This document shows, one piece after another, positions 1 to 64,000 of a stretch of 64,000 bases of DNA (within the stretch, counting starts at the first letter, position 1; every line of letters begins with the position of its first letter). The notes under the pieces were generated by a model. That model saw only the letters and a list, made by a program, of their open reading frames with translations, ran no database searches and was not told where the DNA came from. Source of the stretch: a phage; the sequence record NC_094493.1, one strand, 5' to 3'. A program made the position numbers and the translations under genes.

Positions 1-5
1 GGGAT

Positions 6-932
6 ATGACACAAAGAGTGGCATGTGAAGTTGTTAACTTTGAACTTCACACGCTTTCTGCGTGGTTAAAGCATCTAACAGAAGATGTTGTCCCAGGATG
101 GGATAATAGATTCTTAAGGGTTACTAATAATCTAGCAGACGTTCCAGACAAAGCTGCTGCACGTCAAGTTCTCAATGTATACTCGCCTGAAGAAATGGAC
201 GATCTGTATGTTGACAAGTCTGGAGACATAATGACTCAGACTCAAACTTTGGGCCTTCAAAGAATCGAGTTTGCATCTGCGTCAACAGACAATGCGGCAA
301 TATATACCACCATAACCTCAGACAAGACGATGATGGATTTCTGGATTATGGACAACATTGGTGGTGCTGACGGCACAGATCTTGATGATCCTTCTCACCA
401 AATAGACGGGTTCCGTTGGAGATTTCAGCCTTCTGGTTGGCAGCCTGTGTTTTCGGCTATGAAGCTCAATGCTATAACTGCCAACCGTGCAAGACTGGCT
501 ATCCAAGGAAATCTTGAATGCAACGATGCAAAAAGTTCCTCTGCAAATGCCAATGCGGTCACGATACCAAGAGCCACTGTTAACGGACAACAATCCTGCG
601 GAAGCGCTCAAATAGGTGGAAGAGTTGATTGTAACGATGAAACCGTTAGAGGCCAATATGCAACAGTTGGTGGAAGAAACGTGGTCCGCAGGGTAAATGG
701 TAACAGCGCAGACGGTAGTGGTAACCTTACTATCCCTATGCCTAGTAGAGGGGTTGACGATGTAAGGATAGCAAACCGTTTCAAAACCACCTACAGAGAG
801 TCAAGAGTCTACCCTGGACATGTGATGTGCTCTGGTAACTACGCTTATAAACACCCTTATCAAGGTGATTACTGGACAGGTGCTATCCAAAAACTTGTAA
901 ACGGTCAATGGATCACTATATCTTATGCTTAA
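6..932 (+). CDS. hypothetical protein, probably virion/tail-associated
   Basis: 308-aa ORF, ATG at 6 (upstream context outside window, so true start unverifiable); G/N/T/S-rich beta-type composition; first gene of a co-oriented structural block. Confidence 0.5.
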   Translation: MTQRVACEVVNFELHTLSAWLKHLTEDVVPGWDNRFLRVTNNLADVPDKAAARQVLNVYSPEEMDDLYVDKSGDIMTQTQTLGLQRIEFASASTDNAAIYTTITSDKTMMDFWIMDNIGGADGTDLDDPSHQIDGFRWRFQPSGWQPVFSAMKLNAITANRARLAIQGNLECNDAKSSSANANAVTIPRATVNGQQSCGSAQIGGRVDCNDETVRGQYATVGGRNVVRRVNGNSADGSGNLTIPMPSRGVDDVRIANRFKTTYRESRVYPGHVMCSGNYAYKHPYQGDYWTGAIQKLVNGQWITISYA

Positions 933-943
933 AAAGAGGGTAA

Positions 944-1210
944 ATGAAACTAACTCAGTTTTTATGGGGATTGGTTGCGGCATCTGATGACCCTACGAAA
1001 GTGTCCCAATCTAAGCTATGGTCGAACATAGGCATGGCGGTAATGACTGGGGTGTTTATTCATATGGGGTATAATGATACGCTTCCTGAATGGTATGCGT
1101 GGATATACGCGCCTTCGGTAGCTTGCCCCCAGCTTATTAGCAAATTCATCTCGCTCCGGTGGGGTTGCCAGCACCCTGACCACGTTAAAAACGAAGAGCA
1201 AAAAGCTTAA
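944..1210 (+). CDS. hypothetical protein (88 aa)
   Basis: ATG preceded by AGAGGG RBS; lies between two structural-type genes. Confidence 0.5.
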   Translation: MKLTQFLWGLVAASDDPTKVSQSKLWSNIGMAVMTGVFIHMGYNDTLPEWYAWIYAPSVACPQLISKFISLRWGCQHPDHVKNEEQKA

Positions 1211-1219
1211 GGAGAAATC

Positions 1220-2965
1220 ATGGCGCAAGACATGACAAGCTTTGAGCAGGCGGTAGATCAAGTAATTGTTGATTCTGAACGTTTGCACCTGATTGTCAAC
1301 GGTAACGCTGTGGATGAAGTTGTCGTAGAGGATGGGACCACCATCCCTACGGTACGAAAAGCCATGCTTGACACCCTTTATTTTAAAACGCCACCGATCC
1401 CTTGGGCGTATGGTGCATCCACAACAGTTTTTAACCAGCTGTATGAGTTTAAAGGGGATACAGGCCCTCAGTGGTGGTACGCTCCCGCAGCATCAAAATC
1501 TAACCCGGTTAGAATGCCAGCAGATCCTTCACAATCTCCAAACTGGAGATTATACACCGACTCTGCAGTAATGGCAAAATACTACGCAAAACTTAACAGC
1601 CCAAGGTTCGAAGGTGACCCGCGAGTACCTACACCTCCAATGGACGATAAGTCAGAGTCCATAGCAAACACAGAATTTGTTGTTGACTATGTTGATAGCA
1701 TATTTGAAGCCATGGAGGGGATGAAAGTTACTGTAGGGTCTTTGGTGGTAAAAGGTCTTACAGAACTCGCCAACACCATAGTTGGGGGCACCCTTACCTT
1801 ACATGGACCTGTTAATGGAGCAGATTCTACTGCACGCTTCAGGAACCTAATCCTCACGGCAAATACTTCTACACTTACTTTTGCGTGGAGCGATCCTAAG
1901 CATACAGACTGGAGAAGCACAGAGCTGCAACCTCATGAAGTGTCCACCCACAGGGTTATAGCTGACACTATAACTTCTGGGAAACCAGTGGCTAATAATA
2001 ACGATGTACATTTTGATGGTCTGGGTAATAACTTTTTTGACTACGTGTACATTCGTGGTAATGCCATGAAGGCAGCAACCGAACCGACATTGCAGGTCGA
2101 TGGGACCACCAGGGTTAAGAACCTTGAGGTGACAGGTACCGTTACAGGGATAACCTACTCTGTCGATGGCACCATGATCTACCCTAGCTATATTGAAAGC
2201 ACGGGTGATGCATTGATAAATGGCGATTTGGAGGTTGGCGGGTCTGTAGTTATTCGAGGTACAGCCTCTATCCAAAATATAGCTCTGAATACTCTAAGAG
2301 TCAATGAGCGTGCAACTTTTGAAGGAGAAGGGCTTACAGCTAATAAAGGTACAATTACCGAGCTGACAACCACCACTTTAACTGCAACAACTGCAAACTC
2401 TGAAAACTGCAACGTTACCAGAAACTTGCAGGTAAATGGAGATGTTAGTTTAAACGCAGCAGGGACGGGAACCACCTACCTTCACAACCTTGAAATATCC
2501 GGCACAGTGACTGGGTGGCTGCCAGACTTCTCTAATGTCAACTTTGTTTGTAATGGCATCAACTCCAGTGGTAAGATAACCACCTCTCAAGAAATTGAGG
2601 CGGGTAAAACCATTACTGCCCCTACTTTCCACGCAGGAAAGGTAGATTTTGATTTAGAGGAGGTTGACGCGTCCAGTGGGACATGGACACCTAACGGACA
2701 GGCCAGTATGTATGTTGTCCACGCTAAAGGGGATTTTACAATAGGTCAGTGGCCTGGGACATCAGCGGAAGATAAACCTTATCCATTCACTGCAGTTATC
2801 TATGTAATTCAGGATGCTGTAGGTCACAACGTGACTTTGCACGATAAGTATGCTATCCTGTCGGCAACACCTGTTATTAACAACAAGGCTAACAGTGTTA
2901 CCCTGCTGCAATTAACATATTGTGGTGTTGGTGATATCGTAGACGTAGTAATTGCACAACGTTAA
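1220..2965 (+). CDS. tail fibre-like protein
   Basis: 581-aa ORF with AAGGAG RBS; T/G/N/V-rich with reiterated TLT/TGT-type beta-strand motifs typical of fibre proteins; product is inferred. Confidence 0.6.
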   Translation: MAQDMTSFEQAVDQVIVDSERLHLIVNGNAVDEVVVEDGTTIPTVRKAMLDTLYFKTPPIPWAYGASTTVFNQLYEFKGDTGPQWWYAPAASKSNPVRMPADPSQSPNWRLYTDSAVMAKYYAKLNSPRFEGDPRVPTPPMDDKSESIANTEFVVDYVDSIFEAMEGMKVTVGSLVVKGLTELANTIVGGTLTLHGPVNGADSTARFRNLILTANTSTLTFAWSDPKHTDWRSTELQPHEVSTHRVIADTITSGKPVANNNDVHFDGLGNNFFDYVYIRGNAMKAATEPTLQVDGTTRVKNLEVTGTVTGITYSVDGTMIYPSYIESTGDALINGDLEVGGSVVIRGTASIQNIALNTLRVNERATFEGEGLTANKGTITELTTTTLTATTANSENCNVTRNLQVNGDVSLNAAGTGTTYLHNLEISGTVTGWLPDFSNVNFVCNGINSSGKITTSQEIEAGKTITAPTFHAGKVDFDLEEVDASSGTWTPNGQASMYVVHAKGDFTIGQWPGTSAEDKPYPFTAVIYVIQDAVGHNVTLHDKYAILSATPVINNKANSVTLLQLTYCGVGDIVDVVIAQR

Positions 2966-2972
2966 TATATCT

Positions 2973-2999
2973 AACCGCTCCTGACGGGGCGGTTTTCTT
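2973..2999 (+). terminator. putative intrinsic terminator
   Basis: GC hairpin CCGCTCC/GGGGCGG followed by TTTTCTT, immediately after the stop at 2965. Confidence 0.5.
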
Positions 3000-3013
3000 A
3001 TCTGGAGAACACA

Positions 3014-6000
3014 ATGCTTCCAATCCCTTTGCTAAAACTTGGTCGTCATTTCCTCGATAAGAGGGGTGGAATTAAGGAACTTGCTGTTCTGTCATACCCA
3101 ATAGACAACAGTGATGGTACAAGCAACACAGTATCCTATGTAAATAGCTTAGCTATACTTTTTGATGATGGTCAGCTTAATATTACTGGCTATAATAGGT
3201 TCGGAGAGTGTCGGACTGGAGATCTTGATACAATAAACTATCCTAATGAGGCAGCTTGGAACGTAGACCATGTTTGGAGAGCTGACCGTGCATTTGTAAT
3301 CCGCACATTCGATAATAAATTTTTCTATATTGGTTGCACAGCTGGTCTTATCGGATCGGAGGCAGCAGGTGGAAACGATGTTTGTGTCAGAGAGTGGACA
3401 CCTTTGCCGGAACAGATCGTAACAGGGTTGCATTTGGACACCCATCCTGAGAGACTTGTTGAAGTAATGGGTGGCGTAAACAATACAGTGTGGGTAATTG
3501 CTGCACCAGAGGCTGATGGTATGCTTCACCTGTACGGCTCTGGCAACAATACTTACGGCTCTCTTCATGTTGACAAAAATCAGCATGCAACCCCTGTAAA
3601 GATTGGTGAGACATCGGAAAATCCTGAAACAGGTCCTTGGAAAAACCCAAGCATCAACTGCGAGGTGCATGACAACTCTGTTATTTTCGGTGGTCCTAGA
3701 GGTTTCTGGATTGCTGGATACGACTTTCTGAGAAATAACAGTAGAAACGACCTTGTTTGGCCTCCTGTGCAGATTACTCGTAACGATTTGAGGGGCATTC
3801 CTGCAGATGAGGAGTGGAAAGGGTTTATGTGCGGTCCTAACGGGGCAATAATTGCCACACAGAGGATGCATAGACCCGATGACCAGCAGCTTGTTAACGT
3901 ATTTTATGGTCAAAACATTTGGGGAGATGATACATGGCGGGAACTGAATATCACCTACACCCATGAGGTAATAATGGCTCGTGGGTACGGCACAAGTGGC
4001 ATTTTCTTCAATAATGGCACCAAGCAGTATCGTGGATTCTCTCGCAACTTGTGTAATGATATTGGTGCACAATCTGCAAACAATAGTCCTAGGTCCGATT
4101 TTATCCACTATCAAGCTCTTGCTACAGCTAAATATGTTGAGCAACGCCTGCCAGTTAGCTGGACAGAGAGTGTTTATTTCCAAGGCATCCATAGAGAAGG
4201 TTTCTTAGGGACCTTTACTGTTGTTAATGGTAAACTTTGGTGGTCAGGCATCCCAAGGGGAAGTTTTGCAGGCTCTAACAACCTGTTTGGAGGCAGACTT
4301 AATAGCCAGGGGTTCACAGAGATTCCGGAGAATTGGTATAAAAATGTCCCGGTAGATAGCTGGGGTATCGAAGACATCTTTGATGTCAATGGTGTGAGCA
4401 ATGTTAGCAACATTTACATCGGAGATACTGTCAAGATGAAATTGAAACCTCAGCCGGAGGGTGCTACGTTCATTATTGACAAGATTGAGTTGGTAAATGC
4501 TACAGGCACTGTTGTTACAGATGCAAACTATCAGTTCTCCACTAACTGGAACCATGGTGGTGCTAACGAAGTTGTGGTCACCCAGTATAACCGTAACATC
4601 AACAGACGTGGTTTGTATTCTATCAAGATCACCTACCATGACAAGCATGGCACTGGAAGAACCTATACGACAAGGACTTTGAACTGGAACACTATAGTTC
4701 CTGCGTATCCGTCCAACGGCAAGTGGCATACCGTTGGTAGAAACAAGCAGTTCCATGTTAACGATACTGTATACTTTGGGCTGAATGGGACCCAGCCTGC
4801 AGTAGAAGGGGATACATCGTATATGGTCAGACTCCACAGAATGGATGCTGGATCAGTCACTTATGATGTGACCCAAGAGATCTACGATCAAAGACGCGCC
4901 ACGTATGACAATATTGTAAAAACACAAGCCTTGTGGGAGTTCAATCCTAATGGCAAGGGTGGTAAAATGTTGCAGGTTAATGAGCAGAACGGAACGTCGT
5001 TGACTGTCCACGAACACCAAGACCCTTGGCCTGATCCTGGAAAACCTCACCCTGGCGCTCGTACACTGAAAATTGTCAGCCATGATGTAGGATATTTCGG
5101 AATACGCTGGGAAGCTACAGTAAGATATGCCGACGGGACAACAAACAACATAGGGATCACTCTTGGTGGCACTAGTGAGGATAACTCACTGAAAATTGCC
5201 TACACTCCTAGAGGCATCTCTATTGACAATATGGATGTTGTTCGCAACGGTTACGGCGATGTGAATGTCAAAGTTACTCTTGGCGAACATCTTGGTGGGG
5301 AAAGGATCATCATGTATGCCTTTGATCATGATCCGCGCACCAATGGGACTTATGCAAATCAGGCATGGAGTTACCTGATAAATGCACCTGAGCCAAATAC
5401 TAAAGAGTTCTACTATGGTATGAAGCGAGATGTGTGCAAGAAAACAGGAACACATGATTGGATTGCTATCTGCGTTAAAGATGAGCGCACAGCTTGGGAT
5501 GAGCCTGTTAACAGATGGTTCATAGGTATTCCTACCAGAAGTGATAAGTATGTCGCAGAATATATTGTATGCATGGGCGGTACCAACCTAAACATGTGTT
5601 GGAACGAAGATGTAAACAAATACTCTGATTATGACTATATGAGGGATTACTCTTGTAATTTGTGGTTTAACCAAACTACAGGTTACCCTCCGCGTCAGGC
5701 AAGGGTAAATCCTGCAATCTTTACAGATACGCAGGTTTTCTTGACAAAACAGGCCAACGAGGTCCAGACCTTCAAGAACAAATACGACCCTAATAAGTGG
5801 TTCTATAACTGCTATGGGGCATTTTTCTGGGGACCTGGAGAATTACCTGGTGGTGGCTCTTGTTTTGAGGCTGCAACTTACGCCAGTGACAGATTTATGG
5901 GCCAGGTCAAGAAATACAAGATAATTCCAGGGCCTGAAACTTTAGGTAACGCTGTCGACCCCTATATCATCATGAGTGATCTAAGATCGAACATGGATGG

Positions 6001-8641
6001 AACATCCATATCTATGCAAGTTCCGGTAACAAACGGATACAAGCGTGTTGTGATGATCATTAAGTGCGATCTGATAGGTAAGCAAGTTCTTGCAGAGAAC
6101 GGAACTTCCACCCACCTATTTGAGACTGCTCTGCACTATCAGTTTGCTGATTCACCTTTTGCAGGGGATAAGAGAATATCTGACACAGACGCTGTGCGAT
6201 GCAAGAAATTTATGCTAGGTGGCGGGTGGTGGTGGTATGAATTTGACTTAACAGACAAATTCACCGACACATCTAAAGTGGTGACAGGACTTCGTCTAGA
6301 CCTGGGTGAGAACATGCATAAAAGTGTTTGTGATGGCACCTACGGTGATCCTACGGTATACTTGAAGTATGTTTCTTTTGAGCACCCTGAAGATGTTGTT
6401 TATGGTCCAAAACTGAGGCTGTTTGGCAATTGGATTGCTAAAGACAGAGAAGGGATGGGTAGGAAGGTAAGAGGCTTCCTGGTCGATGCTGGCACAGAGG
6501 ATATGCTGGTGAATGCGGTGTGGCCTGAATTACCGGGAACTCAGTGGGACAATTCTGCTAAGTCTATAAACTGGTTCAATATCCACAGAGCTATGTGGGC
6601 AACTAACTGCTATCTGTGGAAAGAGTTGAATGACGGCGCTTTCGGGTTTACTGGTGGCAGAAGAATGGCAATCATTTGCTGGACAACGCTGCAGAGATGT
6701 TATGACCATGACTATGAGATTGGAGGCAGGGCATGGAAAAATATAAGGGATAGAATCATAACTAACTTTGCAGATCCTAACGGTGGCGGGGCGTATGGTT
6801 TCGACTGCAGCAGACTTATCCATTTGAACGGATCTTCGGCCTACAAGAAAGAAGGTTACTCTGGGTCTATGATAGAATGGGGTCTGGTGAAAGATGCTCG
6901 CGTGCTGATGGGTCAACAACTTGCTGCTGCAATAGGTCCTAATGCAGTGCAATCTGTTAAACCTGCGTGGTTTGATATCCCATTGTGGTCATCCGGTACA
7001 CCAGGAACTGCTGCAATCAACCCGACCACGGGGGATCTGGAAATCTCTTGGGAGGACTTGAAGCAGGTCGGTGGTTGGGATAAAACAGGGTATCAGGTTC
7101 AGTGGTGGAGACCTGATGGATCTTTAGCTGCTGATGAGTTTGTTAAGGACAATTTCTACACTATGTCCTCTGCAAAAGCACAGCAATTATTTGGTCAGGC
7201 CACTCCGTCAACGATCACCATGTCTATGTGCTGTAAAGACAACAGGACTGGAGCTTTGGGGCCAAGGGTTGCTAAGGTTTTCTCAGGTATTAAATGGAAT
7301 CTTCCTGTTCAAAGTGTTTCATGGAAGCAAATAGGTGATAACAAGCTGCTGGTTACCCCTGCCTGTCAGTTCAACGCAACTCTTAACGTTGATCCTGCTG
7401 TTGCGGCAAACTCAGCTAAAGCTTCTGACTTCTCTGTGTCTAACACTGCTATGGCAGATGTGAGGAAGATTGACACGCTGAACGCCAGAATTACCTGTAA
7501 AAACACTTATGGCACATTCCAAATCATCAACAACTTCACAGATGCTGATTCTAAGGTAGTGAGGACAGCAAGCCAGACTCTGAGTTTAGGAACTCTGGCC
7601 TATGCGGCCCTGATCACCGAGCAGTCGGCAACACTCCAAGGAGGTGGTGTAGGCAAGTCCATCGCAACACCTGTGTGGAAGCCAAATGAGTGGGTTGTGT
7701 TTGATTTGACTGTTGACTTCTCTAGCGATAATAACTGGACGTGGGTAAGGAATTGCTTACCTCAGTTGATGGGTGGTCCAAGCTCTGTCAGCGATAGCCA
7801 CGATTCTACTGACCCCAGCGTGTTCCAGATTGGTAAAACTCACCCAGAGACTGGAGAAACGTTGCCTGACAGGAAGTATGCGTTGGTTTGCATCTCTTAC
7901 GGGAAGGCAGATGTCACATTCTCAGGGACACACACTTATAACGGAACTTACAACTTCTCAAGGAAGTATAGTCTCAAAGCAGGGAACATTATAGACGAGG
8001 TCGGTGTGCTGTATAATCCGGGCAACGGCATAGGGATTGTGGGCGGTAAACTGCAGATGCAGGAACCTTCTATCACCCCTTCCAACGTATCCGGGATTAG
8101 AAAGACTTGGGAAAGTAGTAATACCAACATTGCAACAGTGGATGCCACCACAGGGCTGGTAACATTTAAAGCTACTGGGAATGTCACCATAAAGTTTGTA
8201 GTTAGAGATGATGCAGGCCGCAAAACGTCTTCAACATCGTTTACTGTCAGACAGATGGCACCTCAGTGGTTTATTTGGGAAGGAAATCCTCTTGACGGGG
8301 CTTACCCTAGACCTGCAGGAACGTCCAATATGAGGGTCTTTACCGGTCCGGTCATGGACAATCCGACCACAACCACCAACCCTACATTTTTCGGTGCTTA
8401 CATACCTGAAATTATTGGCCTACCAAGGAACCAGATACAACTGCTTTTCGGAGCAGGTGTTGATGGCCTAGCAACTTTTGGGTACAGTGACAACATTGAT
8501 GCAGCCAGAAGCTCGGGTTGGATTGGATTTAAGTTTCAGTGGAACCCTGGTGGTAGAACATTAGGTGTTGCAAGCATAGGTGTTATGCTACCTGGTAACC
8601 AGCAATACCATCTCGAAGCTTATACAAACTTCCCTAGTTAA
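3014..8641 (+). CDS. giant virion structural protein (putative adhesin/fibre) with Ig-like Big_2-type domain
   Basis: Uninterrupted 1875-aa ORF with GGAGA RBS; beta-rich W/G/N/T composition; Big_2-like segment IRKTWESSNTNIATVDATTGLVTFKATGNVTIKFVVRDDAG near the C-terminus. Confidence 0.85.
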   Translation: MLPIPLLKLGRHFLDKRGGIKELAVLSYPIDNSDGTSNTVSYVNSLAILFDDGQLNITGYNRFGECRTGDLDTINYPNEAAWNVDHVWRADRAFVIRTFDNKFFYIGCTAGLIGSEAAGGNDVCVREWTPLPEQIVTGLHLDTHPERLVEVMGGVNNTVWVIAAPEADGMLHLYGSGNNTYGSLHVDKNQHATPVKIGETSENPETGPWKNPSINCEVHDNSVIFGGPRGFWIAGYDFLRNNSRNDLVWPPVQITRNDLRGIPADEEWKGFMCGPNGAIIATQRMHRPDDQQLVNVFYGQNIWGDDTWRELNITYTHEVIMARGYGTSGIFFNNGTKQYRGFSRNLCNDIGAQSANNSPRSDFIHYQALATAKYVEQRLPVSWTESVYFQGIHREGFLGTFTVVNGKLWWSGIPRGSFAGSNNLFGGRLNSQGFTEIPENWYKNVPVDSWGIEDIFDVNGVSNVSNIYIGDTVKMKLKPQPEGATFIIDKIELVNATGTVVTDANYQFSTNWNHGGANEVVVTQYNRNINRRGLYSIKITYHDKHGTGRTYTTRTLNWNTIVPAYPSNGKWHTVGRNKQFHVNDTVYFGLNGTQPAVEGDTSYMVRLHRMDAGSVTYDVTQEIYDQRRATYDNIVKTQALWEFNPNGKGGKMLQVNEQNGTSLTVHEHQDPWPDPGKPHPGARTLKIVSHDVGYFGIRWEATVRYADGTTNNIGITLGGTSEDNSLKIAYTPRGISIDNMDVVRNGYGDVNVKVTLGEHLGGERIIMYAFDHDPRTNGTYANQAWSYLINAPEPNTKEFYYGMKRDVCKKTGTHDWIAICVKDERTAWDEPVNRWFIGIPTRSDKYVAEYIVCMGGTNLNMCWNEDVNKYSDYDYMRDYSCNLWFNQTTGYPPRQARVNPAIFTDTQVFLTKQANEVQTFKNKYDPNKWFYNCYGAFFWGPGELPGGGSCFEAATYASDRFMGQVKKYKIIPGPETLGNAVDPYIIMSDLRSNMDGTSISMQVPVTNGYKRVVMIIKCDLIGKQVLAENGTSTHLFETALHYQFADSPFAGDKRISDTDAVRCKKFMLGGGWWWYEFDLTDKFTDTSKVVTGLRLDLGENMHKSVCDGTYGDPTVYLKYVSFEHPEDVVYGPKLRLFGNWIAKDREGMGRKVRGFLVDAGTEDMLVNAVWPELPGTQWDNSAKSINWFNIHRAMWATNCYLWKELNDGAFGFTGGRRMAIICWTTLQRCYDHDYEIGGRAWKNIRDRIITNFADPNGGGAYGFDCSRLIHLNGSSAYKKEGYSGSMIEWGLVKDARVLMGQQLAAAIGPNAVQSVKPAWFDIPLWSSGTPGTAAINPTTGDLEISWEDLKQVGGWDKTGYQVQWWRPDGSLAADEFVKDNFYTMSSAKAQQLFGQATPSTITMSMCCKDNRTGALGPRVAKVFSGIKWNLPVQSVSWKQIGDNKLLVTPACQFNATLNVDPAVAANSAKASDFSVSNTAMADVRKIDTLNARITCKNTYGTFQIINNFTDADSKVVRTASQTLSLGTLAYAALITEQSATLQGGGVGKSIATPVWKPNEWVVFDLTVDFSSDNNWTWVRNCLPQLMGGPSSVSDSHDSTDPSVFQIGKTHPETGETLPDRKYALVCISYGKADVTFSGTHTYNGTYNFSRKYSLKAGNIIDEVGVLYNPGNGIGIVGGKLQMQEPSITPSNVSGIRKTWESSNTNIATVDATTGLVTFKATGNVTIKFVVRDDAGRKTSSTSFTVRQMAPQWFIWEGNPLDGAYPRPAGTSNMRVFTGPVMDNPTTTTNPTFFGAYIPEIIGLPRNQIQLLFGAGVDGLATFGYSDNIDAARSSGWIGFKFQWNPGGRTLGVASIGVMLPGNQQYHLEAYTNFPS

Positions 8642-8654
8642 CAGGAGGCAAATA

Positions 8655-8683
8655 AAAAGGGGCCAGACGGCCCCTTTCTTTTT
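8655..8683. terminator. bidirectional intrinsic terminator between convergent genes
   Basis: AAAAAGGGGCCagacGGCCCCTTTCTTTTT: GC stem flanked by an A-run and a T-run, between the plus-strand stop at 8641 and the minus-strand gene ending at 8688. Confidence 0.65.
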
Positions 8684-8687
8684 ATAA

Positions 8688-8888
8688 TTAGTAATATTCC
8701 CAACACGACCCATCTTCAGACGGCTGGACACGCTTACCTTCATGATCGACATAGGTGTAACCACAGCCTTCACAAATAACAGGTGCTGCATAGCCTTCCT
8801 TCCACTGACCCTCAGTGATCAATCCTTTCAGATCTCCGCAGTCACGACCAAACAACTCTTCAGAACAGTCTTTACAAAAATCAGCCAT
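8688..8888 (-). CDS. small zinc-ribbon-like protein
   Basis: 66-aa ORF with CxxC...CxxC cysteine pairs (CKDC...CEGC); last gene of the minus-strand block. Confidence 0.55.
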   Translation of the reverse strand: MADFCKDCSEELFGRDCGDLKGLITEGQWKEGYAAPVICEGCGYTYVDHEGKRVQPSEDGSCWEYY

Positions 8889-8957
8889 CTCTATCAGTCT
8901 CCATATTTAACCAATCTATATTACATATTGCCGAAGAAACAGTATTTCATTTCATCA

Positions 8958-9176
8958 TCACAGATCTCCAACAACTTCCCAAATACCCCAGTGAGCATCT
9001 ATATCCTTGATAAAGTATCTTTCTCCACGGTTTGTCCACACACCTATCCCAACTTTACCATCTATCCCATTGTATACATCTGCCTCATACTCTTTGCCCG
9101 GTGTAAAGTGTACACCCATCATAAGGGCTGTTATTCCATTAGGATTTTTAAATTTAACAAATTTTACTTTGCTCAT
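8958..9176 (-). CDS. hypothetical protein (72 aa)
   Basis: Co-oriented ORF abutting the next gene (9176/9178). Confidence 0.5.
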   Translation of the reverse strand: MSKVKFVKFKNPNGITALMMGVHFTPGKEYEADVYNGIDGKVGIGVWTNRGERYFIKDIDAHWGIWEVVGDL

Positions 9177-9177
9177 A

Positions 9178-9507
9178 TTACTTAACCCTTGCAGTTACAG
9201 TAGCGCTATACCCCATGTAGTTATGAGACATAAAGAATGTAAGCCCTTTAAGTTCAGGATTCTTTCTAAGAAATCGTTTCAATTTTCGAATGCAATTAAC
9301 ACCATGATCATAGTTTGAGAAATTAAATTTAATACCCTGCTCCATCATAGTGCACACTTCTTCATGGGTATGCCATTGTCTATCGTGGTCACAAAACCAG
9401 TAACCAATACCTTCTTTTTCTTGGATATGCAATCCCCAAAATACTTTATGCATTGGATATTTTGGTTTTCTACCATGATAATGTAGTTTAATATTCACAT
9501 GTGCCAT
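9178..9507 (-). CDS. hypothetical protein (109 aa)
   Basis: Co-oriented ORF in a tightly packed minus-strand block. Confidence 0.5.
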   Translation of the reverse strand: MAHVNIKLHYHGRKPKYPMHKVFWGLHIQEKEGIGYWFCDHDRQWHTHEEVCTMMEQGIKFNFSNYDHGVNCIRKLKRFLRKNPELKGLTFFMSHNYMGYSATVTARVK

Positions 9508-9674
9508 TTTTTGTTACTCCGTTCTGTATCTGTGATAATGAGAATAGCAAACTGGGGTGTGTGCTGTCAACAACATTTTTAAGCGTTTTGGGGAAGTTTT
9601 TGAAAGGTGGGTGTAATCACAAGAGAGGGTGGAGTTATTGAAGGCACAGGCCTCTTTTGAGGCCTTAAAATCGA

Positions 9675-10055
9675 TTATGACACTTTGACGTAGCGCTCTG
9701 ACAGAGCTGGAAAGCCAAAAGCAGTACCTATACTACCGTATGCTACCCACCATTGAAGTTCATCGTGACACCATTTTCCGATCAGGAAGGTGCTGGGGTA
9801 GCGGGTCAGTATTTTGGCATAAGCTTTAGGGTCTGCATCTTCTGGGATAATGATACTTGGAACATCTTTGTTATGACCACAGCAGCAGTTTAGAGTTTTC
9901 AATCCTGCCGCCCATAGACTCATGATAGGCTTAGCCATGCACTTATCAAGGCACACACGTTTTTTGCCGTCACGGAGCTTTTTAGGCACATCAACGATAA
10001 CATTTTGATGCTTGGCACCTTTCACTTTCCAATTATAGGATTTACACTTGCACAT
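9675..10055 (-). CDS. hypothetical Cys-rich protein (126 aa)
   Basis: ORF with clustered cysteines (CKCK, CLDKC, NCCCGH), possibly metal-binding. Confidence 0.5.
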   Translation of the reverse strand: MCKCKSYNWKVKGAKHQNVIVDVPKKLRDGKKRVCLDKCMAKPIMSLWAAGLKTLNCCCGHNKDVPSIIIPEDADPKAYAKILTRYPSTFLIGKWCHDELQWWVAYGSIGTAFGFPALSERYVKVS

Positions 10056-10261
10056 TTAATCAGTCTCCATCTAGAAAGCAATACTTTACTTAAAATCTTT
10101 GTCACCTATTACGATTGCACGAATCCACTCATTGTGATGTTCAATGGCGGTAAGGTGTAACATAATGCAGTGATTGTCATTACCAAACACGGTGCGGTAA
10201 GCTTTAGCAGCACCATGATATAACTTCCACATCAGGTGATGATATCTTCGCCTCATGGCTC

Positions 10262-10732
10262 TTACTCCGGTTCAGGATCTGGGTAATCTTCAATAATAAA
10301 TGGCCATCCGTTCCGCTTAGCTTCAGACTTATACTCGATCTCCTTCATTGCAAACTCTAACTGATTTTTAGCCGGAATACATGCCGGAGAATCATCAATC
10401 CAGATATCTGGGTAGATATCAAACTGCGCCAGATAGGCTGCCTTCTGAACACCTCCAGTATAAAACACGCCAACATCAAGCTCCTTGCGCCAATACTCAA
10501 TGTCTACATTGTCTTGAGTAATGAATCGGAAAGTCACAAGGTAGACTGTCCACCCCTCCTTCTTCAGATCCCTGATCAGGCGGGAGAAGATGAAAGGGCT
10601 CGCATTAAACGTTCCATCAAAGTCAATGGCAATGATGTGCGTGCCGTGGCGAGTCTCATATGGATTGCTTGTGGTAAGATTGCTGTAGTTAAAAGGGACC
10701 TCTTCCCCGCAGTAGCTGTAGTCCATATTCAC
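10262..10732 (-). CDS. HAD-superfamily phosphatase-like protein (possible nucleotidase)
   Basis: HAD motif I-like IAIDFDGTF and a late WIDDSP acidic motif; 156 aa. Confidence 0.5.
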   Translation of the reverse strand: MNMDYSYCGEEVPFNYSNLTTSNPYETRHGTHIIAIDFDGTFNASPFIFSRLIRDLKKEGWTVYLVTFRFITQDNVDIEYWRKELDVGVFYTGGVQKAAYLAQFDIYPDIWIDDSPACIPAKNQLEFAMKEIEYKSEAKRNGWPFIIEDYPDPEPE

Positions 10733-11004
10733 ACCTTCTCGTTGATAAATTTACGGGCGGTTTGGTGAGTTGTTTCTGCTGTCTTCAGAATAATATTAAT
10801 TTTATCGTCAAGATCATTCATCTCAGCAGCTAATTCAGGAATCTCTCCGGCATGCATAGTGAAATCATACATAGACATGCCAAGAATCTCATTGATTCGG
10901 CGGTTGCATTCTGCAGCACGCTGGTTCATTTTCCAAGCTAACACCAGAGCCTCTTGCGTAGCCTCCAGTGCAAAGTCTAATACGTCAGCTTCTTCTTTCG
11001 TCAT
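10729..11004 (-). CDS. hypothetical protein (91 aa)
   Basis: 4-nt start/stop overlap with downstream gene; helical, acidic. Confidence 0.5.
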   Translation of the reverse strand: MTKEEADVLDFALEATQEALVLAWKMNQRAAECNRRINEILGMSMYDFTMHAGEIPELAAEMNDLDDKINIILKTAETTHQTARKFINEKV

Positions 11005-11059
11005 CTCAGTCTCTCTTGTTGTATTGTTGGTAGGTGCATGAACACCTTATATCTCACTT

Positions 11060-11626
11060 TTATTCAAACTGCAATAGCAAGTCCACCACCGCACTAGGCC
11101 TGTCAACAAATTCCCCAGGCCCACATGCCCATAGAGGGTATCCATCAACATACCGCCATATCCAACCTGCAGTGTGAAGCTCAAGCAGGGCAGTGCCGTC
11201 CTTACTGTCAACCACCCTTTCCCACAGTGTTGGGCAGCGAAGCTTGAGAATCGGGTCCCCGCCCTTATACCCGTCCATGTAGATACCCATTGCAAAGTTC
11301 AGCATCATCTTTTTGTGCACTGATCTCTTACTGAGAGTGCTCATCACTTCCTCTTTGTGAATGTTTGTAAGCTTCTCCTTGGCTACCCGCAGATTGTTGC
11401 AACCATTGTTCAGCAGATCTTCCAGACACTTGATCCGAAGGTCGTGAATGTCTTTGTCGTGTACCGTTGGCACAGGGTCGTAGCGGTATAGCACTGTTGA
11501 TACAAGGTTGCTCGGGTGTGGGTCTGACAGCAACCCATAACCCCAATACTCTTCTGTATCTGAAAGGACAAGACACCCAATGTCTCTGTCAAGCTTTCCT
11601 GTGTTGTAAGCCACATTGACCGCCAT
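11060..11626 (-). CDS. hypothetical protein (188 aa)
   Basis: Long ORF in the co-oriented block; abuts 11629. Confidence 0.55.
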   Translation of the reverse strand: MAVNVAYNTGKLDRDIGCLVLSDTEEYWGYGLLSDPHPSNLVSTVLYRYDPVPTVHDKDIHDLRIKCLEDLLNNGCNNLRVAKEKLTNIHKEEVMSTLSKRSVHKKMMLNFAMGIYMDGYKGGDPILKLRCPTLWERVVDSKDGTALLELHTAGWIWRYVDGYPLWACGPGEFVDRPSAVVDLLLQFE

Positions 11627-11628
11627 GA

Positions 11629-11874
11629 CTATAGCTCCACTAACAAAGTGCTTTCAAAGTGCCGTTCATGCAGACCGTTGTAAGGGACCACTTCTACAAC
11701 GCCATCACGGACATATGGGGCCATCATGGTGGTATAATCTCCAAACGGGTTGGTATTGTCACTAACCACAACCACCTTCTGCCCTTCCTTGGCAGAGTGC
11801 CAAATAGATCTGCACTTCATCAGGTGTTCGAGAGCTCCAGGTAAAATTTTGTTACGTTCTTTACGGGTCTTCAT
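11629..11874 (-). CDS. hypothetical protein (81 aa)
   Basis: Start/stop overlap with neighbours on both sides. Confidence 0.5.
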   Translation of the reverse strand: MKTRKERNKILPGALEHLMKCRSIWHSAKEGQKVVVVSDNTNPFGDYTTMMAPYVRDGVVEVVPYNGLHERHFESTLLVEL

Positions 11875-12320
11875 AATAGGTATAGCTCCTTATGAAAGTA
11901 GTCTTTTAATTTCTCACTGAGAAACCTCTTGATACCTTCCTCTAAAGTGTTTTCGATGTAGTCCAGCTTAACTGCTTCGATGGACATATCATAGATCGCC
12001 AGCTCTAAGCTGTCAAGTCCCATCATAGCATGAACCATAAGATTTTCATCTTCAGATACATTCAGGGGACTTCCTATAACATCTGTAGGGAGGATAGTTT
12101 CCCAATTATTCTGGGTGGTAGTTCTCCCGCCATCCACTTTACGGCGTAGTTCGAAGGTGTTCTTAGTGTAGAACACTTCATAAGAAACGATACGGCTGTC
12201 GCTCTCATAATAAACGAAGTTCAGGTAGGAGCCTAGCCGCAGTCGGCAAACTTCTACCCCAAACCATTGTTTCTTATAAGAATTCAGGCTAATGCTGTCG
12301 CATTCACGTTTGCTCAACAC
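11871..12320 (-). CDS. hypothetical protein (149 aa)
   Basis: Co-oriented ORF, 4-nt overlap with downstream gene. Confidence 0.55.
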   Translation of the reverse strand: MLSKRECDSISLNSYKKQWFGVEVCRLRLGSYLNFVYYESDSRIVSYEVFYTKNTFELRRKVDGGRTTTQNNWETILPTDVIGSPLNVSEDENLMVHAMMGLDSLELAIYDMSIEAVKLDYIENTLEEGIKRFLSEKLKDYFHKELYLL

Positions 12321-12336
12321 GGCTCTCTCCTTTTTG

Positions 12337-12570
12337 TTAATCTTCGTAAATCAGGATTTCTGCTTTAGGTTTTCGTGCTTTCAGGTCCAGCTCTATCCAG
12401 TGCACCATAGCTGTTTCAAGAAAAACAGCTTGGATGCATCCGTCCTCAGCGTGCCCCACCAACATAACAAGATCTTCACCTTCGTCATCTGCATAACTAA
12501 CATACAGAATCTCTCCAGGTTCAAAGTCTTTCACAACCTGATTGCTGGATAATTTACGAATTTTTGCCAT
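12337..12570 (-). CDS. hypothetical protein (77 aa)
   Basis: Co-oriented ORF, acidic. Confidence 0.5.
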   Translation of the reverse strand: MAKIRKLSSNQVVKDFEPGEILYVSYADDEGEDLVMLVGHAEDGCIQAVFLETAMVHWIELDLKARKPKAEILIYED

Positions 12571-12571
12571 A

Positions 12572-12835
12572 TCAGAAACCCTCTAAAAAGCTCTTGTAGA
12601 AAATAATTTCAGTGTCCACACCTGTCACGATCTTATCGTTTCGGATCTCATCTGTGAGGTAGGTATCGAAACGTAGTACTTGTGTGGTATTGTCACACAT
12701 CCACTCAGCTGTGACCATTGCGAAAATCTTAGCATCTTCATTATCTGGTGTGAATGTTACCACCTCGCCGCACTTAAACTTTTCGATAGGTTGAGTGTTA
12801 GCTTTCGGTTCTGCGATAGTGATTTTCGTGGTCAT
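12572..12835 (-). CDS. hypothetical protein (87 aa)
   Basis: Co-oriented ORF abutting neighbours. Confidence 0.5.
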   Translation of the reverse strand: MTTKITIAEPKANTQPIEKFKCGEVVTFTPDNEDAKIFAMVTAEWMCDNTTQVLRFDTYLTDEIRNDKIVTGVDTEIIFYKSFLEGF

Positions 12836-13101
12836 TACTCTTCCTCCATAGTTTCACCAAATACTTCGATACGAGCATCGAGCTCGGTTGCTTTCAGCTC
12901 CCCAACAAAATATTTTAGTTCTTTCTCGTCCAGATCGTAAGCCCACACACAAGAAGAACATGCAGATTTCACAATCAGCAGCGTAGATACACGACCTGAC
13001 TCTGTGATCATGCTCACAATGGTTCCCACAGGGAACGTGTTGATAGCTTTTTTAACTGGGCGTTCAGCTTTAATTACTACCTCTGTTGCCATAAATAACA
13101 T
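12835..13101 (-). CDS. hypothetical protein (88 aa)
   Basis: Co-oriented ORF, 1-nt overlap with downstream gene. Confidence 0.5.
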   Translation of the reverse strand: MLFMATEVVIKAERPVKKAINTFPVGTIVSMITESGRVSTLLIVKSACSSCVWAYDLDEKELKYFVGELKATELDARIEVFGETMEEE

Positions 13102-13107
13102 CCTCTC

Positions 13108-14589
13108 TTACTTAGCGTACTCGATTAATTCCACAGTTTTACCAAAGCTAGGGATATAATTTTTATTATACCCTTCGGTTAGAACCCATAAAGTATCGTA
13201 CTTTTTCCACTTGTTGTCAACAGCCTTTTGTTCAAAGTTATGCTCAAAGTATAGGTCGGTCAGGACGATGACATCTTTTGCATTTGGTATGTTGGCATCC
13301 AGATACTCGAACACGCAAGCAGCTGTTGTTCCCCATGTTGAGTGGACCTCATAGTTGATCATTTCGTCTATGTTGCCGCGAGTGTATACTTTAACCTCCC
13401 CAACCTCAGTTGACCAACAGAACATTGTAACCTTAAATTCTTTATACAGATTGCACAATCCGGTTATTTCATTGAACATTTTCTTTAAAGTTCTTTGAGA
13501 GATCGAGCCAGAAACGTCTAAAGCTACAACAATATCTATGGTGTTTTCCGGATTACGACCGGGAACAATAACGTGCTGGTTCTTGTTTATAGCCCCAACT
13601 TTTCGCATTGTGCTGGTCAAAGACCCAGATCGGCGACCAGGTTTTCTGTAGGTCAGTTCAGCCTTTCGTTTAGACAACATGCGTTGCTTAATGATGTCTA
13701 TATAGTTGATTACAGGCTTACCCCTGTTCTTGACAAACTCACGCACCGCCTCAGGGCAACGACCTCCGGAAGCTTGCATTGCTGCTTCCAGCATGTCACC
13801 AGAGTCTTGCATGGCCTGATCTTTATCAGATTGGCTGATTACAGGTTGTGGCTGATCATACCCCATAGCCTTTCCAAGATCATCGCTGGTGCCACCGTTG
13901 CCGCTCATGTGATCATCGGTTTGTCGCTTATCTCCTTGAGAATTCTCACCTTTGCCGCTCTTACTTTTACCGTTATTCTGATCTCTTTGCTTATCAAGAA
14001 CTGCATAGACGTTCTCAGCAATCCATCCATGAAACTTCATGTCGCAGTAGCAACTAGCTAAGAAGCCAAAAGGCTTACCTTTTACGAACTCAGTGCTTTT
14101 CCCCTTTGGGAAGAAAACACAAGGAGGCTTGCTAAAGTCAACCACAAGACCTGTGTTGATAACGTGATCACAAGCAATATTGAACAGTTCCGGCTCAAAG
14201 CTTTTACCACGGACCAGATGATCACAGATAATATGCCCCACCTCATGTGACAGAAGAAAGGCCACCTCTTTCACAGATTTTGGGGAATAGAAAACCTCAG
14301 CCATCTCAAACTGCTTGTCAGTCAGAGATGCTTTAAGAATGGTTTTACGCTCATCCGCCAACCCCATAATGAACTCAGGGCTGTAGTAGATGCGTTTATG
14401 GTCGGTTGCCATGGTGGAGCACCATGTGTGGTTTTCTACGAACTGCAACCCTGACAGCAGTGTGCCATAAAACGGCAGCTTTTCAAGGAGATACATACGT
14501 GCAGCCTGCAACATTCTCAGGGCATCATCTTTCTGTGAGGCAATGATTTCTGAACTTCTGCTATCCATTAAAACTCCAGAAGGGGCCAT
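13108..14589 (-). CDS. vWA-domain protein with N-terminal HExxH metallopeptidase-like domain (MoxR-partner type)
   Basis: HEVGHIICDH (HExxH) near the N-terminus and a von Willebrand A MIDAS-like VVALDVSGSIS motif further on; 493 aa; ATG confirmed. Confidence 0.75.
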   Translation of the reverse strand: MAPSGVLMDSRSSEIIASQKDDALRMLQAARMYLLEKLPFYGTLLSGLQFVENHTWCSTMATDHKRIYYSPEFIMGLADERKTILKASLTDKQFEMAEVFYSPKSVKEVAFLLSHEVGHIICDHLVRGKSFEPELFNIACDHVINTGLVVDFSKPPCVFFPKGKSTEFVKGKPFGFLASCYCDMKFHGWIAENVYAVLDKQRDQNNGKSKSGKGENSQGDKRQTDDHMSGNGGTSDDLGKAMGYDQPQPVISQSDKDQAMQDSGDMLEAAMQASGGRCPEAVREFVKNRGKPVINYIDIIKQRMLSKRKAELTYRKPGRRSGSLTSTMRKVGAINKNQHVIVPGRNPENTIDIVVALDVSGSISQRTLKKMFNEITGLCNLYKEFKVTMFCWSTEVGEVKVYTRGNIDEMINYEVHSTWGTTAACVFEYLDANIPNAKDVIVLTDLYFEHNFEQKAVDNKWKKYDTLWVLTEGYNKNYIPSFGKTVELIEYAK

Positions 14590-14601
14590 TGGCCCCTGTC
14601 A

Positions 14602-15642
14602 TTATTTAACGTGTTTGAAAATACCTGCCAACTCGGTCATTGTCATGCGGGTGGTCTTCATAAGATCTGTCATAGCTTTCTCCATAATTGGAGATACTAC
14701 CATAAAGTTTCCTTTAGTGAAACCCTTATTCCAGTCGGTCACCAACAGTGGTTTAAGTCCAGCTCCGAGACGTTCACCAGTTAAAGCACAGCATTTGCGA
14801 ATATACGAACTCTTAAATTGGCTGAACGACAGATCAACTTTCATACCTGCATCGTAGAACGTTTGACAATAGAAAGTGTAAGCCTTAGCAATCTCAACAT
14901 CATCAGGCAGTGCAGGAACCTCTTCTGCAATCCCCTCTTCGACCTCCTGAGGCTCTTTTTCCTCTTCAGAGTTCTGTTCTTCAACTTCTTCTGTCACAGT
15001 CTCGTTCACGATGTCTGAAATGTGTTTGTTGGCTGCACGATCAGCCATGAAATTTTTAAAGTCCTGCATTGGTGACATATCTTCTTCCTCTTCGTCAAAT
15101 AGTGCTAGTTTATCTTCTTCTGTCCCGTATTGCAAGATGAAATCTTCAAAAGTATAATCACCTTTCAATTTCTCCATACGCTCTTCGCTCAGGTGGAGCA
15201 TCATCTGCTGGACAATTTTTCGATCAGTTTTGTCTTTAATCAGGATTGCAGTCTTTTTATCTACCAGACAGTCTTTCAGAGCATTGCACCTCAACCCTAC
15301 CACACAACAATTATCAATTGCGTAAGGACCTTCATCATCTATCCGCTCCAGAGATGGGTAGAAAGGATTTCCCAGTCCGTTTTCATCTGTGTGCATGTCG
15401 AAAGGTATAAGAGTGTAGTCGCATACCCCCTCCCCTAAAAGTTTTTTACCAAATAGGAGGTATTCTTCCCATGACAGGTCGAACTCTATATCTCGTTTCC
15501 GTGCGTTATTCTGTTTGCGTCTATATTTTTTGAGCAAGCGCTCTAACTCTTCTGGTGTATAATATTTTTCAAGATTCATGAGTTGTCTCTCGTGCTCTGT
15601 AAGTGAAGAAATCGTATCAATTGTCTTAACAGATGTCAACAT
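14602..15642 (-). CDS. hypothetical protein with duplicated Cys-containing motif and acidic linker (possible HNH-like nuclease)
   Basis: 347-aa ORF; two related segments (KRDIEFDLSWEEY...GVCDYT and AKAYTFYCQTF...KCCALTGERL) plus ERIDDEGPYAIDNCCVVGLRCNALK; ORF track starts at TTG 15645, ATG at 15642 used here. Confidence 0.55.
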   Translation of the reverse strand: MLTSVKTIDTISSLTEHERQLMNLEKYYTPEELERLLKKYRRKQNNARKRDIEFDLSWEEYLLFGKKLLGEGVCDYTLIPFDMHTDENGLGNPFYPSLERIDDEGPYAIDNCCVVGLRCNALKDCLVDKKTAILIKDKTDRKIVQQMMLHLSEERMEKLKGDYTFEDFILQYGTEEDKLALFDEEEEDMSPMQDFKNFMADRAANKHISDIVNETVTEEVEEQNSEEEKEPQEVEEGIAEEVPALPDDVEIAKAYTFYCQTFYDAGMKVDLSFSQFKSSYIRKCCALTGERLGAGLKPLLVTDWNKGFTKGNFMVVSPIMEKAMTDLMKTTRMTMTELAGIFKHVK

Positions 15643-15652
15643 CAAAAACGTG

Positions 15653-15681
15653 TTGACTTTACTCTAAATCTCCGATATAGT
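15653..15681 (+). promoter_or_regulatory. sigma70-type promoter for the plus-strand middle operon
   Basis: TTGACT, 17-nt spacer, TATAGT, about 40 nt upstream of the ATG at 15722. Confidence 0.6.
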
Positions 15682-15721
15682 GCACCCATTCGAAAGAAAA
15701 CCAACATAGGAGCACTCACTC

Positions 15722-16621
15722 ATGGCAAATCTTAACAGTTTTAGTACGCGGTGGAAACAGGACATAACAACCAATCTTTCAGCTGGGGACATCCTTTCTG
15801 CAATTTACGAGGCTTTAGATGATAAAGCTACTTCAAAAGCGGTTTGTACCAACCCACTAATTCCTGTAGTGATGAAGGTTATTGAGCGTAGATTGGTATC
15901 TGGGTCTGATAAGTGGACATATTTAGATAATGAAGGACACACCTATTCCAATGGGTACGTCGATATAAAAGTAGAATACGCGGTATCATACCGCCGGAGC
16001 GGTTCTGTAACTTTCAACTTCTCTGGAGGTTTTCGATCTCTGGCTACCTCACCTTTTGTTTCCTCAGAGGAGAAGTATGAGCTGCCATTTCTTTGGATGA
16101 TGGCTAACGCGACAGGAAAAACCCCCGTTAGCATCCGAGTAAAATACAACTACAACGGATCTAGTAAGATCTATGCCGAAAGTGTCTCAGCAAGTTTTTA
16201 TTTTGTGATGGGGGATGGAATCCTCAAACATATAAAGATGTGCGACATGCATGATGTTATAAATGAAGTGACTGATAAGAATGTTCTAGTGAAAGACCTT
16301 AACAATTTTTATACACCCGGAGACTATTACGTCAGCCGTCCACTGTGCATCTTTAATGCCGCACACCCTCTAGGTGAGTATTTGATCGCCAATAGCGATA
16401 TTGCCAATAACCGATTCGAGGTAGCAAGAGTTCAGAATGAGGTATTGACATCTTGCAAGAGCGGTGATAAGTTTACCGAAGAAGAGATGGGTGTTTTAGA
16501 AATGATGGGATATAAGTGTAGCCTTTGGGTAGATGAGGTGTTTAATGATTGCATCTATGGACAGGATATTTACCCATTAAAGAAGTATACTGATACAAGT
16601 TTAATTTATGCGAGGGTTTGA
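15722..16621 (+). CDS. hypothetical protein (299 aa)
   Basis: ATG with GGAG RBS; first gene after the divergent promoter region. Confidence 0.6.
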   Translation: MANLNSFSTRWKQDITTNLSAGDILSAIYEALDDKATSKAVCTNPLIPVVMKVIERRLVSGSDKWTYLDNEGHTYSNGYVDIKVEYAVSYRRSGSVTFNFSGGFRSLATSPFVSSEEKYELPFLWMMANATGKTPVSIRVKYNYNGSSKIYAESVSASFYFVMGDGILKHIKMCDMHDVINEVTDKNVLVKDLNNFYTPGDYYVSRPLCIFNAAHPLGEYLIANSDIANNRFEVARVQNEVLTSCKSGDKFTEEEMGVLEMMGYKCSLWVDEVFNDCIYGQDIYPLKKYTDTSLIYARV

Positions 16622-16896
16622 CTATGATGAAGGCATGTGGTAATGTATATTACGTCGGTGAACATGTTCAGGCAGACAGTGTGTGGAAATCTATTAAGTC
16701 CACCACTGACGATGCCTTTCTGAGTGGACTATGTTTCCCCAATCCGGGAGACATCCTCCCTCATCCTGGAGATTTTGTTGTCAACAAGATGGACGGTTAT
16801 ACCGTGTGCCTGATGGTTGAAAAAATCTTTTTAGACACTAGACACAATCACCGTCTTGTGTTAAAATTTCAAGAATGTAAAATGACAATTGCCTAA
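16618..16896 (+). CDS. hypothetical protein (92 aa)
   Basis: 4-nt overlap with upstream stop (translational coupling). Confidence 0.5.
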   Translation: MTMMKACGNVYYVGEHVQADSVWKSIKSTTDDAFLSGLCFPNPGDILPHPGDFVVNKMDGYTVCLMVEKIFLDTRHNHRLVLKFQECKMTIA

Positions 16897-16909
16897 GGAG
16901 ACCTTACCG

Positions 16910-17266
16910 ATGTCTAAAGTTACTTATCGTGCAGCTATTTACTGCAATGAACACCCAATCAATAATGATGGTCACTGCCTTTTTAAAGAAAATCAGTTGG
17001 GATGTATTGTCCTCCCTGATGAAGGGAAAGGTTATCTGATTGCATTGACAGGGTTTGAACCTGAAGCTCTGGAAGCCAATCTGGACTACCTGGTAGAAGA
17101 GGGTGCTGCAGACCTGGTTGCCAATGGCTTCTCCATAAGCCTTGACGAAGTGGAGCGCTTCATGGGCAATTACCGTGTAGTGCGTGAGTTTACTATCGAG
17201 GTGGAAACTCCAGAGTGGGGTAGCCATGAAACTAATGCCGAAGAAAAAGAAGAGGGGGTAGAATAA
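16910..17266 (+). CDS. hypothetical acidic protein
   Basis: ATG 16910 preceded by AAGGAG; ORF-track start 16889 is TTG. Confidence 0.55.
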   Translation: MSKVTYRAAIYCNEHPINNDGHCLFKENQLGCIVLPDEGKGYLIALTGFEPEALEANLDYLVEEGAADLVANGFSISLDEVERFMGNYRVVREFTIEVETPEWGSHETNAEEKEEGVE

Positions 17267-17523
17267 TGAAAGTGCAGATCTTGACTAATGCCGAGAAGAT
17301 GTTTATTGAAGATACACCTTTTGAAGCTGGTGAGCTACAGTTCATTTATTTTGTTGACTTAGATAAGGTGTTCCCTGCACTGAATCTTGGTCTGGATGAA
17401 GTTCCTCATAAGGTTTTGTGCCAAGTTGTTCGTGCATTAGCGGCAGATGGGGAGTTCCACACCCTTGAAGATGTCCAGACCTACGGGTATCTTGAACTAC
17501 AACGAGAAGAAGAGGTGAACTGA
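17266..17523 (+). CDS. hypothetical protein (85 aa)
   Basis: Overlapping stop/start with upstream gene. Confidence 0.5.
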   Translation: MKVQILTNAEKMFIEDTPFEAGELQFIYFVDLDKVFPALNLGLDEVPHKVLCQVVRALAADGEFHTLEDVQTYGYLELQREEEVN

Positions 17524-17525
17524 TA

Positions 17526-17906
17526 ATGGCCCAGTGGAAGACAACAGTTGACCTTCATGATCAGTGGTTAGGACGCATCACTGAAGACGGGAAGCTAGTG
17601 GAGTGGGACAATAAGCATGTTAGCGAGTTGGCAAGCATTGTGGCTGGCAAGTTACGCTCCAAGTTCCCTGAACAACTGGATCCTGATAATTCAAAGTTCG
17701 ATCCTGAGTTGGAGGATGTTGTATACTACTTCGATACCGTGGATGACTACGATGCGTGGCTTGCAGCACGGGAGCTTTACCCACAAGGCTCTGCTATGCG
17801 CCAGATGGAAGAAGATTATCCTCCGTGTGAGCAATTCAATAGCGCAATGACTTGCCTCTATGATTGGGCAGATAAGAACCTTGTCTGGATTCGAACTGCA
17901 TTCTAG
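17526..17906 (+). CDS. hypothetical protein (126 aa)
   Basis: Co-oriented ORF in operon. Confidence 0.5.
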   Translation: MAQWKTTVDLHDQWLGRITEDGKLVEWDNKHVSELASIVAGKLRSKFPEQLDPDNSKFDPELEDVVYYFDTVDDYDAWLAARELYPQGSAMRQMEEDYPPCEQFNSAMTCLYDWADKNLVWIRTAF

Positions 17907-17909
17907 CAG

Positions 17910-18218
17910 GTGGTGGTGGCAGGGATGCCGCTTAGAAGAGTAATAAACATGTTATACCAGAAACACGAACTTTGTGCAGAAAAAGAGTTAAATTTTGACA
18001 AAGTTATCCACAGATATTGTTATGGGAAGACCGGAAGACAACTAAGAAGGTGTACCCCAACATTCTTTCACCCCAGTAGACGGCTAAGTCCTGAAGAAGC
18101 AACAGCAGAAAGGGTTGCATACAACTGGGAAGTTGTGTACGATATTGACAGATCCGATGTGGCATCTGTTTTGGAAAACTTTGAAAACACTTACACACAA
18201 GTAGAGGACTTTTACTAA
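17910..18218 (+). CDS. hypothetical protein (102 aa)
   Basis: Co-oriented ORF; stop overlaps the start of the AAA+ gene. Confidence 0.5.
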   Translation: MVVAGMPLRRVINMLYQKHELCAEKELNFDKVIHRYCYGKTGRQLRRCTPTFFHPSRRLSPEEATAERVAYNWEVVYDIDRSDVASVLENFENTYTQVEDFY

Positions 18219-19402
18219 TGTCAAGAAACGTATTTGAAAGTGGTCAAATCACTGTCCGTGAGTTGCCAGCTATCATTCAGTTTGCCCAACGTCATAACCG
18301 ATCTGTCCTGATTTTAGGACCAATGGGCGTGGGGAAGAGCCAGGTGATGAAGCAGATCGCCGATAATATGTTCGGTGAGCGAGATGACAACCTGGTTGAC
18401 GTGCGACTGTCAGATAAAGATCCTGCCGACTTATCTGGGCTACCTATCCCTGTAGAAGCGGATGGAACTACACGTACAGTGTTTGCAATTCCAGAATTCT
18501 GGCCTGCAGATCCGGGCTGGAGCGGAATTATCTTTCTGGATGAGCTCACTCATGCAGATAACTACCTGCAAAAGGTTGCAATGCAGATTATGCTCGACCA
18601 CAAGTGCGGCACCTATGCATTCCCTAAGGGCTCTGTTTTTGTAGCTGCAGGTAACCGTTCTACAGATGGTGCTGTTCTTTCGGCGCTCGAAGCCCCTCTG
18701 GCTAACCGCTTTATCATTGTAGAAGTTACAAGCAACGCAGAGGTGTTTATTGAGGACTACGCATTCCTTAATGGGGTGCACTCCTCTGTAATTGGATATC
18801 TGAAAAGAGTTCCATCAGCTATTGATAATTATGAGGCCATGGCTGAGATTAATTGTCCATCTTTTGCCACACCGCGATCTTGGGTTGCTGCATCTGATAT
18901 CTTGCACGATTTTGACAGCGGTATTATTTCTGACGCTATGGCCCGTGTTCTTCTACAAGGTGCTATTGGTCACACTGCAGCGGTAGAGATCTGGACTTAC
19001 CACACCAAGAAACGCAACTTACCGGAAATCGGTCGGATTATGGCAGGAGGTTGCAAAGAATACGTAGGCCCTAAACAGCCAGACATCTTGTGGATTCTTG
19101 GATCTGAAGGTTGTATCGCTATTCGTAATATGATGGAAAATGCAAGTATCTCCGACGAAGATCTTGTTAGCTGTGTGGCAAACTTCCTCGATTTCCTTTG
19201 GGAAAACTTCAAGGACGAGAACCGAGATTTTGTATTCTCAGTCTTTATGGCGATGATGAAACCTAATGCCTTAGGAAATGCCTTGCTTATCGGTAAAGGT
19301 CGTGACAAGATTGTTGCTCAGCTGATCAAAGCATACCCAAACCTGATGAAGATTGTAAAAGAGTTTGGTGAAGAGTTTAGCGCCATTTTGGCTAAAGCTT
19401 AA
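18218..19402 (+). CDS. MoxR-like AAA+ ATPase
   Basis: Walker A LILGPMGVGKS and Walker B IIFLDELTHAD; single AAA core of about 390 aa as in MoxR/AAA_5 proteins. Confidence 0.75.
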   Translation: MSRNVFESGQITVRELPAIIQFAQRHNRSVLILGPMGVGKSQVMKQIADNMFGERDDNLVDVRLSDKDPADLSGLPIPVEADGTTRTVFAIPEFWPADPGWSGIIFLDELTHADNYLQKVAMQIMLDHKCGTYAFPKGSVFVAAGNRSTDGAVLSALEAPLANRFIIVEVTSNAEVFIEDYAFLNGVHSSVIGYLKRVPSAIDNYEAMAEINCPSFATPRSWVAASDILHDFDSGIISDAMARVLLQGAIGHTAAVEIWTYHTKKRNLPEIGRIMAGGCKEYVGPKQPDILWILGSEGCIAIRNMMENASISDEDLVSCVANFLDFLWENFKDENRDFVFSVFMAMMKPNALGNALLIGKGRDKIVAQLIKAYPNLMKIVKEFGEEFSAILAKA

Positions 19403-19411
19403 GGAGGTTGT

Positions 19412-19792
19412 ATGGCTAAAGTAGGTAAGCGGGGAAACTACCTGGTGGTATTGACCGAGGAGCCGGAGAAGGAGTACGAATGCAGCTCCACTTGCGTGAT
19501 CGATATCCGAGAAAAAGATGTAGATGAAATCTGGTTTAAAATATTGGACGCTTGCGATAGCAGTGATTATTTCTTCATCTATGTCAACGATAAGGCTGGG
19601 TTCTTCCATGACGACGGAGAGTTGCCGTATGAAATCTATGAACTTGTAGAGGCTTGCCATCGTGGAGATGCGGAGTTGTTTGGCTTACGGCTGAAAAGCG
19701 GTAAATTCTTCTATCAAGATGAGTGCATGAATCTTCATAACTTTGTAGAGGGAACTTGCAACGATGGAGAGATTTTGGCACACTACGATTAA
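19412..19792 (+). CDS. hypothetical protein (126 aa)
   Basis: ATG with GGAGG RBS immediately after the AAA+ gene. Confidence 0.5.
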   Translation: MAKVGKRGNYLVVLTEEPEKEYECSSTCVIDIREKDVDEIWFKILDACDSSDYFFIYVNDKAGFFHDDGELPYEIYELVEACHRGDAELFGLRLKSGKFFYQDECMNLHNFVEGTCNDGEILAHYD

Positions 19793-19804
19793 TTTCTAAT
19801 ACCA

Positions 19805-19830
19805 CCCCGCTTCGGCGGGGATTTTCTATT
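19805..19830 (+). terminator. putative intrinsic terminator
   Basis: CCCCGCttcgGCGGGG hairpin followed by ATTTTCTATTT. Confidence 0.6.
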
Positions 19831-19840
19831 TGGAGTTATT

Positions 19841-20341
19841 GTGAAAATTAAGATCTTTGCTATTATTTTGAGCGCATTTTTATCGCTGCCTGTTGTTGCA
19901 GCACCAAAACAAAAAGTATATCATACTTGCAAGCCCTCAGATACTAAGGAAAACATTTTGGCATGTAATATCTACAGGGAAGCTAGAGGGGATGGCACGA
20001 TGGGTATGCTGGCATCTGGGTTTGCCACATTAAACAGGAAATCTCACCCTAAATACCCAGACACTATAAGAAAGATTGTCTACCAACCTAACCAGTTTTC
20101 GTGGACAAACCACGGCAAAACTTTTAAGGTGACAGAAAAAGATTCATGGGATCACGCTAAAAGTCTTGCAAAGATGCTTCTAAAGGTCTATAATAACAAC
20201 CATGTTGCATACATGGCTATGGATATAACAGGTGGAGCAACACACTACCATACAACCAAAGTACGACCGAAATGGGCAAAAAAGATGCAGAGGACAGCTC
20301 AATTCGGGAGCCATATCTACTACAAGGAGCGCAATAAATGA
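19841..20341 (+). CDS. secreted cell-wall hydrolase (SleB/Hydrolase_2-like), candidate lysis enzyme
   Basis: GTG start with GGAG RBS; N-terminal signal peptide MKIKIFAIILSAFLSLPVVA; NIYREARGDG and GATHYHT motifs reminiscent of SleB-family hydrolases. Confidence 0.55.
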   Translation: MKIKIFAIILSAFLSLPVVAAPKQKVYHTCKPSDTKENILACNIYREARGDGTMGMLASGFATLNRKSHPKYPDTIRKIVYQPNQFSWTNHGKTFKVTEKDSWDHAKSLAKMLLKVYNNNHVAYMAMDITGGATHYHTTKVRPKWAKKMQRTAQFGSHIYYKERNK

Positions 20342-22320
20342 TTGTAAACAGTAATGAAACTAAAGCAGTGCTAACCGGAAATATGGAGGTCACCAGGGGC
20401 TCAATTTCTCTGAACAAAGAGACTTTTGGGCTAATCATTAAAGGGATTTACGAAGATAAGGTGCTGGCAAGCTGCCGTGAACCAATCTTCAACGCTGTAG
20501 ACTCCCATGTTGAGTCTGGACGGGGTGATGTACCGATCATCATTCACTCTCCTACAGACCTTGAACCATACTTCTTTGTGCAGGACGTTGGATTGGGCAT
20601 GTCAGAAGAGATGGTCCGCAACACGTTCATGAACCTTGGAGAGTCAACCAAGCGCAACAGTAACGCTCTGGTAGGTAATAAAGGTGTTGGTTCAAAGGCT
20701 CCGTTCAGCATGGTGGACACTTTCGATGTTATCAGTGTGCACAATGGTGTTGAAAGCACATATCTATTGTTCTTGGATCAGGGTATCCCAAACGTTACCA
20801 AGATCCGCGAGCGGAAGACTGAAGAGCACAACGGGGTAAAAGTTCAGTTCCATGTTAAGAAAGAGCATGTCCTGAAATATCGCACTGCTATTGCATCGTG
20901 CTTACGCTATGCGAAGTTTCCGTTCATCGTCACCGATCCCATGACCAGTAAGATGTTAGAAGGTGACAAGGTTGAGGCACAGTATCATTACGAGAAGGAT
21001 GGCTGGAAAATGACCATCCTGAAAGGTTATACCAGTTCTGATGAGAGCCGTGTTGTGATGGGTCACCAACCTTACCGCTCCAAGTTCCTGGAGACATTGA
21101 CCGATTACCCTGCAATCTGCGTGGAAATTCCTATTGGGGATTGCAATATTAACCCTGGGCGTGAATGGACCATAGAGGGCCATGACGACGGTGGATTCCA
21201 GGATCGCCTGGAGGCATTTGTCAAAGAAGGTATACGTCTTCGCGGGGCAGAAGTTGTTGCAGAACTGGAGACGGCAAAAACCTCCGCAGAAGCACGTGAA
21301 ATGATGAAGAATAGTGGAGTGTTCGGACACATCTTCGGCAAGAACTTTATGTGGAACCGTTGGGAAGAAACAGGGCTTGGCGACTTAGGCGATTGTGAAA
21401 TTTTCGCTGGCGGCTTAAATAAAGGCCGCATAGGCTATGCTCGTTACGGAAAGTCGGAGTTCTTACGAGGTGTATACCTTGTATTTAACGACGGAGACGG
21501 CAAATATAACCGGAATAAGTGTAACTACTTAAGCGAGATCACCGGACGCAACGTTTTCTATTGCCGGAACACGGATCTGGTGAAAGAGTTTAAAGAGGCG
21601 GCACACCATCCGTTCTTTGCAGATACGGTCAAATTGTTATCGGAGCTTCCACGCCGACCTGCGAAGAAAGGTGAAACCAAAACTCGTTACGAGCCAGGCT
21701 ACTGGGTTAAGAAGCTTAGAGAGGATGGCTACTTCCATCGTGAGCGCCTCACGAAGGCAGAGTTCAAGAAGATTAAGCATTGCATCCCTTATGAGGGGGA
21801 TATCCAACGGGGAAGCTGCTGGCTGGGCCAGATGAGTAACATCTACCAGCAAAATTATGACCGTGTGCGTGCTGCACTCCAGATTCCTGAAGGTGAAGAT
21901 CTGTACCTGGTATCAGAATCTCGTCTGCTTTGGACTGATCCTGATTGCCAGTATGTTACAGAGAAGAATGTGGAACATTTGTTGAAAGAGGATGCTTGGA
22001 AATTCTTACTGACTCGCGCAGCAAATGAAACTTCATATGACAGCCTGTATAGACAATTAGGGAAAATTATCCCCATGCAGGATTTTGGAAATTATCGGCC
22101 ACATTTCCACAAGTGGGAAGGTAACACCGCGTGGAAGCACAGTGAGCTAAATCATCGTGCCAAAATCTTAATCGCCAACCGGGTTAAGTGCGGGAAGGCC
22201 TATATTGCAAGATTGGAAAAGAAATATCCACTTTTGAAGCATGTAGGCTTGAAATATTGGGACACTCCTGCTATGATTGAATACCGTGAACTGATCGATA
22301 CAAAGAATAACATCAAATAA
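20338..22320 (+). CDS. rIIA: rIIA-like GHKL-family ATPase
   Basis: Bergerat-fold motifs in order: N-box EPIFNAVDSH, G1 FVQDVGLGMS, G2 GNKGVGSKAPFSMVDTFDVISVHNG (close to the T4 rIIA segment as I recall it); 660 aa; AAGGAG RBS. Confidence 0.7.
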   Translation: MIVNSNETKAVLTGNMEVTRGSISLNKETFGLIIKGIYEDKVLASCREPIFNAVDSHVESGRGDVPIIIHSPTDLEPYFFVQDVGLGMSEEMVRNTFMNLGESTKRNSNALVGNKGVGSKAPFSMVDTFDVISVHNGVESTYLLFLDQGIPNVTKIRERKTEEHNGVKVQFHVKKEHVLKYRTAIASCLRYAKFPFIVTDPMTSKMLEGDKVEAQYHYEKDGWKMTILKGYTSSDESRVVMGHQPYRSKFLETLTDYPAICVEIPIGDCNINPGREWTIEGHDDGGFQDRLEAFVKEGIRLRGAEVVAELETAKTSAEAREMMKNSGVFGHIFGKNFMWNRWEETGLGDLGDCEIFAGGLNKGRIGYARYGKSEFLRGVYLVFNDGDGKYNRNKCNYLSEITGRNVFYCRNTDLVKEFKEAAHHPFFADTVKLLSELPRRPAKKGETKTRYEPGYWVKKLREDGYFHRERLTKAEFKKIKHCIPYEGDIQRGSCWLGQMSNIYQQNYDRVRAALQIPEGEDLYLVSESRLLWTDPDCQYVTEKNVEHLLKEDAWKFLLTRAANETSYDSLYRQLGKIIPMQDFGNYRPHFHKWEGNTAWKHSELNHRAKILIANRVKCGKAYIARLEKKYPLLKHVGLKYWDTPAMIEYRELIDTKNNIK

Positions 22321-22330
22321 GGAGACCAAG

Positions 22331-23536
22331 ATGATTTTCATCTACGAACATTTCAAAACTCGTAAAGAAGCACGCGACCGCCGTGCAGAACTTGAGAAGA
22401 AGGGTTTCACATGTGCCATTGAGAAAGGTGACACAACCTGGACACTGGCAGTGGGTGCCCCAGAATTGTTCGATCCTGACCGTGACAGCGTCTGCTACAC
22501 CCGTGAGGATTTTGAAACCCGTGAAGAGGCCCGTCTATTTCGATATGGGCTGGAAGATAACGGTAAGTACGCCATGATCTTAGACTTAGGCGAAGGTTCC
22601 GTTAAACGTTGGAGCGTGATATACCCACTGTGTGTTGTTCACGGTGTGGGGTTCACCGGGGTGGCAATCAAGTCAGAAGAACCTTTAGTAGAAGTCAAAG
22701 ACCCGGTGCTGGAGGTGGTGAGCAGTGTGTCTCAGCAACAGACTCGAAGCATCGAGCCTTTAGTAGTTATTTGTGGGGAACTCCTCCAGATCACCTGCAA
22801 CGAAGGCATTTTTGAAATTCGCCGCAGCGAAAGTGAGGAAGTTTACCAGAAAGTCTTCGACCATATCTCTGTTCAGGAATATGATGAGGCAATTGGTGAA
22901 ATCCTTGTCTGGCTGGAACGCAAGAATGAGTTCACCACACTTGCAGACAACCTGATCATGAAAGATGGTAAGCTCTACTACTACGGTGTAGAGATGCGAT
23001 CCACCATTGCAAAGAAAATTGAGAAAGACTATGCAGACGGAACACTGGATGACCGCTATGTGAAATTCCTCGTTCGCCTGCTACGCAATCCTTCTGCAAA
23101 ATCTGTAAACATGCTCTACGATTTTATGCAGGCCAACGATATCCAGATTGCAGAAGATGGTCGAATCATTTGCTACAAAGGGGTTCAGTTTAACGGCAGC
23201 AAGTGGGTGGATTGGCACAGTGGTAAAGTTCCACAATACCAGGGTGCTTTTGTATCCATGCCTCGTAACTTTGTAGAGGATGATCCTGAAGCTGCGTGCT
23301 CCTATGGCTTACACTGCGCCAGCAAGGAGTATGCAAAGAGCTACGGCACTGTAATGACTGTCATGGTTGACCCTGCAGATGTGGTTAGTGTGCCATACCA
23401 ACACAATAGCGCTAAGTGCCGTGCCTGCCGCTATGAGATTGTGGTAGCTCCGGAAGCACGCAAGGACGGAGACCCGATTGAATACGTGGTTGACCGAGAC
23501 GGTAACACTATCGACATTCTTTACGAGGAGGCGTAA
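22331..23536 (+). CDS. hypothetical protein, possible rIIB-like partner
   Basis: 401-aa ORF with AAGGAGA RBS directly downstream of the rIIA-like gene; assignment by synteny only. Confidence 0.45.
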   Translation: MIFIYEHFKTRKEARDRRAELEKKGFTCAIEKGDTTWTLAVGAPELFDPDRDSVCYTREDFETREEARLFRYGLEDNGKYAMILDLGEGSVKRWSVIYPLCVVHGVGFTGVAIKSEEPLVEVKDPVLEVVSSVSQQQTRSIEPLVVICGELLQITCNEGIFEIRRSESEEVYQKVFDHISVQEYDEAIGEILVWLERKNEFTTLADNLIMKDGKLYYYGVEMRSTIAKKIEKDYADGTLDDRYVKFLVRLLRNPSAKSVNMLYDFMQANDIQIAEDGRIICYKGVQFNGSKWVDWHSGKVPQYQGAFVSMPRNFVEDDPEAACSYGLHCASKEYAKSYGTVMTVMVDPADVVSVPYQHNSAKCRACRYEIVVAPEARKDGDPIEYVVDRDGNTIDILYEEA

Positions 23537-24906
23537 TGGAAAAAGGGCAGTATGATGTAGGCACAGATGCTGCCCTCGTTGCAATCATGAGCGGTGAGAA
23601 TGTCTTCGTTTCAGGACCCGCAGGTTGTGGGAAGACGTACCTCATCAACATGATCCAGTCAATGTATGGAGACTCTTGCATAACGGTTGCCCCGACAGGG
23701 GTAGCCGCTTTAAACGTTAATGGAGCAACAGCACACCGAACCTTCGATCTTGCAGCAGGTGTGAGCATGGAGTCAGACTGGACCGCAATAAGGGCAAAAA
23801 CAGCAAAGCCTTTGAAAAGCAAGGCATTTACCATCCTAATTATCGATGAAATCTCTATGATCCGTGCTGATAAGTTTATAGAGATGGATAGGAAACTCCG
23901 CTTCCTTCGAAAAAATGACAAACCTTTCGGAGGCATACAGGTCATATTGTTTGGCGATTTTTACCAGGCACCTCCTGTTGTCTCTTCTATGGAGAAGGAA
24001 GCCTACTTCAACTTCTACCATACGGACCTGTGTTGCTACACCGAATCTTGGAAAGAGCTTGACCTCCACAACATAGCCCTAATAGATCAGTTCCGACAGG
24101 AGTCTATTCGATTTGCCACAATGCTCAACTGTGTTCGCGAGGGTCGTCGCATAAAAGAGGTTGTAGCAGAACTTAATGCTCGCTGTTACAAAGGTGGTGT
24201 ACCAACAGATGCTCTCACAATTTGCGCCACCAACAAACAAGCAGAGGAAGTAAACAGAAGGTTCTATGATGCCATCAACGCCCCAGAGAAGGTATACACT
24301 GGTGAAATGAAGGGTAAGTTTCCCTCCACCCTGCCAGTTGAGCAGGAGATGAAGTTGAAAATTGGCATGAAAGTTATGATAACCGCCAACGATGTTGACC
24401 CGACGCACAAAGTACCTTATTATGTTAACGGAACACGTGCCACAATTGTTAAATTTAAGAACAAGGCGGTGGTGGTAGAGCTTGAAGATGGAACACAGGT
24501 TGACATAGAGCAGAGGTTGTGGGAGAATAACGAGTATAAGCCCTCTCAGAGATACAACATTGCAGAAAGGAAGATGGAGAAGTTTATAGAGAGGGTAGTG
24601 ATTGGGTCATACAAGCAACTTCCTCTGAAATCTGGGTACGCCGTAACATCTCATAAAAGTCAAGGACTTACGCTAGATTGTTACAACCTAGACCTTGGAA
24701 AGAACGGAGCTTTCTCTCCTGGGATGACGTATGTCGCTTTGAGTAGAGTTAAGACAATACAAGGAATAAACTTGTTGCGTCCACTAAGAGAAGTTGACAT
24801 TATTGTTGACCCGCGAGTCGTAGAGTTTTACAATACAACATTCCCTGACTTAGACAAAATTGTCAGGAAAGATTTTGAAACCAGAGCAGAAGAGGGGGAC
24901 GTATGA
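23536..24906 (+). CDS. SF1 Pif1/RecD/Dda-like DNA helicase
   Basis: Walker A GPAGCGKTY, Walker B ILIIDEISM, GDFYQAPPV, TSHKSQGLT and YVALSRVKT motifs; ATG overlaps upstream stop (TAATG). Confidence 0.8.
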   Translation: MEKGQYDVGTDAALVAIMSGENVFVSGPAGCGKTYLINMIQSMYGDSCITVAPTGVAALNVNGATAHRTFDLAAGVSMESDWTAIRAKTAKPLKSKAFTILIIDEISMIRADKFIEMDRKLRFLRKNDKPFGGIQVILFGDFYQAPPVVSSMEKEAYFNFYHTDLCCYTESWKELDLHNIALIDQFRQESIRFATMLNCVREGRRIKEVVAELNARCYKGGVPTDALTICATNKQAEEVNRRFYDAINAPEKVYTGEMKGKFPSTLPVEQEMKLKIGMKVMITANDVDPTHKVPYYVNGTRATIVKFKNKAVVVELEDGTQVDIEQRLWENNEYKPSQRYNIAERKMEKFIERVVIGSYKQLPLKSGYAVTSHKSQGLTLDCYNLDLGKNGAFSPGMTYVALSRVKTIQGINLLRPLREVDIIVDPRVVEFYNTTFPDLDKIVRKDFETRAEEGDV

Positions 24907-25244
24907 GTTTGTGGAGAAATATCGTTAACTACGTGTGTGGCAATCCAACTCCTGAAGAGAAGGATGTTGTGATTCACGATTTTACTAAAAGATCTCGTGA
25001 AAAAGATCTACTGCTAACAAAGGTGACTGATAAAGATCCTGCAGTAGGGGACTGGGCAGGTTTTGCGTTTACATCGGACAAATACACCTTTAACAAAGGT
25101 GACTATCTTGTTGTGGATTTTAACGAAGACATCGAGGGTGCTGAACCTTACTATCAGACCCTTATCGTTGCAGGGTGTGTTGATCTCTCTGCAGGTATGC
25201 ACAGTTTGATTCTTTTTGAGCTTGACTCTGAAGACCTCCAGTAG
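24903..25244 (+). CDS. hypothetical protein (113 aa)
   Basis: Start overlaps upstream stop (ATGA). Confidence 0.5.
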   Translation: MSLWRNIVNYVCGNPTPEEKDVVIHDFTKRSREKDLLLTKVTDKDPAVGDWAGFAFTSDKYTFNKGDYLVVDFNEDIEGAEPYYQTLIVAGCVDLSAGMHSLILFELDSEDLQ

Positions 25245-25305
25245 TAAGATGTAAGTATAAAGGGGAGGCACTCCTCCCCACAAAAACTAAGGAGAGCACC
25301 AAACG

Positions 25306-26631
25306 ATGAGTAAAACCAAATTAGAACTTACCTGGATAGGTAAAAACGAGCGCAAAAAGTTAGAGCCGCACATTTTGTTAGAAGATTCTAGCAAGTCTTA
25401 CCACAGCCAGAAAGTGACCGAAAACGATATTTTTGATAATAAACTGATTTTTGGAGATAACTTATTAGCATTGAAGGCGCTAGAGCAAGAGTACGCAGGC
25501 AAAGTGAAGTGTGTTTACATAGACCCACCATTCAATACCGGGAGGGCTTTTGAGCACTACGATGATAGCCTGGAGCATTCCATTTGGCTGGGCTTAATGA
25601 GGGATAGGTTAGAAATAATTCGTAATCTTCTAAGTGATGATGGGGTAATATTCGTTCACTTAGATGATTGCGAAATGGCGTATTTAAAAGTTTTGATGGA
25701 CGAGATTTTTGGTCGTGCAAATCAGTTAAATACCATATCGATGACCACAAATTCCCCTTCGGGATTTAAGGCAACAGGAGCCACAGTTTTCTCCACAGCA
25801 AACTTTTTGCTTGTATATGCAAAAGATCGCACCCAGAAACCGCTTAACAAAATCTATATACCTAAAGGGTATGATACAGGATATAACAAATACCTATTAA
25901 ACCCGGATGACCATTATAAAAATTGGACGTGGTGCGGTATTGCCGATGCGTTTGCAAAGGCCAATGGCTATAAAGATGCAAAAGAAGCCAAGAAAAAACT
26001 GCCTGACACATTCGATGATGAATTAGCACAATTCGCAATTGATAATGCAGAACGTGTATTTCAATCTGTTGCAATTGGCGGTGGTGCTAAAATAAAGAGA
26101 AAAGAAACTATCGAGAAGTCAAAGAAAGATAGGGATAAGGTTTATGTACATCCAAATGAAGATGTTGAAGGATTTTATATCGCAAATGGTAGGCAAATGG
26201 TCTTTTACTCCAACAGGCTTTTGGAAATTGACGGTGATATGCAACCTGCGGAACTAATAACTGATGTTTGGACAGACATTAGTTGGAATGGAATAGCAAA
26301 TGAAGGCGGCGTTAGTTTCAAAAATGGGAAAAAACCAGAAGCGCTTTTGAAGCGAATTTTCGAAATGTGTACGCGAGAAGGCGATTTGGTATTGGATTCA
26401 TTCGGTGGTTCGGGAACTACTGCTGCTGTAGCTCACAAGATGAAAAGACGTTGGATCTCCATCGAGATCGGTGATCATTGCCATACCCATATTATTCCGC
26501 GCTTGGAAAAAGTGATCGATGGGGAAGATCAAGGTGGTATTTCTAAGTCTGTAAACTGGCAAGGTGGTGGTGGCTTCCGTTATTACAAACTTGCCCCGAC
26601 CTTAATTGCGAAAGATAAGTCTGATCAATAA
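25306..26631 (+). CDS. DNA N6-adenine/N4-cytosine methyltransferase (beta-class)
   Basis: Motif IV DPPFNTG precedes motif I-like FGGSGTT; 441 aa; AAGGAGA RBS. Confidence 0.75.
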   Translation: MSKTKLELTWIGKNERKKLEPHILLEDSSKSYHSQKVTENDIFDNKLIFGDNLLALKALEQEYAGKVKCVYIDPPFNTGRAFEHYDDSLEHSIWLGLMRDRLEIIRNLLSDDGVIFVHLDDCEMAYLKVLMDEIFGRANQLNTISMTTNSPSGFKATGATVFSTANFLLVYAKDRTQKPLNKIYIPKGYDTGYNKYLLNPDDHYKNWTWCGIADAFAKANGYKDAKEAKKKLPDTFDDELAQFAIDNAERVFQSVAIGGGAKIKRKETIEKSKKDRDKVYVHPNEDVEGFYIANGRQMVFYSNRLLEIDGDMQPAELITDVWTDISWNGIANEGGVSFKNGKKPEALLKRIFEMCTREGDLVLDSFGGSGTTAAVAHKMKRRWISIEIGDHCHTHIIPRLEKVIDGEDQGGISKSVNWQGGGGFRYYKLAPTLIAKDKSDQ

Positions 26632-26644
26632 AGAGTACAATCAA

Positions 26645-26950
26645 ATGATGAAATGTTATAAACCATACACTTTTGAAATCGATTTCGAACTTGACGATAT
26701 GTTCACTGTGGAAGCTCAGGCAGTTGTCCAGTTGCCAGACCCAGAGTGCCGTGATTCTGATGTTGACTATTACGGATTTAGACAAATTACCGATGTGCAT
26801 GTTTACCACAACGGTGAAGAGGTGGACTTCCACCAATTGCCAAACGATATGCGCCACTCAATTTACAAACGTGCAGCCCGTGAACTAGAGTCCTATCTGG
26901 ATGCAGCGACGACAGCAGCTGCATTTGCTGAAGAAGTGGGAGGTTTCTGA
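26645..26950 (+). CDS. hypothetical protein
   Basis: ORF-track ORF 26606..26950 trimmed to the first ATG clear of the upstream gene. Confidence 0.45.
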   Translation: MMKCYKPYTFEIDFELDDMFTVEAQAVVQLPDPECRDSDVDYYGFRQITDVHVYHNGEEVDFHQLPNDMRHSIYKRAARELESYLDAATTAAAFAEEVGGF

Positions 26951-27345
26951 TGATTACAGGTGTGAAGATTATCCAATACCACTTAACCAAATTGGAAGAT
27001 GCTGAAAAAGAGCTTGCAGAAGTTCTAAATAGTGGATATACTTTGCTATCATGCGCCTGCTCAGACACCTACGCTGTGTGGACACTTATCCGGAAGGAGG
27101 AGCCTGCAGGGATCTTGGTGCCAAACCCTAAGATTATCAGTGAAGTGGAGGACTGCTCTCAGGACGGCCTGTCAGAAGACTGGGAAGCATGGGAAGGTGG
27201 TGAAAACCCTGCACCAGGTAAGTGGGTAAAATACAAACTACGTAGCGGTGCACAGCACGCTGGATACTCTGATAACCTGGACTGGAGTCATTCTTCACCG
27301 GAATCATTGGTAAGTGCATATGATATCGTTGCTTTTCAGGAATAA
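26950..27345 (+). CDS. hypothetical protein (131 aa)
   Basis: Start overlaps upstream stop. Confidence 0.5.
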   Translation: MITGVKIIQYHLTKLEDAEKELAEVLNSGYTLLSCACSDTYAVWTLIRKEEPAGILVPNPKIISEVEDCSQDGLSEDWEAWEGGENPAPGKWVKYKLRSGAQHAGYSDNLDWSHSSPESLVSAYDIVAFQE

Positions 27346-27357
27346 GGAGAGAGTGTT

Positions 27358-27840
27358 ATGTCAGATTTTATGTGGAAAGTAGGTTATGCCTCTCCTGAAA
27401 TGTGCGAGGCTTGCTTTGTAAAAATAGGCCGCGAGGATATTGACAAAGTGATCTTTAAGTTTCGTGATGTATCTGTGATCGGCAACCGAGTGCTTAAGCA
27501 CTTAAAGAATCTGAAGCTCACCAAAAAGAAGTTCTTCGGACTTTTCGAAGAGAAAGTTGATGCTTGGACCCATTGCATTCAGGAAGCTAAATCTCACTAC
27601 AGTGCTATCGTTACCCCAGAACGGGTAGCCAAGATGGAAGGATTCATCAACAGCACAGAGTTTGAGTGCCTAAAGGCTGCCCTTAATAGTTATCCAAAGT
27701 GCCTCAAACACCTTGACAAGTATGTAGAAAAGGATGGGGAAATGTATCTCACCCTGGATGCATACTATGAGATGCAAGAAATTTTAAATTTAGATTTGAC
27801 ATTGGTATCCACCGAGTATACAATAGGTATCCGGGTTTAA
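27358..27840 (+). CDS. hypothetical protein (160 aa)
   Basis: ATG with GGAGAGAG RBS. Confidence 0.55.
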   Translation: MSDFMWKVGYASPEMCEACFVKIGREDIDKVIFKFRDVSVIGNRVLKHLKNLKLTKKKFFGLFEEKVDAWTHCIQEAKSHYSAIVTPERVAKMEGFINSTEFECLKAALNSYPKCLKHLDKYVEKDGEMYLTLDAYYEMQEILNLDLTLVSTEYTIGIRV

Positions 27841-27846
27841 CACTAG

Positions 27847-27873
27847 GCCCTGCCCGAAAGGGTGGGGCTTTTT
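27847..27873 (+). terminator. intrinsic terminator (copy 1 of a shared hairpin)
   Basis: GCCCTGCCCGAAAGGGTGGGGC hairpin followed by TTTTT; identical hairpin recurs at 38254. Confidence 0.65.
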
Positions 27874-27891
27874 GCATTAGGAGACAGCAAA

Positions 27892-28656
27892 TTGAAATTT
27901 ATCTATAAAGAACACTACCACAAAGGTGTTGTGTGGAGTCTATTTGACGGATCTGGCGGTGCAGTCATTGACTGGGCAAAAGCTGGATATCTGTGCCTGT
28001 GCTTTAACGCAGAAGGTGCTGACCACGGCAGTTATGCAGAGGTGATCACCGATCATCCAAATATTCACTATGTAGATTATTGGATTGATCCATGGTTCCC
28101 TCAGGAAACTTTCTGCATGTACCCAGCTCCGGACTTTGTTCTTGCATTTCCTCCGTGCACGCATTTAGCGGTATCAGGTGCTGCACATTTTAAGAAAAAG
28201 CTGGCTAAGGATCCTTTGATCCAAATTAATGCTGTAAAGGATGCTCGGGTTGCGGAAGAGCTGGGAGAGATTTACGATTGCCCGTGGCATGTAGAGAATC
28301 CTGTTGGTGTTATGTCCACACTGTGGCGCAAACCTGATTACCGTTTTCATCCTTCTGACTATGGCGGGTATTTACCGGAGGATGATGTAAACCCCTGGTT
28401 TCCTGAATTTATAGCTCCACGTGATGCCTATCCAAAAATAACTTGCGGCTGGATAGGTAATGGATTTATAATCCCGGCCACAAAACCTGTCCAGCAAATA
28501 GTTGACGCGGTTAGCGGGTATTCCATGCAACACGCCAAGCTGGGTGGAAAGAGTGCAAGAACGAAGATGATCCGAAGCCTCACACCACGTGGCTGGGCAA
28601 AAGCCGTATTCTTAGCAAACGAGCCTGTAGTAAGGAGCAGAATTAATGGGAAGTAA
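27892..28656 (+). CDS. DNA (cytosine-5) methyltransferase-like protein with atypical PCT motif
   Basis: Motif I-like LFDGSGG, motif IV-like FPPCTHLAVSGA and motif VI-like VENPVGV in canonical order; start set to TTG 27892 after AGGAGA RBS (ORF-track GTG 27862 lies inside the terminator hairpin); start uncertain. Confidence 0.5.
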   Translation: MKFIYKEHYHKGVVWSLFDGSGGAVIDWAKAGYLCLCFNAEGADHGSYAEVITDHPNIHYVDYWIDPWFPQETFCMYPAPDFVLAFPPCTHLAVSGAAHFKKKLAKDPLIQINAVKDARVAEELGEIYDCPWHVENPVGVMSTLWRKPDYRFHPSDYGGYLPEDDVNPWFPEFIAPRDAYPKITCGWIGNGFIIPATKPVQQIVDAVSGYSMQHAKLGGKSARTKMIRSLTPRGWAKAVFLANEPVVRSRINGK

Positions 28657-30724
28657 ATTTATGGCATCTGCATACAACCGTTTCGGTGAGCCAAACCCGA
28701 AAGCAACTAAGTATAAAAGTGGGGGAAGTGTGAAACGAGACTATCGTGATGAAAAAGAAGTTGAAACTGTAGAGACTGTTTTAGAAAATACTAAAATTGT
28801 CCCTGTCCCACAACAAAATATCGGTCTGATGGCTGCACAATATTTTGGTGTGCGATCAGCATTGTCCCAAGAAGACGGTGTGACAGTCACTGCAACATAT
28901 TTCCCATATTACGACCGCTACGGAAATCTGTCTGGTTTCAAAAAGCGTGACTGGACTATTCCTAAAGAGCAAAGGGGCCATTTCTCCGTTGTTGGCATCG
29001 TAAAGGCCAACTCCCAGATGTTTGGTCAAAAGCTGTGTGCATCTTCCAACAACCGTAAGCAGATTAACGTTTGTGAGGGAGAAGGTGATGTTATTGCAGC
29101 ATGGCAGGCTGCATATCAGATACAAGTAAAAGGGATTCTCACCAACGCTAAAGCCCCGGCAAAGGTGAAGCAGTGGGCTAAAGAGGTCCAGGACGGGATC
29201 GACGCAGTTATCAACGGTGGTGATCTGGCAGGAAAACCCTGCCTGCCTTTTGTTGGAATTAACTGTGGATGTGCAAACGCAGTAGATACTTTTGCAAACA
29301 ATGAGAAGTTTATCCGTAGCTATGGAACAGTTGTGCTGGCAATGGATAACGATGCAGCTAACGAGGTAGAGAAGCAAAAACACGTCATTAAAGGTGTTGA
29401 GGCCACGCACAATATCGCAGCATTTTTGATGGCTGATAACGTTTACCACGTAGAATACCCTGGTGAAGTAAATGACCCTGACGGTGTAAAAGATATCCGA
29501 GACATGCTGAAGGCTAAAAAGCTGGAAGATATTGTCAACATGTTCCGGCACCCTGTTAAATATGTGCCTGATGCTGTGTCGGATTTAGAAGACTTCTCTA
29601 TCGAGTCTTTGCGGAAAAAGACTTCCAACGGGGTAGATATCAGCGCAGAGTTCCCAAAACTGCAAAAAATGCTAAAAGGCTTGCACAAAGGGACACTCGT
29701 AATGCTTACAGGTCCGTCAGGTGGCGGTAAAACAACCATAGCTAAAAAACTGGAACACTGTATTGCAAGATACCTAATGGACCCGACATGTCCGAAGGCC
29801 GATGACTACGAAGAGGATGATCGTCTATGCATGATCCATCTTGAGGAGGATCCAGAGGAAGCAATTAACTCCTTGTATGCAAACCAGTTAGGGTTTGATG
29901 TTAAAGAGTTTGTTGAAGATCCTAGCCAGTTTTTAACTGATCAAGAACACGCAGAGATTCACCAATCATGGGCAAAAGCTGGAAAAATCAAAGTGTTCAA
30001 ACATTTCGGATCTATTCCGGTGGACGAGTTGATTACTAAGCTTAAGCAAATGGTTTGCCTGTACCATTGTCGTTATATTGTGCTTGATCACCTGTCCATG
30101 GTAATTTCAGGGCTTAATGTTAAGGATGAGCGAAAAGAACTGGACATGGCTATGACCCAACTGGCTGCGTTTTGTAAGCAGTTTAACGTGTTTATCTTGG
30201 TGATCGCTCACCTCAAACGTATAGAGATTGTGCCTCCTAAGGACAAGGATGGTAACCCGTTACCTTTCTGGTATCCTGTGCGAAAAGAGAATTTGCGAGG
30301 ATCGGCTGGGCTTGAACAGTTGAGTTGGGTAGTCATAGGTGTCGAGGCCGAAGAAATGGTGGATCGTTCTCGTGGACGTGTCCGTCTGGTAAGTCTTAAA
30401 AACCGTCCAGCAAAAACTTTAGGTATTGCTGACACTTTAGTTATGGACCCTCACACAGGCAAGTTCCATGATGCCAGCAATTGGTACTGGGATAAAGAAA
30501 TGCAGATGTTTACAGACGGAGAAGGTGGGGAGGTTGTTTGGAGACCTCAGGCTATGTTTGAGGATCAGGAGCATACAGTTGTAGAAACACCTATGGGTAA
30601 GGTTGTGGCTGATAAGGTTGTAACTCCTACTGTTAAACCTGTTGACACGCAGGAAGACCTCCAGTACGATGATCCATCCTCTGACCAGGTCCCCGGTTTT
30701 GAGGATGATGAAACGCCTTTTTAA
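28646..30724 (+). CDS. primase-helicase (TOPRIM domain + DnaB-like helicase)
   Basis: TOPRIM-like CEGEGD and AMDNDAAN; helicase Walker A LTGPSGGGKTT and Walker B YIVLDHLS; acidic tail ending DDETPF; AAGGAG RBS; 692 aa. Confidence 0.7.
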   Translation: MGSKFMASAYNRFGEPNPKATKYKSGGSVKRDYRDEKEVETVETVLENTKIVPVPQQNIGLMAAQYFGVRSALSQEDGVTVTATYFPYYDRYGNLSGFKKRDWTIPKEQRGHFSVVGIVKANSQMFGQKLCASSNNRKQINVCEGEGDVIAAWQAAYQIQVKGILTNAKAPAKVKQWAKEVQDGIDAVINGGDLAGKPCLPFVGINCGCANAVDTFANNEKFIRSYGTVVLAMDNDAANEVEKQKHVIKGVEATHNIAAFLMADNVYHVEYPGEVNDPDGVKDIRDMLKAKKLEDIVNMFRHPVKYVPDAVSDLEDFSIESLRKKTSNGVDISAEFPKLQKMLKGLHKGTLVMLTGPSGGGKTTIAKKLEHCIARYLMDPTCPKADDYEEDDRLCMIHLEEDPEEAINSLYANQLGFDVKEFVEDPSQFLTDQEHAEIHQSWAKAGKIKVFKHFGSIPVDELITKLKQMVCLYHCRYIVLDHLSMVISGLNVKDERKELDMAMTQLAAFCKQFNVFILVIAHLKRIEIVPPKDKDGNPLPFWYPVRKENLRGSAGLEQLSWVVIGVEAEEMVDRSRGRVRLVSLKNRPAKTLGIADTLVMDPHTGKFHDASNWYWDKEMQMFTDGEGGEVVWRPQAMFEDQEHTVVETPMGKVVADKVVTPTVKPVDTQEDLQYDDPSSDQVPGFEDDETPF

Positions 30725-30782
30725 TGTTTAACAAAGAGCGGGAGGGGTAGTACAACCGCCTCCCCTTTAAGGAGAACTGTAT

Positions 30783-33206
30783 ATGAGTATGTGGTCTTTC
30801 GATCTGGAGGCCTCCGGGCTTTTGGAAGATCTAGATCTTTATTATCACTGCGGTCTGTTTAAAGAGCTGAATAAGAACCGTTTTATGCTGTTCCTTCCTC
30901 TAAATGACCGCACACACTACTCCGAGGAGGATATAGAGAAGGCTAAGAACTTTATTCTGGCAAAGAAAACTCTTTATAAAGATTTTGAAGTTCGCATAGC
31001 AGATTTTTCGGAGTTGGAAGGTTGGCTTACAGGCAATTCCGACTGGTCACCAACAGCTTTGAACTGCCATAACTGCTACAGTTATGACTTTATGCTGATG
31101 GAAAGATTATCCGGTATTCATTTTGACATGTTCCGTGATCCTAAATGCATGGGTACTATCAACGACCACCAGGTTAACCTGTTTGATACGTTGGCGATGA
31201 GTCGAATCTTGTGGCCTGATCGCCCTTTACCAAAAGGTTGTCCGGACTCTGTATTCAACCCGGTCACTAAGAAAATGCAGCCTGTTGGTCCTCACGGCCT
31301 TATGGCATGGGGCTATGCTCTTGGTAACCAGAAAGTTCAAATTGATGACTGGCGCGATCTTCCGTTGTGGAAGTATGTGGATCGTGTATTTGAGGACGTT
31401 ATCATCCAGGAGCTGCTCTGGAAAGAACTGGTAGCGGAATCAAAAGGTGTATTCTACGGCAAGTCTGACATGCAGAACTTTATGTACGATCCTGCCAAAG
31501 AGAAGCCGAAAGGGTTCAAGAAGATCACCTGGAAGAACGCATTACGCCGAGGCATGCTGCAGCACTTCCTGATGGAGCTGCAGGCCCGTCAGGGTGTGTA
31601 TTTCGACATAGATGGAGCTATTGCTTTACGTGACCGTTGCGATGCGTGGATGAAAGAAATCGCTGATCGTGTTGAACCACAACTGCCTTTAAAAGAGCTG
31701 TCAATGTCTCAGCGGCCCAAGTTCCCTGAAAAGCCGTTTAACCAAGACGGGACAATCTCTAATAATGGTTGGAAATGGTTAAAAGATAAGCTTGGCTATC
31801 CTGTAGACATGAGCGCTCTAGAGTTCAAAGCCCCGCCTAAGAGAGCATTTACCTCCACAGGAGATGTCAGTAAGATGGGGATAAAATGGTGTGAAGAGAT
31901 GGGCTGCAAAGACCCCGATAAGATGGCTGATTTCTTGAGAGGCTATATTAAGGGCACCTCAACACCACAACCTTTACCTAAAGAGCTAATGGATCAGGCA
32001 ATAAGCGATCTGCAGCAGAAGCGAATGCCTGACTGCAAGATACCTATGAAAATCAGCAATCAGGACGACATTAAGCGATACCTGATCAGTGCTGGTTGGC
32101 TTCCGACAATGTGGAGAACTAAGGATGTAACTAAAGACAGCAAGAAGAAAGCTCTACCTGATGCAGATGTTGATGCACGAGTATATGCATACATGGACGA
32201 GCTTTTAGAGTCAGAGTATTGTGACCTAATTATCAACTTCTGGAACAAAACTGATGCTAAGTTTCAGACAACAGTGCACAAGTTCCGAAGCTTTCCTAAC
32301 TCCGAAAGGATTAAAAAGGAAGTATTCGGGAAAATACGTAGAAAAGCTAGGGCACTTATTACTTCTCCGCAACTGAAAGATACGTTTGGACACCTATGTC
32401 CGAATCTTGAAAAATTGAACGGAGAGATGGCTAAGGATATCGTCTTGTGGTTATCCTTGCGAAACCGCAGATCGGTCCTTGATCCAATCAAGGAGGATAA
32501 GGTTGATACTGGTCTTCTTAATCACCCACGCTTGAAGATTGACCATAAGCTTCCTGCTAAAAGCTCCGGATTAACAAACACTTCCAGACAGAAACACAGC
32601 ATTTGTGCAAACATGCCTAAACCCTCTCCTAAAGTGGTTATGGGTAAGGAGATGCGTAGCTTGTGGGGTGTTCCTCCTGGATACTTTGAGATCGGTATTG
32701 ACGGGTCCAACTTAGAGCAGCTTATCGGGGCTTGGGGTGCCTTTGAGTTCGACAACGGCTTGTATTATGATGTTGTAAGTAACGGGGACGCACACCAAAA
32801 CAATGCTGAGGCATATACAAAAGTAGCAGGCAGAGAGGTGTCTCGTAACGACGGTAAACCTATCACGTATGGGGTTATGTACGGGGCACAAAAAGATAAA
32901 GTTGCAGATATGCTGGACATCTCTCCAGAGTTGGGACAAAGGGTAATCGATGCACTCTGGGATGCCAACCCTGGTCTTAAGGGGCGCAAAGAGGATCTGG
33001 AGAAATTCTGGGAAGCAACAGGTAAGAAGTTTATCTACTCTTTTGATGGTCATGCTATCTGGACCCGATCTAAACACTCTTTACTTAATGCATACCAACA
33101 GAATGGTGGTGCATCGCTGTGTGACTTGGTTGGGATACTTATGCACCACCAAATGGTGAAGCGTGGGTGGTACGATGAAGGTGTTCGTCGTATTATTTAT
33201 TACCAT
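30783..33206 (+). CDS. family A (T7-like) DNA polymerase, exon 1
   Basis: 3'-5' exonuclease Exo I FDLEASG; motif A IDGSNLEQL; motif B RNDGKPITYGVMYGAQ; reading frame stops 1 codon after ...IIYYH, exactly where motif C (HDE) should continue. Confidence 0.85.
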
Positions 33207-33482
33207 AAATAACATTGTGGCTTCATAGAGTAATCTATGTCGAATAACCTCTTTAACTGCGGGAAGCCTAAACCTTATGGCAAGGTAATCCGCAACGAAG
33301 CGCTCAAAAGAGCGAACGCTCAGAGGCCATTCCGAAAGGAAGTAGACCAGCAAGTGCGGTCGAAATGGGAGGATTCCTGTGGTTGCTTATCATAGGAATA
33401 TGAGATGGTCCGATCCTACGTGAAAACGTATGGCTATGCACGTAATGGTGCGGGGTAGCTTAACGACCTACCTGAACTATTG
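33207..33482 (+). ncRNA. putative group I self-splicing intron (no ORF) interrupting the DNA polymerase
   Basis: 276 nt between ...YYH and DEYQLQV...; 5' exon ends in U and intervening sequence ends in G; P-like AACTGCGGGAAG (33255), Q-like AATCCGCAACG (33287), R-like GTAGACCAG (33342) and S-like GAGATGGTCC (33402) elements; candidate guide GTGG at 33217. Confidence 0.7.
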
Positions 33483-33836
33483 GATGAGTACCAACTTCAA
33501 GTGCCTGACACACCGAAGTATAAGACTGTGTACACCTTCGACACAATTGAAGAACTGGAAGCATTTAAGGCAGAGCAGGAAGCCAAACTTCATGTGTTCG
33601 ACGGTCATAAGTACAAAAAGGCACGCAAGGATGAGGACGGAAACGAAGTGGTTGACAGAGACGGAAACACGGTGTACGATCCTATCCTGAACGATAACGG
33701 AAAGCTTGAACTTATCTGGAGCCCTGTGGGTGAAATGGTGGTGCATTGCTTCTGGCAAGCTTCTAAAATGATGGGAGTCCCGTTCCAGATCACAGGTGAA
33801 TACTTGTGTGGTAGTAACTGGGGTGATTGTCACTAA
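33483..33836 (+). CDS. family A DNA polymerase, exon 2 (motif C to C-terminus)
   Basis: Begins DEYQLQV (completing H|DE motif C) and ends ...GSNWGDCH with a C-terminal His as in T7 gp5 (from memory); no RBS or ATG of its own. Confidence 0.75.
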   Translation, partial: DEYQLQVPDTPKYKTVYTFDTIEELEAFKAEQEAKLHVFDGHKYKKARKDEDGNEVVDRDGNTVYDPILNDNGKLELIWSPVGEMVVHCFWQASKMMGVPFQITGEYLCGSNWGDCH

Positions 33837-33885
33837 TGTAAACTATCAGCACAGGGAGGTGCTGTTGAGCAAAGAGGAGACTTTT

Positions 33886-34170
33886 ATGGTAGTAGAGCCA
33901 ACAAAAACATTTACATCCATGACCATTCCTGTTATTATGCAGGTGGAGTGTGTTCAGGTATCTCAAGTGTGGCCTGGCACCAAAATCCCAACAGGGCCTG
34001 ATTTCTTTCAGGTTGGGAAAGTGTACAATGTCTGGAAGGCACCAGATTGTTACCCTTTCATTAAAGATGAACGTGGGATGCTGTGGTATCTTGGAAATGA
34101 CTTGACACTGCACCTTGGGAATGCTATTATTGCAGTATTCAGATTTAACAAGAAGGAGACCGATCAATGA
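33886..34170 (+). CDS. hypothetical protein, member 1 of a 3-gene tandem paralogue set
   Basis: ATG after AAAGAGGAG RBS; shares GK.Y.V...IKDE.G..WY motif with the next two genes. Confidence 0.55.
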   Translation: MVVEPTKTFTSMTIPVIMQVECVQVSQVWPGTKIPTGPDFFQVGKVYNVWKAPDCYPFIKDERGMLWYLGNDLTLHLGNAIIAVFRFNKKETDQ

Positions 34171-34394
34171 CGACTTTGGTTAAAGCTACCTTTGTAGAAG
34201 AAAAGATGACAGACATGTCATTCTTTAAAGAAGGAAAGACCTACGAGGTTTATTACGATAAAGCTCGTGCAAACAAAATGATTAAAGACGAGGAAGGGGT
34301 TGACTGGTATATCTCTCACCTGGCAAACGGTGAGTATCATATCTACGGAACCACTTTGCTTGCCAAGTTTGTAGTTGTTGAAGAGGACCTATGA
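34167..34394 (+). CDS. hypothetical protein, paralogue 2
   Basis: 4-nt overlap with upstream gene; FKEGKTYEVYYD...IKDEEGVDWYISHLANG. Confidence 0.55.
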   Translation: MTTLVKATFVEEKMTDMSFFKEGKTYEVYYDKARANKMIKDEEGVDWYISHLANGEYHIYGTTLLAKFVVVEEDL

Positions 34395-34585
34395 AAGTAA
34401 AGTATCTTGCTGAAGGTATGAATAGGTATTTTACCCTTGGTGAAGAATATTGGCCCTTTACAAACAACGGCGATGTCTACGTGAAAGATAATTTCGGCAC
34501 GCCGTGGTTTCTGCACTCTAATGGGCTGGGATACTCCATTTACTGCGGTGCAGTGAACAACACAACTCTTGCAGAGTTCGTTTAG
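34391..34585 (+). CDS. hypothetical protein, paralogue 3
   Basis: 4-nt overlap with upstream gene; FTLGEEYWPF...VKDNFGTPWFLHSNGLG. Confidence 0.55.
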   Translation: MKVKYLAEGMNRYFTLGEEYWPFTNNGDVYVKDNFGTPWFLHSNGLGYSIYCGAVNNTTLAEFV

Positions 34586-34595
34586 AGGAGGTAGG

Positions 34596-34967
34596 ATGTT
34601 AGTAAAAGGTACCCACACAGTCAAACAACGTATTGAAGTTGAGATTGATGATTGTGAGCTGAAGCATATTTTACGGTCATGCTCCAACGTTTTGCTCCTT
34701 AGTATTCTTCAGGAGCGAGCGGAGAATGAGTTCTTAAATGCATTGGCAGGCCGTCCCGGTGACTTCTGTGTGCGTAAGCGTGGTGACAACAAGTCATGGT
34801 TGTGGGAAATCGATGCCGACTGGGATTACCACAAAAATGAGGGTATAGATGAGCCTATTCGTGAACTGACTGAAAACGAAGTTCAGATGTACGAAGATGT
34901 TTGCCAGTGGGCAAAAAGTCAACAAACCTACCTTGATCCTTGGTGGATGATTGAAAATAGTCGTTGA
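34596..34967 (+). CDS. hypothetical protein
   Basis: ATG after GAGGAGG RBS (ORF-track start 34569 trimmed). Confidence 0.55.
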   Translation: MLVKGTHTVKQRIEVEIDDCELKHILRSCSNVLLLSILQERAENEFLNALAGRPGDFCVRKRGDNKSWLWEIDADWDYHKNEGIDEPIRELTENEVQMYEDVCQWAKSQQTYLDPWWMIENSR

Positions 34968-34992
34968 CAAGAAGTAAGGTTAGATGTAAGAT
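34964..34992 (+). promoter_or_regulatory. sigma70-type promoter
   Basis: TTGACA, 17-nt spacer, TAAGAT, upstream of the ATG at 35044. Confidence 0.5.
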
Positions 34993-35043
34993 ACTCCTCA
35001 CAAACAGAGTATTGATTGTTAAATAATTAAGGAGACCTCTAAG

Positions 35044-35298
35044 ATGAAAATCATGTTGAAACCAGAATGCGTTGCAAACGACCGAGCTTTTAAAGATTGC
35101 ACACTTGGCGCTACTTATGAAGCAGAGTTTTGTGAGAACCCTTTGGTAAAAGCCCTTTTGGAAGAAGGGGCCCCTCTATCACAAGAAGAGCTTGATGAGC
35201 TGGAAAACTCAGCACAGTGCCTTACCTTTAAAGATGATGAAGGAGACTCTGTCTGGTGCACTGTTAACGAAGTAGTTTTTGTAAAAACTGAACATTAA
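35044..35298 (+). CDS. hypothetical acidic protein, member of a 2-gene paralogue pair
   Basis: AAGGAGA RBS; KPECVANDRAFKDCTLG...DDEGDSVWCT motif shared with the next gene. Confidence 0.6.
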   Translation: MKIMLKPECVANDRAFKDCTLGATYEAEFCENPLVKALLEEGAPLSQEELDELENSAQCLTFKDDEGDSVWCTVNEVVFVKTEH

Positions 35299-35301
35299 TA
35301 C

Positions 35302-35330
35302 TTGACAACAGCGATAGGACCTAATACAAT
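35302..35330 (+). promoter_or_regulatory. sigma70-type promoter with downstream hairpin
   Basis: TTGACA, 17-nt spacer, TACAAT; -10 sits inside an AGGACC...GGTCCT hairpin; upstream of the ATG at 35362. Confidence 0.55.
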
Positions 35331-35361
35331 GGTCCTATCAAAACGAAAGGGGACCACAGCA

Positions 35362-35619
35362 ATGACCAAACAATATCAACGAATTAAAGCCAAGGTTAAG
35401 CCAGACTACCTAGAGAAGGACTCTGCTTTTCGGGACTGCACAGCTGACAAAGTTTACACAGGGGCCGTCCTGTTGAACGATAAACTTGAAGTAGATGTGC
35501 TGGGTAAAGAGGCCGTTATCGAGGATGACAACGGTGACTGTGTTTTCTGCACCACACGGGAGCTAGAAGTCTTAGAATACTTCGGTGAAATCTTCAACTC
35601 CTTAGACGAGGAAGCGTAA
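35362..35619 (+). CDS. hypothetical acidic protein, paralogue of the 35044 gene
   Basis: ATG after AAAGGGGA RBS; KPDYLEKDSAFRDCTAD...DDNGDCVFCT; ORF-track start 35302 is the TTG of the -35 hexamer. Confidence 0.55.
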   Translation: MTKQYQRIKAKVKPDYLEKDSAFRDCTADKVYTGAVLLNDKLEVDVLGKEAVIEDDNGDCVFCTTRELEVLEYFGEIFNSLDEEA

Positions 35620-36008
35620 TGAAAAATATTTGGGATATCGATATCTTTGAAGCCTCTAAGCTTGACGGTGCTGATGGAGTGATTATGGTGTCTGATGGTA
35701 AGGCAACACTAACTTCCGGAGATATCATCTATGCCTTGGACGAGCTGGCGCTTCTGAAATCTACCGGTAACACTTTGGAGGAGCGTCTTCAAGGATTCGC
35801 TTTCAAAGAAGGTACAAATACAGCCATGATGTGCACCACGCGGACAGTTCAGGTTGGTAACGGTGTCTATATGATTATTGCTGTGTGTCCTAAATTCAGC
35901 AACGTCAACAAAGATGATGCTGACGCGGTCAACGATGTGGTTGTTCTCTTCGTGGGTGACGCTATGGCAGATCTGATGAATGCAGGAGAAGCAGCAAATG
36001 AAGACTGA
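35619..36008 (+). CDS. hypothetical protein (129 aa)
   Basis: Start overlaps upstream stop. Confidence 0.5.
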   Translation: MKNIWDIDIFEASKLDGADGVIMVSDGKATLTSGDIIYALDELALLKSTGNTLEERLQGFAFKEGTNTAMMCTTRTVQVGNGVYMIIAVCPKFSNVNKDDADAVNDVVVLFVGDAMADLMNAGEAANED

Positions 36009-36300
36009 AAACATCACCCCAGCAGGGTTCTTAAAAGTATACCGTGAACTGCTATATACTACAGAGGACAGTGTTCTAGAGTATCCAGAATATCTTTTGC
36101 TGTATAAGTATCTGCAGGAGGCTGGTGAAAATCTGCCAGTTAGTGCAGAAGGTGGTCCAAACTGGATATACAGCGCATGGAGAAAGGTTGACATTCTCCC
36201 AGACCCAGGTAAAGATATGGTAGTTTGGCAGCTTATCAACAACATCGGGATTCCAATCTTTGATGAAGCTGTTAAAATCTATTTTGAACTTGACGATTAA
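35998..36300 (+). CDS. hypothetical protein
   Basis: ATG after CAGGAGAAG RBS (ORF-track start 35980 trimmed). Confidence 0.5.
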   Translation: MKTENITPAGFLKVYRELLYTTEDSVLEYPEYLLLYKYLQEAGENLPVSAEGGPNWIYSAWRKVDILPDPGKDMVVWQLINNIGIPIFDEAVKIYFELDD

Positions 36301-36317
36301 TATCAGGAGACCTTAAG

Positions 36318-36563
36318 ATGGCTGAAGTAGTTGCTCGCGCAGGACAGAAAGTACGTTGTGTGGAAGTAGGTTTTGGTGGCAAAGGGTGTCAAAACTTGAC
36401 TCAAGGTAAGGAATACGCTGTTATTTCTGGTGGTGGCGACGAGAGTATTGTGTTCGAGGGCCACATCCTGGATGCTGAAAACTTTGAAATCTTTGACGAC
36501 GATGGAGATCCGATCACCTGCCTGCTGGACGGGAATTGGGGAACTTTCGAAGTGATTGGCTAA
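36318..36563 (+). CDS. hypothetical acidic protein (81 aa)
   Basis: ATG after CAGGAGA RBS. Confidence 0.55.
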   Translation: MAEVVARAGQKVRCVEVGFGGKGCQNLTQGKEYAVISGGGDESIVFEGHILDAENFEIFDDDGDPITCLLDGNWGTFEVIG

Positions 36564-36646
36564 CAAATACCTATTGTAATTTACAGAAGGGGATGCTAAA
36601 ATAGTGTCTCCTTCTATGTTGTTCAAATAAAATCGGAGATTCCATA

Positions 36647-37012
36647 ATGGAACAAATGAACGATCAAGCGTCGGTTGCGATGAACGAGCAAGAACAACCT
36701 CAAGAATTTTTCTTAGGGTTAAGTAAAGATCAAGTGTCTCTTCTGCTAGTGCTTTCTTCTTTCATGGGAAGACTTCAGGAGCTCACACAACAGCCAGAGG
36801 CTGAACAATTATTCCAAGCTTTGCGTGAAGAAGAAAAATATCGTCGTTTGGACTATGCCTTAGGTTGGGTAGCTCAACAACGGGATATGCTGATGGCCCT
36901 CTCTGGGACCACAAGTTTTGCAATGGGCCTGTTGGCTCAAGTTCAGGACAAATTAATTCAAGCAGGGTTCGCACACACGGCAAGCACTAACGAAGAACAA
37001 GGAGACAAATAA
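36647..37012 (+). CDS. hypothetical protein (121 aa)
   Basis: ATG after GGAGA RBS; Q/E-rich helical. Confidence 0.5.
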   Translation: MEQMNDQASVAMNEQEQPQEFFLGLSKDQVSLLLVLSSFMGRLQELTQQPEAEQLFQALREEEKYRRLDYALGWVAQQRDMLMALSGTTSFAMGLLAQVQDKLIQAGFAHTASTNEEQGDK

Positions 37013-38238
37013 TGAGCGTTATTCAACAATTCGCTAACCCAATGAATCCGCGTGAAACTGTTTTACTAGCTCACGGCATGATTAAACGTGTTAGCATCAA
37101 GCCTATTAAAGGTGCTGATCCTACAACAGGTATTAAAACCACTGTGTGGCAAGGTAAGAAAATTGAATCCAGCCACACCATCTCTTTACTGATTTCTGAA
37201 CTGGATTCCTCTGATAACCTGCTTCAAGGTGGTGAAGAAGTCTGGATCAGCATGGGTGATAAGCTGCTTAAACCAGGTCATCAAGACTCTGTCTCTGTTA
37301 AGATTGATGACAAGTGGGAAACCGTAACGCCAGGATGGATCGTAAATATCCCTTTGAAGGCAAACGAGCATAACGGTAAGACCTATTACAAGGGCTCACT
37401 GGCTAAGATGGTTAAGCTGGGTGCAGGAGAGGCTCCAGCAGCGACTCAGCAGCAAAAACAGCAACAAGGTGCACAATCACAAGGCCAGAAGCAGAAACCT
37501 CAGCAGAATGCCAATCAGGACGTTTTACGCATCTATGGTGATGTGACTCAGATTGTTGGCAACGTGGTTACTGTTAATGACCACAAGATTGGCGAAGGTG
37601 CTATGGTTGTAACTGATGAGCAGCTTAAAGACCTGGTGGTAGGTGGTCGTGTTGCAGCCATTGTTGACAAAGACACCGGAAACATTATCAGTGGTTTCAA
37701 GGCCTATCCCCCTAAGGCAGAGAACGGCACTCAAGGATCTGGTGGCAAGCGTAAATCCTCTTACGACCCTATCGGTGTGGAAACGGGGCATAGCATCAAT
37801 GCGTTGCAGATCATCCTGGATCGCGGGTTTAAGGTAGACGACCCACTGGGCGTGGCTAAAACACTGCACGTAGTCACCATTGAGCTTAAGAAAGAGTATG
37901 CTCAAGCCACCAACCGAACTGAAGATGAAGTAGGTGCCAGTGTCGGTAATGCGGTGTTGAACGCTTGTCGCCGTATTGACAAGAAAACGAAAGTTGATGA
38001 TTTTGCAGCGGCAATTACTGCAGAAGCAAAAGATGTCTTGACTAATCTGGCTGAACCGTTGTACGATTGGATCAAGAACGGTGCTGGGTCAACCGACCAT
38101 CAAGAACCTCAGGCTGCCAAACAGGAAGCAGCTCCACAGCAAAACACTGTAGACGCTCCTCCTGTAAATGATGCGGAAGATGACCCAATGGATCAGAATC
38201 CAGCACAGTACGCCTTTGATGATGACATCCCTTTTTAA
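37012..38238 (+). CDS. single-stranded DNA-binding protein-like
   Basis: 408 aa; Q-rich linker then acidic tail ending ...AFDDDIPF, identical to the E. coli SSB C-terminal hexapeptide as I recall it; AAGGAGA RBS; sits with replication genes. Confidence 0.6.
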   Translation: MSVIQQFANPMNPRETVLLAHGMIKRVSIKPIKGADPTTGIKTTVWQGKKIESSHTISLLISELDSSDNLLQGGEEVWISMGDKLLKPGHQDSVSVKIDDKWETVTPGWIVNIPLKANEHNGKTYYKGSLAKMVKLGAGEAPAATQQQKQQQGAQSQGQKQKPQQNANQDVLRIYGDVTQIVGNVVTVNDHKIGEGAMVVTDEQLKDLVVGGRVAAIVDKDTGNIISGFKAYPPKAENGTQGSGGKRKSSYDPIGVETGHSINALQIILDRGFKVDDPLGVAKTLHVVTIELKKEYAQATNRTEDEVGASVGNAVLNACRRIDKKTKVDDFAAAITAEAKDVLTNLAEPLYDWIKNGAGSTDHQEPQAAKQEAAPQQNTVDAPPVNDAEDDPMDQNPAQYAFDDDIPF

Positions 38239-38253
38239 CAATTAGTTAACATA

Positions 38254-38282
38254 GCCCTGCCCGAAAGGGTGGGGCATTTTTG
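38254..38282 (+). terminator. intrinsic terminator (copy 2 of the shared hairpin)
   Basis: GCCCTGCCCGAAAGGGTGGGGC followed by ATTTTTG then an AAGGAGA RBS. Confidence 0.65.
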
Positions 38283-38300
38283 TATAAGGAGATCTGAAAA

Positions 38301-38717
38301 ATGACATTAGAAGATATCATTGTTAAACCTGAGAACTATGACCAATACAACCTGTCAACTCAATCTGTAGACCTCGGATGCGCCACAGTCAGTGCATGGC
38401 TGGTTAACGGAAAAGAGCTTGACGAGTGCCTAGAAGCACACATGTCGGTGAATAAATTTCTTGATGAAAATACCCACTGGCTAGAGGGTGCAGGAGTATA
38501 TGCTTCATGGTTGGAGAGTATGGGATTCGACTACCAATCTGAAGAGGGGTGGTGGAGCTATTTAGCTATCTGCCCAGAGACGCTGCAATGCTTCATGAAA
38601 TATTCTGAAGATTTGGAGTACCGGGCGGTGGTTGATAGTGCCATTGCCCGTTATAGCCGTAAACCTTTTTCCCACGACATTAAAACTGTGGAAGAATTTG
38701 TTGAAGTTTTCTGTTGA
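38301..38717 (+). CDS. hypothetical protein (138 aa)
   Basis: ATG after AAGGAGA RBS. Confidence 0.55.
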   Translation: MTLEDIIVKPENYDQYNLSTQSVDLGCATVSAWLVNGKELDECLEAHMSVNKFLDENTHWLEGAGVYASWLESMGFDYQSEEGWWSYLAICPETLQCFMKYSEDLEYRAVVDSAIARYSRKPFSHDIKTVEEFVEVFC

Positions 38718-38813
38718 CACAGGTTGAAAGGTGTGCAATTATAACTTCATATAACGGGAGGACGCGATGAACGAAGAAAACTGGGATGTATAACTAACAG
38801 GAGGCCACTGCCC

Positions 38814-39011
38814 ATGATTTATCGAATCCGTGTAAGAGAAGATGCACCAGGCTGTTACTTTGACTGGCGTGGGTGGTGGTTTCTCCACCCAATGGATGGA
38901 CTCACAGATAGAATGCTGGATGCTGCCCTTTACACAGATACCGACATAGAATATAATCTCTATCTGAAGGACGGTATAGATAACGGCCTGTTTGAAGCAA
39001 TTCCTGTGTAA
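38814..39011 (+). CDS. hypothetical protein (65 aa)
   Basis: ATG after CAGGAGG RBS. Confidence 0.5.
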   Translation: MIYRIRVREDAPGCYFDWRGWWFLHPMDGLTDRMLDAALYTDTDIEYNLYLKDGIDNGLFEAIPV

Positions 39012-39079
39012 GAGACTGTGATAACTATGTTTTATGATCTTCCTGTAGCGCCACCACCTGTTGAACCCGGAGAACTAAG

Positions 39080-39505
39080 ATGATTTATGAAATGCCAAAA
39101 CTGATTCGTGACGATGCCCAAAACGCTCACACCATTATTATGGGCAAACGCATGGATATTATTTGTCATAAAGATTTCTGGGAAGGAAGTTACTTCACAG
39201 AGTATTTTGGTAAACTGGACAATGGTCTGCTGATCCAGTTCTACACCGATGCGGAAAACAATATCTGCTGGGAGTTCGAAACTGAAGATATCCATAAACT
39301 TTTCACCTTCCTCGGTATTAAGGTTGAGGCCAAGTTTGAAGAAGGTGAGTGCGACGATTGTGGATTCTACGAGGTAACAGATTTCTACCTCCCGAGCGGT
39401 GAGAACCTTTACTATGAAAGCCACTTCGGTAACTCCAATATGCCACAGTGCTGGACTGAGTTTTTTGAAATTGCGGAAGAGGAGCTGGCATACCGTGATT
39501 ATTGA
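39080..39505 (+). CDS. hypothetical acidic protein (141 aa)
   Basis: ATG after CGGAGA RBS. Confidence 0.5.
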   Translation: MIYEMPKLIRDDAQNAHTIIMGKRMDIICHKDFWEGSYFTEYFGKLDNGLLIQFYTDAENNICWEFETEDIHKLFTFLGIKVEAKFEEGECDDCGFYEVTDFYLPSGENLYYESHFGNSNMPQCWTEFFEIAEEELAYRDY

Positions 39506-39953
39506 TACTGTAGGGGGAGATCTAATCTCTCTTTTCAAGAAAGGGTCGGGCCACATGATCCACGGTTGTAACTGCTTTCACACAATGGGTGCAGGCATAG
39601 CGAAAGACATTGCCCGTGAGTTCCCTCAAGCACTGGCAGCCGACAAAGAGACTGCTTATGGTAATCTAGACAAGCTGGGTATGTTTTCTTGTTGGGAGCA
39701 TTTTGCCAAGAACAGGGTCGTATATGGAATCAACCTGTATACCCAGTTCTACCCAGGGCCCAATGCTGAATACTTCTCAATCATGAAAGGTTTTGAGCGA
39801 GTCAACGAGGTATTCAAAGGTGTGTCATTGCCGTTCTACATTCCTAAAATCGGATGCGGTATTGGCGGTCTAAAGTGGGAACATGTAGAAGATGTAATTA
39901 ATCTTGCAACCACAGATATTGATGTGGTTGTAGTAGAGTACAAAAAGTGTTGA
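39495..39953 (+). CDS. macro-domain protein (putative ADP-ribose binding/hydrolase)
   Basis: HGCNCFHTMGAGIAKDIA (like the macro-domain N..N...G.GVA motif) and IPKIGCGIGGL (like G.GI.G) at the expected spacing; start ambiguous (GTG 39495 overlapping upstream stop, or ATG 39555). Confidence 0.6.
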   Translation: MIIDTVGGDLISLFKKGSGHMIHGCNCFHTMGAGIAKDIAREFPQALAADKETAYGNLDKLGMFSCWEHFAKNRVVYGINLYTQFYPGPNAEYFSIMKGFERVNEVFKGVSLPFYIPKIGCGIGGLKWEHVEDVINLATTDIDVVVVEYKKC

Positions 39954-39978
39954 CGACCATCTTCTGAGGTGATATAGT
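39950..39978 (+). promoter_or_regulatory. sigma70-type promoter
   Basis: TTGACG, 17-nt spacer, TATAGT, followed by a TCTCCACA...TGTGGAGA hairpin. Confidence 0.5.
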
Positions 39979-40204
39979 CTCCACAACAACTAAGAGAGGA
40001 GAGCACTGTGGAGACTAAAATCTTAATTCTTGCTGTGGTAGATACAACCGAAGGAGCTATATTCGAATCTGCAGGAGGGTATTTCTACCTACCATACGGA
40101 AAAAGAACTTCCGAGCCAAGTAAAGATTCAATCCGCAAAGTGTTCCCGTGTGCTTTCTGGCTGGAGATTTTGGTATAAGATTGCAGAGGATTTGGGAGAG
40201 AATT

Positions 40205-40399
40205 ATGAGAAACAAGAAAGAGCTTTACTCTGGTGAGTGGATCAACGATCAACAGGTGGGAGAGGTAACCTGCTTCCGATGTTTTACCAGGTACAATCTT
40301 AAAACTGCACCAAAAAGTGTTCCAAAGACTGATGGTTATTACATAAAAGAACCTTATTGCCCAAAATGTAAATGCCGATTATACTGGAGTAACCTGTAA
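40205..40399 (+). CDS. small zinc-ribbon protein
   Basis: ATG after GGGAGAG RBS; CxxC...CxxC (CFRCF...CPKCKC); ORF-track start 40148 trimmed. Confidence 0.5.
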   Translation: MRNKKELYSGEWINDQQVGEVTCFRCFTRYNLKTAPKSVPKTDGYYIKEPYCPKCKCRLYWSNL

Positions 40400-40403
40400 A
40401 AGA

Positions 40404-40431
40404 TTGACATCTGAAAACTGCAGTGTATAAT
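40404..40431 (+). promoter_or_regulatory. consensus sigma70 promoter
   Basis: TTGACA, 16-nt spacer, TATAAT (both hexamers consensus) upstream of the ATG at 40463. Confidence 0.65.
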
Positions 40432-40462
40432 ATATGCATAAACTAACAGAGAGTGATGTATT

Positions 40463-40654
40463 ATGGTAATTTTTAACCGGGATGGTATCATAGTTAGACA
40501 GCACCCGTTCCTTGAATACTATCAAATTGAGCAATGGTGCTACGGGGATTGCAGTCACTCCTATGGGCAAAGTTGGGGATATCGTACAGTTTTTGAATCC
40601 ACAGACCTTGACAAAGTAAGACAGAAAGTTTTAGAACTTATTAACAACAAGTGA
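40463..40654 (+). CDS. hypothetical protein (63 aa)
   Basis: ATG after GAGAG; downstream of the consensus promoter. Confidence 0.5.
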   Translation: MVIFNRDGIIVRQHPFLEYYQIEQWCYGDCSHSYGQSWGYRTVFESTDLDKVRQKVLELINNK

Positions 40655-40661
40655 GTATGAT

Positions 40662-40994
40662 ATGGTAACATTAGAAAGACGTAAAGCTATCGCCGCCACA
40701 CTGGCAGACATCTTTTGGGAGTGCAATTTAAAAGATACTAGATATTGTGGCGCATCTGTAGATGCATTGTTCCCACGGCCTACTATTGTTGCAATGGGCA
40801 ACCTGCTCGATGTGGTATATGGAGCATGGGACAAGGAAGGTGGATTCTATATCTGGCAACCTGACTACGGGACTTGGAAAGAGGTTAGTGGTTCTTCGGA
40901 CTTCACTCCTGCAGTGGCTAAAATGGATGGCTGGAAAATCTATGTCGGTAACGACATGGAACTGAAAGGCGAAATTGTTTACTGGTTACCTTAA
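40662..40994 (+). CDS. hypothetical protein (110 aa)
   Basis: Co-oriented ORF. Confidence 0.5.
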   Translation: MVTLERRKAIAATLADIFWECNLKDTRYCGASVDALFPRPTIVAMGNLLDVVYGAWDKEGGFYIWQPDYGTWKEVSGSSDFTPAVAKMDGWKIYVGNDMELKGEIVYWLP

Positions 40995-41015
40995 GAAAGT
41001 CCAGGAGATAAAGTT

Positions 41016-41261
41016 ATGAACAAAGGGTGGACATTTGTAGACGGCGTTAAAAACATGCCTCTAGGAAAGTATATTGTAGCCATGGCAGATGAGAATGGCA
41101 ATGTGGATTTCGGAGCTTGCGAGGTTGTTCTTGCAGGATCTGGTAACTATGTGGACAAAACCGGGATAATTAACGGTCAGTTCTACTTTGATCACAACCC
41201 TGTTGTAGCGTATATGGCTATGCCAGAGTTCAAGTTCCCAAAGGAGGGTGCAGATGTTTAA
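41016..41261 (+). CDS. hypothetical protein (81 aa)
   Basis: ATG after CAGGAGA RBS. Confidence 0.55.
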   Translation: MNKGWTFVDGVKNMPLGKYIVAMADENGNVDFGACEVVLAGSGNYVDKTGIINGQFYFDHNPVVAYMAMPEFKFPKEGADV

Positions 41262-41451
41262 GCTTAAATCTGCATGGAACATCGCTGTGGGGGACGAGAT
41301 CCGTATCCCAGGTGGAAAGACCATTATGAAGATATCTCGTATCGAGTACGAAGGTGATCGTGTATTTCATATCTTTGCAGAGGATGGTCGAGAAATTTAT
41401 ATACAGGCAGGCTCTCACATCTATATTCGTAAGAAAGGGGACGACAAATGA
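41248..41451 (+). CDS. hypothetical protein (67 aa)
   Basis: Overlaps upstream gene end; GGAGGG upstream. Confidence 0.45.
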   Translation: MQMFKLKSAWNIAVGDEIRIPGGKTIMKISRIEYEGDRVFHIFAEDGREIYIQAGSHIYIRKKGDDK

Positions 41452-41777
41452 CAGAGATCATCATTTCAACTGCAGGGTATGTGTTCCTGACAATCATTGC
41501 ACTGACCATTCTGGTGGTGGTATATGGAATTGTTATTCTCCCTATTCTTGAGACAATTAGTTTGTGTCGGTGTTGGAGAAAGGCTTACGGTCCACAGCCG
41601 TGGAAGGACTGGCCCCACCTGGTGCACATAGCGTTCTCTTATGCTTATGATCACGCCAGCAGTGCATGCATAACCGGGTATCACGCCCACAACTGGAGCT
41701 GGGAAGGGTTGAGGAAATGGAATGTTACAAAGACCATACCTCTGCGCATGTACAAACCTAAAAACAAAGACAGCTGA
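41448..41777 (+). CDS. hypothetical membrane protein
   Basis: 4-nt overlap with upstream gene; N-terminal hydrophobic helix IISTAGYVFLTIIALTILVVVYGIVILPIL. Confidence 0.5.
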   Translation: MTEIIISTAGYVFLTIIALTILVVVYGIVILPILETISLCRCWRKAYGPQPWKDWPHLVHIAFSYAYDHASSACITGYHAHNWSWEGLRKWNVTKTIPLRMYKPKNKDS

Positions 41778-42088
41778 TACTTGAAAATTCCTGGCATATC
41801 AAGTATAAGGGGGATTTCTAAAATGGATTTCCTCCTTTTGATATTTCACCGGGCCGGATATTTTAAAATTCTTAGAAAATCAGAAAATGGATCGAAAACT
41901 AAAATGGATTTTTCAGAGTAGGCGCGACAAGCTGAATAACTCATCCTATCGTTTGCACCATATTCCAGGCCACCATTATAGATTTCCCACACATGCTAAC
42001 CTCCCTCTACTAGAACTTCCTCCACTTACCCTTGACCTTCTATGGTAACAATCTAACCACTATCTTGAAGTTGCGGTGCAGCTTTCCA

Positions 42089-42270
42089 GGTACTCGATCT
42101 ACTTTTCATTTCAGGGCTTGGATTTTCTGAAAATTTTTCTCGATAAATTTCTCAGTACTCGATCTGTTTTTCGTTTTCTGAATCGGATTTTCTGGAAATC
42201 GTTCCGGCTCTCGACCTGAAATTTTTGGGGACGAAATCGATTTTTCGTTTTCAGAAATGGATTTTTAAAA
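42089..42270. repeat. iteron-like imperfect tandem repeats in a 1-kb non-coding gap
   Basis: GTACTCGATCT at 42089 and 42155; GGATTTTCTG(A/G)AAAT at 42118 and 42185; TTTTCGTTTTC at 42160 and 42243; AAATGGATTT four times between 41821 and 42266; unit about 66 nt. Confidence 0.5.
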
Positions 42271-42412
42271 TTTCTATATGGGAATATTTTAGTGGATACT
42301 ATTTTATAGGAAATTGTTACGGAGGGTAATTAGCGTGCTAATTAAATTTATTAAATGCGAGGAGTTCTCATTTAGAATTTTGAATGATAATCATTCTCGT
42401 TTGCAGAATAAC

Positions 42413-42436
42413 GGGCAGGCCCGGTGATTGTCTCCC
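42413..42436. repeat. 24-nt motif GGGCAGGCCCGGTGATTGTCTCCC (copy A)
   Basis: Direct variant CCGGTGGTTGTCTCCC at 42556; inverted 23/24 copy at 51506..51529. Confidence 0.5.
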
Positions 42437-42796
42437 GGCCCCTACTGCCCCGGCTTGTTATTATAGTAACACACAGGACAAAGAAAGCAAGAAGTTTTTG
42501 CATAAATTTTTAGACGATAATGATAATCGTTCTCATTTCATGCAGCGCCCATCCCCGGTGGTTGTCTCCCCCGTCACCGGTGCCTGCCGTCCTTTCGATA
42601 GGTATATTTTGCCACCTGGCGGGGCCGCTGTCAACACTTTTCAAAAAAAAAAAATTCTAACCTGATGCGCTGACCGCTGCAACCTGGCGGGGCCAGCCTG
42701 GCAGGGCCTAACTGACCAGGTAGGAGAGAATGAAGGCTTGCAAACCTGGTGGGCCTATGCTATAGGATAGGTAACAATTGAAGAGGAGGTACAAAA

Positions 42797-42973
42797 ATGG
42801 AAGGTAATATGATCCCCCTGGAAAATGTAGCTATTAATGACGCTGAGGCTATCGCCCTGGTTGAAAAGGCTATGGCGGGAGCGTTGGAACATAAAGAAGA
42901 GTACGAAAAAATGATGGTTAACCTGGCAGGGGCGGCGGCTGGAGAATTCTACCCAAAAAATAATTTTAACTAA
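42797..42973 (+). CDS. hypothetical small protein (58 aa)
   Basis: ATG after GAGGAGG RBS; absent from the ORF track (under 60 aa). Confidence 0.5.
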   Translation: MEGNMIPLENVAINDAEAIALVEKAMAGALEHKEEYEKMMVNLAGAAAGEFYPKNNFN

Positions 42974-42976
42974 TGG

Positions 42977-43005
42977 TTGACAGCTCGGACAGTTCTTGTT
43001 ATTCT
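42977..43005 (+). promoter_or_regulatory. sigma70-type early promoter
   Basis: TTGACA, 17-nt spacer, TATTCT. Confidence 0.5.
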
Positions 43006-43058
43006 TATCCTCGCAAGGTGAACAACACCACACCAATTAACAGAGAGGATAAAAAATC

Positions 43059-43256
43059 ATGAACGCCTACGGAATTAAAGTACGTCGCAACACTCGCCAG
43101 GTGGTCACCAATCAAGTGATTTGCCGGGTGGATGTAACCATCAACAACGGGCAAGGCCTTTATAAATTTCGTCGCGGTCATAGCTATACCCTGCAACAGC
43201 TTAACCGTTGCGCCCTGACAAAAGGTCAGATCAACCACTGGTTTAATAAAAAATAA
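43059..43256 (+). CDS. hypothetical basic protein (65 aa)
   Basis: ATG after AGAGAGGA RBS; K/R-rich. Confidence 0.55.
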   Translation: MNAYGIKVRRNTRQVVTNQVICRVDVTINNGQGLYKFRRGHSYTLQQLNRCALTKGQINHWFNKK

Positions 43257-43258
43257 TG

Positions 43259-43287
43259 TTGACATATGGTCTGACACAAAATACACT
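43259..43287 (+). promoter_or_regulatory. sigma70-type early promoter
   Basis: TTGACA, 17-nt spacer, TACACT. Confidence 0.55.
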
Positions 43288-43319
43288 GAAATCGCAAAAG
43301 ACACTAAGAGGATAAAATC

Positions 43320-43718
43320 ATGAAAACCACTACCTTTAATTTTGATAATGCGGACTTTTCTTTTTCTGATGTCAAGAACTGCCGCCGTGATCGTGGATTT
43401 TACAAGTCTTATAATCTGGTGGGCCTGGACGATGACAATAATTTGCACGAAGTAGCTGAGATCCGGTATTATGCCGCCGCCAGTGGTAACACTCACTACT
43501 GCGTGTTTTGGATTCACGACAACAAGAACAATAAGTACGGTTATACTGGCGGCAAGGCGAGCGGTCACGGTTACGATAAAGCTAACGCAGCACTTGAGAG
43601 TGCATTAAATGCTATGGAGATCACTGCCGACGGCTGGATCTACGAAGAAGAGTTTTTGTCGGCACTTGCTGACCACCTGGGCTATAAAAAGCACATTGTG
43701 ACATGCGCCCACGAATAA
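43320..43718 (+). CDS. hypothetical protein (132 aa)
   Basis: ATG after AAGAGGA RBS. Confidence 0.6.
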   Translation: MKTTTFNFDNADFSFSDVKNCRRDRGFYKSYNLVGLDDDNNLHEVAEIRYYAAASGNTHYCVFWIHDNKNNKYGYTGGKASGHGYDKANAALESALNAMEITADGWIYEEEFLSALADHLGYKKHIVTCAHE

Positions 43719-43724
43719 AAATCA

Positions 43725-43752
43725 TTGACACGCTGCAAAATTTAAGTAAACT
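43725..43752 (+). promoter_or_regulatory. sigma70-type early promoter with 5'-UTR hairpin
   Basis: TTGACA, 16-nt spacer, TAAACT; then GGCGGGAAtgttTCCCGCC hairpin and AAAGGA RBS. Confidence 0.55.
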
Positions 43753-43800
43753 AGACACAAAAGGCGGGAATGTTTCCCGCCAGCACAAAGGAAAAAGATC

Positions 43801-44205
43801 ATGAATAAGAACGTACGCCGCATCATGAACGAACTGGCAAACGATGAAAAAATTATTGACATGCACTTAGTGAACATTTGCCGCCGTTGTGTAACCTATA
43901 ACAACCGCGCCGCAAAAGCGCGTGAGATGAACGCAAAAGGCACCTTAAAGCCCTTCCAGGTGGTGGTAAAGGCCATTAAAGATGTAGCTAATACGGCAAA
44001 CCAGGTACAGGGGAACACCAACGAGAGTACCAATATTGATCCGGCTTACATCATGAAACGGATCCGGACCTGCAAGAACAAAGAGCAAGTGTATAACGTC
44101 ATAGACTGGTTGGATTCCATGGGCGACGTGGTTTATAATAGGTTTTCTGCAGCCATTGAGATCCAGCTAGACAGGTTGGACGGGAAAGTACTAAAAACTT
44201 ATTGA
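43801..44205 (+). CDS. hypothetical protein (134 aa)
   Basis: ATG after AAAGGAAAAAG. Confidence 0.6.
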   Translation: MNKNVRRIMNELANDEKIIDMHLVNICRRCVTYNNRAAKAREMNAKGTLKPFQVVVKAIKDVANTANQVQGNTNESTNIDPAYIMKRIRTCKNKEQVYNVIDWLDSMGDVVYNRFSAAIEIQLDRLDGKVLKTY

Positions 44206-44206
44206 G

Positions 44207-44253
44207 TTTATTTTTAGATGGCCTTGACTCCAGGGCCATCGATAAAGTAAACT
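44207..44253 (+). promoter_or_regulatory. repeated palindrome-bearing promoter element, copy 1
   Basis: TTATTTTTAGATGGCCTTGACTCCAGGGCCATCGATAAAGTAAACT: GATGGCC/GGCCATC inverted repeat brackets TTGACT; TAAACT 18 nt downstream. Confidence 0.55.
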
Positions 44254-44285
44254 AATCTCAGTTAAGCGAAAAAGGGGGCTTTAAG

Positions 44286-44405
44286 ATGGGCACTACACGC
44301 CAATACACAAAGGTAACTATTATCGTCTGCGTTGTCGGTTACATCCTGGCGCAAATGTTAATGAGTAGCGCTAACAGTTTTGCAAAATTTTTCTTAAATT
44401 TTTAA
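44286..44405 (+). CDS. putative small membrane peptide (39 aa)
   Basis: ATG after AAAGGGGG RBS; hydrophobic core VTIIVCVVGYILAQ; downstream of repeat copy 1. Confidence 0.35.
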   Translation: MGTTRQYTKVTIIVCVVGYILAQMLMSSANSFAKFFLNF

Positions 44406-44433
44406 TTGACAAGCTAACTTAGATCGGTATACT
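44406..44433 (+). promoter_or_regulatory. sigma70-type early promoter with 5'-UTR hairpin
   Basis: TTGACA, 16-nt spacer, TATACT; then GGGAAAACTTCCC hairpin and AAGGAGAAAA RBS. Confidence 0.65.
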
Positions 44434-44484
44434 TAAACCCGTAAACGGGAAAACTTCCCAGAACACACAAAAGGAGAAAACACC

Positions 44485-44826
44485 ATGACCACTATGACCG
44501 CCGCAGAAAAAGCTATTCAGGTTGCCGCACTGAAAAAACAGATCGCAGACCTTGAGAACAAGATCGATACCTTTGAAATCGACGAGGACAAGTACGACGA
44601 AAACTATGATGAATGGTTAGACGAGATCTACGGCGAAATCATGATCGGAAACATTTCTTTTCTTCCGTCGCGTATCCTCAAGGAGCTAGATCCTATCGCT
44701 TACCGCTGCGGATTTAGCGACTACATCGACAGCCTGGATATTGAGGACGATGAAGAATACCAGGAATTACAGACAGAGTTAGAAGAAGCAAAAGAAGAGC
44801 TTGCGGAGCTGGAAGAAAACGAGTAA
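44485..44826 (+). CDS. hypothetical acidic coiled-coil protein (113 aa)
   Basis: ATG after AAAGGAGAAAA; E/D-rich. Confidence 0.6.
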   Translation: MTTMTAAEKAIQVAALKKQIADLENKIDTFEIDEDKYDENYDEWLDEIYGEIMIGNISFLPSRILKELDPIAYRCGFSDYIDSLDIEDDEEYQELQTELEEAKEELAELEENE

Positions 44827-44828
44827 GA

Positions 44829-44875
44829 TTATTTTTAGATGGCCTTGACTCCAGGGCCATCAATAAAGTAAACTT
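44829..44875 (+). promoter_or_regulatory. repeated palindrome-bearing promoter element, copy 2
   Basis: Near-identical to copy 1 (ATTATTTTTAGATGGCCTTGACTCCAGGGCCATCAATAAAGTAAACT). Confidence 0.55.
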
Positions 44876-44915
44876 TATACTGTTAACACTGAACTAATGC
44901 ATAGGAGTTAAAACC

Positions 44916-45161
44916 ATGGCAGCACTAATCACCAAATATTATGCCCCTACCAACACCAAAAGCGCCCGTATCATGGTAAAAGGCTTCGGACGTAAAAAGG
45001 TTTACACCTGGGATTATGCCTTAGACACGGAAGACAACTACACCAACGCGATGACAGATTTTATTAATGAGCTGAACACGCGGATCTTGACAAATTATAA
45101 AATTACCGATATTGCCTATATAGGGGAAGGCGGGATCTGTTTTGTCGGTATCGTCAAATAA
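44916..45161 (+). CDS. hypothetical protein (81 aa)
   Basis: ATG after TAGGAG RBS. Confidence 0.55.
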   Translation: MAALITKYYAPTNTKSARIMVKGFGRKKVYTWDYALDTEDNYTNAMTDFINELNTRILTNYKITDIAYIGEGGICFVGIVK

Positions 45162-45165
45162 ACTG

Positions 45166-45212
45166 TTTTTTCGGTGGTCCTGGTAGCAGGGCCATCTATA
45201 AAGATAGTTTAT
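45166..45212 (+). promoter_or_regulatory. degenerate copy of the palindrome-bearing element
   Basis: GGTGGTCCTGGTAGCAGGGCCATCTATAAAGATAGTTTATC shares the GGGCCATC(G/T)ATAAAG core. Confidence 0.35.
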
Positions 45213-45236
45213 CAATACAATGAAAGGAGAAAGTAC

Positions 45237-45590
45237 ATGATCAGCGGGGCAAGTTTTATTATTGGCGCTATTGCTACGGCTTTAATTGTAAACAAGATCC
45301 AATCTAAAAATGAAAAAGAGAGCAACGCGCTCACAGAATACCCATTTTGGGTATTCAACGACAATGAAGACTACATTATCAAGTACAAGAATGAGAAGGG
45401 CGACCAGGTAACACCGCGACCGATCCCAGCTTACAAGATGCAAGAAACACTATACCGCCTAAAGGCTGGAGGCGCAAAAATCGTAGACTTTTGGGGATAT
45501 GATTGCAAGGATCAGGAGGTTATAAAGCGCCGTATCCGGGCTATTCAGGCCAATATTGAAGTTAGCAAGGGGGGAATATATGAAGATTAA
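45237..45590 (+). CDS. hypothetical protein with N-terminal transmembrane helix
   Basis: ATG after AAAGGAGA RBS; ISGASFIIGAIATALIVN hydrophobic N-terminus. Confidence 0.55.
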   Translation: MISGASFIIGAIATALIVNKIQSKNEKESNALTEYPFWVFNDNEDYIIKYKNEKGDQVTPRPIPAYKMQETLYRLKAGGAKIVDFWGYDCKDQEVIKRRIRAIQANIEVSKGGIYED

Positions 45591-45777
45591 TTTTGAGAAG
45601 ATTGTAAAGCGATCTCATGATTCCAAAGAGCTGCCGGAACGACGCCAGCGCAACAATAAACTGAATAAGCCAAAAAGATTTGGGAAGATCTGGCGGAATC
45701 ATTATGATCGTAAATTGCCGGGCCTACTTTTGGAACGTGAACGACAGGCGGAACGATACCGCCACAAAGGCAAATAA
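45580..45777 (+). CDS. hypothetical basic protein
   Basis: ATG after AAGGGGGG; K/R-rich; overlaps upstream stop. Confidence 0.45.
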   Translation: MKINFEKIVKRSHDSKELPERRQRNNKLNKPKRFGKIWRNHYDRKLPGLLLERERQAERYRHKGK

Positions 45778-45785
45778 CAACCAAC

Positions 45786-45812
45786 GCCCCGCCATTGTGC
45801 GGGGCTTTTTTA
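45786..45812 (+). terminator. intrinsic terminator
   Basis: GCCCCGCcattgtGCGGGGC followed by TTTTTTATTT. Confidence 0.7.
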
Positions 45813-45959
45813 TTTCTATCCTACGAATAGCGCCCCTGGTTGGCCCTGTAAACGCCATAAAAGCCCCTACCTATGCAATCCCCTTTCTTAACCTGAAAAC
45901 AGCGTCTAGGGCCGTTTTATGGCGTTAAAAATGTTATTGACAGTGATTTTATTTAAAGC

Positions 45960-45988
45960 TTGACACCTTGGAATAGTCCGGATATACT
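45960..45988 (+). promoter_or_regulatory. sigma70-type early promoter
   Basis: TTGACA, 17-nt spacer, TATACT; second TTGACA 23 nt upstream. Confidence 0.65.
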
Positions 45989-46023
45989 GACCACATCAAA
46001 GCAAGAAGGAAGGAGTAAACGCC

Positions 46024-46284
46024 ATGCGTAAATTGAAAAATTTTGATAAGGTAGATGTAGTACTGAATAATTTTTACTACTGCAATAATAAAGCCGTTTG
46101 GTGGCGTGATAGTTCCACCGATAAAGTTAAGGCGCGCTTTCTCCAAGGGCACTGGCAAGGCCGTCCAGTGATTAAAATCATGGGGCAATTGGTAGCGTTT
46201 AAAAATTGCCGCCGTGTTGATGACGTTGAAGAGATTTTAAGCATTTTGCGCCACAATAATTTAAAAAATAGTGTTGACAAGTAA
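46024..46284 (+). CDS. hypothetical protein (86 aa)
   Basis: ATG after GAAGGAAGGAG RBS. Confidence 0.6.
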   Translation: MRKLKNFDKVDVVLNNFYYCNNKAVWWRDSSTDKVKARFLQGHWQGRPVIKIMGQLVAFKNCRRVDDVEEILSILRHNNLKNSVDK

Positions 46285-46301
46285 ATCTCGATAAGTATAC
46301 T
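46274..46301 (+). promoter_or_regulatory. sigma70-type early promoter with 5'-UTR hairpin
   Basis: TTGACA, 16-nt spacer, TATACT; then GGCGGGAAAACTTCCCGCC hairpin. Confidence 0.65.
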
Positions 46302-46358
46302 TAAACACACAGGCGGGAAAACTTCCCGCCACTAACAAAGAAAATAGGAGAAAATATC

Positions 46359-46982
46359 ATGACCACCGTTAACATTACCACAGGTTACAATTTATCTTTC
46401 GACGTGCTGACCGATGAACAAAAAGAAAAAGCTATTGAAATGGTCCGCGAAAGAGAAGAACACAGCGGGGATAACTTTTTTGCAGAAAGTGTAATTGAAG
46501 ACTATAAAGAACATATCTTTCCAGAGTATGGCCTTGAAGATACCAAGGTACATTGGTCCGGCTTTTGGTGCCAGGGCGACGGCGCGTCAATCAGTGCGGA
46601 AAACGTGGATTTAGAAAAATTCTTGCGTAAAGTCAAGTCTCTGACTAAATTCCGCTCAATTCGTCACTTGTTCGGCACAATGCACGATGGCGAGCTATCC
46701 GCAAGTGTTGAGCGTGATCCATATAGCCGCTATAGTCACGAAAACACTGTAAGCGGGTACATCGATACTACATGGCTAGACCTGACAGCCAAGCAAGAAA
46801 GTAAGGTTGAAGAGCTGGAAGAGCTGATCACCGAGACGGTACGGGAGCTATCCCGCAAGGTTTATGTAGACCTGGAGGAGGCCTATCTTGAACAGTTTAC
46901 TACCGAAAACCTGATCGGCCTTATTGAAGCCAATGATTGGCGGTTTAATGTGGATGAATATGGGGAGATGAGTTTTTCATAA
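46359..46982 (+). CDS. hypothetical protein (207 aa)
   Basis: ATG after ATAGGAGAAAA RBS; largest early-region ORF. Confidence 0.65.
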   Translation: MTTVNITTGYNLSFDVLTDEQKEKAIEMVREREEHSGDNFFAESVIEDYKEHIFPEYGLEDTKVHWSGFWCQGDGASISAENVDLEKFLRKVKSLTKFRSIRHLFGTMHDGELSASVERDPYSRYSHENTVSGYIDTTWLDLTAKQESKVEELEELITETVRELSRKVYVDLEEAYLEQFTTENLIGLIEANDWRFNVDEYGEMSFS

Positions 46983-46990
46983 ATAAAGTG

Positions 46991-47018
46991 TTGCAATAAT
47001 CTAAAAACCTGCTATATT
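46991..47018 (+). promoter_or_regulatory. sigma70-type early promoter with 5'-UTR hairpin
   Basis: TTGCAA, 16-nt spacer, TATATT; then GGGGCgagatgacttGCCCC hairpin. Confidence 0.55.
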
Positions 47019-47071
47019 AAAACTCAAGGGGCGAGATGACTTGCCCCACACAAAACAAAGAGGAAAACATC

Positions 47072-47452
47072 ATGAAAAACACCACCAAGGCTATTGACAC
47101 CGTTATGTTTAACCTGGTTACATTCCGTGAAGATATGAAAGATCTTCCACGTGAAACTGTGTGCGACCATATCGAAAACTATCGCAAACTAATCAAAGAG
47201 TTGCCTTTAAAACGTGACCAATATGCGGCTAACGCTATGCTTAACGCCATGATCAAAAAGATGATTCAGTGTGATTTAACTCTGGCCTATGATTATGCAG
47301 GTGGTCGTTTTGCAGTATACAATCAGCCCGTGCCTGGTATGAGCACCACCGAAGAATTGCACGCGCTCAATCTAAAACAAGATGTGTGGGATAGTATGCC
47401 CCGCGTGGTGGTATGGGTAGAAAGCGGAAAGATTTACGGCGATAATTTTTAA
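47072..47452 (+). CDS. hypothetical protein
   Basis: ATG after AAAGAGGAAAACATC; ORF-track start 47036 lies inside the 5' hairpin. Confidence 0.6.
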   Translation: MKNTTKAIDTVMFNLVTFREDMKDLPRETVCDHIENYRKLIKELPLKRDQYAANAMLNAMIKKMIQCDLTLAYDYAGGRFAVYNQPVPGMSTTEELHALNLKQDVWDSMPRVVVWVESGKIYGDNF

Positions 47453-47462
47453 TCAGGTAACA

Positions 47463-47490
47463 GGCGGCGGCATATTTGCCGCCTTATTGT
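47463..47490 (+). terminator. intrinsic terminator
   Basis: GGCGGCggcatatttGCCGCC followed by TTATTGTT. Confidence 0.55.
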
Positions 47491-47519
47491 TAATCAGAAC
47501 TGTAAAAGAGGTACATAGA

Positions 47520-47891
47520 ATGGAATTTATTATTTTGGCTATATTAGTTGCCTTGTTTAACGCCTGGATCGCTGGCAAGATGGGCAGATCCGCCTTTTTA
47601 TGGTTTATTATATCTATTTTCCTGGGAGTGGTTGCAACTATTGTATTGGTTATCCTTGCAATTGTTGACAAGGGGAATAATAGAAAGGGTAAAGTATTTT
47701 CAGACCTGTACGACGCTCAAACATTTGTCAACGCCTACTACAGCGATCTTCCAGTCTCCCTACGTTGCAGCCTTGCACAACAGGTTTTCGATGAAGCTAA
47801 AACCAGAGATCACGCCCATGAGATTTGTTTAACTGAGGCGGATCGCCTATTTGAGAGGAATAGAAAATATGTGGACCAGCCGTTTAAATAA
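47520..47891 (+). CDS. hypothetical membrane protein (two predicted TM helices)
   Basis: ATG after AAAGAGG; MEFIILAILVALFNAWIAG and FLWFIISIFLGVVATIVLVILAIV. Confidence 0.55.
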   Translation: MEFIILAILVALFNAWIAGKMGRSAFLWFIISIFLGVVATIVLVILAIVDKGNNRKGKVFSDLYDAQTFVNAYYSDLPVSLRCSLAQQVFDEAKTRDHAHEICLTEADRLFERNRKYVDQPFK

Positions 47892-48090
47892 TGCCACGTT
47901 AATTAATCCCTTTAGTGAAGATTTGAAGCCAGCCGCCTGGCGCGATGGATTCAATAACGAAAGCTTTATTTTCAGGCCTGATCTTAAGGAATTTTATAAC
48001 AATGGATCGAACAACGACAGAGATAATTTTTCTTGTAATGTGCGTGGTGATAATACTCCTGGGGGCCATTGCAAACCACGTCACTGCTAA
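47869..48090 (+). CDS. hypothetical protein
   Basis: ATG after GAGAGGAA; overlaps end of upstream gene; frame choice uncertain. Confidence 0.4.
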   Translation: MWTSRLNNATLINPFSEDLKPAAWRDGFNNESFIFRPDLKEFYNNGSNNDRDNFSCNVRGDNTPGGHCKPRHC

Positions 48091-48110
48091 CAGGAGGGAA
48101 GGGGGAGACG

Positions 48111-48230
48111 ATGACAACCAAGGATAAGCCCCGCACCGATAAGGTGCGCCGTGTTATGGTATGGCTTGAGATCATCGCCCTTGAAATATTGTTAGGCGTA
48201 GGGATGTACTTTATCGCTGTAAGTAACTGA
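48111..48230 (+). CDS. putative small membrane peptide (39 aa)
   Basis: ATG after GGGAAGGGGGAG; hydrophobic WLEIIALEILLGVGMYFIAV. Confidence 0.35.
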   Translation: MTTKDKPRTDKVRRVMVWLEIIALEILLGVGMYFIAVSN

Positions 48231-48234
48231 TAAC

Positions 48235-48265
48235 GGCCCCCAATCCCTGGGGGCTTAACTTTTTC
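48235..48265 (+). terminator. intrinsic terminator
   Basis: GGCCCCCaatccctGGGGGC followed by a T-rich run. Confidence 0.6.
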
Positions 48266-48286
48266 AAAAATTTTTCTTCCCGGGTG

Positions 48287-48315
48287 TTGCAATCCGGTCC
48301 GGAATATGGATAATA
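48287..48315 (+). promoter_or_regulatory. sigma70-type early promoter with 5'-UTR hairpin
   Basis: TTGCAA, 17-nt spacer, ATAATA; then GGGGAgcaaTCCCC hairpin. Confidence 0.5.
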
Positions 48316-48366
48316 ACAATCAACGGGGAGCAATCCCCACCACAAAGACTAGAAAGGAGAAACAAA

Positions 48367-48567
48367 ATGAGCAATAATATCCGCGTTATTAACTTCAAAA
48401 AAGAAGAAAAAATTGCCGTGCTGATTGACGGTCAAGAAATCTTTAAAGGTGATTATGAAGATCATCAAACGGCGATTAGTATCACTCGCGTGATTGGTTA
48501 CCACAATTTTTACCCTCAAGGCGCTGAGGCAGCAGTAAAACGAATTAAAGAGATTGTAGGCCTGTAA
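48367..48567 (+). CDS. hypothetical protein (66 aa)
   Basis: ATG after AAAGGAGAAACAAA. Confidence 0.6.
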   Translation: MSNNIRVINFKKEEKIAVLIDGQEIFKGDYEDHQTAISITRVIGYHNFYPQGAEAAVKRIKEIVGL

Positions 48568-48569
48568 AA

Positions 48570-48616
48570 TTTATTTTTAGATGGCCTTGACTCCAGGGCC
48601 ATCGATAAAGTAAATT
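48570..48616 (+). promoter_or_regulatory. repeated palindrome-bearing promoter element, copy 3
   Basis: TTATTTTTAGATGGCCTTGACTCCAGGGCCATCGATAAAGTAAATT, near-identical to copies at 44207 and 44829. Confidence 0.55.
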
Positions 48617-48658
48617 TAAACCCTGTTAAAATAATCAGTGCAAAAAGGAGTAATGATC

Positions 48659-48958
48659 ATGTTTATCCAGGCTAATAATCTTTATTTCTTTGATGGTCAG
48701 ATCGTAGACGGCGTGGAAGTAGAGATCACTGGGTGCCCCGGTGGTCAGGCTATGATGTTCCGTAATAATGCCTTTGATGATCCCTGTATCCTCCTGGCGA
48801 TGGAAGTTACCAAGCTGGATGATAAGAAAACGCTGATTGACTATTCTATTAAAGATCATCCTGATTATCATATGATTCATGGCGATCTGTGTATCGTTGA
48901 CCGTGACAAGGTGGGCGGCATTGTGATCGCTATTGTGAACGATGTTTTCTCTAAATAA
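48659..48958 (+). CDS. hypothetical protein
   Basis: ATG 8 nt after AGGAG; ORF-track start 48638 is GTG. Confidence 0.6.
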   Translation: MFIQANNLYFFDGQIVDGVEVEITGCPGGQAMMFRNNAFDDPCILLAMEVTKLDDKKTLIDYSIKDHPDYHMIHGDLCIVDRDKVGGIVIAIVNDVFSK

Positions 48959-49016
48959 TTCCGGCAAATGATGCAAAATAAGGCCCCTGGCAGGGCCTGC
49001 AGCGATATAATCACAT

Positions 49017-49050
49017 AAAGGCTATGCGGTTGCATGGCCTTTATTATTTT
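49017..49050 (+). terminator. intrinsic terminator (preceded by a second GC hairpin)
   Basis: AAAGGCtatgcggttgcatgGCCTTT followed by ATTATTTT; AGGCCCctggcaGGGCCT hairpin at 48981. Confidence 0.6.
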
Positions 49051-49098
49051 AGCGTTACAGCTGCCCCCAAGGCGCTTAAAAAATTTTTAAAGAAGTAC

Positions 49099-49127
49099 TT
49101 GCATCAAGTCCTACAATATGGATAATA
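49099..49127 (+). promoter_or_regulatory. sigma70-type early promoter
   Basis: TTGCAT, 17-nt spacer, ATAATA; ATATGGATAATA block shared with the 48287 promoter. Confidence 0.5.
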
Positions 49128-49187
49128 AAGGGTGTCGGGGGGCGGTGAGGCCTCCAATCATTAACCAGATAGATAGGAGTTAAAACC

Positions 49188-49472
49188 ATGGCTATTGTTA
49201 CCGTTGGCGATGTAGTAGAAATGGAAGCCAAATACTTAAAAGCGGGTATGCATATCATACGGAATGATCAAGAATTGTTATTAACCATGGTTGAATATAA
49301 TCCCGGTCAGGATTATCCTAGCGTTGACTACTTTTTCCAGTATGTTGATGAAGAATTAAAAGAGGATGAGGCTTATCAGGGTGAATTTTGTAATTTCTTT
49401 TGCCCTGATGAGGTTGTAAAAGTTATTTATCAACCTGGCGTACCTTTCCCGTTGCACGCCATCAATAAATAA
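49188..49472 (+). CDS. hypothetical protein (94 aa)
   Basis: ATG after TAGGAG RBS. Confidence 0.6.
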   Translation: MAIVTVGDVVEMEAKYLKAGMHIIRNDQELLLTMVEYNPGQDYPSVDYFFQYVDEELKEDEAYQGEFCNFFCPDEVVKVIYQPGVPFPLHAINK

Positions 49473-49534
49473 GCCTGGCGGGGCCGAAAAGGCCCCTCCT
49501 GAAATTATGAAAAAATAAAGAGGGGTAAATCATC

Positions 49535-49762
49535 ATGATTGAACAAGTTAAACGCGCCGAGGCTATTAATGGCAATGTGATCTATTTTGTCAGCAAAAAC
49601 GAAAAAGTACCATATGCGGCGGTAATAGTACAGCCTGACGGCAATTATTGGTTTACTGTATACGGATCTTATTCTTTTGGGCGTCCGGTGCATGATAGAA
49701 TTTTGAAAGTAGCGAACCCTACCGGGAAGAATATCACAGCAGAAAAATTTTTTGAAAAATAG
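49535..49762 (+). CDS. hypothetical protein (75 aa)
   Basis: ATG after AGAGGGG; preceded by CCTGGCGGGGCC motif and GGCC...GGCC hairpin. Confidence 0.55.
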   Translation: MIEQVKRAEAINGNVIYFVSKNEKVPYAAVIVQPDGNYWFTVYGSYSFGRPVHDRILKVANPTGKNITAEKFFEK

Positions 49763-49793
49763 TTGACATGACCGTATAAGACTGTAGTATATA
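49763..49793 (+). promoter_or_regulatory. sigma70-type early promoter with 5'-UTR hairpin
   Basis: TTGACA, 17-19-nt spacer, TATA-rich -10 (GTATATA); then GGGGGCaaGCCCC hairpin. Confidence 0.55.
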
Positions 49794-49838
49794 AATCAAA
49801 GGGGGCAAGCCCCACCAACCACAAAGAGGATAAAAACC

Positions 49839-50018
49839 ATGGCTATTATTGCAAAGACCGAGATTGTAGGGTTAGATTCTATTCTCCTGGCATATGAGGA
49901 AGCTATAGAAATGTATGTGGTTTCCTACGGTGAATATATCCGTGAATATAAATCTGTTGATCTAGCTTTTGAATGTTATATTCGCCAGGTCAATAAAGCA
50001 TATGATGATTATCGTTAA
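49839..50018 (+). CDS. hypothetical small protein (59 aa)
   Basis: ATG after AAAGAGGATAAAAACC; absent from the ORF track (under 60 aa). Confidence 0.5.
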   Translation: MAIIAKTEIVGLDSILLAYEEAIEMYVVSYGEYIREYKSVDLAFECYIRQVNKAYDDYR

Positions 50019-50024
50019 AATAGT

Positions 50025-50052
50025 TTGACAACAATTATAAATCGGGTAGAAT
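50025..50052 (+). promoter_or_regulatory. sigma70-type early promoter with 5'-UTR hairpin
   Basis: TTGACA, 16-nt spacer, TAGAAT; then GCGGCAatgaTGCCGC hairpin. Confidence 0.6.
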
Positions 50053-50103
50053 GTATTTCGTAGGGCGGCAATGATGCCGCTCACAACTAGAAGAGGGGTC
50101 ATC

Positions 50104-50298
50104 ATGGCGCTTAAAAAACTAACAAGCAATACTCGTTGGGATGAAATCGACGGGGAAGTTTACATTTTCGCCCGTAAACCAGGGGATCAAAAATGGTCAA
50201 AGGCTTTTACTTGCCACCCTGCAACAATAGACCTGATAAAAAGGGAAGGTCTACGTGAAGCAGTATCAAGAAGCCTACTGATCCCTTGTAAAAAATAG
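50104..50298 (+). CDS. hypothetical protein
   Basis: ATG after GAAGAGGGG; ORF-track start 50071 lies within the 5' hairpin. Confidence 0.55.
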   Translation: MALKKLTSNTRWDEIDGEVYIFARKPGDQKWSKAFTCHPATIDLIKREGLREAVSRSLLIPCKK

Positions 50299-50327
50299 TT
50301 GGACAATACGCGGTTACCTGGTAAAGT
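50299..50327 (+). promoter_or_regulatory. weak sigma70-type promoter
   Basis: TTGGAC, 17-nt spacer, TAAAGT; then GGGCG...CGCCC hairpin. Confidence 0.4.
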
Positions 50328-50379
50328 GTACGACATAGGGCGGGGCAATAAGGCAACGCCCATTAATGAGGGTGGAATC

Positions 50380-50484
50380 ATGTTAGAGAAAATTTTCACG
50401 GTTGTAGTAGTGGGCCTGGCGTTATCGGTTGGAGTAGTTGCAACTATGGCTAACATGATCCTATCTTCCCACGGTATTGGATAA
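50380..50484 (+). CDS. putative small membrane peptide (34 aa)
   Basis: ATG after GAGGGTGGA; hydrophobic FTVVVVGLALSVGVVATMANMIL. Confidence 0.35.
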   Translation: MLEKIFTVVVVGLALSVGVVATMANMILSSHGIG

Positions 50485-50494
50485 GGTGAATCAA

Positions 50495-50710
50495 ATGATC
50501 ACGAATAAAACAGGTAAAACAGAATTTTTACGCGGCTTGCAGATCGGCAAGCCTGAGATCTGGTATTGCACTAAAACACCACGTGACGAAATGAAAGATT
50601 TTACCGCCACGCTGAAGCGGGTAAAGATATCTATCACGCAGAAAAAAGCCTTGATAGTGGTTGAAGGTGAGATCCCCCAAACCGTTGTTATAGTTGAGCG
50701 TACAGCATAG
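50495..50710 (+). CDS. hypothetical protein
   Basis: ATG after AAGGTG; ORF-track start 50477 is TTG. Confidence 0.5.
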   Translation: MITNKTGKTEFLRGLQIGKPEIWYCTKTPRDEMKDFTATLKRVKISITQKKALIVVEGEIPQTVVIVERTA

Positions 50711-50798
50711 TTTAATTTATAGAGATACCTGAAAATTAACCAATAAAGCATAAACAGGCGGTAACCGCCTTAAACGTAGCAGAAAGAGGATAGACACA

Positions 50799-51083
50799 AT
50801 GAAAAAGATGATCGCAGTGGTTGCCCTGGTTGTTGGACTTAATGCGCCTGTAATGGCTAAAGAGCTGGCAAAAGAGGTTAATCTAACGGATATTCATGCC
50901 GTCAATCAAATCGGGGTTACTTATCGCTTATGCCTTGCCGCTAAAACTTTTAATGACGGCACAACAGAGTACTACGGATTCGAGGGTATCCGGTGCGGTG
51001 AGCTTGCTCGCGACCTTAAGGAAGATCCAGATCTGGAAGATCTACCCATCACCGTAAACGGTAAAGCTTACGTAAACCGTTAA
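50799..51083 (+). CDS. hypothetical secreted protein
   Basis: ATG after AAAGAGGA; signal-peptide-like N-terminus MKKMIAVVALVVGLNAPVMA. Confidence 0.6.
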   Translation: MKKMIAVVALVVGLNAPVMAKELAKEVNLTDIHAVNQIGVTYRLCLAAKTFNDGTTEYYGFEGIRCGELARDLKEDPDLEDLPITVNGKAYVNR

Positions 51084-51085
51084 CC

Positions 51086-51220
51086 ATGAGAAAGATAACC
51101 ATCACCTTGGGGATTGTGGTAGCAATACTGGCGCTCTTTCCCCTTATGGTTAGGTATGTGCTGATCAGTGTTGTCCTGATAGTCAGTGATCTATTGGAAA
51201 CGGTTGGCACCTTGTTTTAA
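51086..51220 (+). CDS. putative small membrane peptide (44 aa)
   Basis: ATG 2 nt after upstream stop; hydrophobic ITLGIVVAILALFPLMVRYVLISVVLIV; not in the ORF track. Confidence 0.3.
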   Translation: MRKITITLGIVVAILALFPLMVRYVLISVVLIVSDLLETVGTLF

Positions 51221-51233
51221 AGAGCGATAAAAA

Positions 51234-51425
51234 ATGAATATCGAACAAGTTAGAAAGGTATTAGCGGTACTGCGTTATCATAATCATAGAAAGGTCATAG
51301 ACGATCCTGATTATGTTGATTCAAGCCTGGAAGAGGATACACTACAAGCCATAAGTAACATGCAAGAATTGCTAAAGCGCATGACAGAGAAAAACCGACC
51401 GGACTACATAGGCGAAAAAATATAA
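51234..51425 (+). CDS. hypothetical protein (63 aa)
   Basis: ATG-initiated ORF followed by a terminator. Confidence 0.5.
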   Translation: MNIEQVRKVLAVLRYHNHRKVIDDPDYVDSSLEEDTLQAISNMQELLKRMTEKNRPDYIGEKI

Positions 51426-51441
51426 TATTTATAAACTACAA

Positions 51442-51469
51442 AACAGGGCTTGCAATGGTCCTGTTTTTT
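51442..51469 (+). terminator. intrinsic terminator
   Basis: ACAGGgcttgcaatggtCCTGT followed by TTTTTTG. Confidence 0.7.
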
Positions 51470-51505
51470 GTTATACTTATTCCACGGCAGGCACCTGGCG
51501 ACGGG

Positions 51506-51529
51506 GGGAGACAATCACCGGGCCTGCCT
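51506..51529. repeat. inverted copy of the 42413 motif (copy B)
   Basis: GGGAGACAATCACCGGGCCTGCCT is the reverse complement (23/24) of 42413..42436; preceded by CACCTGGCGACGGGG, which resembles the CCTGGCGGGGCC motif. Confidence 0.5.
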
Positions 51530-51553
51530 GTCATATAAGAACTATAAAAACCG

Positions 51554-51582
51554 TTGACATCTGCCATGGGGTGGGGTAACAT
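51554..51582 (+). promoter_or_regulatory. sigma70-type early promoter with 5'-UTR hairpin
   Basis: TTGACA, 17-nt spacer, TAACAT; then GGGGCaagacgtttGCCCC hairpin. Confidence 0.55.
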
Positions 51583-51640
51583 TTATCTTGAAGGGGCAAG
51601 ACGTTTGCCCCACACAACAACCAGAAGAGAGGAAAACATC

Positions 51641-51913
51641 ATGTCAAGCTGGATTAATCAAGAGGTCGAATCACGTTTTAATGCTATATGGGATCTCATC
51701 GAAAAAGAGGACGGAACATCAAGCCCTTACCTCAATAATCTTGAATTCCATTTTGTGGAAGCGATGAACGCAGAACATGATCACGAAGGTGGTGCGGACG
51801 AGTTCGCTAAAGGGTATGGCTTCAACAATGCCAACGAAATGATCGAGGCGGTTGTACTCCAGGCTGAGGAAGATTATCAATTAAAAACGCTTGAATTCTG
51901 CCGCCGTAAGTAA
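51641..51913 (+). CDS. hypothetical acidic protein
   Basis: ATG after AGAGAGGAAAACATC; ORF-track start 51554 lies within promoter/hairpin. Confidence 0.6.
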   Translation: MSSWINQEVESRFNAIWDLIEKEDGTSSPYLNNLEFHFVEAMNAEHDHEGGADEFAKGYGFNNANEMIEAVVLQAEEDYQLKTLEFCRRK

Positions 51914-51974
51914 TAAGATAATGACACGGGCCAAAAGGCCCACTAAACCAGGACCACATAAAGAGGAAAACATC

Positions 51975-52238
51975 ATGAAACGTCTTGACCAGCTCAAACT
52001 AGTTCAGTACATGGCTTACAGAATTCTTGAAGTCCAAAAAGGTAGCAAAAAAGAAGTTTGCGAGAAAGCGTACAAGATCTTTACTCGCAAAAAAGACGAT
52101 TGGATGTTACGCCAGACTAAAAAGGCTGACATCTTGGGGTACCTGGAAGAAGAGATCCGGCTTGAAGAACAAGAAGAGATCCGCCGTAGTGAGGCAGATT
52201 ATCAGGCAGCTTGGGAAAACTGGATGAGCAACAAATAA
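51975..52238 (+). CDS. hypothetical protein
   Basis: ATG after AAAGAGGAAAACATC preceded by GGGCCaaaaGGCCC hairpin; ORF-track start 51891 is TTG. Confidence 0.6.
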   Translation: MKRLDQLKLVQYMAYRILEVQKGSKKEVCEKAYKIFTRKKDDWMLRQTKKADILGYLEEEIRLEEQEEIRRSEADYQAAWENWMSNK

Positions 52239-52304
52239 TACAACAAGTTACATGGTCAGGGGCAATAAAGCCCCTTGATTACATAAAAATTATGCTATCC
52301 CTTG

Positions 52305-52333
52305 TTGACAGGGATCGGCAGTTTTGCTATATT
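52305..52333 (+). promoter_or_regulatory. sigma70-type early promoter
   Basis: TTGACA, 17-nt spacer, TATATT. Confidence 0.65.
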
Positions 52334-52382
52334 CTTTTTTGAAGGGAAGTTGTAAGAAAATTAACTAAGAGGTAAAAACACC

Positions 52383-52802
52383 ATGAACATTAAATCTGAT
52401 AATCCGGCATATAGCTTTGATAACGCTTTTTGTCACGGTCCGGCGGCGAAAGGATTCGAAATCGATGGTAAACTAGTTATTGTTAATGTTGACGGGGAAG
52501 AGGTTGCAGTATATCCGGTGGCAGACGTTAAAAGCCGTCTACAATGCCGCATGGATGTTACCGCCTATCAGCTTGATCCGGTCCGGGTAGTTGCCCTGGT
52601 CCTGGAAGAAGAAATTAAAGCAATGCACCACAGCAACAAGTTTATTGGTGACGCTCAAGATAATATGCAGGTATGCCGCTATAAAGTTAATGAAGTGCTT
52701 AAAGAGTACGGCTATAAGGATTTAATGATCAAGCGTGATGAAAAATTCCGCTACCGTAACGACCTGGCAAATCGGATTTTTGAAATATACGAATCATTAT
52801 AA
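52383..52802 (+). CDS. hypothetical protein (139 aa)
   Basis: ATG after AAGAGGTAAAAACACC; last plus-strand early gene. Confidence 0.6.
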   Translation: MNIKSDNPAYSFDNAFCHGPAAKGFEIDGKLVIVNVDGEEVAVYPVADVKSRLQCRMDVTAYQLDPVRVVALVLEEEIKAMHHSNKFIGDAQDNMQVCRYKVNEVLKEYGYKDLMIKRDEKFRYRNDLANRIFEIYESL

Positions 52803-52821
52803 TTTTTTAACTGAATTATCA

Positions 52822-52846
52822 AGGGGCTTAGGCCCCTTTCTTTTTG
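52822..52846 (+). terminator. intrinsic terminator closing the plus-strand early block
   Basis: AGGGGCttagGCCCCT followed by TTCTTTTTG. Confidence 0.7.
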
Positions 52847-53565
52847 TCTGCTCTTCCCCCTACCATAAACGGCCCTACCTGGCAAGTGGAATAATTGACG
52901 AGCCATCAATCCCACACACTGTACAAATATACATGTAAAATAGCTATTGCATAACCTTTCATTGTGTGGTAGCAGGGCTATTTTTACCCGTTTTCCCTTC
53001 CAAAATTGCACGTAATGCCGCTATTGCACAAATTTTAACCTGATGCACATCTCCAATATCTTGTCAACAACTAAAAATCTTTATAAGTCATACACTTACA
53101 CAACATAGAAAGCGTGTCCTACGCGAAAAATCGAGTATAACTATAGCCGCCAGATCTCAGAATTCACGTACGCACGCCATTCTATAGCCTGCAAAGTATT
53201 TATTCCAACCACAGAATAACGGAATAGTCAATACCTGCATAAAATAATTATTCGTGTAAACTGCATAACATAAATCAGCTCAGGTGTCAACATTTTTCGT
53301 AAACAGTCCGAAATTATCACGATGAGTTATCATAAACAGAGAAATCTTTAGTCGTCTAATGTTTACTGTACATTACTATACTGACTGGAATCATTAGATG
53401 ACTAAGAGAAAGATAAGAAATAATTAATAATGTGATTATTTTACCTGTAACAATAAGGCAACTATGCAAACGAATGGCATGGCGCGACGGAGTCGCGACA
53501 TAATATAAAAGCAGTAACCATCACCCCCGTGATAGTTTGTCTGCAATCTATTAATCAGATCATAG

Positions 53566-53616
53566 TTGCCTTGTATTTAGTTAATCATGACATAACAAGC
53601 AAGGCAACTATAGATC
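53566..53616. repeat. long palindrome in the non-coding convergent zone
   Basis: CATAGTTGCCTTG...CAAGGCAACTATAG inverted repeat (13-bp arms, about 26-nt loop); AAGGCAACTATG also at 53455 and TAGTTGCCCTG at 53624. Confidence 0.5.
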
Positions 53617-55290
53617 TTCTAATAGTTGCCCTGCTTTTATATTATGTCATAGAAACACCCGAAGGGGTGACCAAAGGTCACCTGGCATAGCCAGCGAAAG
53701 ATTATTAACTTGCTAATCGTTATCATGCAAACGAATGGCATGGCTTATAATTTTTGAGCAAATAGTCTATACGTGAACAGTGAGGCATGCAATAGTAACA
53801 ATTGTTATTATATCCAGTGTTTAGTTTGCCCAGTGTGTCACTATTATGTCATATTATGTCACAGTATGTCAGACAAGTTTTTCTCCTCTTTGTCAAGTGC
53901 TGCATGAAAAATTTACAAGCTGGTATGGTAGCATTTTTGCGGTCCTGTTTACATTCAGTAATGTATGTATAATCCTTGTTGTGTGGGCGTTTAGACGTCT
54001 AGACGGTTGGAAGTCCACAGGTCAATATCTAATCTATCGGCTGCTAACTATATCCCACACAAATAGTAAGAAATATGATTGTTATATGCGTAAACAGTAA
54101 CTCATGTTATCAATCCCTGTATGTATCGCCAGTGGTGCGCATAATGGGTATTATGTTAAATTGCCCGTAATGATAATGGTTCTCACAATGATATGTATTC
54201 TCATTCCCCCACACAAAATAGATTGCAAATGTTGTGCCACTATGTGAACGGCCTCACCTATTAATTTGCCTCACTGCCTCGATATTTGAGAATTGTTATA
54301 AGAATGAGAATGATTCCCATTTCGTCCGCCTGGCAGCACTCCTGTAGGACAAGCACAAAATCGTGGCATAGCTGGACCTGTTCAGATATTTCTGGCTGGC
54401 TCTTCAGGTCTGTGTGGGAAAAGCCAACCCCCTCCGGCGGCGGGGAGGGTGTCAATTAAAAAATTTATGGGGTATATGAAGCGCTCTTCAGGTAAGGCAT
54501 GTACTATGGGATGAAACCCTCTTCAGGCAATGATATTTGTGGGTGTGATATTTGCTGGAAAGCCAGATATGACGGGACTCCCGGCGGGGCAGGGGTAGTA
54601 CAGACAGGGAAAATATGGGGATGTAGTTGGGTGAATTGATCGGGCAGGTAGAGTACGGAATATGTTACAAGTATGTTAAATATGGAGGGTGAATATCTGC
54701 AGGATTTGTGTGTAAAATCAAAGACTTAAGTAGTGTTGTGGTATTTTCTATAAATAATTCAAGTTTAATAGGTAATATTTGTCTCTATCCACTTTGTGTG
54801 GTAAACAAATTCAAATGAGATTGGTTTACAAGTGTATACATAATATGCAAATTAAAGATACAAGAAACCCCCCTCCCCCTTCGGCTACCATTCACCTTTT
54901 CCTCTGACTGGTACTTAAACACTTATTCAGACTCTTCAGGTTATCACCCATACACCATATGGCAGTGACTGGTGTCCTCCGGCCCCTCTTTCGTCACCCG
55001 TCCGCTTCGCCATGCTAATGCCATAGCCAAATGTTCGGTTGTTCACCCTGTTCACTCAGGTGTATCTCCATACCCCTTCAAACCGAAGAGAACAGAAAAC
55101 CCGAATTACTCGGTAAAAGAAAAGAGAAGAACTTAATTTTATCAGGATAGGCAAGAATGTCAAGGCATGACTGCTCACTAAACAAGCAAACAGTCATGTG
55201 TGGGAGGTAAGTGATTGTGGTGGTAGGAAATTTAGTTGAAAGATGTGTTATAGGTGCTTCCAGCACTTTAGCCTGGCAGCTAATTGTGTG

Positions 55291-55506
55291 TCAGTCCAGC
55301 GGTTCATCCTCTACTTCACTGAAATCAATGTTCATGGTCTCTTCCCAACCATCGATCTCAGCACAAGAGTGGAGTTCTTTAGGGTTTACTCCCAAAGCCT
55401 CAGCAACAGAGTCTATATTTAACACCTCTGGCAGGTATGATTCATCGAATTCAAGGTAAATCAGGCCACGAGTGTTGTCAACTCCACCAAATATTTCTAT
55501 CTTCAT
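55291..55506 (-). CDS. hypothetical acidic protein
   Basis: ATG at 55506 preceded by AGGAGA; begins MKIEIFGG, the MK[IV][KE][IL] N-terminus seen in several genes of this block; ORF-track start 55572 trimmed. Confidence 0.55.
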   Translation of the reverse strand: MKIEIFGGVDNTRGLIYLEFDESYLPEVLNIDSVAEALGVNPKELHSCAEIDGWEETMNIDFSEVEDEPLD

Positions 55507-55626
55507 GAAATCTCCTCTGGAAATGAGAGTGTGAACAGGGTTTATACGTTCCAATGCACTGGAATTATGCACGTTTGCCTCTTCAGACCATGCTTTAGCA
55601 TGAGGAACCTGTGTGGGCTCGGTGCT

Positions 55627-55839
55627 TCATAGTCTACCACCCCTGAACTCTTCGTGCTCAGGCATAATAGAGAACCAGATATCTACGATGTCTTCCCACG
55701 TTAGGTCATCAGCCTCAGGATCTACCTGGAGCGAAGATGGAGAATCTTCAGAATCGAAGTTTTCCTCTTTCACTGGCTCAGCCAAGGGACATATAGTCAC
55801 TCCTTTGGATGTCTCTTCAAATGCATGTGTGTTTATCAT
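55627..55839 (-). CDS. hypothetical acidic protein (start uncertain)
   Basis: ORF-track ORF 55627..56040 begins with TTG; first in-frame ATG at 55839; D/E-rich C-terminus. Confidence 0.4.
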   Translation of the reverse strand: MINTHAFEETSKGVTICPLAEPVKEENFDSEDSPSSLQVDPEADDLTWEDIVDIWFSIMPEHEEFRGGRL

Positions 55840-56145
55840 GTTCCACCCGTGAGTATTCCGGCAACAGCCACTATGGACGTAATGATCATCAGGATCACCA
55901 CCAAAACCTCTGACAATGTTTTCATTGTGTGTCCCATATTCTCCAAACGATGTGTGGATACTATCACTGGAGCGGAAATGTGTCAACAGAAACGTCGCGA
56001 GGGTTTGGTTAAAATCCGAGCGTATGGTGATTTGGGTCAAAACGGACGTGCGTTCTCGCTACGCTCGAAATATAAAGTTGTTTGTAGGAAGCTCTTAAAC
56101 GCTCTGTAATGAGATTAACTACCCAAGGTATTCAATCGTGCACCA

Positions 56146-56174
56146 GACAAAGAAAAGGACGCCACAGAGCGTCC
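56146..56174 (-). terminator. intrinsic terminator (minus strand)
   Basis: GGACGCtctgtgGCGTCC followed by TTTTCTTTG on the minus strand, just downstream of the gene ending at 56200. Confidence 0.6.
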
Positions 56175-56199
56175 TAGGTGTCTTAAATTTGATATTTTG

Positions 56200-56511
56200 C
56201 TATACCCATGAGGGCTTATCAAGATTGGAGTAGCTAAAAGGTGTCAAAAGGTGACTGTCAAAATCTCTCAAACTATCCAGATCTTTTTCCTCGTCCTGGC
56301 ACCATCTGTGCCTACATTTATTGTTGTAGTGCATAGAATGCATAGCGTTCTGCAACTTAACAGGTACAAGTGATTCAGGAGTAGATAGTATTGTTGGGTA
56401 TGCCAGAACCACCTCAAACAGTGGAAACACATCGAAACTAAAGTCTACCTCTGCAGAGGTTGATGGCATATAGGAGTATTTAGCCGCCTTTGTAGACATA
56501 ATCCACCTCAC
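56200..56511 (-). CDS. hypothetical protein (103 aa)
   Basis: 4-nt start/stop overlap with upstream gene. Confidence 0.55.
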   Translation of the reverse strand: MRWIMSTKAAKYSYMPSTSAEVDFSFDVFPLFEVVLAYPTILSTPESLVPVKLQNAMHSMHYNNKCRHRWCQDEEKDLDSLRDFDSHLLTPFSYSNLDKPSWV

Positions 56512-56834
56512 ACAGGTTTGATAATACCTTTACCGAATAACTCTTTGTATCTAATCTTGTCCGGATCCCCCTCCTGGATAATTTCGAAGACAATATCCAA
56601 CCCTGGGATAATCACTTCTCCAGTGTCAAGTTTGGCAAGAACAAAACCAGAAGGTTGAATGGTTTCCCAGTTGCGACGATTGGAATAGAAGACCTCGAAA
56701 ATATCACCGACCTTGATCTGTTGATCAAGATGTTCAAGATTCTCTTTCATATAGACGCAGCGTATTTTTCGTGCAGGCCATAGACCACCTGCATCACGTT
56801 CATTCAATTCTTTTACAGTGATCGGTATACCCAT
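56508..56834 (-). CDS. hypothetical protein (108 aa)
   Basis: Co-oriented ORF downstream of the 56852 terminator. Confidence 0.55.
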   Translation of the reverse strand: MGIPITVKELNERDAGGLWPARKIRCVYMKENLEHLDQQIKVGDIFEVFYSNRRNWETIQPSGFVLAKLDTGEVIIPGLDIVFEIIQEGDPDKIRYKELFGKGIIKPV

Positions 56835-56851
56835 CTCAAATCTCCTTCATA

Positions 56852-56881
56852 GATAGTAAAAAGAGGGGCCCAAGCCCCTCT
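56852..56881 (-). terminator. intrinsic terminator (minus strand)
   Basis: AGAGGGGCttggGCCCCTCT followed by TTTTTACTA on the minus strand. Confidence 0.6.
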
Positions 56882-56887
56882 TTGTCA

Positions 56888-57193
56888 TTATTCTACAGAG
56901 CGTTTGAACAGAATGTCTGCCTCAGACATGTGCTCAACCTCTTCTTCGATTTTAGCTCGACGTTTTTCAGCCTCATAGCGAATATCGAACTCGGTAGCCA
57001 CCAGAGATTTGATGAATTTAGGAGAATACAGGTGATCCTGCTTCTCAACGAGAATGATATCCTTAATGGCATCTTTCAGATCTTTAATCTGAAGCTGGAG
57101 TTCCACCAGTTCTTCGATTGTTTTGCGAAGGCGATCACGTTCTGCAGTGTCAGAAGGAAGAGAGGTGAACAGTTCAACTTTAGATTTAGCCAT
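56888..57193 (-). CDS. hypothetical coiled-coil protein (101 aa)
   Basis: Heptad-like charged helical sequence (ELVELQLQIKDLKDAIKD). Confidence 0.55.
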   Translation of the reverse strand: MAKSKVELFTSLPSDTAERDRLRKTIEELVELQLQIKDLKDAIKDIILVEKQDHLYSPKFIKSLVATEFDIRYEAEKRRAKIEEEVEHMSEADILFKRSVE

Positions 57194-57221
57194 AGTAAGA
57201 GTCTCCTTATGTTGTTTTAAA

Positions 57222-57539
57222 TTAACGTTCTACAAAAATACCGTTCAGTTCAATAACCAAGAATTTCTGGTCTTCACTATCGTCTCGTGCCAGCACCTCA
57301 CAGACGTATCGGTCATCCCCATCATCATCGCAGTCAAATACAAGACTGAGGACTTTATCATGATAAACTTTCGCCACTACCGCCTCGTAAGTATTGCCGA
57401 TTGTGAATCCAAGATAATCTCCAATGCATTTGACAACAACATGATCACCAGCATTCAAGTCAATCTTCGTCATTACTGCGCTCCTTGGGTAATAATACTG
57501 TATGTAAAACTTTAACCAGAGATGTGAATAACGCCCCAA
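57222..57539 (-). CDS. hypothetical protein (105 aa)
   Basis: Co-oriented ORF, acidic. Confidence 0.5.
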   Translation of the reverse strand: MGRYSHLWLKFYIQYYYPRSAVMTKIDLNAGDHVVVKCIGDYLGFTIGNTYEAVVAKVYHDKVLSLVFDCDDDGDDRYVCEVLARDDSEDQKFLVIELNGIFVER

Positions 57540-57628
57540 AACACACCGATAGCGCTAAAACAGACAAGGCCATCATTAAAGCTTCAGTAAAATCAGTCAC
57601 CCCTCACCTCTTGTTAGTCACTATACTG

Positions 57629-57892
57629 TCATTTATCCTTGCCGTCAAGAACTTTTTTAAATCTTTCAGGGATATCGCCTGTTCTTAGATAGCTCATGAC
57701 CTCACAAGGTTCCCACTTAAATTTCTTACAAAGCAGGGCGGCTGAGATTGTTTCATTGCGAAAAGAAAGGATATTAATATCCCATTCTGAGAACCCCAAC
57801 TTCCGAAGGGTAGCTACAGAAATCCTCACCGCAACCCAGCAGCAAAAACATGCAACAAACGCCACTGCTATAACCCACATCAGGATGTTCAT
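57629..57892 (-). CDS. hypothetical membrane protein (87 aa)
   Basis: N-terminal hydrophobic helix MNILMWVIAVAFVACFCCWVAV. Confidence 0.5.
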   Translation of the reverse strand: MNILMWVIAVAFVACFCCWVAVRISVATLRKLGFSEWDINILSFRNETISAALLCKKFKWEPCEVMSYLRTGDIPERFKKVLDGKDK

Positions 57893-57981
57893 ACAAGCAC
57901 CTTACTGAAATACAAGACACAGTGTTAAGGTTACTGACCAGCAAATAATTAATAGTGCCGTTGCAACCTTGGCAAGATTTA

Positions 57982-58269
57982 TCATAGTGCCTCTAAGATT
58001 TCATATCCTTCTGGTCGGAATACAAGCCACTCCGTGGCTCCGTTTGGTCGATACGCTTTATACAGAACAACCTGATCTCGGCACATGCACATGGCTACAT
58101 AGTTTTCATCCACACCTGCAGCCTGCATTGCATCTTCTTCTCCGGCAACCGCCTTGCTTACAACTTCCTTGGTAGGAAGGTGTGCGATCAGCTCGTCACC
58201 ATCATTAATTCCAAAATGGCTTAGTTCTCCATTGGTATCTTTAATCTTAATCTTAACCAGATCTTTCAT
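57982..58269 (-). CDS. hypothetical acidic protein (95 aa)
   Basis: Abuts the next gene (58269). Confidence 0.55.
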   Translation of the reverse strand: MKDLVKIKIKDTNGELSHFGINDGDELIAHLPTKEVVSKAVAGEEDAMQAAGVDENYVAMCMCRDQVVLYKAYRPNGATEWLVFRPEGYEILEAL

Positions 58270-58598
58270 TAGTCTTTCTCCAGGTTCAAAGGCCCTAAGA
58301 TTTCATATGCCAGATTAGAAGTTACCAGAGGATCTTCTGCATCTTTAGTATTGTACCACCCGTGAATAACCAGAGTCCCACTTTGTTTCATGTCCAACTG
58401 GAACTCTTCTGCCGTTTCCTCATCCAGCTCCAAGATTTCCATAAGGTATTTGATGTTAGGAAGGTATGCAGCTGTTACAGTTCCCTCCACCAAACCTTCG
58501 GGCCAACCTACATCTGGATGACAAGTAGGAACCAGGTTGGTCAGCTTAATGGTGTACGCTTTTTCTGCACGAGCCTTCAGTAACGGGTCAATCTTCAT
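58269..58598 (-). CDS. hypothetical acidic protein (109 aa)
   Basis: 1-nt start/stop overlaps on both sides. Confidence 0.55.
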   Translation of the reverse strand: MKIDPLLKARAEKAYTIKLTNLVPTCHPDVGWPEGLVEGTVTAAYLPNIKYLMEILELDEETAEEFQLDMKQSGTLVIHGWYNTKDAEDPLVTSNLAYEILGPLNLEKD

Positions 58599-58948
58599 TA
58601 TTCGTCCTCCTCTTCGGTGCCTGCTTCCAGCAATAAGTTAAGAATATCTTCTGCACAAGGCTCATAGAACTCTTGGCCTTCATTATCGATGATTTTGTAG
58701 TCATCTCCACGAATAATCAGAGGATCACTCTCAAAATTATCAAGACCTTTAACAACGACAACACGATCAATTGCCATCATTGTAAGAACTTTATCGACAT
58801 CTTCCTCTGCTACACCATACTGCAGCAGAATGTCTTTAGTAGGAGGAACAGCATCCACCACAACACCGTTACCAAAACCTTCCGGGAGTTTAGCTAAAAT
58901 ATCTTCCGGAACCACATTCACATCAAAACCGGTAATTTCTACTTTCAT
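58598..58948 (-). CDS. hypothetical acidic protein (116 aa)
   Basis: Begins MKVEITGFD; D/E-rich tail. Confidence 0.55.
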   Translation of the reverse strand: MKVEITGFDVNVVPEDILAKLPEGFGNGVVVDAVPPTKDILLQYGVAEEDVDKVLTMMAIDRVVVVKGLDNFESDPLIIRGDDYKIIDNEGQEFYEPCAEDILNLLLEAGTEEEDE

Positions 58949-59209
58949 TTACAGCACCTCTTCGTCAACTACTTCATAAAAATGGCCTGGGATTGCAATA
59001 GCGTTCTCACCTTCACCTACAAACACAGTTCCGTCAAGAATCAACATCATAAGAATTTCTGGAATATCCTCTTCCGGAACGTTGCCAAAACCTTTAATCA
59101 GCGTGTAGGTTGGAAGATTTACCTCTAAGATGCCACCATCTTTAGAGCGGAAATCAACACCATCCTGAATCTCTGCCATTTCAAGGTTTTTCAGTTTAAT
59201 CTTCATCAA
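58949..59209 (-). CDS. hypothetical acidic protein (86 aa)
   Basis: Begins MMKIKLKNL; directly downstream of a candidate minus-strand promoter. Confidence 0.55.
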   Translation of the reverse strand: MMKIKLKNLEMAEIQDGVDFRSKDGGILEVNLPTYTLIKGFGNVPEEDIPEILMMLILDGTVFVGEGENAIAIPGHFYEVVDEEVL

Positions 59210-59238
59210 TCAGTCTCCCGTCTTGTTAAGATGAAGGT

Positions 59239-59268
59239 ATTATTTCACACAGGGTTGGTGTTGTCAAC
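59239..59268 (-). promoter_or_regulatory. candidate sigma70 promoter (minus strand) with palindromic -35
   Basis: Minus-strand TTGACA, about 18-nt spacer, AATAAT; the -35 sits in the near-perfect palindrome GGTGTTG(T/A)CAACACC. Confidence 0.4.
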
Positions 59269-59285
59269 ACCTGTGTGCAAGAAAA

Positions 59286-59681
59286 TTACTGAAACAGTGC
59301 GGATAAATTACCTTCTGGTGGGAACTTATCTGCCAAAAACGGTGTTAGCACAGTAGCCTTCTGAAGATCTGGGGTCCACTCGTTGTTCAGAACATCCCAG
59401 TAGTACGCAATGTTGCTGTGTGGGTGCCGCATTACGAACTTTTTCCCTTCGTAGTCATCTGAAACCTCTACAGAAGAAATAACAACAGAATCTTCAAGGG
59501 TTTCTTCATAGAAAGATCCGCCTTCAAATTTCCAACGAGATGCAAGAGCCCCTGCCTTGAACGCTGCAGATAACGGACTGTCGGCAAGAACATACATTTC
59601 TTGCACTCTGCCGCTGCGATCTTTACTTCTTACGTTGTACACAGTATCTGAGCTATACTCAACACGGTATAGGCTTACCAT
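59286..59681 (-). CDS. hypothetical protein, paralogue of 61488..61886
   Basis: Shares FV..HP.S...YW......WTP....T.L with the 61488 gene. Confidence 0.6.
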   Translation of the reverse strand: MVSLYRVEYSSDTVYNVRSKDRSGRVQEMYVLADSPLSAAFKAGALASRWKFEGGSFYEETLEDSVVISSVEVSDDYEGKKFVMRHPHSNIAYYWDVLNNEWTPDLQKATVLTPFLADKFPPEGNLSALFQ

Positions 59682-60040
59682 TACCGCACCTCCTCAATAA
59701 CTTCCACATCTGAACCTACCACAAATGCAAAAGGACAGGTTTCATGAAAGACATCCGGATCGCCGCCAAGCTTGCTAACAATTTCTCCACCACTAATAAA
59801 CACAAGCTCACCGATATTCATCAGATTGCTGAAATAGTATCCATAATGATTGAAGAATGCAGCAGGGTCAGGTAGACTAGTAGCCTCAAGTTCTACATCT
59901 GTTGAGATTACTTTCTTATCATAACCTCTCGCCTTCTGAGATGCAAGATCCGCAGAATCTTCAGGCGACCGGAGATGCACAGGAATTGTTTCACCAATAA
60001 AGCGTACTTTCATATTATCACCCAACAACCATAGCTTCAA
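59681..60040 (-). CDS. hypothetical protein (119 aa)
   Basis: 1-nt overlap with downstream gene. Confidence 0.5.
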   Translation of the reverse strand: MKLWLLGDNMKVRFIGETIPVHLRSPEDSADLASQKARGYDKKVISTDVELEATSLPDPAAFFNHYGYYFSNLMNIGELVFISGGEIVSKLGGDPDVFHETCPFAFVVGSDVEVIEEVR

Positions 60041-60281
60041 AAGGGGTCATGAACGAATAAACGGCATCATCATCTGCTTCAGGGAATGCTCCCAAAGACT
60101 TCATGTCTGAGCCCTTGACAAATACAAGGTTTTGATCAAAAGCTTCTTGGGGATCAATCCGATACATATTTCGTAGAATGTCGCTTACCTCCTCATCAAG
60201 AGGTGAGTATGCTGTGCACGTTTTTCCGATCAAGCTTTGAGAATCAGGGTATCCACCTGAAGTTTTAAAATAAACAATCAT
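60018..60281 (-). CDS. hypothetical protein (87 aa)
   Basis: Co-oriented ORF overlapping downstream gene by 23 nt; start approximate. Confidence 0.45.
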   Translation of the reverse strand: MIVYFKTSGGYPDSQSLIGKTCTAYSPLDEEVSDILRNMYRIDPQEAFDQNLVFVKGSDMKSLGAFPEADDDAVYSFMTPFEAMVVG

Positions 60282-60372
60282 ATAGTATCACCTCTGGTAA
60301 GAGATTGGGATTCCTTTCCCACAAATAATTACAAATCTTCCTTATCGAGGAAGTATGCTAATCCAAGCAGGA

Positions 60373-60642
60373 TTATTCCTCTACAATCTCATACACATCA
60401 GGAGTTACAATCAACTCTTCTCCGTTACCCGGTGCAACAAACACCACCAAACCTTCAGGTGTGTGCTTTTTAGCCATCTCGATAACATCTTCGCGCAGAG
60501 CTGGCTCCATCAGATCAAAACCTTCACCCAGGGCATCACTAACCACCTTCATATAGTCCACTGGTTGTGCTTCAACAATCATGCCTTCAACCAGTCCACA
60601 GTTTTTGTCTGCCAGCTCAGTTTTGAATAATTTAATTTTCAT
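60373..60642 (-). CDS. hypothetical acidic protein (89 aa)
   Basis: Begins MKIKLFK; ends ...DVYEIVEE. Confidence 0.55.
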   Translation of the reverse strand: MKIKLFKTELADKNCGLVEGMIVEAQPVDYMKVVSDALGEGFDLMEPALREDVIEMAKKHTPEGLVVFVAPGNGEELIVTPDVYEIVEE

Positions 60643-60779
60643 TTAGAGGTCTCCTCAATTATTTGATATTAATAGCCGTAACCTAACACATTAACTACAA
60701 TTGCGATTGCAAACATAATTTCAAAGCATGCAATCTCTACATTTGGGACTAATTTCTTAATCACACCCATTGTAGCACC

Positions 60780-61097
60780 TCATTCTCCAAAGTCAATCTT
60801 TACTTTGCCTTTCCCCTTACCTTTCTTTCCACCACATTTAGCCAGCTGACGTGCTGCAACATCTACCATACGGTCAGTTGCCTCGTAAGCATCACTGCCT
60901 TTAGCTTTGGCAATAACTTCTTTTCCAGAATTGTCAAAAATGAACGCCATAACTTCCTGGTGATCATTTTCAACTTTTACACTCACACGTGCATAGTTGG
61001 CAGAGGGGTGCAAACGCTCCAGCTTAGACATTTTGTGGGAAATGAAAGACACCATACCTTCAGTGATTTCTACGTTGCCAGTGATTTCAATTTGCAT
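60780..61097 (-). CDS. hpf: ribosome hibernation promoting factor / RaiA-family protein
   Basis: MQIEITGNVEITEGM...KLE...VKVEN...KGSDAYEATDRMVDVAARQLAK lines up with E. coli HPF (MQLNITGNNVEITEAL...KLE...LKVEK...EGQDMYAAIDGLIDKLARQLTK, from memory); ATG confirmed with AGGAA RBS; Lys/Gly-rich tail. Confidence 0.8.
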   Translation of the reverse strand: MQIEITGNVEITEGMVSFISHKMSKLERLHPSANYARVSVKVENDHQEVMAFIFDNSGKEVIAKAKGSDAYEATDRMVDVAARQLAKCGGKKGKGKGKVKIDFGE

Positions 61098-61105
61098 AAC
61101 GTGTT

Positions 61106-61136
61106 CCTTTTAAAGAAGAGGGAACCAAACCCTCTT
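61106..61136 (-). terminator. hairpin (possible terminator/attenuator) upstream of hpf
   Basis: AGAGGGtttggttCCCTCT followed by TCTTTAAAAGG on the minus strand; the T-run overlaps the hpf RBS, so it may be a 5'-UTR structure. Confidence 0.4.
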
Positions 61137-61179
61137 TGAAAACAATGATACTAAATCTGAAGCGTTGTGTCAACAGTTT

Positions 61180-61470
61180 TTACAGATTGTTGTCGATAGT
61201 ATTTAAAATATCTACAGCAAGATCTGCCATTTTTCGAACATACTCTGCAAACTCAACAGGATCCTTGATCAAAGAATTTACAGGGTCGTACCCTAGAGCG
61301 TTCAAAATGGCTGCAGCATCTACAACCTTTTCATCATTTGCAAAGATCTCTCCGTCAAACTTATAGGTCCATTTTGAGTCAATCTTGGCAGGGCATGGCT
61401 GGTCCATGCTTGTTACACCATCGTCTTTAACCTCTCCTGCGTTATCAATATTCAGAACTAAATCCATCAT
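61180..61470 (-). CDS. hypothetical acidic protein (96 aa)
   Basis: Co-oriented ORF. Confidence 0.55.
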   Translation of the reverse strand: MMDLVLNIDNAGEVKDDGVTSMDQPCPAKIDSKWTYKFDGEIFANDEKVVDAAAILNALGYDPVNSLIKDPVEFAEYVRKMADLAVDILNTIDNNL

Positions 61471-61487
61471 AGTGGCACCTCACTGTT

Positions 61488-61886
61488 TCAGTTTAGCTTT
61501 TCTTCAACAACCCCATAGCTTGGGACAGAATCAAGAGCTTTCTGGTTTAAAAGTGGTGTAGCAGAATCTGCAAACGGTGTCCAAGTTTTTGTTCTGGAAT
61601 TCCAGTAATGCTTCACTCTGGAATCTGGATGCACTATAACAAAAACTTTTTCACTTGTCAACACATTAATTTCTTCTACACCCTTGCTGATAATTTCTCC
61701 GTCATAGCCCCCAGTCTGGTATCCTTCGTACCAGGTTCTTGCATAGGCATAGCCAGCCTGCCAGCATGCAGCCTCCTCCGAGGTGGAGACTACGTAGAAG
61801 TCCTTCTCAAATTCCGGAATACGCCCTTGCTTTACGCTCCAAGCTCCGCGAATTTTCATTGTAACTTTGAACAGTTTATTTTTCAC
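61488..61886 (-). CDS. hypothetical protein, paralogue of 59286..59681
   Basis: FVIVHPDSRVKHYWNSRTKTWTPFADSATPLL versus FVMRHPHSNIAYYWDVLNNEWTPDLQKATVLTP. Confidence 0.6.
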   Translation of the reverse strand: MKNKLFKVTMKIRGAWSVKQGRIPEFEKDFYVVSTSEEAACWQAGYAYARTWYEGYQTGGYDGEIISKGVEEINVLTSEKVFVIVHPDSRVKHYWNSRTKTWTPFADSATPLLNQKALDSVPSYGVVEEKLN

Positions 61887-61898
61887 AACGGTTACCCA

Positions 61899-62153
61899 TC
61901 ACAGCTCTACAATATCTGCATCTGACCCTACCCCAAAGGCATAATAGGACTCTTCCCCGAAATAATATTCAGGTGCACCAGCGGTGATCAGGTCTGATCC
62001 TAAGATAAACACCACGTTGTGGCCTACATAACTGTGATGTTGCCGCACAGGATCATCCCACGGCAACCCTTCAAAGTATACCGCAGGGACGACCTTTCCT
62101 TTCAGGAAGGATTGCCCCAAGTAGACGTTAGAATCAAGAATTTTAACCTTCAT
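61899..62153 (-). CDS. hypothetical protein, tandem paralogue (pair with 62143..62370)
   Basis: MKVKILDSNVYLGQ...GSDLITAGA...DADIVE versus MMKVKVLDSRFYIGQ...GADLIAAGA...DVEIVE. Confidence 0.6.
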   Translation of the reverse strand: MKVKILDSNVYLGQSFLKGKVVPAVYFEGLPWDDPVRQHHSYVGHNVVFILGSDLITAGAPEYYFGEESYYAFGVGSDADIVEL

Positions 62154-62370
62154 GATCGTCCTCCACTATCTCTACATCCTCACCTAGGGCAAAGTTGTAG
62201 GTCCACTGACTGTCAAAGCATTCCTGAGATGCACCAGCGGCAATAAGATCTGCCCCTTTTATTTTTAAAAGGTCAGGGTAATCTTCGTTAGGGACAGCAG
62301 TAAACACTTTCCCCACTAAAGGCTCCTGACCAATATAGAATCTTGAATCTAAAACTTTAACTTTCATCAA
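62143..62370 (-). CDS. hypothetical protein, tandem paralogue
   Basis: See 61899..62153; 11-nt overlap between the pair. Confidence 0.6.
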   Translation of the reverse strand: MMKVKVLDSRFYIGQEPLVGKVFTAVPNEDYPDLLKIKGADLIAAGASQECFDSQWTYNFALGEDVEIVEDDHEG

Positions 62371-62654
62371 CGGTCTCCATCAGGTGGTTGTGGGACGTAA
62401 ACACTGTTACGAATATCGTCCGCAGTATAGTAATAAGTGTCTCCAACCCTATCTCTGGCTGCAATGTACTCTGCTATACCAATAAGTGCCATTGATTTGG
62501 TGGCGTATCTTCCCCACTCGTTAGCTCCCCAGTAGAATTTAGACCAATAGGGAATAAGACCGAACAAATATACCTTTTGACGAACTTCCCAGTAAGTGCC
62601 TTTCCCGACAAGTTTAAACTCAACTTCACCACTGTTAATCTTTTTCATTATCAA
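62367..62654 (-). CDS. hypothetical protein (95 aa)
   Basis: 4-nt overlaps on both sides. Confidence 0.55.
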   Translation of the reverse strand: MIMKKINSGEVEFKLVGKGTYWEVRQKVYLFGLIPYWSKFYWGANEWGRYATKSMALIGIAEYIAARDRVGDTYYYTADDIRNSVYVPQPPDGDR

Positions 62655-62947
62655 TCTCCCTCTACCGTGGTCGGATTGTCAGTAAGAAATTGAGCATTAG
62701 CTGGAGGCACACCTGACATTTTCCACACGACCATAAGTTTGTAACCAGGCACTCTATTAAGCGCAGATCGAGTAGAGTTTGTGCACGTATACTTTCGCTT
62801 TCCAAACCCGTTCTCCATCATAATCCAGTACCCAGTATCTTTGTCACCAGGTATTGGTAGACCACCTTCATCAACCCACTGAATGGACCACGGCACGATG
62901 GCTACAGCTTTATATTTAAACTTTTTAAACCACTCAAAAAGTTTCAT
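62651..62947 (-). CDS. hypothetical protein (98 aa)
   Basis: 4-nt overlap with downstream gene. Confidence 0.55.
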   Translation of the reverse strand: MKLFEWFKKFKYKAVAIVPWSIQWVDEGGLPIPGDKDTGYWIMMENGFGKRKYTCTNSTRSALNRVPGYKLMVVWKMSGVPPANAQFLTDNPTTVEGD

Positions 62948-63042
62948 AATTCAGCCTCGCATAGACATAATCACTATAAACAGGCAAACAATGAATCCGA
63001 ATGCCACGCCACCCATAAACGTTAATATTGATGCAATCATAG

Positions 63043-63228
63043 TCAATCAGCCTCGCTTGGCAACTCTTCCACCTTAACATGCCGAAAAGTGTTACCGTAA
63101 TGGTTGATCCATGACATCAGCTCACTTTCTTGCTCTTCCTCTGGGATGAACTCTCGAATACTGACAAGTTTTAAGAAAACCCAATCACAATCTGCACCCA
63201 TTCTACCAGACAGACAATAGTGCTTCAT
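63043..63228 (-). CDS. hypothetical protein (61 aa)
   Basis: Co-oriented ORF. Confidence 0.45.
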   Translation of the reverse strand: MKHYCLSGRMGADCDWVFLKLVSIREFIPEEEQESELMSWINHYGNTFRHVKVEELPSEAD

Positions 63229-63247
63229 AAAAACCCTCCATCCTGGT

Positions 63248-63448
63248 TTAGAATACTGCCTCTTTTAATGATCCAAGGAGCAGCAGGTGTGAAATCTGAT
63301 CCACATCCATGGTAGATTCAATCTCCTCTTTTTTGAAAGGTTCTCGGCAAAACAGTACTACATTTGGGTTTTCGCTACGCACTATATAATACAGATCGTT
63401 CAAATCATTCTCATAGTAGGTATTAAATTTAAGAATTTTGTCACTCAT
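63248..63448 (-). CDS. hypothetical protein (66 aa)
   Basis: 4-nt overlap with upstream gene. Confidence 0.5.
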   Translation of the reverse strand: MSDKILKFNTYYENDLNDLYYIVRSENPNVVLFCREPFKKEEIESTMDVDQISHLLLLGSLKEAVF

Positions 63449-63732
63449 TTTCTAATCCTCTTCTTAGATTTTTGTGCAGAAACGCTTTCTGCAATACGAG
63501 ACAGGCGTTCTTCTGAAGCTTTACCTACCCCAGGTTTCTTGAGCGGGTTATCTTTATGACCGCAATCCAATTGGATGCTAGATACCTCCCCAACCTTGTA
63601 AGTCAATTCTAACAAAAGGTTGTCGTCCTTGTCAAATGTTTTTACGATAAATTTTTTATCGTCCTCCTGAACTTCATACCTAGTACCTGCAGTATACAGC
63701 ATGGTGCCATCAGTGTAGGATATCCAAATCAT
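63445..63732 (-). CDS. hypothetical protein (95 aa)
   Basis: 4-nt overlaps on both sides. Confidence 0.5.
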   Translation of the reverse strand: MIWISYTDGTMLYTAGTRYEVQEDDKKFIVKTFDKDDNLLLELTYKVGEVSSIQLDCGHKDNPLKKPGVGKASEERLSRIAESVSAQKSKKRIRK

Positions 63733-63926
63733 TGCACCTCCTTCTGCTGCAACAGCATTAACTCTTTGTTGGAAATCTTTACTGCTGTCTTTATTGTTCC
63801 ATCTTCACGGAACCACGACCAGAATTCTACAGTGTCACCACTATCAAGCAAGGCATGACCATGGTAAAAATCCTTGTCCTTAGACAGTTTCTCATCTATA
63901 TCTGCATCGACACATTCGTGATCCAT
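63729..63926 (-). CDS. hypothetical protein (65 aa)
   Basis: Co-oriented ORF; upstream region runs to the window edge, so start unverified. Confidence 0.45.
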   Translation of the reverse strand: MDHECVDADIDEKLSKDKDFYHGHALLDSGDTVEFWSWFREDGTIKTAVKISNKELMLLQQKEVQ

Positions 63927-64000
63927 AGCATTTTGCCTGAATGCATCGGTTATGCCAATGCATGCCTTGCTCTCAAGACTGGTATATCCGATATCTTTTA

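Follow-up and report, generated by a model that had tools for sequence, protein, structure and literature searches.

Position 39495 of a 64,000-nucleotide stretch of phage sequence record NC_094493.1 (the window, to which all positions refer) opens a short gene that raises two questions: whether its product is an ADP-ribose-binding macrodomain, and whether such a protein protects phage DNA from ADP-ribosylating defences of the host. From the letters alone, the first-pass annotation had proposed both, and had placed the gene at the end of the replication module. We followed these proposals with profile searches, structure prediction and comparisons with relatives. The features of the locus are collected in Table 1.

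Table 1. Features at and around the macrodomain gene
Feature	Position	Strand	Details
SSB-like gene	37012..38238	+	408 aa, C-terminal ...FDDDIPF; translation
Terminator-like GC-rich hairpin and T-run	38254..38275	+	Directly after SSB-like gene; consensus scan
Sigma-70-like promoter match	38929..38957	+	TTTACA-17-TATAAT, 11/12; consensus scan only
Upstream ORF	39080..39505	+	141 aa, pI 4.25; overlaps macro start by 11 nt
Shine-Dalgarno GAGGAG	39479..39484	+	10 nt upstream of GTG; read from sequence
Macrodomain gene, Tk.4/AdfM-type orphan	39495..39953	+	152 aa, GTG start, TGA stop included
Loop 1, motif HGCNCFHTMGAGIAKDIA	39561..39614	+	H23, N26, loop G32-A33-G34 (phosphate/ribose-binding)
NLYTQ motif, N80-L-Y-T-Q84	39732..39746	+	Profile-to-PDB alignments
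Loop 2, motif IPKIGCGIGGL	39840..39872	+	Diphosphate-binding loop; alignments, conservation

The Gene and Its Start Codon

Over 100 Vequintavirus (rV5-like) genomes, among them V5, FFH2, Murica, JLBYU08 and several BASEL phages, match the 5 kb around the gene at 95-99% identity. Sixteen GenBank records named "Campylobacter phage" (MG0656xx; C2, C5, C15, A12a, D1 and others) are likewise 95-99% identical to E. coli rV5-like phages, and C2 is the best match to positions 37000..42000 of the window (99.4%); the C. jejuni host label of these records looks doubtful.

The integrity of the gene is established: its frame runs through 152 codons to a stop at 39951-39953, and translation from GTG 39495 gives V/M-IIDTVGGDLISLFKKGSGHMIHGCNCFHTMGAGIAKDIA...FYIPKIGCGIGGLKWE...EYKKC*. 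Both motifs that had been quoted from the letters, those of loop 1 and loop 2, are present as quoted. The mechanical ORF list opens the frame earlier, at 39399. Despite this longer ORF, GTG 39495 is the credible start, and the extent first given to the gene stands, because four lines of evidence converge on that codon: the Shine-Dalgarno sequence lies 10 nt upstream (Table 1), homology to Tk.4 of phage T6 begins at residue 1, the Krischvirus homologue has an ATG at the same codon (MIIDTV), and JLBYU08 and LL12 annotate the same GTG. At the place equivalent to GAGGAG, LL12 also carries an annotated ribosome-binding site.

Identical proteins are annotated with discordant starts in the databases: JLBYU08 uses the GTG (152 aa; segment coordinates 14496..14954), while MiataMamis uses an internal ATG (122 aa; 23226..23594), and the shorter version loses the first beta-strand. 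An ORF on the reverse strand that overlaps the macro gene (39032-39556, 174 aa) was discarded, as nothing supports it.

Macrodomain Fold and Class

An HMM search and a structure prediction had been named as checks of the macro-domain call, and both bore it out. The Pfam profile PF01661 matched above its gathering score (25.9 bits against 22, E 1e-5) in an alignment that covers only profile positions 1-32, its N-terminal part. The phage family phrog_335 matched over the full length (residues 1-151, E 1.2e-59). Database homologues numbered 265, and tblastn with the protein found matches in 2740 phage records, including essentially all T-even-like phages, whose copies are 39-46% identical across the full length. 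The AlphaFold2 model, built from a 66-sequence alignment, was confident (pLDDT 94.9, pTM 0.90) and has the three-layer alpha/beta/alpha macro fold with the two Gly-rich ADP-ribose-binding loops. Profiles, fold and both loops are therefore in agreement, and the match is not due to chance.

Foldseek returned TARG1, Taq DarG and Poa1p as the best matches of the model. The family profile, searched against PDB sequences, retrieved BT1257, SCO6735, DarG, TARG1 and Poa1p with E-values of 6e-15 to 5e-12. The protein thus belongs to the ALC1-like class (TARG1/DarG/SCO6735/Poa1p) and is not of the MacroD, PARG or viral nsP3 type; fold and class are established by these matches. Protein Glu-ADPr, O-acetyl-ADPr and ADPr-1''-phosphate are further substrates of ALC1-like enzymes, so that the substrate does not follow from the fold alone.

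The identification is right, yet it is not new, since near-identical phages already label the gene as "putative macro domain-containing protein" or "macro domain protein". Further labels in such records are "tk.4: phosphatase" and "Poa1p-like family protein".

Catalytic Residues

Profile alignment to SCO6735, DarG and TARG1 places H23 and N26 at His24 and Asn27 of SCO6735, and G120 and G122 are the equivalents of its Gly126 and Gly128. Q84 aligns with Gln85 of SCO6735, which is essential there, and with the corresponding Gln of BT1257, in the column that DarG and TARG1 fill with their catalytic Lys80 and Lys84; G124 stands at the place of the catalytic Asp125 of TARG1. We assessed conservation in an alignment of the query and PhiKZ gp104 with 120 homologues, 122 sequences in all. 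Of these, 119 keep Q84, 120 each keep N26 and G120, and 118 keep H23; the single Lys at position 84 belongs to PhiKZ gp104. P117, G120 and G122 are invariant in the 66-sequence alignment. Conservation of the SCO6735-type catalytic residues in this protein is therefore established, and by Q84 and the conserved N26 it classifies, at the level of sequence, as SCO6735-type (Gln-type).

SCO6735 itself is without the Lys/Asp pair seen in TARG1 and DarG (PMC9411070). It hydrolyses the thymidine-linked ADP-ribose that DarT makes on ssDNA, and it protects Streptomyces from DarT (PMC9411070). On DarT-made dT-ADPr ssDNA the exchange Q85A abolished activity and N27S nearly did so; Asn27 locks Gln85 in a rotamer that contacts the distal ribose (PMC9411070). 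Even catalytically dead SCO6735 inhibits DarT in vitro (PMC9411070).

Two other traits of the SCO6735 type are missing from the phage protein, namely the DNA-positioning lysines and the extended mobile loop. Lys34 and Lys89 of SCO6735 are not kept: A33 occupies the position of Lys34, and the loop that follows Q84 is about five residues shorter than the mobile loop which carries Lys89 in SCO6735, and has no lysine.

Comparison With Known Macrodomain Proteins

The nearest characterised relative is Tk.4 of T-even phages. In T6 the copy is flanked by vs and tk.3/tk.2, which identifies it as tk.4; its product is 39% identical to the window's protein over 153 columns, the full length (E 6e-43), and both match phrog_335 (E 1e-64 for T-even Tk.4, 1e-59 for the protein studied here). 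Like our protein, Tk.4 is a stand-alone macrodomain of about 150 aa, and the two have the motifs HGCNCFHTM..., NLYTQ and IGxGIG in common. This homology is established, and with the shared phage orthologous group it supports placing the protein in the Tk.4 family. The two differ in their phages, Tk.4 coming from a Tequatrovirus and the present gene from a Vequintavirus of a different phage family, and in their neighbourhoods, tk.4 lying between vs and tk.3 and the macro gene after an SSB-like gene and small ORFs.

In T4, tk.4 is a non-essential accessory gene. In the passage of a T4 transposon library through a DarTG2 host (HIDEN-SEQ), tk.4 was the single significant hit, and a clean tk.4 knock-out was DarTG2-sensitive; this is genetic evidence from a preprint, whose authors named the gene adfM and inferred enzymatic removal of ADP-ribose from DNA (10.1101/2025.11.20.689424). 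An earlier study had found T4 lacking AdfA and AdfN still resistant to DarTG2 and predicted a further factor (PMC11825919). Within the Tk.4 family, the anti-DarTG2 phenotype is that of T4 alone.

PhiKZ gp104 is another stand-alone phage macrodomain of phrog_335; it removes DarT2-made ADP-ribose from DNA in vitro and protects against DarTG2 (PMC13309987). It is only 22% identical to our protein (E 1e-4), is of the Lys type, with PTK where our protein has YTQ, and is imported into the phage nucleus. Both catalytic variants are thus used by phages, and the window's protein and T-even Tk.4 carry the Gln variant. The name AdfM has been given to both of these non-orthologous phage macrodomains, the Gln-type T4 Tk.4 (bioRxiv 2025.11.20.689424) and the Lys-type PhiKZ gp104 (Cell Rep 2026, PMC13309987). 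AdfB of phage ICP1 was discarded as a relative, as it is a DarT binder and not a macrodomain.

Among cellular proteins, SCO6735 (PDB 5e3b) and Bacteroides BT1257 (2afc/2fg1) are orphan Gln-type ALC1-like macrodomains, as the viral protein is. The catalytic Gln and the Asn, His and two Gly equivalents are common to all three, although identity is only about 22-25%. Neither the SCO6735 nor the BT1257 gene is paired with darT, and the same holds for the macro gene. A Pelagimonas homologue is an orphan as well, surrounded by housekeeping genes and with no darT close by.

The phage protein would be expected to share the chemistry of DarG (PDB 5m3i, 5m31, 7omu), which takes ADP-ribose off thymine in ssDNA. 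In two curated bacterial model libraries, DarG models were the sole matches of our protein (PADLOC DarG, E 1.5e-12; NCBIfam antitoxin_DarG, NF048014, E 1.2e-11). These matches are confined to the macrodomain third of the models (profile positions 8-144 of 338 and 9-143 of 329), and the NF048014 score of 44.5 bits compares with an equivalog cut-off of 250. DarG has about 330-340 aa with a C-terminal DarT-binding domain, which the 152-aa phage protein lacks; DarG uses Lys80 where the phage protein has Gln84; and in DarTG2 darT adjoins darG, whereas the macro gene has no darT neighbour. Being below the cut-off and without DarT-binding domain, catalytic Lys and adjacent darT, the protein is not DarG.

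Two eukaryotic enzymes, human TARG1/OARD1 and yeast Poa1p, have protein Glu-ADPr and Appr-1''-p as their substrates. TARG1 has a Lys84/Asp125 dyad where our protein has Q84 and G124. Poa1p shows similarity in fold and shares a His-x-Cys-Asn-Cys segment with the phage protein.

Putative Role Against DarT2

From these comparisons, the protein is most likely a small stand-alone ("orphan") macrodomain ADP-ribosyl glycohydrolase, a relative of Tk.4 (AdfM). Its function would probably be to reverse DarT2 thymine ADP-ribosylation on phage ssDNA by a Gln/Asn mechanism like that of SCO6735, a reading we favour with reservations; substrate (dT-ADPr DNA) and anti-DarTG2 phenotype are here carried over from relatives. 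In such a mechanism the two Gly-rich loops would bind the ADP-ribose moiety, and Gln84, itself held by Asn26, would position the distal ribose. Where the host toxin DarT2 has modified single-stranded phage DNA, water could then cleave the N-glycosidic bond that joins ADP-ribose to thymine. Replication and packaging would be restored, and the abortive-infection defence of DarTG2 would be defeated. Direct inhibition of DarT may add to hydrolysis, as seen with catalytically dead SCO6735 in vitro.

A counter-defence against DarT-like DNA ADP-ribosylation, as first proposed for this gene, agrees with the DarTG2 sensitivity of the T4 tk.4 knock-out (10.1101/2025.11.20.689424). This role is supported by the full-length identity to T6 Tk.4, the syntenic orthologue of the T4 gene, and by the same Gln/Asn pair as in SCO6735, a hydrolase of dT-ADP-ribose (PMC9411070). 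Some Vequintavirinae carry a NADAR anti-DarTG1 enzyme (PMC11825919), and DarT systems therefore exert selection on this phage group. Counting against a role opposite DarT2 are the identity to T-even Tk.4, which is only 39%, the purely genetic nature of the T4 evidence, the loss of Lys34 and Lys89 of SCO6735 together with the shorter mobile loop, and the missing DarT-binding C-terminal domain of DarG.

Alternatively, the protein could be a general de-ADP-ribosylase that acts on ADP-ribosylated proteins (ART targets of host or phage, with TARG1-like Glu-ADPr) or on RNA (the CmdT-type mRNA modification), which we regard as rather unlikely. For a protein substrate, TARG1 is among the best structural matches, but its Lys/Asp dyad for Glu-ADPr cleavage is replaced by Q84 and G124; SCO6735 strips auto-modified PARP1, and requires Gln85 for this too (PMC9411070). 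For RNA, an mRNA-ADP-ribosylating defence is known in E. coli (PMC11618068); however, the paper on this CmdTAC system mentions no macrodomain counter-measure for phages and was dropped as support for one. A scan of the window's 66 ORFs of 90 aa or more detected no ADP-ribosyltransferase (ART) family, and the sole phenotype reported for a homologue is DarTG2-specific (10.1101/2025.11.20.689424).

The label "phosphatase" in PHROG and GenBank would fit a small-molecule enzyme, an ADP-ribose-1''-phosphate phosphatase or O-acetyl-ADP-ribose deacetylase in the metabolism of nucleotide or NAD by-products. We consider this improbable: the label was transferred by homology, the 66 window ORFs include no Tpt1/KptA, sirtuin or NAD-salvage family, and the DarTG2 phenotype of T4 delta-tk.4 would be left unexplained. 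Neutralisation of ADP-ribose-derived immune signals (His-ADPR, or the gcADPR of Thoeris), as a sponge or a hydrolase, corresponds to the NAD-derived signalling that the first-pass annotation had named as an option. It is very improbable, as the protein has no specific similarity to ThsA-type macro domains, the proteins closest to it are without exception glycohydrolases of the DarG/TARG1/SCO6735 class, and no report ties Tk.4-type proteins to Thoeris.

Reversal of DarT2 modification, if confirmed, would place rV5-like phages among those with an enzymatic anti-DarT2 factor. It would also help to forecast which DarTG2-positive E. coli these phages can infect; their host ranges are broad, and therapy and biocontrol are uses for which they are often considered. 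The Gln-type (SCO6735-like), and not the Lys-type of DarG, would then be the variant widely used by Tk.4-type phage macrodomains; to this type the 120 database homologues examined here were all assigned. The gain is incremental, because near-identical genomes already had a macro-domain annotation for the gene and genetics had characterised its T4 relative.

Divergent Alleles of the Macro Gene

The window was compared with LL12, a phage of the same species. While most 150-nt bins in the flanks are 94-98% identical at the nucleotide level, identity drops sharply to 73-85% across 39495-40094. As this divergence island inside near-identical flanks shows, an old divergent allele of the macro gene has been exchanged by recombination. 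Between window and LL12 the macro gene has a dS of about 1.0 and a dN/dS of 0.12; the LL12-type allele is 82% identical and has K33, while the Bas59 protein is 97% identical to the one studied here. Values of dN/dS between Vequintavirus alleles are about 0.11-0.12, and the protein is therefore under purifying selection. The matches found by tblastn fall into identity bands, with 45 records at 90% or more and 62 records at 80-90%; judging from these bands, two allele classes circulate in Vequintavirus, both of them common.

The T4-like Krischvirus vB_EcoM_G37-3 has a copy near regB and tk (segment 3001..3456) that is 68% identical to the Vequintavirus protein and thus closer to it than Tk.4 of T2/T4/T6 (39%). 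This identity suggests exchange of the macro gene between phage families.

A wider or different target range of Tk.4-type Gln-class macrodomains, which might extend to other ADP-ribosylated nucleic acids or to binding and inhibition of certain DarT variants, seems to us a doubtful extension of the DarT2 reading. Were it true, the two diverged alleles in one Vequintavirus species could reflect matching to different host ADP-ribosyltransferases.

Genomic Context

On the strand of the macro gene lie the replication genes, namely a primase/helicase, a family A polymerase (30783-33212 and a downstream exon) and the SSB-like gene. The latter is annotated as a putative ssDNA-binding protein in JLBYU08; it had no Pfam match, and its PHROG match was phrog_4477, a family of no assigned function. 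At the macro gene, these genes give way to a long series of small ORFs of no assigned function. Its location "just after the SSB and polymerase genes" had been taken to fit protection of replicating DNA. This argument is weak: 1.26 kb with three small ORFs separate the SSB stop from the macro start, a terminator-like hairpin and a promoter-like site intervene, and the position is not conserved. In T6 and in Krischvirus the homologue lies in the regB-vs-tk region and not in a replication module, so that position says little about function.

The promoter-like site lies upstream of a pair formed by the ORF at 39080 and the macro gene. Because of their overlap, the two are probably co-transcribed and translationally coupled. 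Expression of the macro protein is probably early and comes from a small transcription unit of its own. Rfam detected no RNA element at the macro locus.

The acidic upstream ORF (net charge about -20) was considered as a possible partner of the macrodomain, either a detached DarT-binding part or a DNA mimic, and was rejected. It has no PADLOC DarG match and no similarity to DarG. Against the partner idea, its only four close homologues are all of Vequintavirus type, it and the macro gene are unlinked in Krischvirus G37-3, and the neighbouring ORFs are equally acidic. The AF2 model of this ORF was moderate (pLDDT 75.6). We also looked in the window, which is part of a genome of about 137 kb, for a partner enzyme; in its 66 ORFs of 90 aa or more, Pfam (E <=1e-3) detected none of the ART, DarT, NADAR, Tpt1/KptA, sirtuin and NAD-salvage families, and a partner in the window was therefore dropped.

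Three further features of the window were observed. About 200 nt downstream of the macro gene, and separated from it by one ORF of 56 aa, the ORF 40148..40399 (+) matches Phage_zn_bind_2 of Pfam (PF23903, E 1.4e-21) and phrog_4864. A group I intron at 33197..33432 (+) (Rfam RF00028, 64.7 bits against a GA of 50, E 4e-14) splits the gene of the family A DNA polymerase between the ORF 30783..33212 and an exon at about 33480-33833; the polymerase is annotated as two CDSs in JLBYU08 and is an uninterrupted gene of 2778 nt in MiataMamis. Finally, an ORF of 105 aa at 60783..61097 (-) resembles the ribosome hibernation factor HPF/YfiA, with a match to Ribosomal_S30AE of Pfam (E 1.8e-12) and a phmmer E-value of 1.5e-14 against E. 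coli HPF; by these similarities it looks like a phage-encoded ribosome-hibernation-like protein.

Follow-up and report, generated by a model that had tools for sequence, protein, structure and literature searches.

The gap at 41780-42790 of the window, the window being the whole 64,000-nt stretch of phage DNA analyzed here (NC_094493.1), is tentatively read as an essential, non-coding, cis-acting region that serves as a transcription-activated replication origin of the iteron type, possibly gated by Fur. The probability of this reading is judged to be roughly 0.45, and the gap is the best current candidate for the replication origin of this phage family. Its repeats lie beside easily melted DNA, its organization is conserved across genera, and its counterpart in a sister phage can hardly be disrupted, and thus the gap fits an origin. 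The origin signature proposed in the initial annotation is upheld in these respects; the A12 tract as the AT-rich partner of the repeats and some details of the motifs are not.

The interval, contained within 41778-42796, is indeed non-coding over ∼1 kb, and it is flanked by two plus-strand genes of an rV5-like Vequintavirus coliphage. Its description as the boundary between the replication module and the early block applies only loosely, since PolA ends at 33212 and the intervening ∼8.5 kb is occupied by small genes with sigma-70 promoters. The rV5-like phages are among the coliphages with the broadest host ranges and are employed in biocontrol and in therapy (cocktails). In the rV5 genome paper the origin could not be located by skew, and in the window the GC skew follows only the direction of transcription, with no switch at the gap. 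If the gap is an origin, it would offer a starting point for engineering, and marker-frequency studies and phage-dependent vectors could draw on it as well.

Listed in Table 1 are the components of the gap, which is a mosaic of a left block, a spacer, repeats, AT-rich DNA, Fur-like boxes, c elements, and promoters.

Table 1. Features of the gap and of one related element outside of it (window coordinates).
Feature	Position	Strand	Details
Left conserved block	41815..41916	.	8 Vequintavirus relatives average 94% identity to the window
Unconstrained C-rich spacer	41917..42079	.	43% invariant columns; 72% mean identity
Three imperfect iteron-like units	42080..42275	+	∼42080-42144, 42145-42218, 42219-42275; 65-74-nt units
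AT-rich stretch, DNA-unwinding-element-like	42256..42355	.	24% GC
Fur-box-like operators (putative)	42352..42404	.	degenerate upstream box AAATGCGAGGAGTTCTCATTT and Fur box 1 TTGAATGATAATCATTCTCGTTTGC
Predicted promoter overlapped by Fur box	42380..42409	+	TTGAAT-18-CAGAAT; predicted start ∼42416
c1 element	42413..42450	-	predicted minus-strand RNA GGGGCAGUAGGGGCCGGGAGACAAUCACCGGGCCUGCCC, G-rich
P2, predicted promoter	42460..42490	-	TTGCTT-19-TATAAT; start ∼42454; aimed at AT-rich stretch
Fur box 2 (putative)	42516-42534 (within 42510..42540)	.	GATAATGATAATCGTTCTC; 17/19 to consensus
c2 element	42545..42590	-	paralogue of c1 and c3
P1, predicted promoter	42606..42634	-	TTGACA-17-CAAAAT; 10/12 matches; TG before the -10 hexamer
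A12 tract (T12 on minus strand)	42643..42654	-	∼-45 to -56 of P1; 6-12 A in relatives
CCTGG(C/T)(G/A)GGGCC repeats and weak candidate early promoter	42683..42765	+	TTGCAA-17-TATAGG (42737-42765)
c3, third c paralogue, outside the gap	51484..51528	+	behind TTGCAA-16-TATACT, a promoter paralogous to P2

The left block contains two exact copies of CTAAAATGGATTT, the A/T palindrome GATATTTTAAAATTC, and two minus-strand copies of SATTTTCTRR, a motif for which four of the five matches in the window fall in the gap. The motif AAATGGATTT, claimed to occur four times, is found in three exact copies (41821, 41902, and 42255), which are the only ones in the 64 kb. The spacer that follows shows a GC skew of -0.32.

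The imperfect repeats of ∼66 nt noted initially correspond to three copies of a 47-nt core spaced by 65 and 74 nt. These emerged at 70-74% identity from a general repeat search, whereas Tandem Repeats Finder reported a 12-nt period only and missed the 65-74-nt units. The motifs GTACTCGATCT (42090 and 42155) and GGATTTTCTG(A/G)AAAT (42120 and 42185) were located as described, and TTTTCGTTTTC is likewise present twice. Each unit displays the core (G)GTACTCGATC, which in unit 3 reads GCTCTCGACC, giving the consensus GTWCTCGATC. The units also hold the T-rich sub-repeats TTTTC(T/G)..., GGATTTTCTGRAAAT, and an A(n)T(n) tract. Across the array 82% of the columns are invariant. Folded as single-stranded DNA, the repeat region is no better than its shuffles (z = -1.35).

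The AT-rich stretch directly abuts unit 3, as the unwinding element of an iteron origin would. Positions 42260-42319 form the least stable 60-bp duplex of the window, and the entire stretch ranks second among its 100-bp duplexes for low stability. The palindrome TAATTAGCGTGCTAATTA is positioned within it at 42328-42345. The pairing of an iteron-like array with easily melted DNA is therefore borne out. The A12 tract, to which this role had been assigned, is present, but it lies ∼370 nt from the repeats and varies in length between strains.

Could the three units be tandem intrinsic terminators that insulate the early promoters from the long upstream operon, the rest of the gap being ordinary promoter DNA? 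Each of them does contain, on the plus strand, an A/T-rich hairpin followed by a T-run, and one in the window (42221-42258) and one in contig L018 score as terminator-like. The A/T-rich stems, however, are weak, and no terminator is called in most units. Moreover, the entire 62-67-nt unit is conserved, the GTWCTCGATC core included, and an insulator amid non-essential genes should accept insertions. This explanation is considered unlikely.

The combination of a triple repeat, Fur boxes, and convergent promoters recurs in the syntenic gap of no fewer than five further lineages, namely Seuna-, Mydo-, Certre-, and Henunavirus and contig L018. The triple repeat itself was observed in GAP31, 4MG, PVP-SE1, Mydo, Hena1, and contig L018 with spacings of 74-76 and 67-69 nt, and CB7 has six cores that are 20-32 nt apart. 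The repeat core is lineage-specific (GTTCTCGATCG; in Hena1, GACTTGAG) whereas the architecture is constant, as would be expected if the site and the protein that binds it evolve together. Conservation across genera at the level of the DNA is confined, within the gap, to the block 42380-42640, which at 94% invariant columns surpasses the flanking coding DNA.

With respect to the iteron origins of lambda (ori), P1 (oriR), RK2 (oriV), and RSF1010 (oriV), the gap is similar in having direct repeats by meltable AT-rich DNA, host-factor-type sites alongside, and a lineage-specific core in a constant layout. It differs in that its units measure 62-67 nt, at spacings of 65-76 nt, whereas classical iterons are of 17-22 bp and in helical phase; CB7 alone is short-spaced. 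This difference argues against an origin. In addition, the gap has no adjacent cognate initiator gene, and it displays Fur-like boxes instead of DnaA or IHF sites. Indeed, no DnaA box (≤1 mismatch), IHF consensus, or GATC enrichment was detected in the gap, and searches against Pfam and PHROGs revealed no initiator-like gene among the neighboring ORFs. A nearby essential protein of 408 aa was considered as the initiator and was set aside given that it looks SSB-like. The 274-aa gap neighbor of the relatives has no homologue in the window. The initial annotation had also offered a partition-type site. This is unsupported: the phage is lytic (phiTE, a relative, has been described as strictly lytic), and a Pfam and PHROGs scan of window ORFs brought up no par genes.

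The functional data come from the published HIDEN-SEQ transposon screen of Bas54 (MaxBurger), a 93.6% identical sister phage that maps base for base onto the window. The counts are those of its gene tables, beyond which Bas54 81181-82200 has 36 intergenic TA sites. In the Bas54 equivalent of 42225-42329, which was scored 'Essential', none of the 11 TA sites was hit. One of three was hit in the equivalent of 42073-42219, and 5 of 15 in that of 42384-42660, the latter with ∼13 reads versus ∼200 in the neighbors. In the genes next to the gap, by comparison, 85-100% of the TA sites were hit. The 12 genes upstream and the seven downstream are mostly non-essential (73-100% of TA sites hit), the exceptions being bas54_0095 ('Reduced fitness') and bas54_0103 ('Intermediate'), and thus polarity does not explain the scarcity of insertions in the gap. 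The least insertion-tolerant part comprises the repeats and the AT-rich DNA rather than the promoters or the c elements. The scarcity could also reflect DNA covered by protein instead of lethality.

These insertion data might be attributed to essential micro-proteins encoded by small gap ORFs, namely the equivalents of bas54_0101 and bas54_0102, which are annotated in the BASEL genomes and were scored 'Essential' and 'Strong fitness defect'. The ORF calls, however, differ between records, with some annotators choosing other ORFs or none. In most relatives the start codon of the ORF at 42076-42219 has been lost. The ORF at 42225-42329 begins with TTG and lacks a clear ribosome-binding site, and three relatives carry it in truncated form. 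The ORF at 42384-42665 is open in all Vequintavirus sequences examined, but every change in it is non-synonymous, and its C-terminus changes frame with the length of the A tract. None of the three is present in other genera, where the DNA features do occur. By these patterns of change, the annotated ORFs do not behave as coding, and essential micro-proteins are highly improbable. The only possible exception would be a 32-aa ORF at 41823-41921, overlapping the left block, whose N-terminus is kept and whose C-terminus is variable across relatives. The window contains no homologue of the small minus-strand ORFs that occur in the relatives' gaps. At E ≤ 1, Rfam 15 returned no match for 40500-44000 and none for the corresponding gaps of four relatives (there was one weak match elsewhere in contig L005), and a tRNA search found none. 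The two 'essential hypothetical proteins' of the screen are thus recast as a defined non-coding element with separately mutable parts.

A second non-coding region, at 52803-55300 (2.5 kb), is likewise AT-rich, repeat-bearing, and insertion-free in Bas54, and it could be the origin in place of the gap. It also bears on whether the gap is a pac site for the terminase of a headful-packaging phage. As an essential, cis-acting, non-coding DNA with repeats the gap would suit such a role. Furthermore, circular permutation in its relatives phiTE and the bov phages implies that they package by headful, Vequintavirus genomes have been reported to be circularly permuted, and two public assemblies break within the gap. 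Two breaks in 121 records, however, with ∼1 expected, is at the level of chance, and the terminase genes are far from the gap. For KPP-1, a 514-bp terminal repeat has been reported at a distance of 8 kb, within the convergent non-coding region equivalent to 52803-55300. Judged from this repeat and from the reported circular permutation, the gap probably does not coincide with genome ends. Packaging is probably housed at 52803-55300 because the insertion-free region there matches the site of the KPP-1 terminal repeat, and a pac site in the gap is very unlikely.

Returning to the gap as a candidate origin, its right half contains c1 and c2, each of which lies behind a predicted minus-strand sigma-70 promoter directed at the AT-rich DNA (P2 and P1, respectively). 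The positions of these promoters are kept in relatives. Orthologues of P1 read TTGACA/TTGCAA-17-TATACT/TATAAT, those of P2 are also scored, as in GAP31 (TTGATC-16-TATTAT), and in Seunavirus a third minus-strand promoter is located immediately beside the repeats. The GC-rich spacer of P1 is one copy of CCTGGCGGGGCC in reverse, and the A12 tract may, from its placement, constitute a UP-element-like part of P1.

In distant genera, c1 alone within the gap retains 72-88% identity. Fur box 2 and c2 represent a ∼135-nt tandem duplicate of Fur box 1 and c1. The CCGGTG(A/G)TTGTCTCCC repeats, which are present at 42421 and 42555, belong to a duplicated promoter-plus-leader unit. The c3 element shows 89.7% identity to c2 over 39 nt and 23/23 to c1, and a third copy of CCGGTGATTGTCTCC lies at 51506-51522 on the other strand, which corrects the earlier reading. 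The 5' arm of c2 and the 3' arm of c1 are complementary to each other, and the minus-strand fold has z = -3.5 versus -1.9 for the plus strand. RNAalifold revealed no conserved fold of the c element on either strand, and c1 and c2 were accordingly dropped as structured sRNA genes. In relatives, one G-U pair of the RNA-A fold is invariant and another pair shows a compensatory G-C/A-U change, on the minus strand only. Because these pairs fit that strand alone, the minus strand appears to be transcribed there.

The T7 primary origin is built from tandem promoters, 1.1A and 1.1B, followed by AT-rich DNA, and T4 oriF and oriG consist of a promoter and a downstream unwinding element with an R-loop primer. 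By prediction, the gap is similarly arranged in that two tandem promoters on the gene-free strand point leftward into AT-rich DNA 100-200 nt downstream, and the predicted leader RNAs are G-rich. The gap differs in that its promoters are of the predicted host sigma-70 type, and in its extra repeats and operator-like boxes. Note that single T4 and T7 origins are dispensable whereas the gap region is not, and thus essentiality is not a signature of an origin. There is also a resemblance to ColE1, where RNA I and RNA II provide antisense-RNA control of replication. The predicted face-to-face promoters of the gap are ∼40 nt apart and would yield overlapping complementary RNAs upstream of the candidate unwinding site. 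Unlike RNA I and RNA II, the predicted gap RNAs contain no conserved stem-loops that could be found.

The sites at 42352-42404 match GATAATGATAATCATTATC at 15 of 19 positions and, in 6-nt phase, at 14 of 19, and the 16-mer ATAATCATTCTCGTTT is identical to the fhuA promoter region of E. coli K-12. Fur box 2 is the best match to the Fur consensus in the 64 kb, where 0.02 matches with three or fewer mismatches would be expected by chance. The GATAATC(A/G)TTCTC(G/A)TTT repeats do exist (42386 and 42522) and are Fur-box-like operators. Other genera have one to four Fur-like boxes at the same place. Fur box 1 spans the predicted TTGAAT-18-CAGAAT core promoter, both hexamers of which are kept across genera, and in contig L018 the promoter scan scores TTGAAT-18-TAGAAT. 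A captured host promoter was considered, and blastn matched 42340-42480 to none of 5,426 E. coli genomes, indicating no such capture at detectable identity. In their 15-17/19 matches, hexamer phasing, and overlap with the -35 and -10 regions, the boxes resemble those of Fur-repressed promoters in Enterobacteria, such as fhuA, with which one of them has the exact 16-mer in common. Unlike these, the putative phage boxes are positioned in the non-coding DNA of a virulent phage beside repeats, and no iron-related gene lies downstream. Full-text literature searches did not turn up Fur boxes described at a comparable position in a virulent phage.

Alternatively, the gap may function as a hub for the control of transcription and RNA that generates convergent short RNAs, with the repeats as operators of a phage early-to-middle regulator. 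A Fur-repressed plus-strand RNA of ∼100-230 nt would be opposed by the minus-strand leaders c1 and c2, for example as an iron-responsive sRNA and its antisense partner, and a requirement for these RNAs or for the switch would account for the essential nature of the region. The overlap of the Fur boxes with a conserved promoter-like sequence is in keeping with this, as are the structured minus-strand RNA of the relatives, their terminator-like hairpin ∼210-250 nt downstream on the plus strand, and the location of c3 between two ordinary early genes. In addition, contig L015, from an unrelated 347-kb phage, carries two divergent units composed of a box and GAATAGCAGGCAGG..GGTGT with no repeats, reminiscent of a portable promoter-leader module. 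The lack of a conserved c structure or an Rfam match argues otherwise, as does the peak of insertion intolerance in the repeats and AT-rich DNA. Further, the version in the window has no clear terminator, and the second Fur box/c copy has a poor plus-strand -10 hexamer. On balance, such a hub is possible but doubtful.

For the gap as an origin, the following mechanism can be envisioned. A phage protein would bind to the three ∼70-bp units through the GTWCTCGATC core, and to the inverted motif copies in the left block, and would thereby stress the adjoining AT-rich stretch such that it melts. P1, with its T12 UP-like tract, and P2 would fire on the otherwise silent minus strand. The G-rich leaders, c2 and c1, would run toward the AT-rich stretch and either aid its opening or leave an RNA primer or R-loop. 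The Fur boxes lie between the AT-rich DNA and these promoters, and host Fur occupying them would keep the opposing plus-strand promoter repressed. Fur could also stop leftward transcription, so that firing would be tied to iron status. It is rather improbable, though conceivable, that the Fur boxes between the convergent promoters and the iteron/unwinding module do link an essential cis element, whether an origin or an RNA switch, to iron status, in a manner conserved in Vequintavirinae and relatives. If the boxes are functional, this would be a rare lytic phage that senses the iron status of its host at a core function. Titration of Fur by the amplified boxes during infection is a second possible effect.

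At the right end of the gap, CCTGGCGGGGCC occurs at 42615 and 42683, with a one-mismatch copy at 42697, as initially recorded; allowing two mismatches or fewer there are 11 matches versus 1.95 expected. Part of this cluster is missing from several relatives. In FV3, SYGMH1, ECP26, and S127, ∼52-62 nt (∼42693-42768, with breakpoints that vary by phage) are deleted between repeat copies, and thus this segment is dispensable.

Matches to the region were found in 121 records of the phage collection, and its identity to the rV5-like phages (genus Vequintavirus) is 99.7%. The genes on either side of the gap, a non-coding stretch of ∼1 kb, lie on the plus strand. Upstream are rIIA/rIIB-like genes and those for a PIF1 helicase and two DNA methylases, in addition to the DnaB-type helicase and the family-A polymerase. 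The initial annotation had the gap separating a replication module from an early block, a picture that is only loosely right since small genes carrying sigma-70 promoters occupy ∼8.5 kb between the polymerase and the gap. Within the "replication module," an rIIA/rIIB-like pair is formed by two adjoining ORFs at 20338-23536, one of 660 aa with a GHKL-ATPase domain and one of 401 aa with an RIIB-like match. The 408-aa protein encoded at 37012-38238 has no Pfam family and belongs to phrog_4477, whose C-terminus, DFDDDIPF, forms an acidic tip as is typical of bacterial SSB. This protein probably serves as the single-strand DNA-binding protein of the phage; its orthologue in the sister phage Bas54, bas54_0087, was scored essential. 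Sixteen records titled "Campylobacter phage" (MG0656xx), which give Campylobacter jejuni as the host, share 96-99.7% identity with E. coli rV5-like phages across this region, and that host label looks doubtful.

Himar1 insertions in Bas54 have been mapped by HIDEN-SEQ (preprint 10.1101/2025.11.20.689424). Bas54 was recognized as phage MaxBurger (MZ501093.1) through locus tags and coordinates, and it aligns to the window with 93.6% identity. The TA-site counts of the published tables were reproduced from its sequence. Mean reads in bas54_0102 are ∼13 versus ∼200 nearby, and the exceptions among the mostly non-essential flanking genes are bas54_0095 (Reduced fitness) and bas54_0103 (Intermediate) (10.1101/2025.11.20.689424). 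Polarity was excluded as the cause of the missing insertions because the downstream genes tolerate them, and thus the requirement resides within the gap itself.

Features and coordinates (window numbering unless indicated; invariant columns and block identities from nine Vequintavirus sequences; insertion data from 10.1101/2025.11.20.689424)
Feature	Coordinates	Observation
DnaB-type helicase	28646-30724	upstream of gap
Family-A polymerase	30783-33212	upstream of gap
Left block	41815-41916	94% identity
Spacer	41917-42079	72% identity, 43% invariant columns
Repeat units	42080-42275	82% invariant columns
AT-rich DNA	42276-42379	79% invariant columns
Fur boxes, c1, c2, promoters	42380-42640	94% invariant columns
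A12 and GC-rich motifs	42641-42796	49% invariant columns
Fur box 1	42380	15/19 to Fur consensus
Fur box 2	42516	17/19 to Fur consensus
c1	42413-42450	paralogue of c2, c3
c2	42545-42590	paralogue of c1, c3
c3	51484-51528	opposite strand; paralogue of c1, c2
P1	42634-42606	TTGACA-17-CAAAAT, predicted sigma-70 promoter
P2	42490-42460	TTGCTT-19-TATAAT, predicted sigma-70 promoter
c3 promoter		TTGCAA-16-TATACT, predicted sigma-70 promoter
RNA-A (relatives)	L004 2640-2750; L005 2650-2760; L007 2660-2770; L018 1930-2040	behind strong minus-strand promoter
bas54_0100	42073-42219	1/3 TA sites hit; not classified
bas54_0101	42225-42329	0/11 TA sites hit; Essential
bas54_0102	42384-42660	5/15 TA sites hit; Strong fitness defect
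bas54_0088-0099, 0103-0109 (flanks)		73-100% TA sites hit; mostly non-essential

The gap is non-coding. Annotators have placed from zero to three ORFs in it, differing between records. The start codon of ORF 42076-42219 is missing from most relatives; ORF 42225-42329, which has a TTG start, is cut short in three relatives; and in ORF 42384-42665 all substitutions are non-synonymous and the 3' end changes frame with A-tract length. Other genera lack all three, yet keep the DNA features. A 32-aa ORF at 41823-41921 (MDFLLLIFHRAGYFKILRKSENGSKTKMDFSE) is possibly coding. A ribosome-binding-like GGGGG lies 9 nt upstream of it, and most Vequintavirus sequences retain its first 29 codons, with a variable end; it overlaps the conserved left block, and so coding and DNA constraint are inseparable there. 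That essential micro-proteins account for the insertion pattern is very improbable. Inasmuch as the gap ORFs are not credible, the insertion intolerance is read as that of a cis-acting DNA or RNA element with the third repeat unit and the AT-rich stretch as its core. The missing insertions could instead reflect protein-covered DNA.

Footprinting within the genus, using nine Vequintavirus sequences, revealed alternating constrained and free blocks, of which 42380-42640 exceeds the coding DNA on either side in conservation. All motifs listed in the initial annotation were found where it had placed them, albeit AAATGGATTT occurs in three exact copies rather than four, with none other in the 64 kb. 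A repeat search identified three 47-nt cores (spacing 65 and 74 nt; identity 70-74%), an array that Tandem Repeats Finder did not detect. The triple repeat is common to five further lineages, among them Seunavirus (GAP31, 4MG, PVP-SE1), Mydovirus (Mydo), Henunavirus (Hena1), and the 121-kb IMG/VR contig L018. In the relatives the units are 62-67 nt long, spaced by 74-76 and then 67-69 nt. Units start with the core (GGTTCTCGATCG; GTACTCGATC in the window and GACTTGAG in Hena1) and terminate in GAAAAAATTTTT. Certrevirus CB7 contains six cores, 20-32 nt apart. A layout that is kept around a lineage-specific core is what might be expected of a site co-evolving with a DNA-binding protein. The unit motif SATTTTCTRR occurs five times in the window, four of them within the gap, and two copies in inverted orientation lie in the left block.

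By nearest-neighbor energies, no other 60-bp duplex in the window is as unstable as 42260-42319, and 42256-42355 (24% GC) ranks second-lowest in stability among 100-bp stretches. The latter directly adjoins repeat unit 3, and in this respect the proposed pairing of repeats with an AT-rich tract holds; the A12 tract, in contrast, lies ∼370 nt from the repeats. Relative to P1 on the minus strand it sits at approximately -45 to -56, a position that fits an UP element, and its length varies from 6 to 12 A among the nine Vequintavirus sequences. The GC-rich motif is enriched (11 matches versus 1.95 expected). A third copy of CCGGTGATTGTCTCC lies on the opposite strand at 51506-51522. In FV3, SYGMH1, ECP26, and S127, ∼52-62 nt are deleted between copies of CCTGGNGGGCC (roughly 42693-42768, with breakpoints that vary by phage), thereby removing the -35 hexamer of a candidate early promoter. 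Recombination apparently uses the GC-rich repeats as substrates.

No sequences in the 64 kb match the Fur consensus better than the two "GATAATC..." repeats of the initial annotation (chance expectation at three or fewer mismatches, 0.02), and both have a further match in 6-nt phase. The 16-mer ATAATCATTCTCGTTT in Fur box 1 also occurs in the promoter region of the Fur-regulated gene fhuA of E. coli K-12. Fur box 1 overlaps a plus-strand promoter-like sequence, TTGAAT-18-CAGAAT, that is conserved across genera, and together with the next ∼40 nt it accounts for all DNA-level conservation of the gap in distant genera (72-88% identity). Relatives carry one to four Fur-like boxes at the same place. 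An unrelated jumbo phage (IMG/VR contig L015, 347 kb) contains, within about 100 nt to each side of the match, two divergent copies of a unit made up of a Fur-like box and GAATAGCAGGCAGG..GGTGT. The box and leader unit may constitute a portable iron-responsive promoter module.

The leader-like elements c1, c2, and c3, in the orientation reading GGGAGACAAUCACC, are each preceded by a predicted sigma-70 promoter. Orthologous minus-strand promoters were scored in relatives, and Seunavirus displays a third directly beside the repeats. In relatives, the place of c2 is occupied by RNA-A, a ∼90-nt element with a consensus fold of -18 kcal/mol that includes an invariant G-U pair and one G-C/A-U compensatory pair. 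Because these pairs are valid on the minus strand only, that strand is very probably transcribed in the relatives. RNA-A has no match in Rfam and may represent a new family of non-coding RNAs in phages. For the c elements, a conserved fold was sought on either strand and none was found. In the window, complementarity exists between c1 (3' arm) and c2 (5' arm), and z is -3.5 for the minus-strand fold versus -1.9 for the plus-strand fold. The predicted starts at ∼42416 (+) and ∼42454 (-) face one another with an overlap of ∼40 nt. The main rival reading, which we consider unlikely, is that the gap has no origin function and instead operates as a switch of RNA and transcription. The c3 locus (51436-51600) sits between two early genes, with the order being the c3 promoter, c3, and a second promoter, TTGACA-17-TAACAT. 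The loop of a terminator hairpin upstream of c3 holds the -35 hexamer TTGCAA. Insertions in bas54_0130, the Bas54 "gene" overlapping this locus, were tolerated (4/8 TA sites). That the gap serves as a tandem-terminator insulator is improbable.

The best-supported reading, to which we tentatively assign a probability of roughly 0.45, is that the gap is an essential cis-acting control region working like an origin. The iteron-like array and an unwinding element would form its core, tandem promoters would send G-rich RNAs into it, and the Fur boxes and the opposing promoter would add a regulatory layer. In the T7 primary origin and T4 oriF/oriG, promoters fire RNAs into the origin core, and the arrangement predicted here is similar. 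The gap differs from known origins in unit length, in its predicted convergent promoters, and in having predicted Fur sites in place of DnaA or IHF sites, for which searches found none. Counting against an origin are the atypical repeat spacing and the dispensability of individual origins in T4 and T7. No initiator-like gene was found among the neighbouring ORFs, and skew gave no origin signal. The partition-type site proposed initially received no support. Full-text searches of the literature turned up neither a description of the element itself nor an account of Fur boxes in the non-coding DNA of virulent phages, nor a mapped origin of the rV5-like group.

A second non-coding region of 2.5 kb, at 52803-55300, is located where plus- and minus-strand gene blocks converge, and by coordinates it corresponds to the Bas54 intergenic region without transposon insertions. 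In Mydovirus KPP-1, a 514-bp terminal repeat has been reported at 116316-116829 (PMC9862379); this repeat is situated within the equivalent convergent non-coding region, and the gap homologue of KPP-1 is 8 kb away. Circular permutation has been reported for the genomes of Vequintavirus and phiTE. On the basis of these observations, packaging signals more likely lie in the second region, which is probably a packaging or terminus region, and a pac site in the gap is highly improbable. The origin could alternatively reside in this second region, which is AT-rich, includes two of the three 100-bp stretches of lowest stability, and contains ATAGTTGCCYTG in both orientations at 53448-53650, three copies of CTCTTCAGG, and Fur-box-like sites at 54166-54205 and 54300-54322.

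Follow-up and report, generated by a model that had tools for sequence, protein, structure and literature searches.

Short conserved hairpins that occur in few copies per genome, inverted after divergent early promoters, are known from lambda (nutL and nutR, with boxB) and HK022 (putL and putR); nut and put elements act as nascent RNA, and the loops of boxB and put are sequence-specific. In T4-like phages, units made of a sigma70 promoter and a stem-loop (PeSL cassettes) are repeated among small early ORFans, with the stem-loop frequently placed between the promoter boxes or across them (PMC2839356, PMC4122927). Early regulation is essentially undescribed in the rV5-like and phAPEC8-like phages, which have a broad host range and are candidates for therapy and biocontrol; almost all genes of the region considered here lack an assigned function. 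We describe a module, present three times in the early region of one such phage, that is a so far undescribed variant of known phage regulatory cassettes. We read it, with a probability of roughly 55%, as a transcribed, promoter-proximal 5′ leader hairpin coupled to an operator for the host regulator Fur; what the sequence comparisons establish is its anatomy, its conservation, the position and orientation of its promoters, moderate covariation of its stem and matches to the Fur consensus.

Copies of the 24-nt Motif and a Distinct Neighboring Repeat

The window analyzed here (64,000 nucleotides, sequence record NC_094493.1) belongs to an rV5-like coliphage (Vequintavirus), and the region in question is 93–95% identical to that of rV5 and relatives. 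As originally predicted, the 24-mer GGGCAGGCCCGGTGATTGTCTCCC at 42413–42436 (plus strand) has a reverse-complement copy at 51506–51529 (minus strand) that matches at 23 of 24 positions, with one mismatch; two such matches arose in none of 100 shuffles. When extended, the inverted repeat measures 29 nt (42408–42436 vs. 51506–51534; 93% identity). The direct variant that had been placed at 42556 also exists, as a copy of the 16-mer core CCGGTGGTTGTCTCCC with one mismatch, and occupies 42555–42570. Three matches to this core compare with 0.44 expected, so the motif does not occur at random-expectation frequency. Read in the sense of the adjoining promoters, the 24-mer is the reverse complement, GGGAGACAAUCACCGG. 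It is fair to say that the inverted copies bracket most of the early block, the plausible genes between them all being small plus-strand ORFs; small plus-strand genes like those of the block run on past the right copy to ~52.9 kb.

A second sequence, CCTGGCGGGGCC, had been regarded as related to the 24-mer and is instead a different element, serving as a promoter spacer or a terminator-like stem. Its three exact copies lie at 42615, 42683, and 49474 (1, 1, and 6 nt away from the 42616, 42684, and 49468 first given), and copies with one mismatch are found at 42697 and 48986, making five matches against 0.07 expected. Within 42615..42708, the three copies of CCTGGCGGGGCC or CCTGGCAGGGCC (42615, 42683, and 42697) each follow a TTGCCA or CTGCAA hexamer; at 42.6–42.75 kb the sequence forms the GC-rich spacer of TTGCAA/TTGACA-type promoters, and at 48986 and 49474 it forms ordinary terminator-like stems. 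The reported variant, CCTGGTGGGCC, is real and sits at 42746 rather than 42738, while CACCTGGCGACGGGG is indeed at 51492. A candidate promoter for the early block, read by eye, spans 42738..42766 on the plus strand (TTGCAA-17-TATAGG, with the GC-rich spacer aCCTGGTGGGCC); the promoter scan missed it because the last base of its −10 box is G.

Predicted Promoters Upstream of Each Copy

A predicted sigma70-type promoter precedes each of the three copies in the window, its −10 box 18–30 nt upstream. Two of these promoters point leftward in the noncoding region at 42.3–42.7 kb (modules L1 and L2) and one points rightward at 51.45 kb (module R). Because these promoters diverge, the copies come to lie in inverted orientation. 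The L1 promoter (42460..42490, minus strand; TTGCTT-19-TATAAT) is weak in this phage (8/12), and its place upstream of the modules is conserved; its homologues in other genera read TTGCAA/TTGACA-16/17-TATATT/TATTAT. The L2 promoter (42606..42634, minus strand; TTGACA-17-CAAAAT with TG; 10/12) holds the reverse complement of CCTGGCGGGGCC in its spacer. The R unit (51440..51477, plus strand) combines a terminator hairpin at 51440–51467, followed by a T run, with the promoter TTGCAA-16-TGtTATACT at 51450–51477, whose −35 box lies inside the terminator loop in a PeSL-like arrangement. The terminator stem varies compensatorily among phages (ACAGG/CCTGT in the window, ATAGG/CCTAT in phAPEC8, ACCAGG/CCTGGT in Seunavirus, and AGGGG/CCCCT in CR3). 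A same-orientation sigma70-like promoter precedes all 28 modules examined, from at least 20 phages, and the distance from the end of the −10 box to the core is 18–24 nt in 26 of the 28; spacer sequences vary among these promoters, while hexamers and spacing are retained. The leftward modules aim into a gene-free region, against the direction of all neighboring genes, so there is no obvious message for a leader to serve; a terminator scan found no terminators after them either.

A Hairpin with a Near-Invariant Loop

All three copies fall within potential hairpins. The L1 hairpin (42400..42458, minus strand; GGGGCAGUAGGGGCCGGGAGACAAUCACCGGGCCUGCCCGUUAUUC) contains the 24-mer at 42413–42436 and matches a covariance model with 35.6 bits (E 4e-7), the L2 hairpin (42542..42587, minus strand; GCAGGCACCGGUGACGGGGGAGACAACCACCGGGGAUGGGCGCUGC) corresponds to the direct variant at 42555–42570, and the R hairpin (51486..51532, plus strand; GGCAGGCACCUGGCGACGGGGGGAGACAAUCACCGGGCCUGCCUGU), which contains the inverted copy at 51506–51529, begins 2 nt past the predicted start site A51484. 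Among homologues, the loop AGACAAWCACC is near-invariant and is surrounded by a GC-rich stem. Stability above that of shuffled sequence is clear for R only (−23.8 kcal/mol, z −2.7; z −0.8 for L1 and −1.8 for L2), and folding energies do not differ between strands.

A covariance-model search recovered the L1-type element at 23 loci in several genera. In their alignment, 85.5% of cells pair, compared with 36–52% when partners are slid, although these pairing counts are inflated because the alignment was fitted to its own model. The covariation score is 0.200, against 0.120 for shuffled alignments (none of 500 shuffles reached 0.200), and double changes occur at five base pairs. G.U cells outnumber A.C cells by 24 to 13 on the promoter-sense strand. 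The L1-type structure does not accommodate the R-type and L2-type copies, which were interpreted by eye; in relatives, a constant left arm of R pairs, in a shifted register, with each of three right-arm alleles (GCCUGCC, GGUGCCUG, and GUGCCUGC). Covariation of the flanking stems is moderate.

Predicted Fur Boxes Downstream of the Modules

A predicted Fur box adjoins two of the three copies in the window and nearly all homologues elsewhere. Putative box 1 (42380..42398; TTGAATGATAATCATTCTC) matches the Escherichia coli consensus GATAATGATAATCATTATC at 15 of 19 positions and, in the promoter sense, begins 35 nt beyond the L1 core; putative box 2 (42516..42534; GATAATGATAATCGTTCTC) matches at 17 of 19 and begins 33 nt beyond the L2 core. 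The offset of box 1 is shared with phAPEC8, phiTE, BIS47, EC152, Kashira, KaOmega, CR3, SSE121, PhAER-3, and uncultured contigs, and no Fur box accompanies the R module in this phage or in phAPEC8. Across phages, the boxes match the consensus at 13–17 of 19 positions and keep fixed offsets, at +29 to +37 in L1-type modules and at +59 to +65 in the R modules of Certrevirus and Seunavirus, and Fur-like sites form arrays of up to four. For random 130-nt windows drawn from this sequence, the best consensus match has a 99th percentile of 14, and the pattern AATGATAATCATTCTC with at most three mismatches has nine matches against 0.99 expected.

These sites resemble the Fur boxes of enterobacterial iron regulons in their consensus match (17/19 at 42516 and 15/19 at 42380, against a 19-bp consensus of three GATAAT-type hexamers), in the palindromic core AATGATAATCATT, and in their arrays, as at strongly Fur-controlled promoters. 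They differ in belonging to a virulent phage, in being predicted binding sites only, and in lying downstream of a promoter and leader rather than over the −35 and −10 boxes: the conserved promoter is ~65–70 bp upstream of the box, and Fur repression from a site at +50 to +90 would be unusual. Two candidate promoters overlapping the Fur box (GAGACA-18-TATTCT in the sense and TTGAAT-18-CAGAAT in the antisense direction) were rejected, as key −10 positions are lost in other genera. With no conserved promoter overlapping the box, we infer a roadblock position. Read leftward, the Fur boxes are directly followed by three AT-rich tandem repeats of ~65 bp each (42080..42265), whose GATC-containing cores measure 47–57 nt; other genera carry equivalent repeats (cgatcgagaNcc ... 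aaaaattttttcg) at this position.

Conservation across Phage Genera

The noncoding stretches 42347–42491 and 51437–51528 are both found in Phapecoctavirus, Mydovirus, Certrevirus, Seunavirus, a Serratia phage, and an Aeromonas phage, so that conservation in related phages extends to other genera at 70–88% DNA identity. The order of promoter, GC hairpin, GCCYGYYAUUC, and Fur box recurs in at least five genera of two subfamilies, in the Aeromonas phage, and in uncultured phages. That such identity persists despite diverged neighboring genes suggests that the module is probably important. The distance between left and right modules is kept at roughly 6–11 kb in relatives (~8.9 kb in phAPEC8, 9.4 kb in ukendt, 10.6 kb in CR3, and 6.1 kb in ESCO5). 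Bacterial genomes yielded the module only in one phAPEC8-like contig, with no match in E. coli. Rfam searches of 42000–42850 and five homologous loci gave weak, chance-level matches, with no family near its gathering threshold, and the PHROG matches of ORFs sampled at the block ends and flanks are all of unknown function.

Alternative Readings of the Element

The original prediction offered two functions for the copies: recombination sites flanking a segment that can invert or be excised, and binding sites for a phage regulator. Short inverted repeats do surround a several-kilobase segment in the Mu Gin/gix, P1 Cin/cix, and Salmonella Hin/hix systems, the 29-nt inverted identity is far above chance, early regions of relatives carry cassette-sized insertions and deletions, and homologous shuffling of the kind mediated by PeSL promoter/stem-loop cassettes in T4-like phages (PMC2839356) offers an analogue for inversion or exchange of the 9-kb early block. 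However, all 11 relatives that were read completely keep the block collinear with the window, and in each of 67 GenBank records at least 80% of the region is covered at one place on the same strand; neither set shows both orientations, as site-specific inversion would have it. A Pfam scan of nine larger ORFs at 43.3–52.8 kb and a 93-aa ORF at 42384 found no recombinase domain. Alleles of L1 and R agree in 9 of 12 genomes (the 11 collinear loci and the window) against ~7 by chance, which is not significant evidence of concerted evolution, with Gotham and Phage 203 disagreeing; in other genera the two copies have only short identical runs in common. Promoter direction accounts for the inverted orientation, and unlike the Gin, Cin, and Hin systems the locus lacks both a serine invertase and a dyad-symmetric crossover site, and none of the relatives carries an inverted variant; its segment is an entire block of small early-type genes. 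On these sequence comparisons the copies do not look like recombination sites, and we regard that reading as highly improbable. The idea of regulator binding sites fared better, in that the copies belong to conserved regulatory modules at early promoters with a Fur box beside two of the three; what did not hold is the rest of it, since the element behaves as a hairpin with covarying stems and an invariant loop rather than as a duplex operator, and the identifiable regulator is the host's, not the phage's. A duplex-DNA operator at ~+20 to +40, through which a phage or host protein would repress or activate the three early promoters together, would suit a core of 11–13 bp that is almost invariant across genera at a fixed promoter distance, the unremarkable folding energies of L1 and L2, and the adjoining predicted site of a DNA-binding host protein. 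It is nonetheless unlikely: the core is nonpalindromic, the flanks vary yet stay complementary through register shifts and G.U pairs, which a duplex operator would not need, and Pfam and PHROG gave no candidate DNA-binding protein among the neighboring ORFs.

The gene-free gap at the left locus, which ends a DNA-metabolism block, raises the question of replication. The T7 primary origin consists of tandem promoters and an AT-rich stretch, and T4 oriF and oriG of a promoter and an unwinding element; by analogy, the tandem leftward promoters might produce a G-rich RNA, with the hairpin as part of the primer; this RNA would prime replication, or activate its initiation, in the adjacent AT-rich stretch of Fur boxes and iterons, and R would be a secondary site. 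Two tandem promoters, an AT-rich segment, and three ~65-bp repeats with GATC cores are present, the arrangement is conserved across genera, and the authors of the rV5 genome could not locate an origin by skew (PMC3606486); against this, GC skew follows gene direction only, R has no repeats, and there is no known initiator protein, so that an origin here seems rather improbable. We give similarly low credence to short, abundant trans-acting RNAs of ~55–60 nt, ending at an imperfect U-rich tract past the stem or at a Fur roadblock, whose conserved loop would act on a host or phage target by pairing or as a sponge, or to Fur-box arrays that would titrate Fur as phage DNA accumulates. Predicted promoters that are strong in most genera and have no ORF after them, the invariant loop, UAUUCU directly 3′ of the basal stem, and, for titration, the arrays of up to four Fur-like sites are consistent with such roles; the terminator scan, however, found no canonical terminator, neither a target nor an Rfam family was found, and genes do follow R.

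A Proposed Promoter-Proximal Leader Hairpin Coupled to Fur

Under our preferred reading of a leader hairpin coupled to a Fur operator, the three copies would be homologous promoter-proximal elements of one module type, ordered as a sigma70-type early promoter, ~5–15 nt, a stem-loop with AGACAAWCACC, GCCYGYYAUUC, and at least one Fur box. L2 and L1 would be transcribed leftward toward the Fur boxes and the three AT-rich ~65-bp repeats, and R rightward at 51.45 kb from just past the terminator, heading the transcript of the next genes. The working form is likely a hairpin at the 5′ end of the nascent RNA, in a leader or short noncoding RNA whose loop is specifically recognized. Fe-Fur bound just downstream would be positioned to block or attenuate module transcripts and would therefore couple their read-through to host iron status. 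We infer promoter firing, action of the hairpin as RNA, Fur binding, and the role of the RNA, for which leader or attenuator, small RNA, and origin priming are candidates. More tentatively, and with considerable doubt, we suggest a conserved, so far undescribed switch made of a noncoding RNA and an operator in virulent enterobacterial myoviruses (Vequintavirinae, Stephanstirmvirinae, and relatives), in which strong early promoters would yield the invariant-loop 5′ hairpin and Fur arrays would gate read-through into iteron-like repeats at a possible left-locus origin; iron status might thereby time early transcription or replication, or the arrays might titrate Fur and derepress host iron uptake for the iron-dependent nucleotide metabolism of the phage. 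If the Fur boxes are functional, a virulent phage family would have tied its earliest transcription or its origin to a metal regulator of the host, with a bearing on phage performance in iron-poor settings such as gut, serum, or plant tissue. With its three promoters, single loop, and defined Fur sites, the module offers a concrete starting point for mapping early transcription units, and a possible origin, in these phages.

Among known systems, the modules are close to nut and put elements: at least two hairpin copies lie downstream of predicted early promoters and are oriented with them, so that transcription through them is predicted, and the few copies, their inverted orientation after divergent early promoters, and the conserved loop are shared. 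The modules differ in having no boxA-like element and no recognized N-like protein, in their unrelated sequence, in lying within ~15 nt of the predicted start, in lacking downstream genes in two of three cases, and in being followed by a Fur box. PeSL units proper are represented in the window by 51440–51477 and by the 49-nt family D1 at 44205, 44826, 45161, and 48568, and some early ORFs of rV5 are annotated as similar to RB49 proteins. The hairpin of the 24-nt motif is not itself such a unit, since it lies downstream of the promoter, in the predicted transcript; its loop is kept across subfamilies, it has only three copies, it is coupled to Fur boxes, and we found no evidence of PeSL-type deletions or mini-circles involving the motif. 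In standing a few nucleotides from the predicted 5′ end, R especially, the hairpin also recalls the stabilizers of the ompA and T7 phi10 leaders, where, however, the stem alone suffices, whereas the present element also keeps its loop sequence from genus to genus. Other early promoters in the window also carry 5′ hairpins, which belong to repeat families D4 and D5.

Motif Copies and Their Predicted Promoters

The 24-nt repeat on which the original prediction rested is real and not a product of chance: its copies lie at 42413-42436 (+ strand) and 51506-51529 (- strand) and differ by one mismatch, two matches occurred in no shuffle of the window, and the inverted identity between the left and right copies reaches 29 nt (repeat family I1). 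The direct variant was also recovered, at 42555-42570, where the 16-nt core carries a single mismatch and runs in the same direction as the first copy. The two left copies (herein L1 and L2) and the inverted right copy (R) fall in non-coding DNA (a left gap of ~0.7 kb, 42.05-42.8 kb, and a right gap of ~0.2 kb, 51.43-51.64 kb) on both borders of a block of small early-type genes, and the ORFs between them are all small, on the + strand and of unassigned function. The window can be assigned to a phage of the rV5 type; over the 10 kb that surround the copies, it shares 92-95% identity with Escherichia phage rV5 and ~250 other records, mostly Vequintavirus.

Read as the reverse complement (GGGAGACAAUCACCGG), every copy of the 24-mer lies directly downstream of a same-direction predicted sigma70-type promoter: that of R at 51450-51477 (+; TTGCAA-16-TGtTATACT, with a predicted start at A51484, 2 nt ahead of the stem), that of L2 from 42634 to 42606 (-; TTGACA-17-CAAAAT) and that of L1 from 42490 to 42460 (-; TTGCTT-19-TATAAT). 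The copies are thus inverted because their promoters diverge. We compared 28 such modules, drawn from the window, rV5, other Vequintaviruses, phAPEC8, phiTE, BIS47, EC152, Kashira, KaOmega, CR3, SSE121, Aeromonas phage PhAER-3, uncultured contigs and the right-hand loci of R7, DU_PP_I, EspYZU12 and CR3. A same-sense promoter-like site lies upstream in all 28, and in 26 of them 18-24 nt separate the end of the -10 element from the core; the hexamers and their spacing are kept while the spacer sequences vary, and the sites therefore resemble real promoters.

A Predicted Hairpin with a Conserved Loop

The invariant part of the module consists of AGACAAWCACC, then 6-9 variable bases, then GCCYGYYAUUC, between flanks that vary yet remain complementary. 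Plain MAFFT alignment with RNAalifold failed, the left arms being misaligned, and was replaced by a covariance model, for which a two-helix structure was specified by hand on five copies of the Certrevirus type; this model recovers the L1-type element in 23 loci. In this alignment, whose pairing counts are inflated because it was fitted to the model, 85.5% of cells pair (vs 36-52% with slid partners), the covariation score is 0.200 (vs 0.120 in shuffles, and reached by 0 of 500 shuffles) and double changes occur in 5 of 13 pairs. The left arm differs in the R- and L2-type copies, whose structures were read by eye. Among Vequintaviruses, the right arm of R exists as three alleles (GCCUGCC, GGUGCCUG and GUGCCUGC), each of which pairs in a shifted register with the constant left arm ACGGCAGGCACC. 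Folding was clearly better than that of shuffled sequence for R only (z = -2.7, compared with -0.8 for L1 and -1.8 for L2), and folding energy did not distinguish the strands. The promoter-sense strand holds 24 G.U cells against 13 A.C cells, an excess that lends weak support to an RNA in the promoter sense. Modeled in this way, the module would be a hairpin with a conserved loop.

Predicted Fur Boxes

Scored against the E. coli Fur consensus, a predicted Fur box after the L1 core (42380-42398, TTGAATGATAATCATTCTC) matches at 15 of 19 positions and another after the L2 core (42516-42534, GATAATGATAATCGTTCTC) at 17 of 19, against a 99th percentile of 14 for the best matches of 130-nt windows drawn at random from this sequence. 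Both start 33-35 nt past the core in the promoter sense. L1-type modules of other genera carry a Fur box at an equal offset in all but one uncultured contig, and one to three extra boxes often trail the first at spacings of ~23-38 nt. In the R modules of Certrevirus and Seunavirus a Fur-like box is present, shifted by a GC-rich insert of ~35 nt, and in those of Vequintavirus and phAPEC8 it has been lost. A second promoter overlapped by the Fur box, which would give the box its canonical position, was rejected for both the sense and the antisense candidate, the critical -10 positions differing between genera; as neither overlapping promoter is conserved, each box is placed as a roadblock would be, on the downstream side of the conserved promoter, and Fur may bind there.

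Further Fur-like boxes (54166-54202 and 54303-54321) were seen in a ~1.7-kb non-coding region (52850-54600) where the + and - strand gene blocks converge. The same region contains a 10-bp tandem repeat (TGTCATATTA x3.5, 53836-53871), and several GenBank records of relatives begin at about window position 54284.

Conservation across Phage Genera

Conservation in related phages, which the original prediction had proposed as a check, extends well outside the genus Vequintavirus. By sensitive BLAST, 42347-42491 and 51437-51528 share 70-88% identity with sequences of other genera, and the module occurs in Phapecoctavirus (Stephanstirmvirinae), Mydovirus, Certrevirus, Seunavirus, a Serratia phage and an Aeromonas phage. 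Those genera keep both loci, with a spacing of ~8.9 kb (phAPEC8), 9.4 kb (ukendt), 10.6 kb (CR3) or 6.1 kb (ESCO5). Scans of metagenomes and IMG/VR added more module-bearing lineages; in the first IMG/VR scan, made with a 15-mer core, nearly all matches were due to chance, in unrelated genes, and no more than six loci were relevant. A BLAST query with 42300-42800 found no match in any complete E. coli genome, and a core plus Fur box pattern run against bacteria, one genome per species (185,579 species genomes), gave 16, of which 15 were chance matches and one a phAPEC8-like contig.

The module does not appear to belong to any of the named families tested. Rfam gave no match for it, whether the window was scanned at the gathering threshold or 42000-42850 and five homologous loci at permissive E-values; these scans yielded chance-level matches and, elsewhere in the window, a group I catalytic intron (33197-33432, +; RF00028, 64.7 bits, over the gathering score) within the block of + strand genes to the left of the motif region. 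A literature search found no description of the module, and nothing on Fur boxes or on non-coding RNAs for these phages.

Architecture of the Left Locus

Directly past Fur box 1 in the leftward direction lie three AT-rich tandem repeats of ~65 bp (42080-42265), with cores of 47-57 nt that contain GATC, and beyond them the preceding block of + strand genes comes to its 3' end, an order that is identical in other genera. Seunavirus, Certrevirus, Mydovirus and a Serratia phage have equivalent repeats (cgatcgagaNcc ... aaaaattttttcg) at the matching position. Where the window has L2, other genera have, after a small - strand ORF, a near-invariant element of ~95 nt with its own strong predicted promoter (CGCCACCCCACGGCGAAAAGGCGGGGCUAACGUACCGGGC...GGUCGGAAGGUGRAUCGCCGGUAG; on the minus strand of the homologous loci as oriented, at L004 875-930, L005 880-950, L008 420-500 and L002 900-965, and in L009-L012). 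This element could form a pseudoknot (CGCC/GGCG and CCCC/GGGG) and is without a match in Rfam. Leftward transcription at the left locus would thus be an old, conserved feature that serves no obvious gene, which keeps alive both an origin-of-replication and a small-RNA reading; the repeats at 42080-42265 are iteron-like and a possible origin.

The annotated 93-aa ORF at 42384-42665 (+), a homologue of rv5_gp193, is probably not a gene. It runs across the two left hairpins and their Fur boxes, with its start codon within Fur box 1; its frame is broken in EdH4, its C-terminus varies with the length of an A-run (42645-42656), Pfam gave no match and its annotation is inconsistent among relatives. 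Some records begin at the left locus, which suggested a genome terminus, but this reading was rejected because rV5, phiTE and PVP-SE1 are reported to be circularly permuted and because the sole reported terminal repeat, the 514-bp repeat of Klebsiella phage KPP-1 (PMC9862379), maps elsewhere, with the R-module homologue of that phage ~230 bp upstream of it. The KPP-1 repeat contains Fur-like boxes.

Interpretation of the Modules

The 24-nt copies are best described as three conserved promoter-proximal hairpin modules coupled to predicted host Fur boxes. We hypothesize, at slightly better than even odds (roughly 0.55), that they are transcribed from divergent early promoters as 5' hairpins and have Fur sites downstream; any specific downstream function is much less probable. 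In mode of working they come closest to leader RNAs of the nut/put type or to short, promoter-proximal non-coding RNAs, and at the left locus the module may, in addition, be part of an origin. Pairing in trans between antisense left and right RNAs was rejected, as the copies are same-sense to their own promoters and the long identity is restricted to Vequintavirus.

The suggestion that the inverted copies are recombination sites flanking an invertible or excisable segment fared poorly: the window and all 11 fully read relatives are collinear, 67 records align to at least 80% of the region in one place and on the same strand, and the larger ORFs of the block contain no recombinase domain. Concerted evolution of L1 and R looked hopeful when seven genomes were compared; across 12 it reached no significance, and a four-base dimorphism (GCCU vs GGGU) is concordant between L1 and R in nine (~7 expected) and clearly discordant in two; the loss of this apparent co-variation weakens the recombination idea further. 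The nearest published recombination analogue is PeSL, the promoter/stem-loop cassette of T4-like phages (PMC2839356, PMC4122927), which is matched by a 49-nt repeat family and by a terminator-in-promoter unit at 51440-51477, whereas the 24-nt motif does not match it.

Other Repeated Elements of the Early Region

The 12-mer CCTGGCGGGGCC, originally taken as a related motif, is indeed over-represented (5 matches vs 0.07 expected), although several of its earlier coordinates were off by 1-8 nt; it is a separate element, acting as promoter spacer or terminator-like stem. It serves as spacer in the leftward promoter of L2 (42615), follows a CTGCAA hexamer at 42683 and 42697, and lies in ordinary terminator-like stems at 48986 and 49474; GC-rich spacers of this type are common among homologous promoters in other genera. 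A variant at 42746 sits in the spacer of a candidate rightward early promoter (TTGCAA-17-TATAGG, 42738-42766), a poor candidate and the only one for the first early ORF (42797), with look-alikes upstream at 42609 and 42677 that lack a -10 box and resemble decayed copies of a promoter.

Members of the 49-nt family (44205-44253, 44826-44874, 45161-45209 and 48568-48616) share a hairpin (GATGGCC...GGCCATC) with a TTGACT -35 in the loop, followed by TAAACT, and are PeSL-like terminator/promoter cassettes among early ORFans. A repeated type of early 5' leader (47041, 49807, 51605 and 54204) combines the 3' half of a small hairpin with a ribosome-binding site (TTGCCCCACACAAAA...AGAGGAAA), and a 66-nt promoter-plus-leader unit occurs at 44406-44471 and 46274-46339; 5' stem-loops generally stand at the predicted early promoters of this phage. 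Approximately 20 GenBank "Campylobacter phage" records (MG065658, MG065654, MG065666 and others) share 96-100% identity with this Escherichia-type Vequintavirus region, and the Campylobacter jejuni host that they name looks doubtful.
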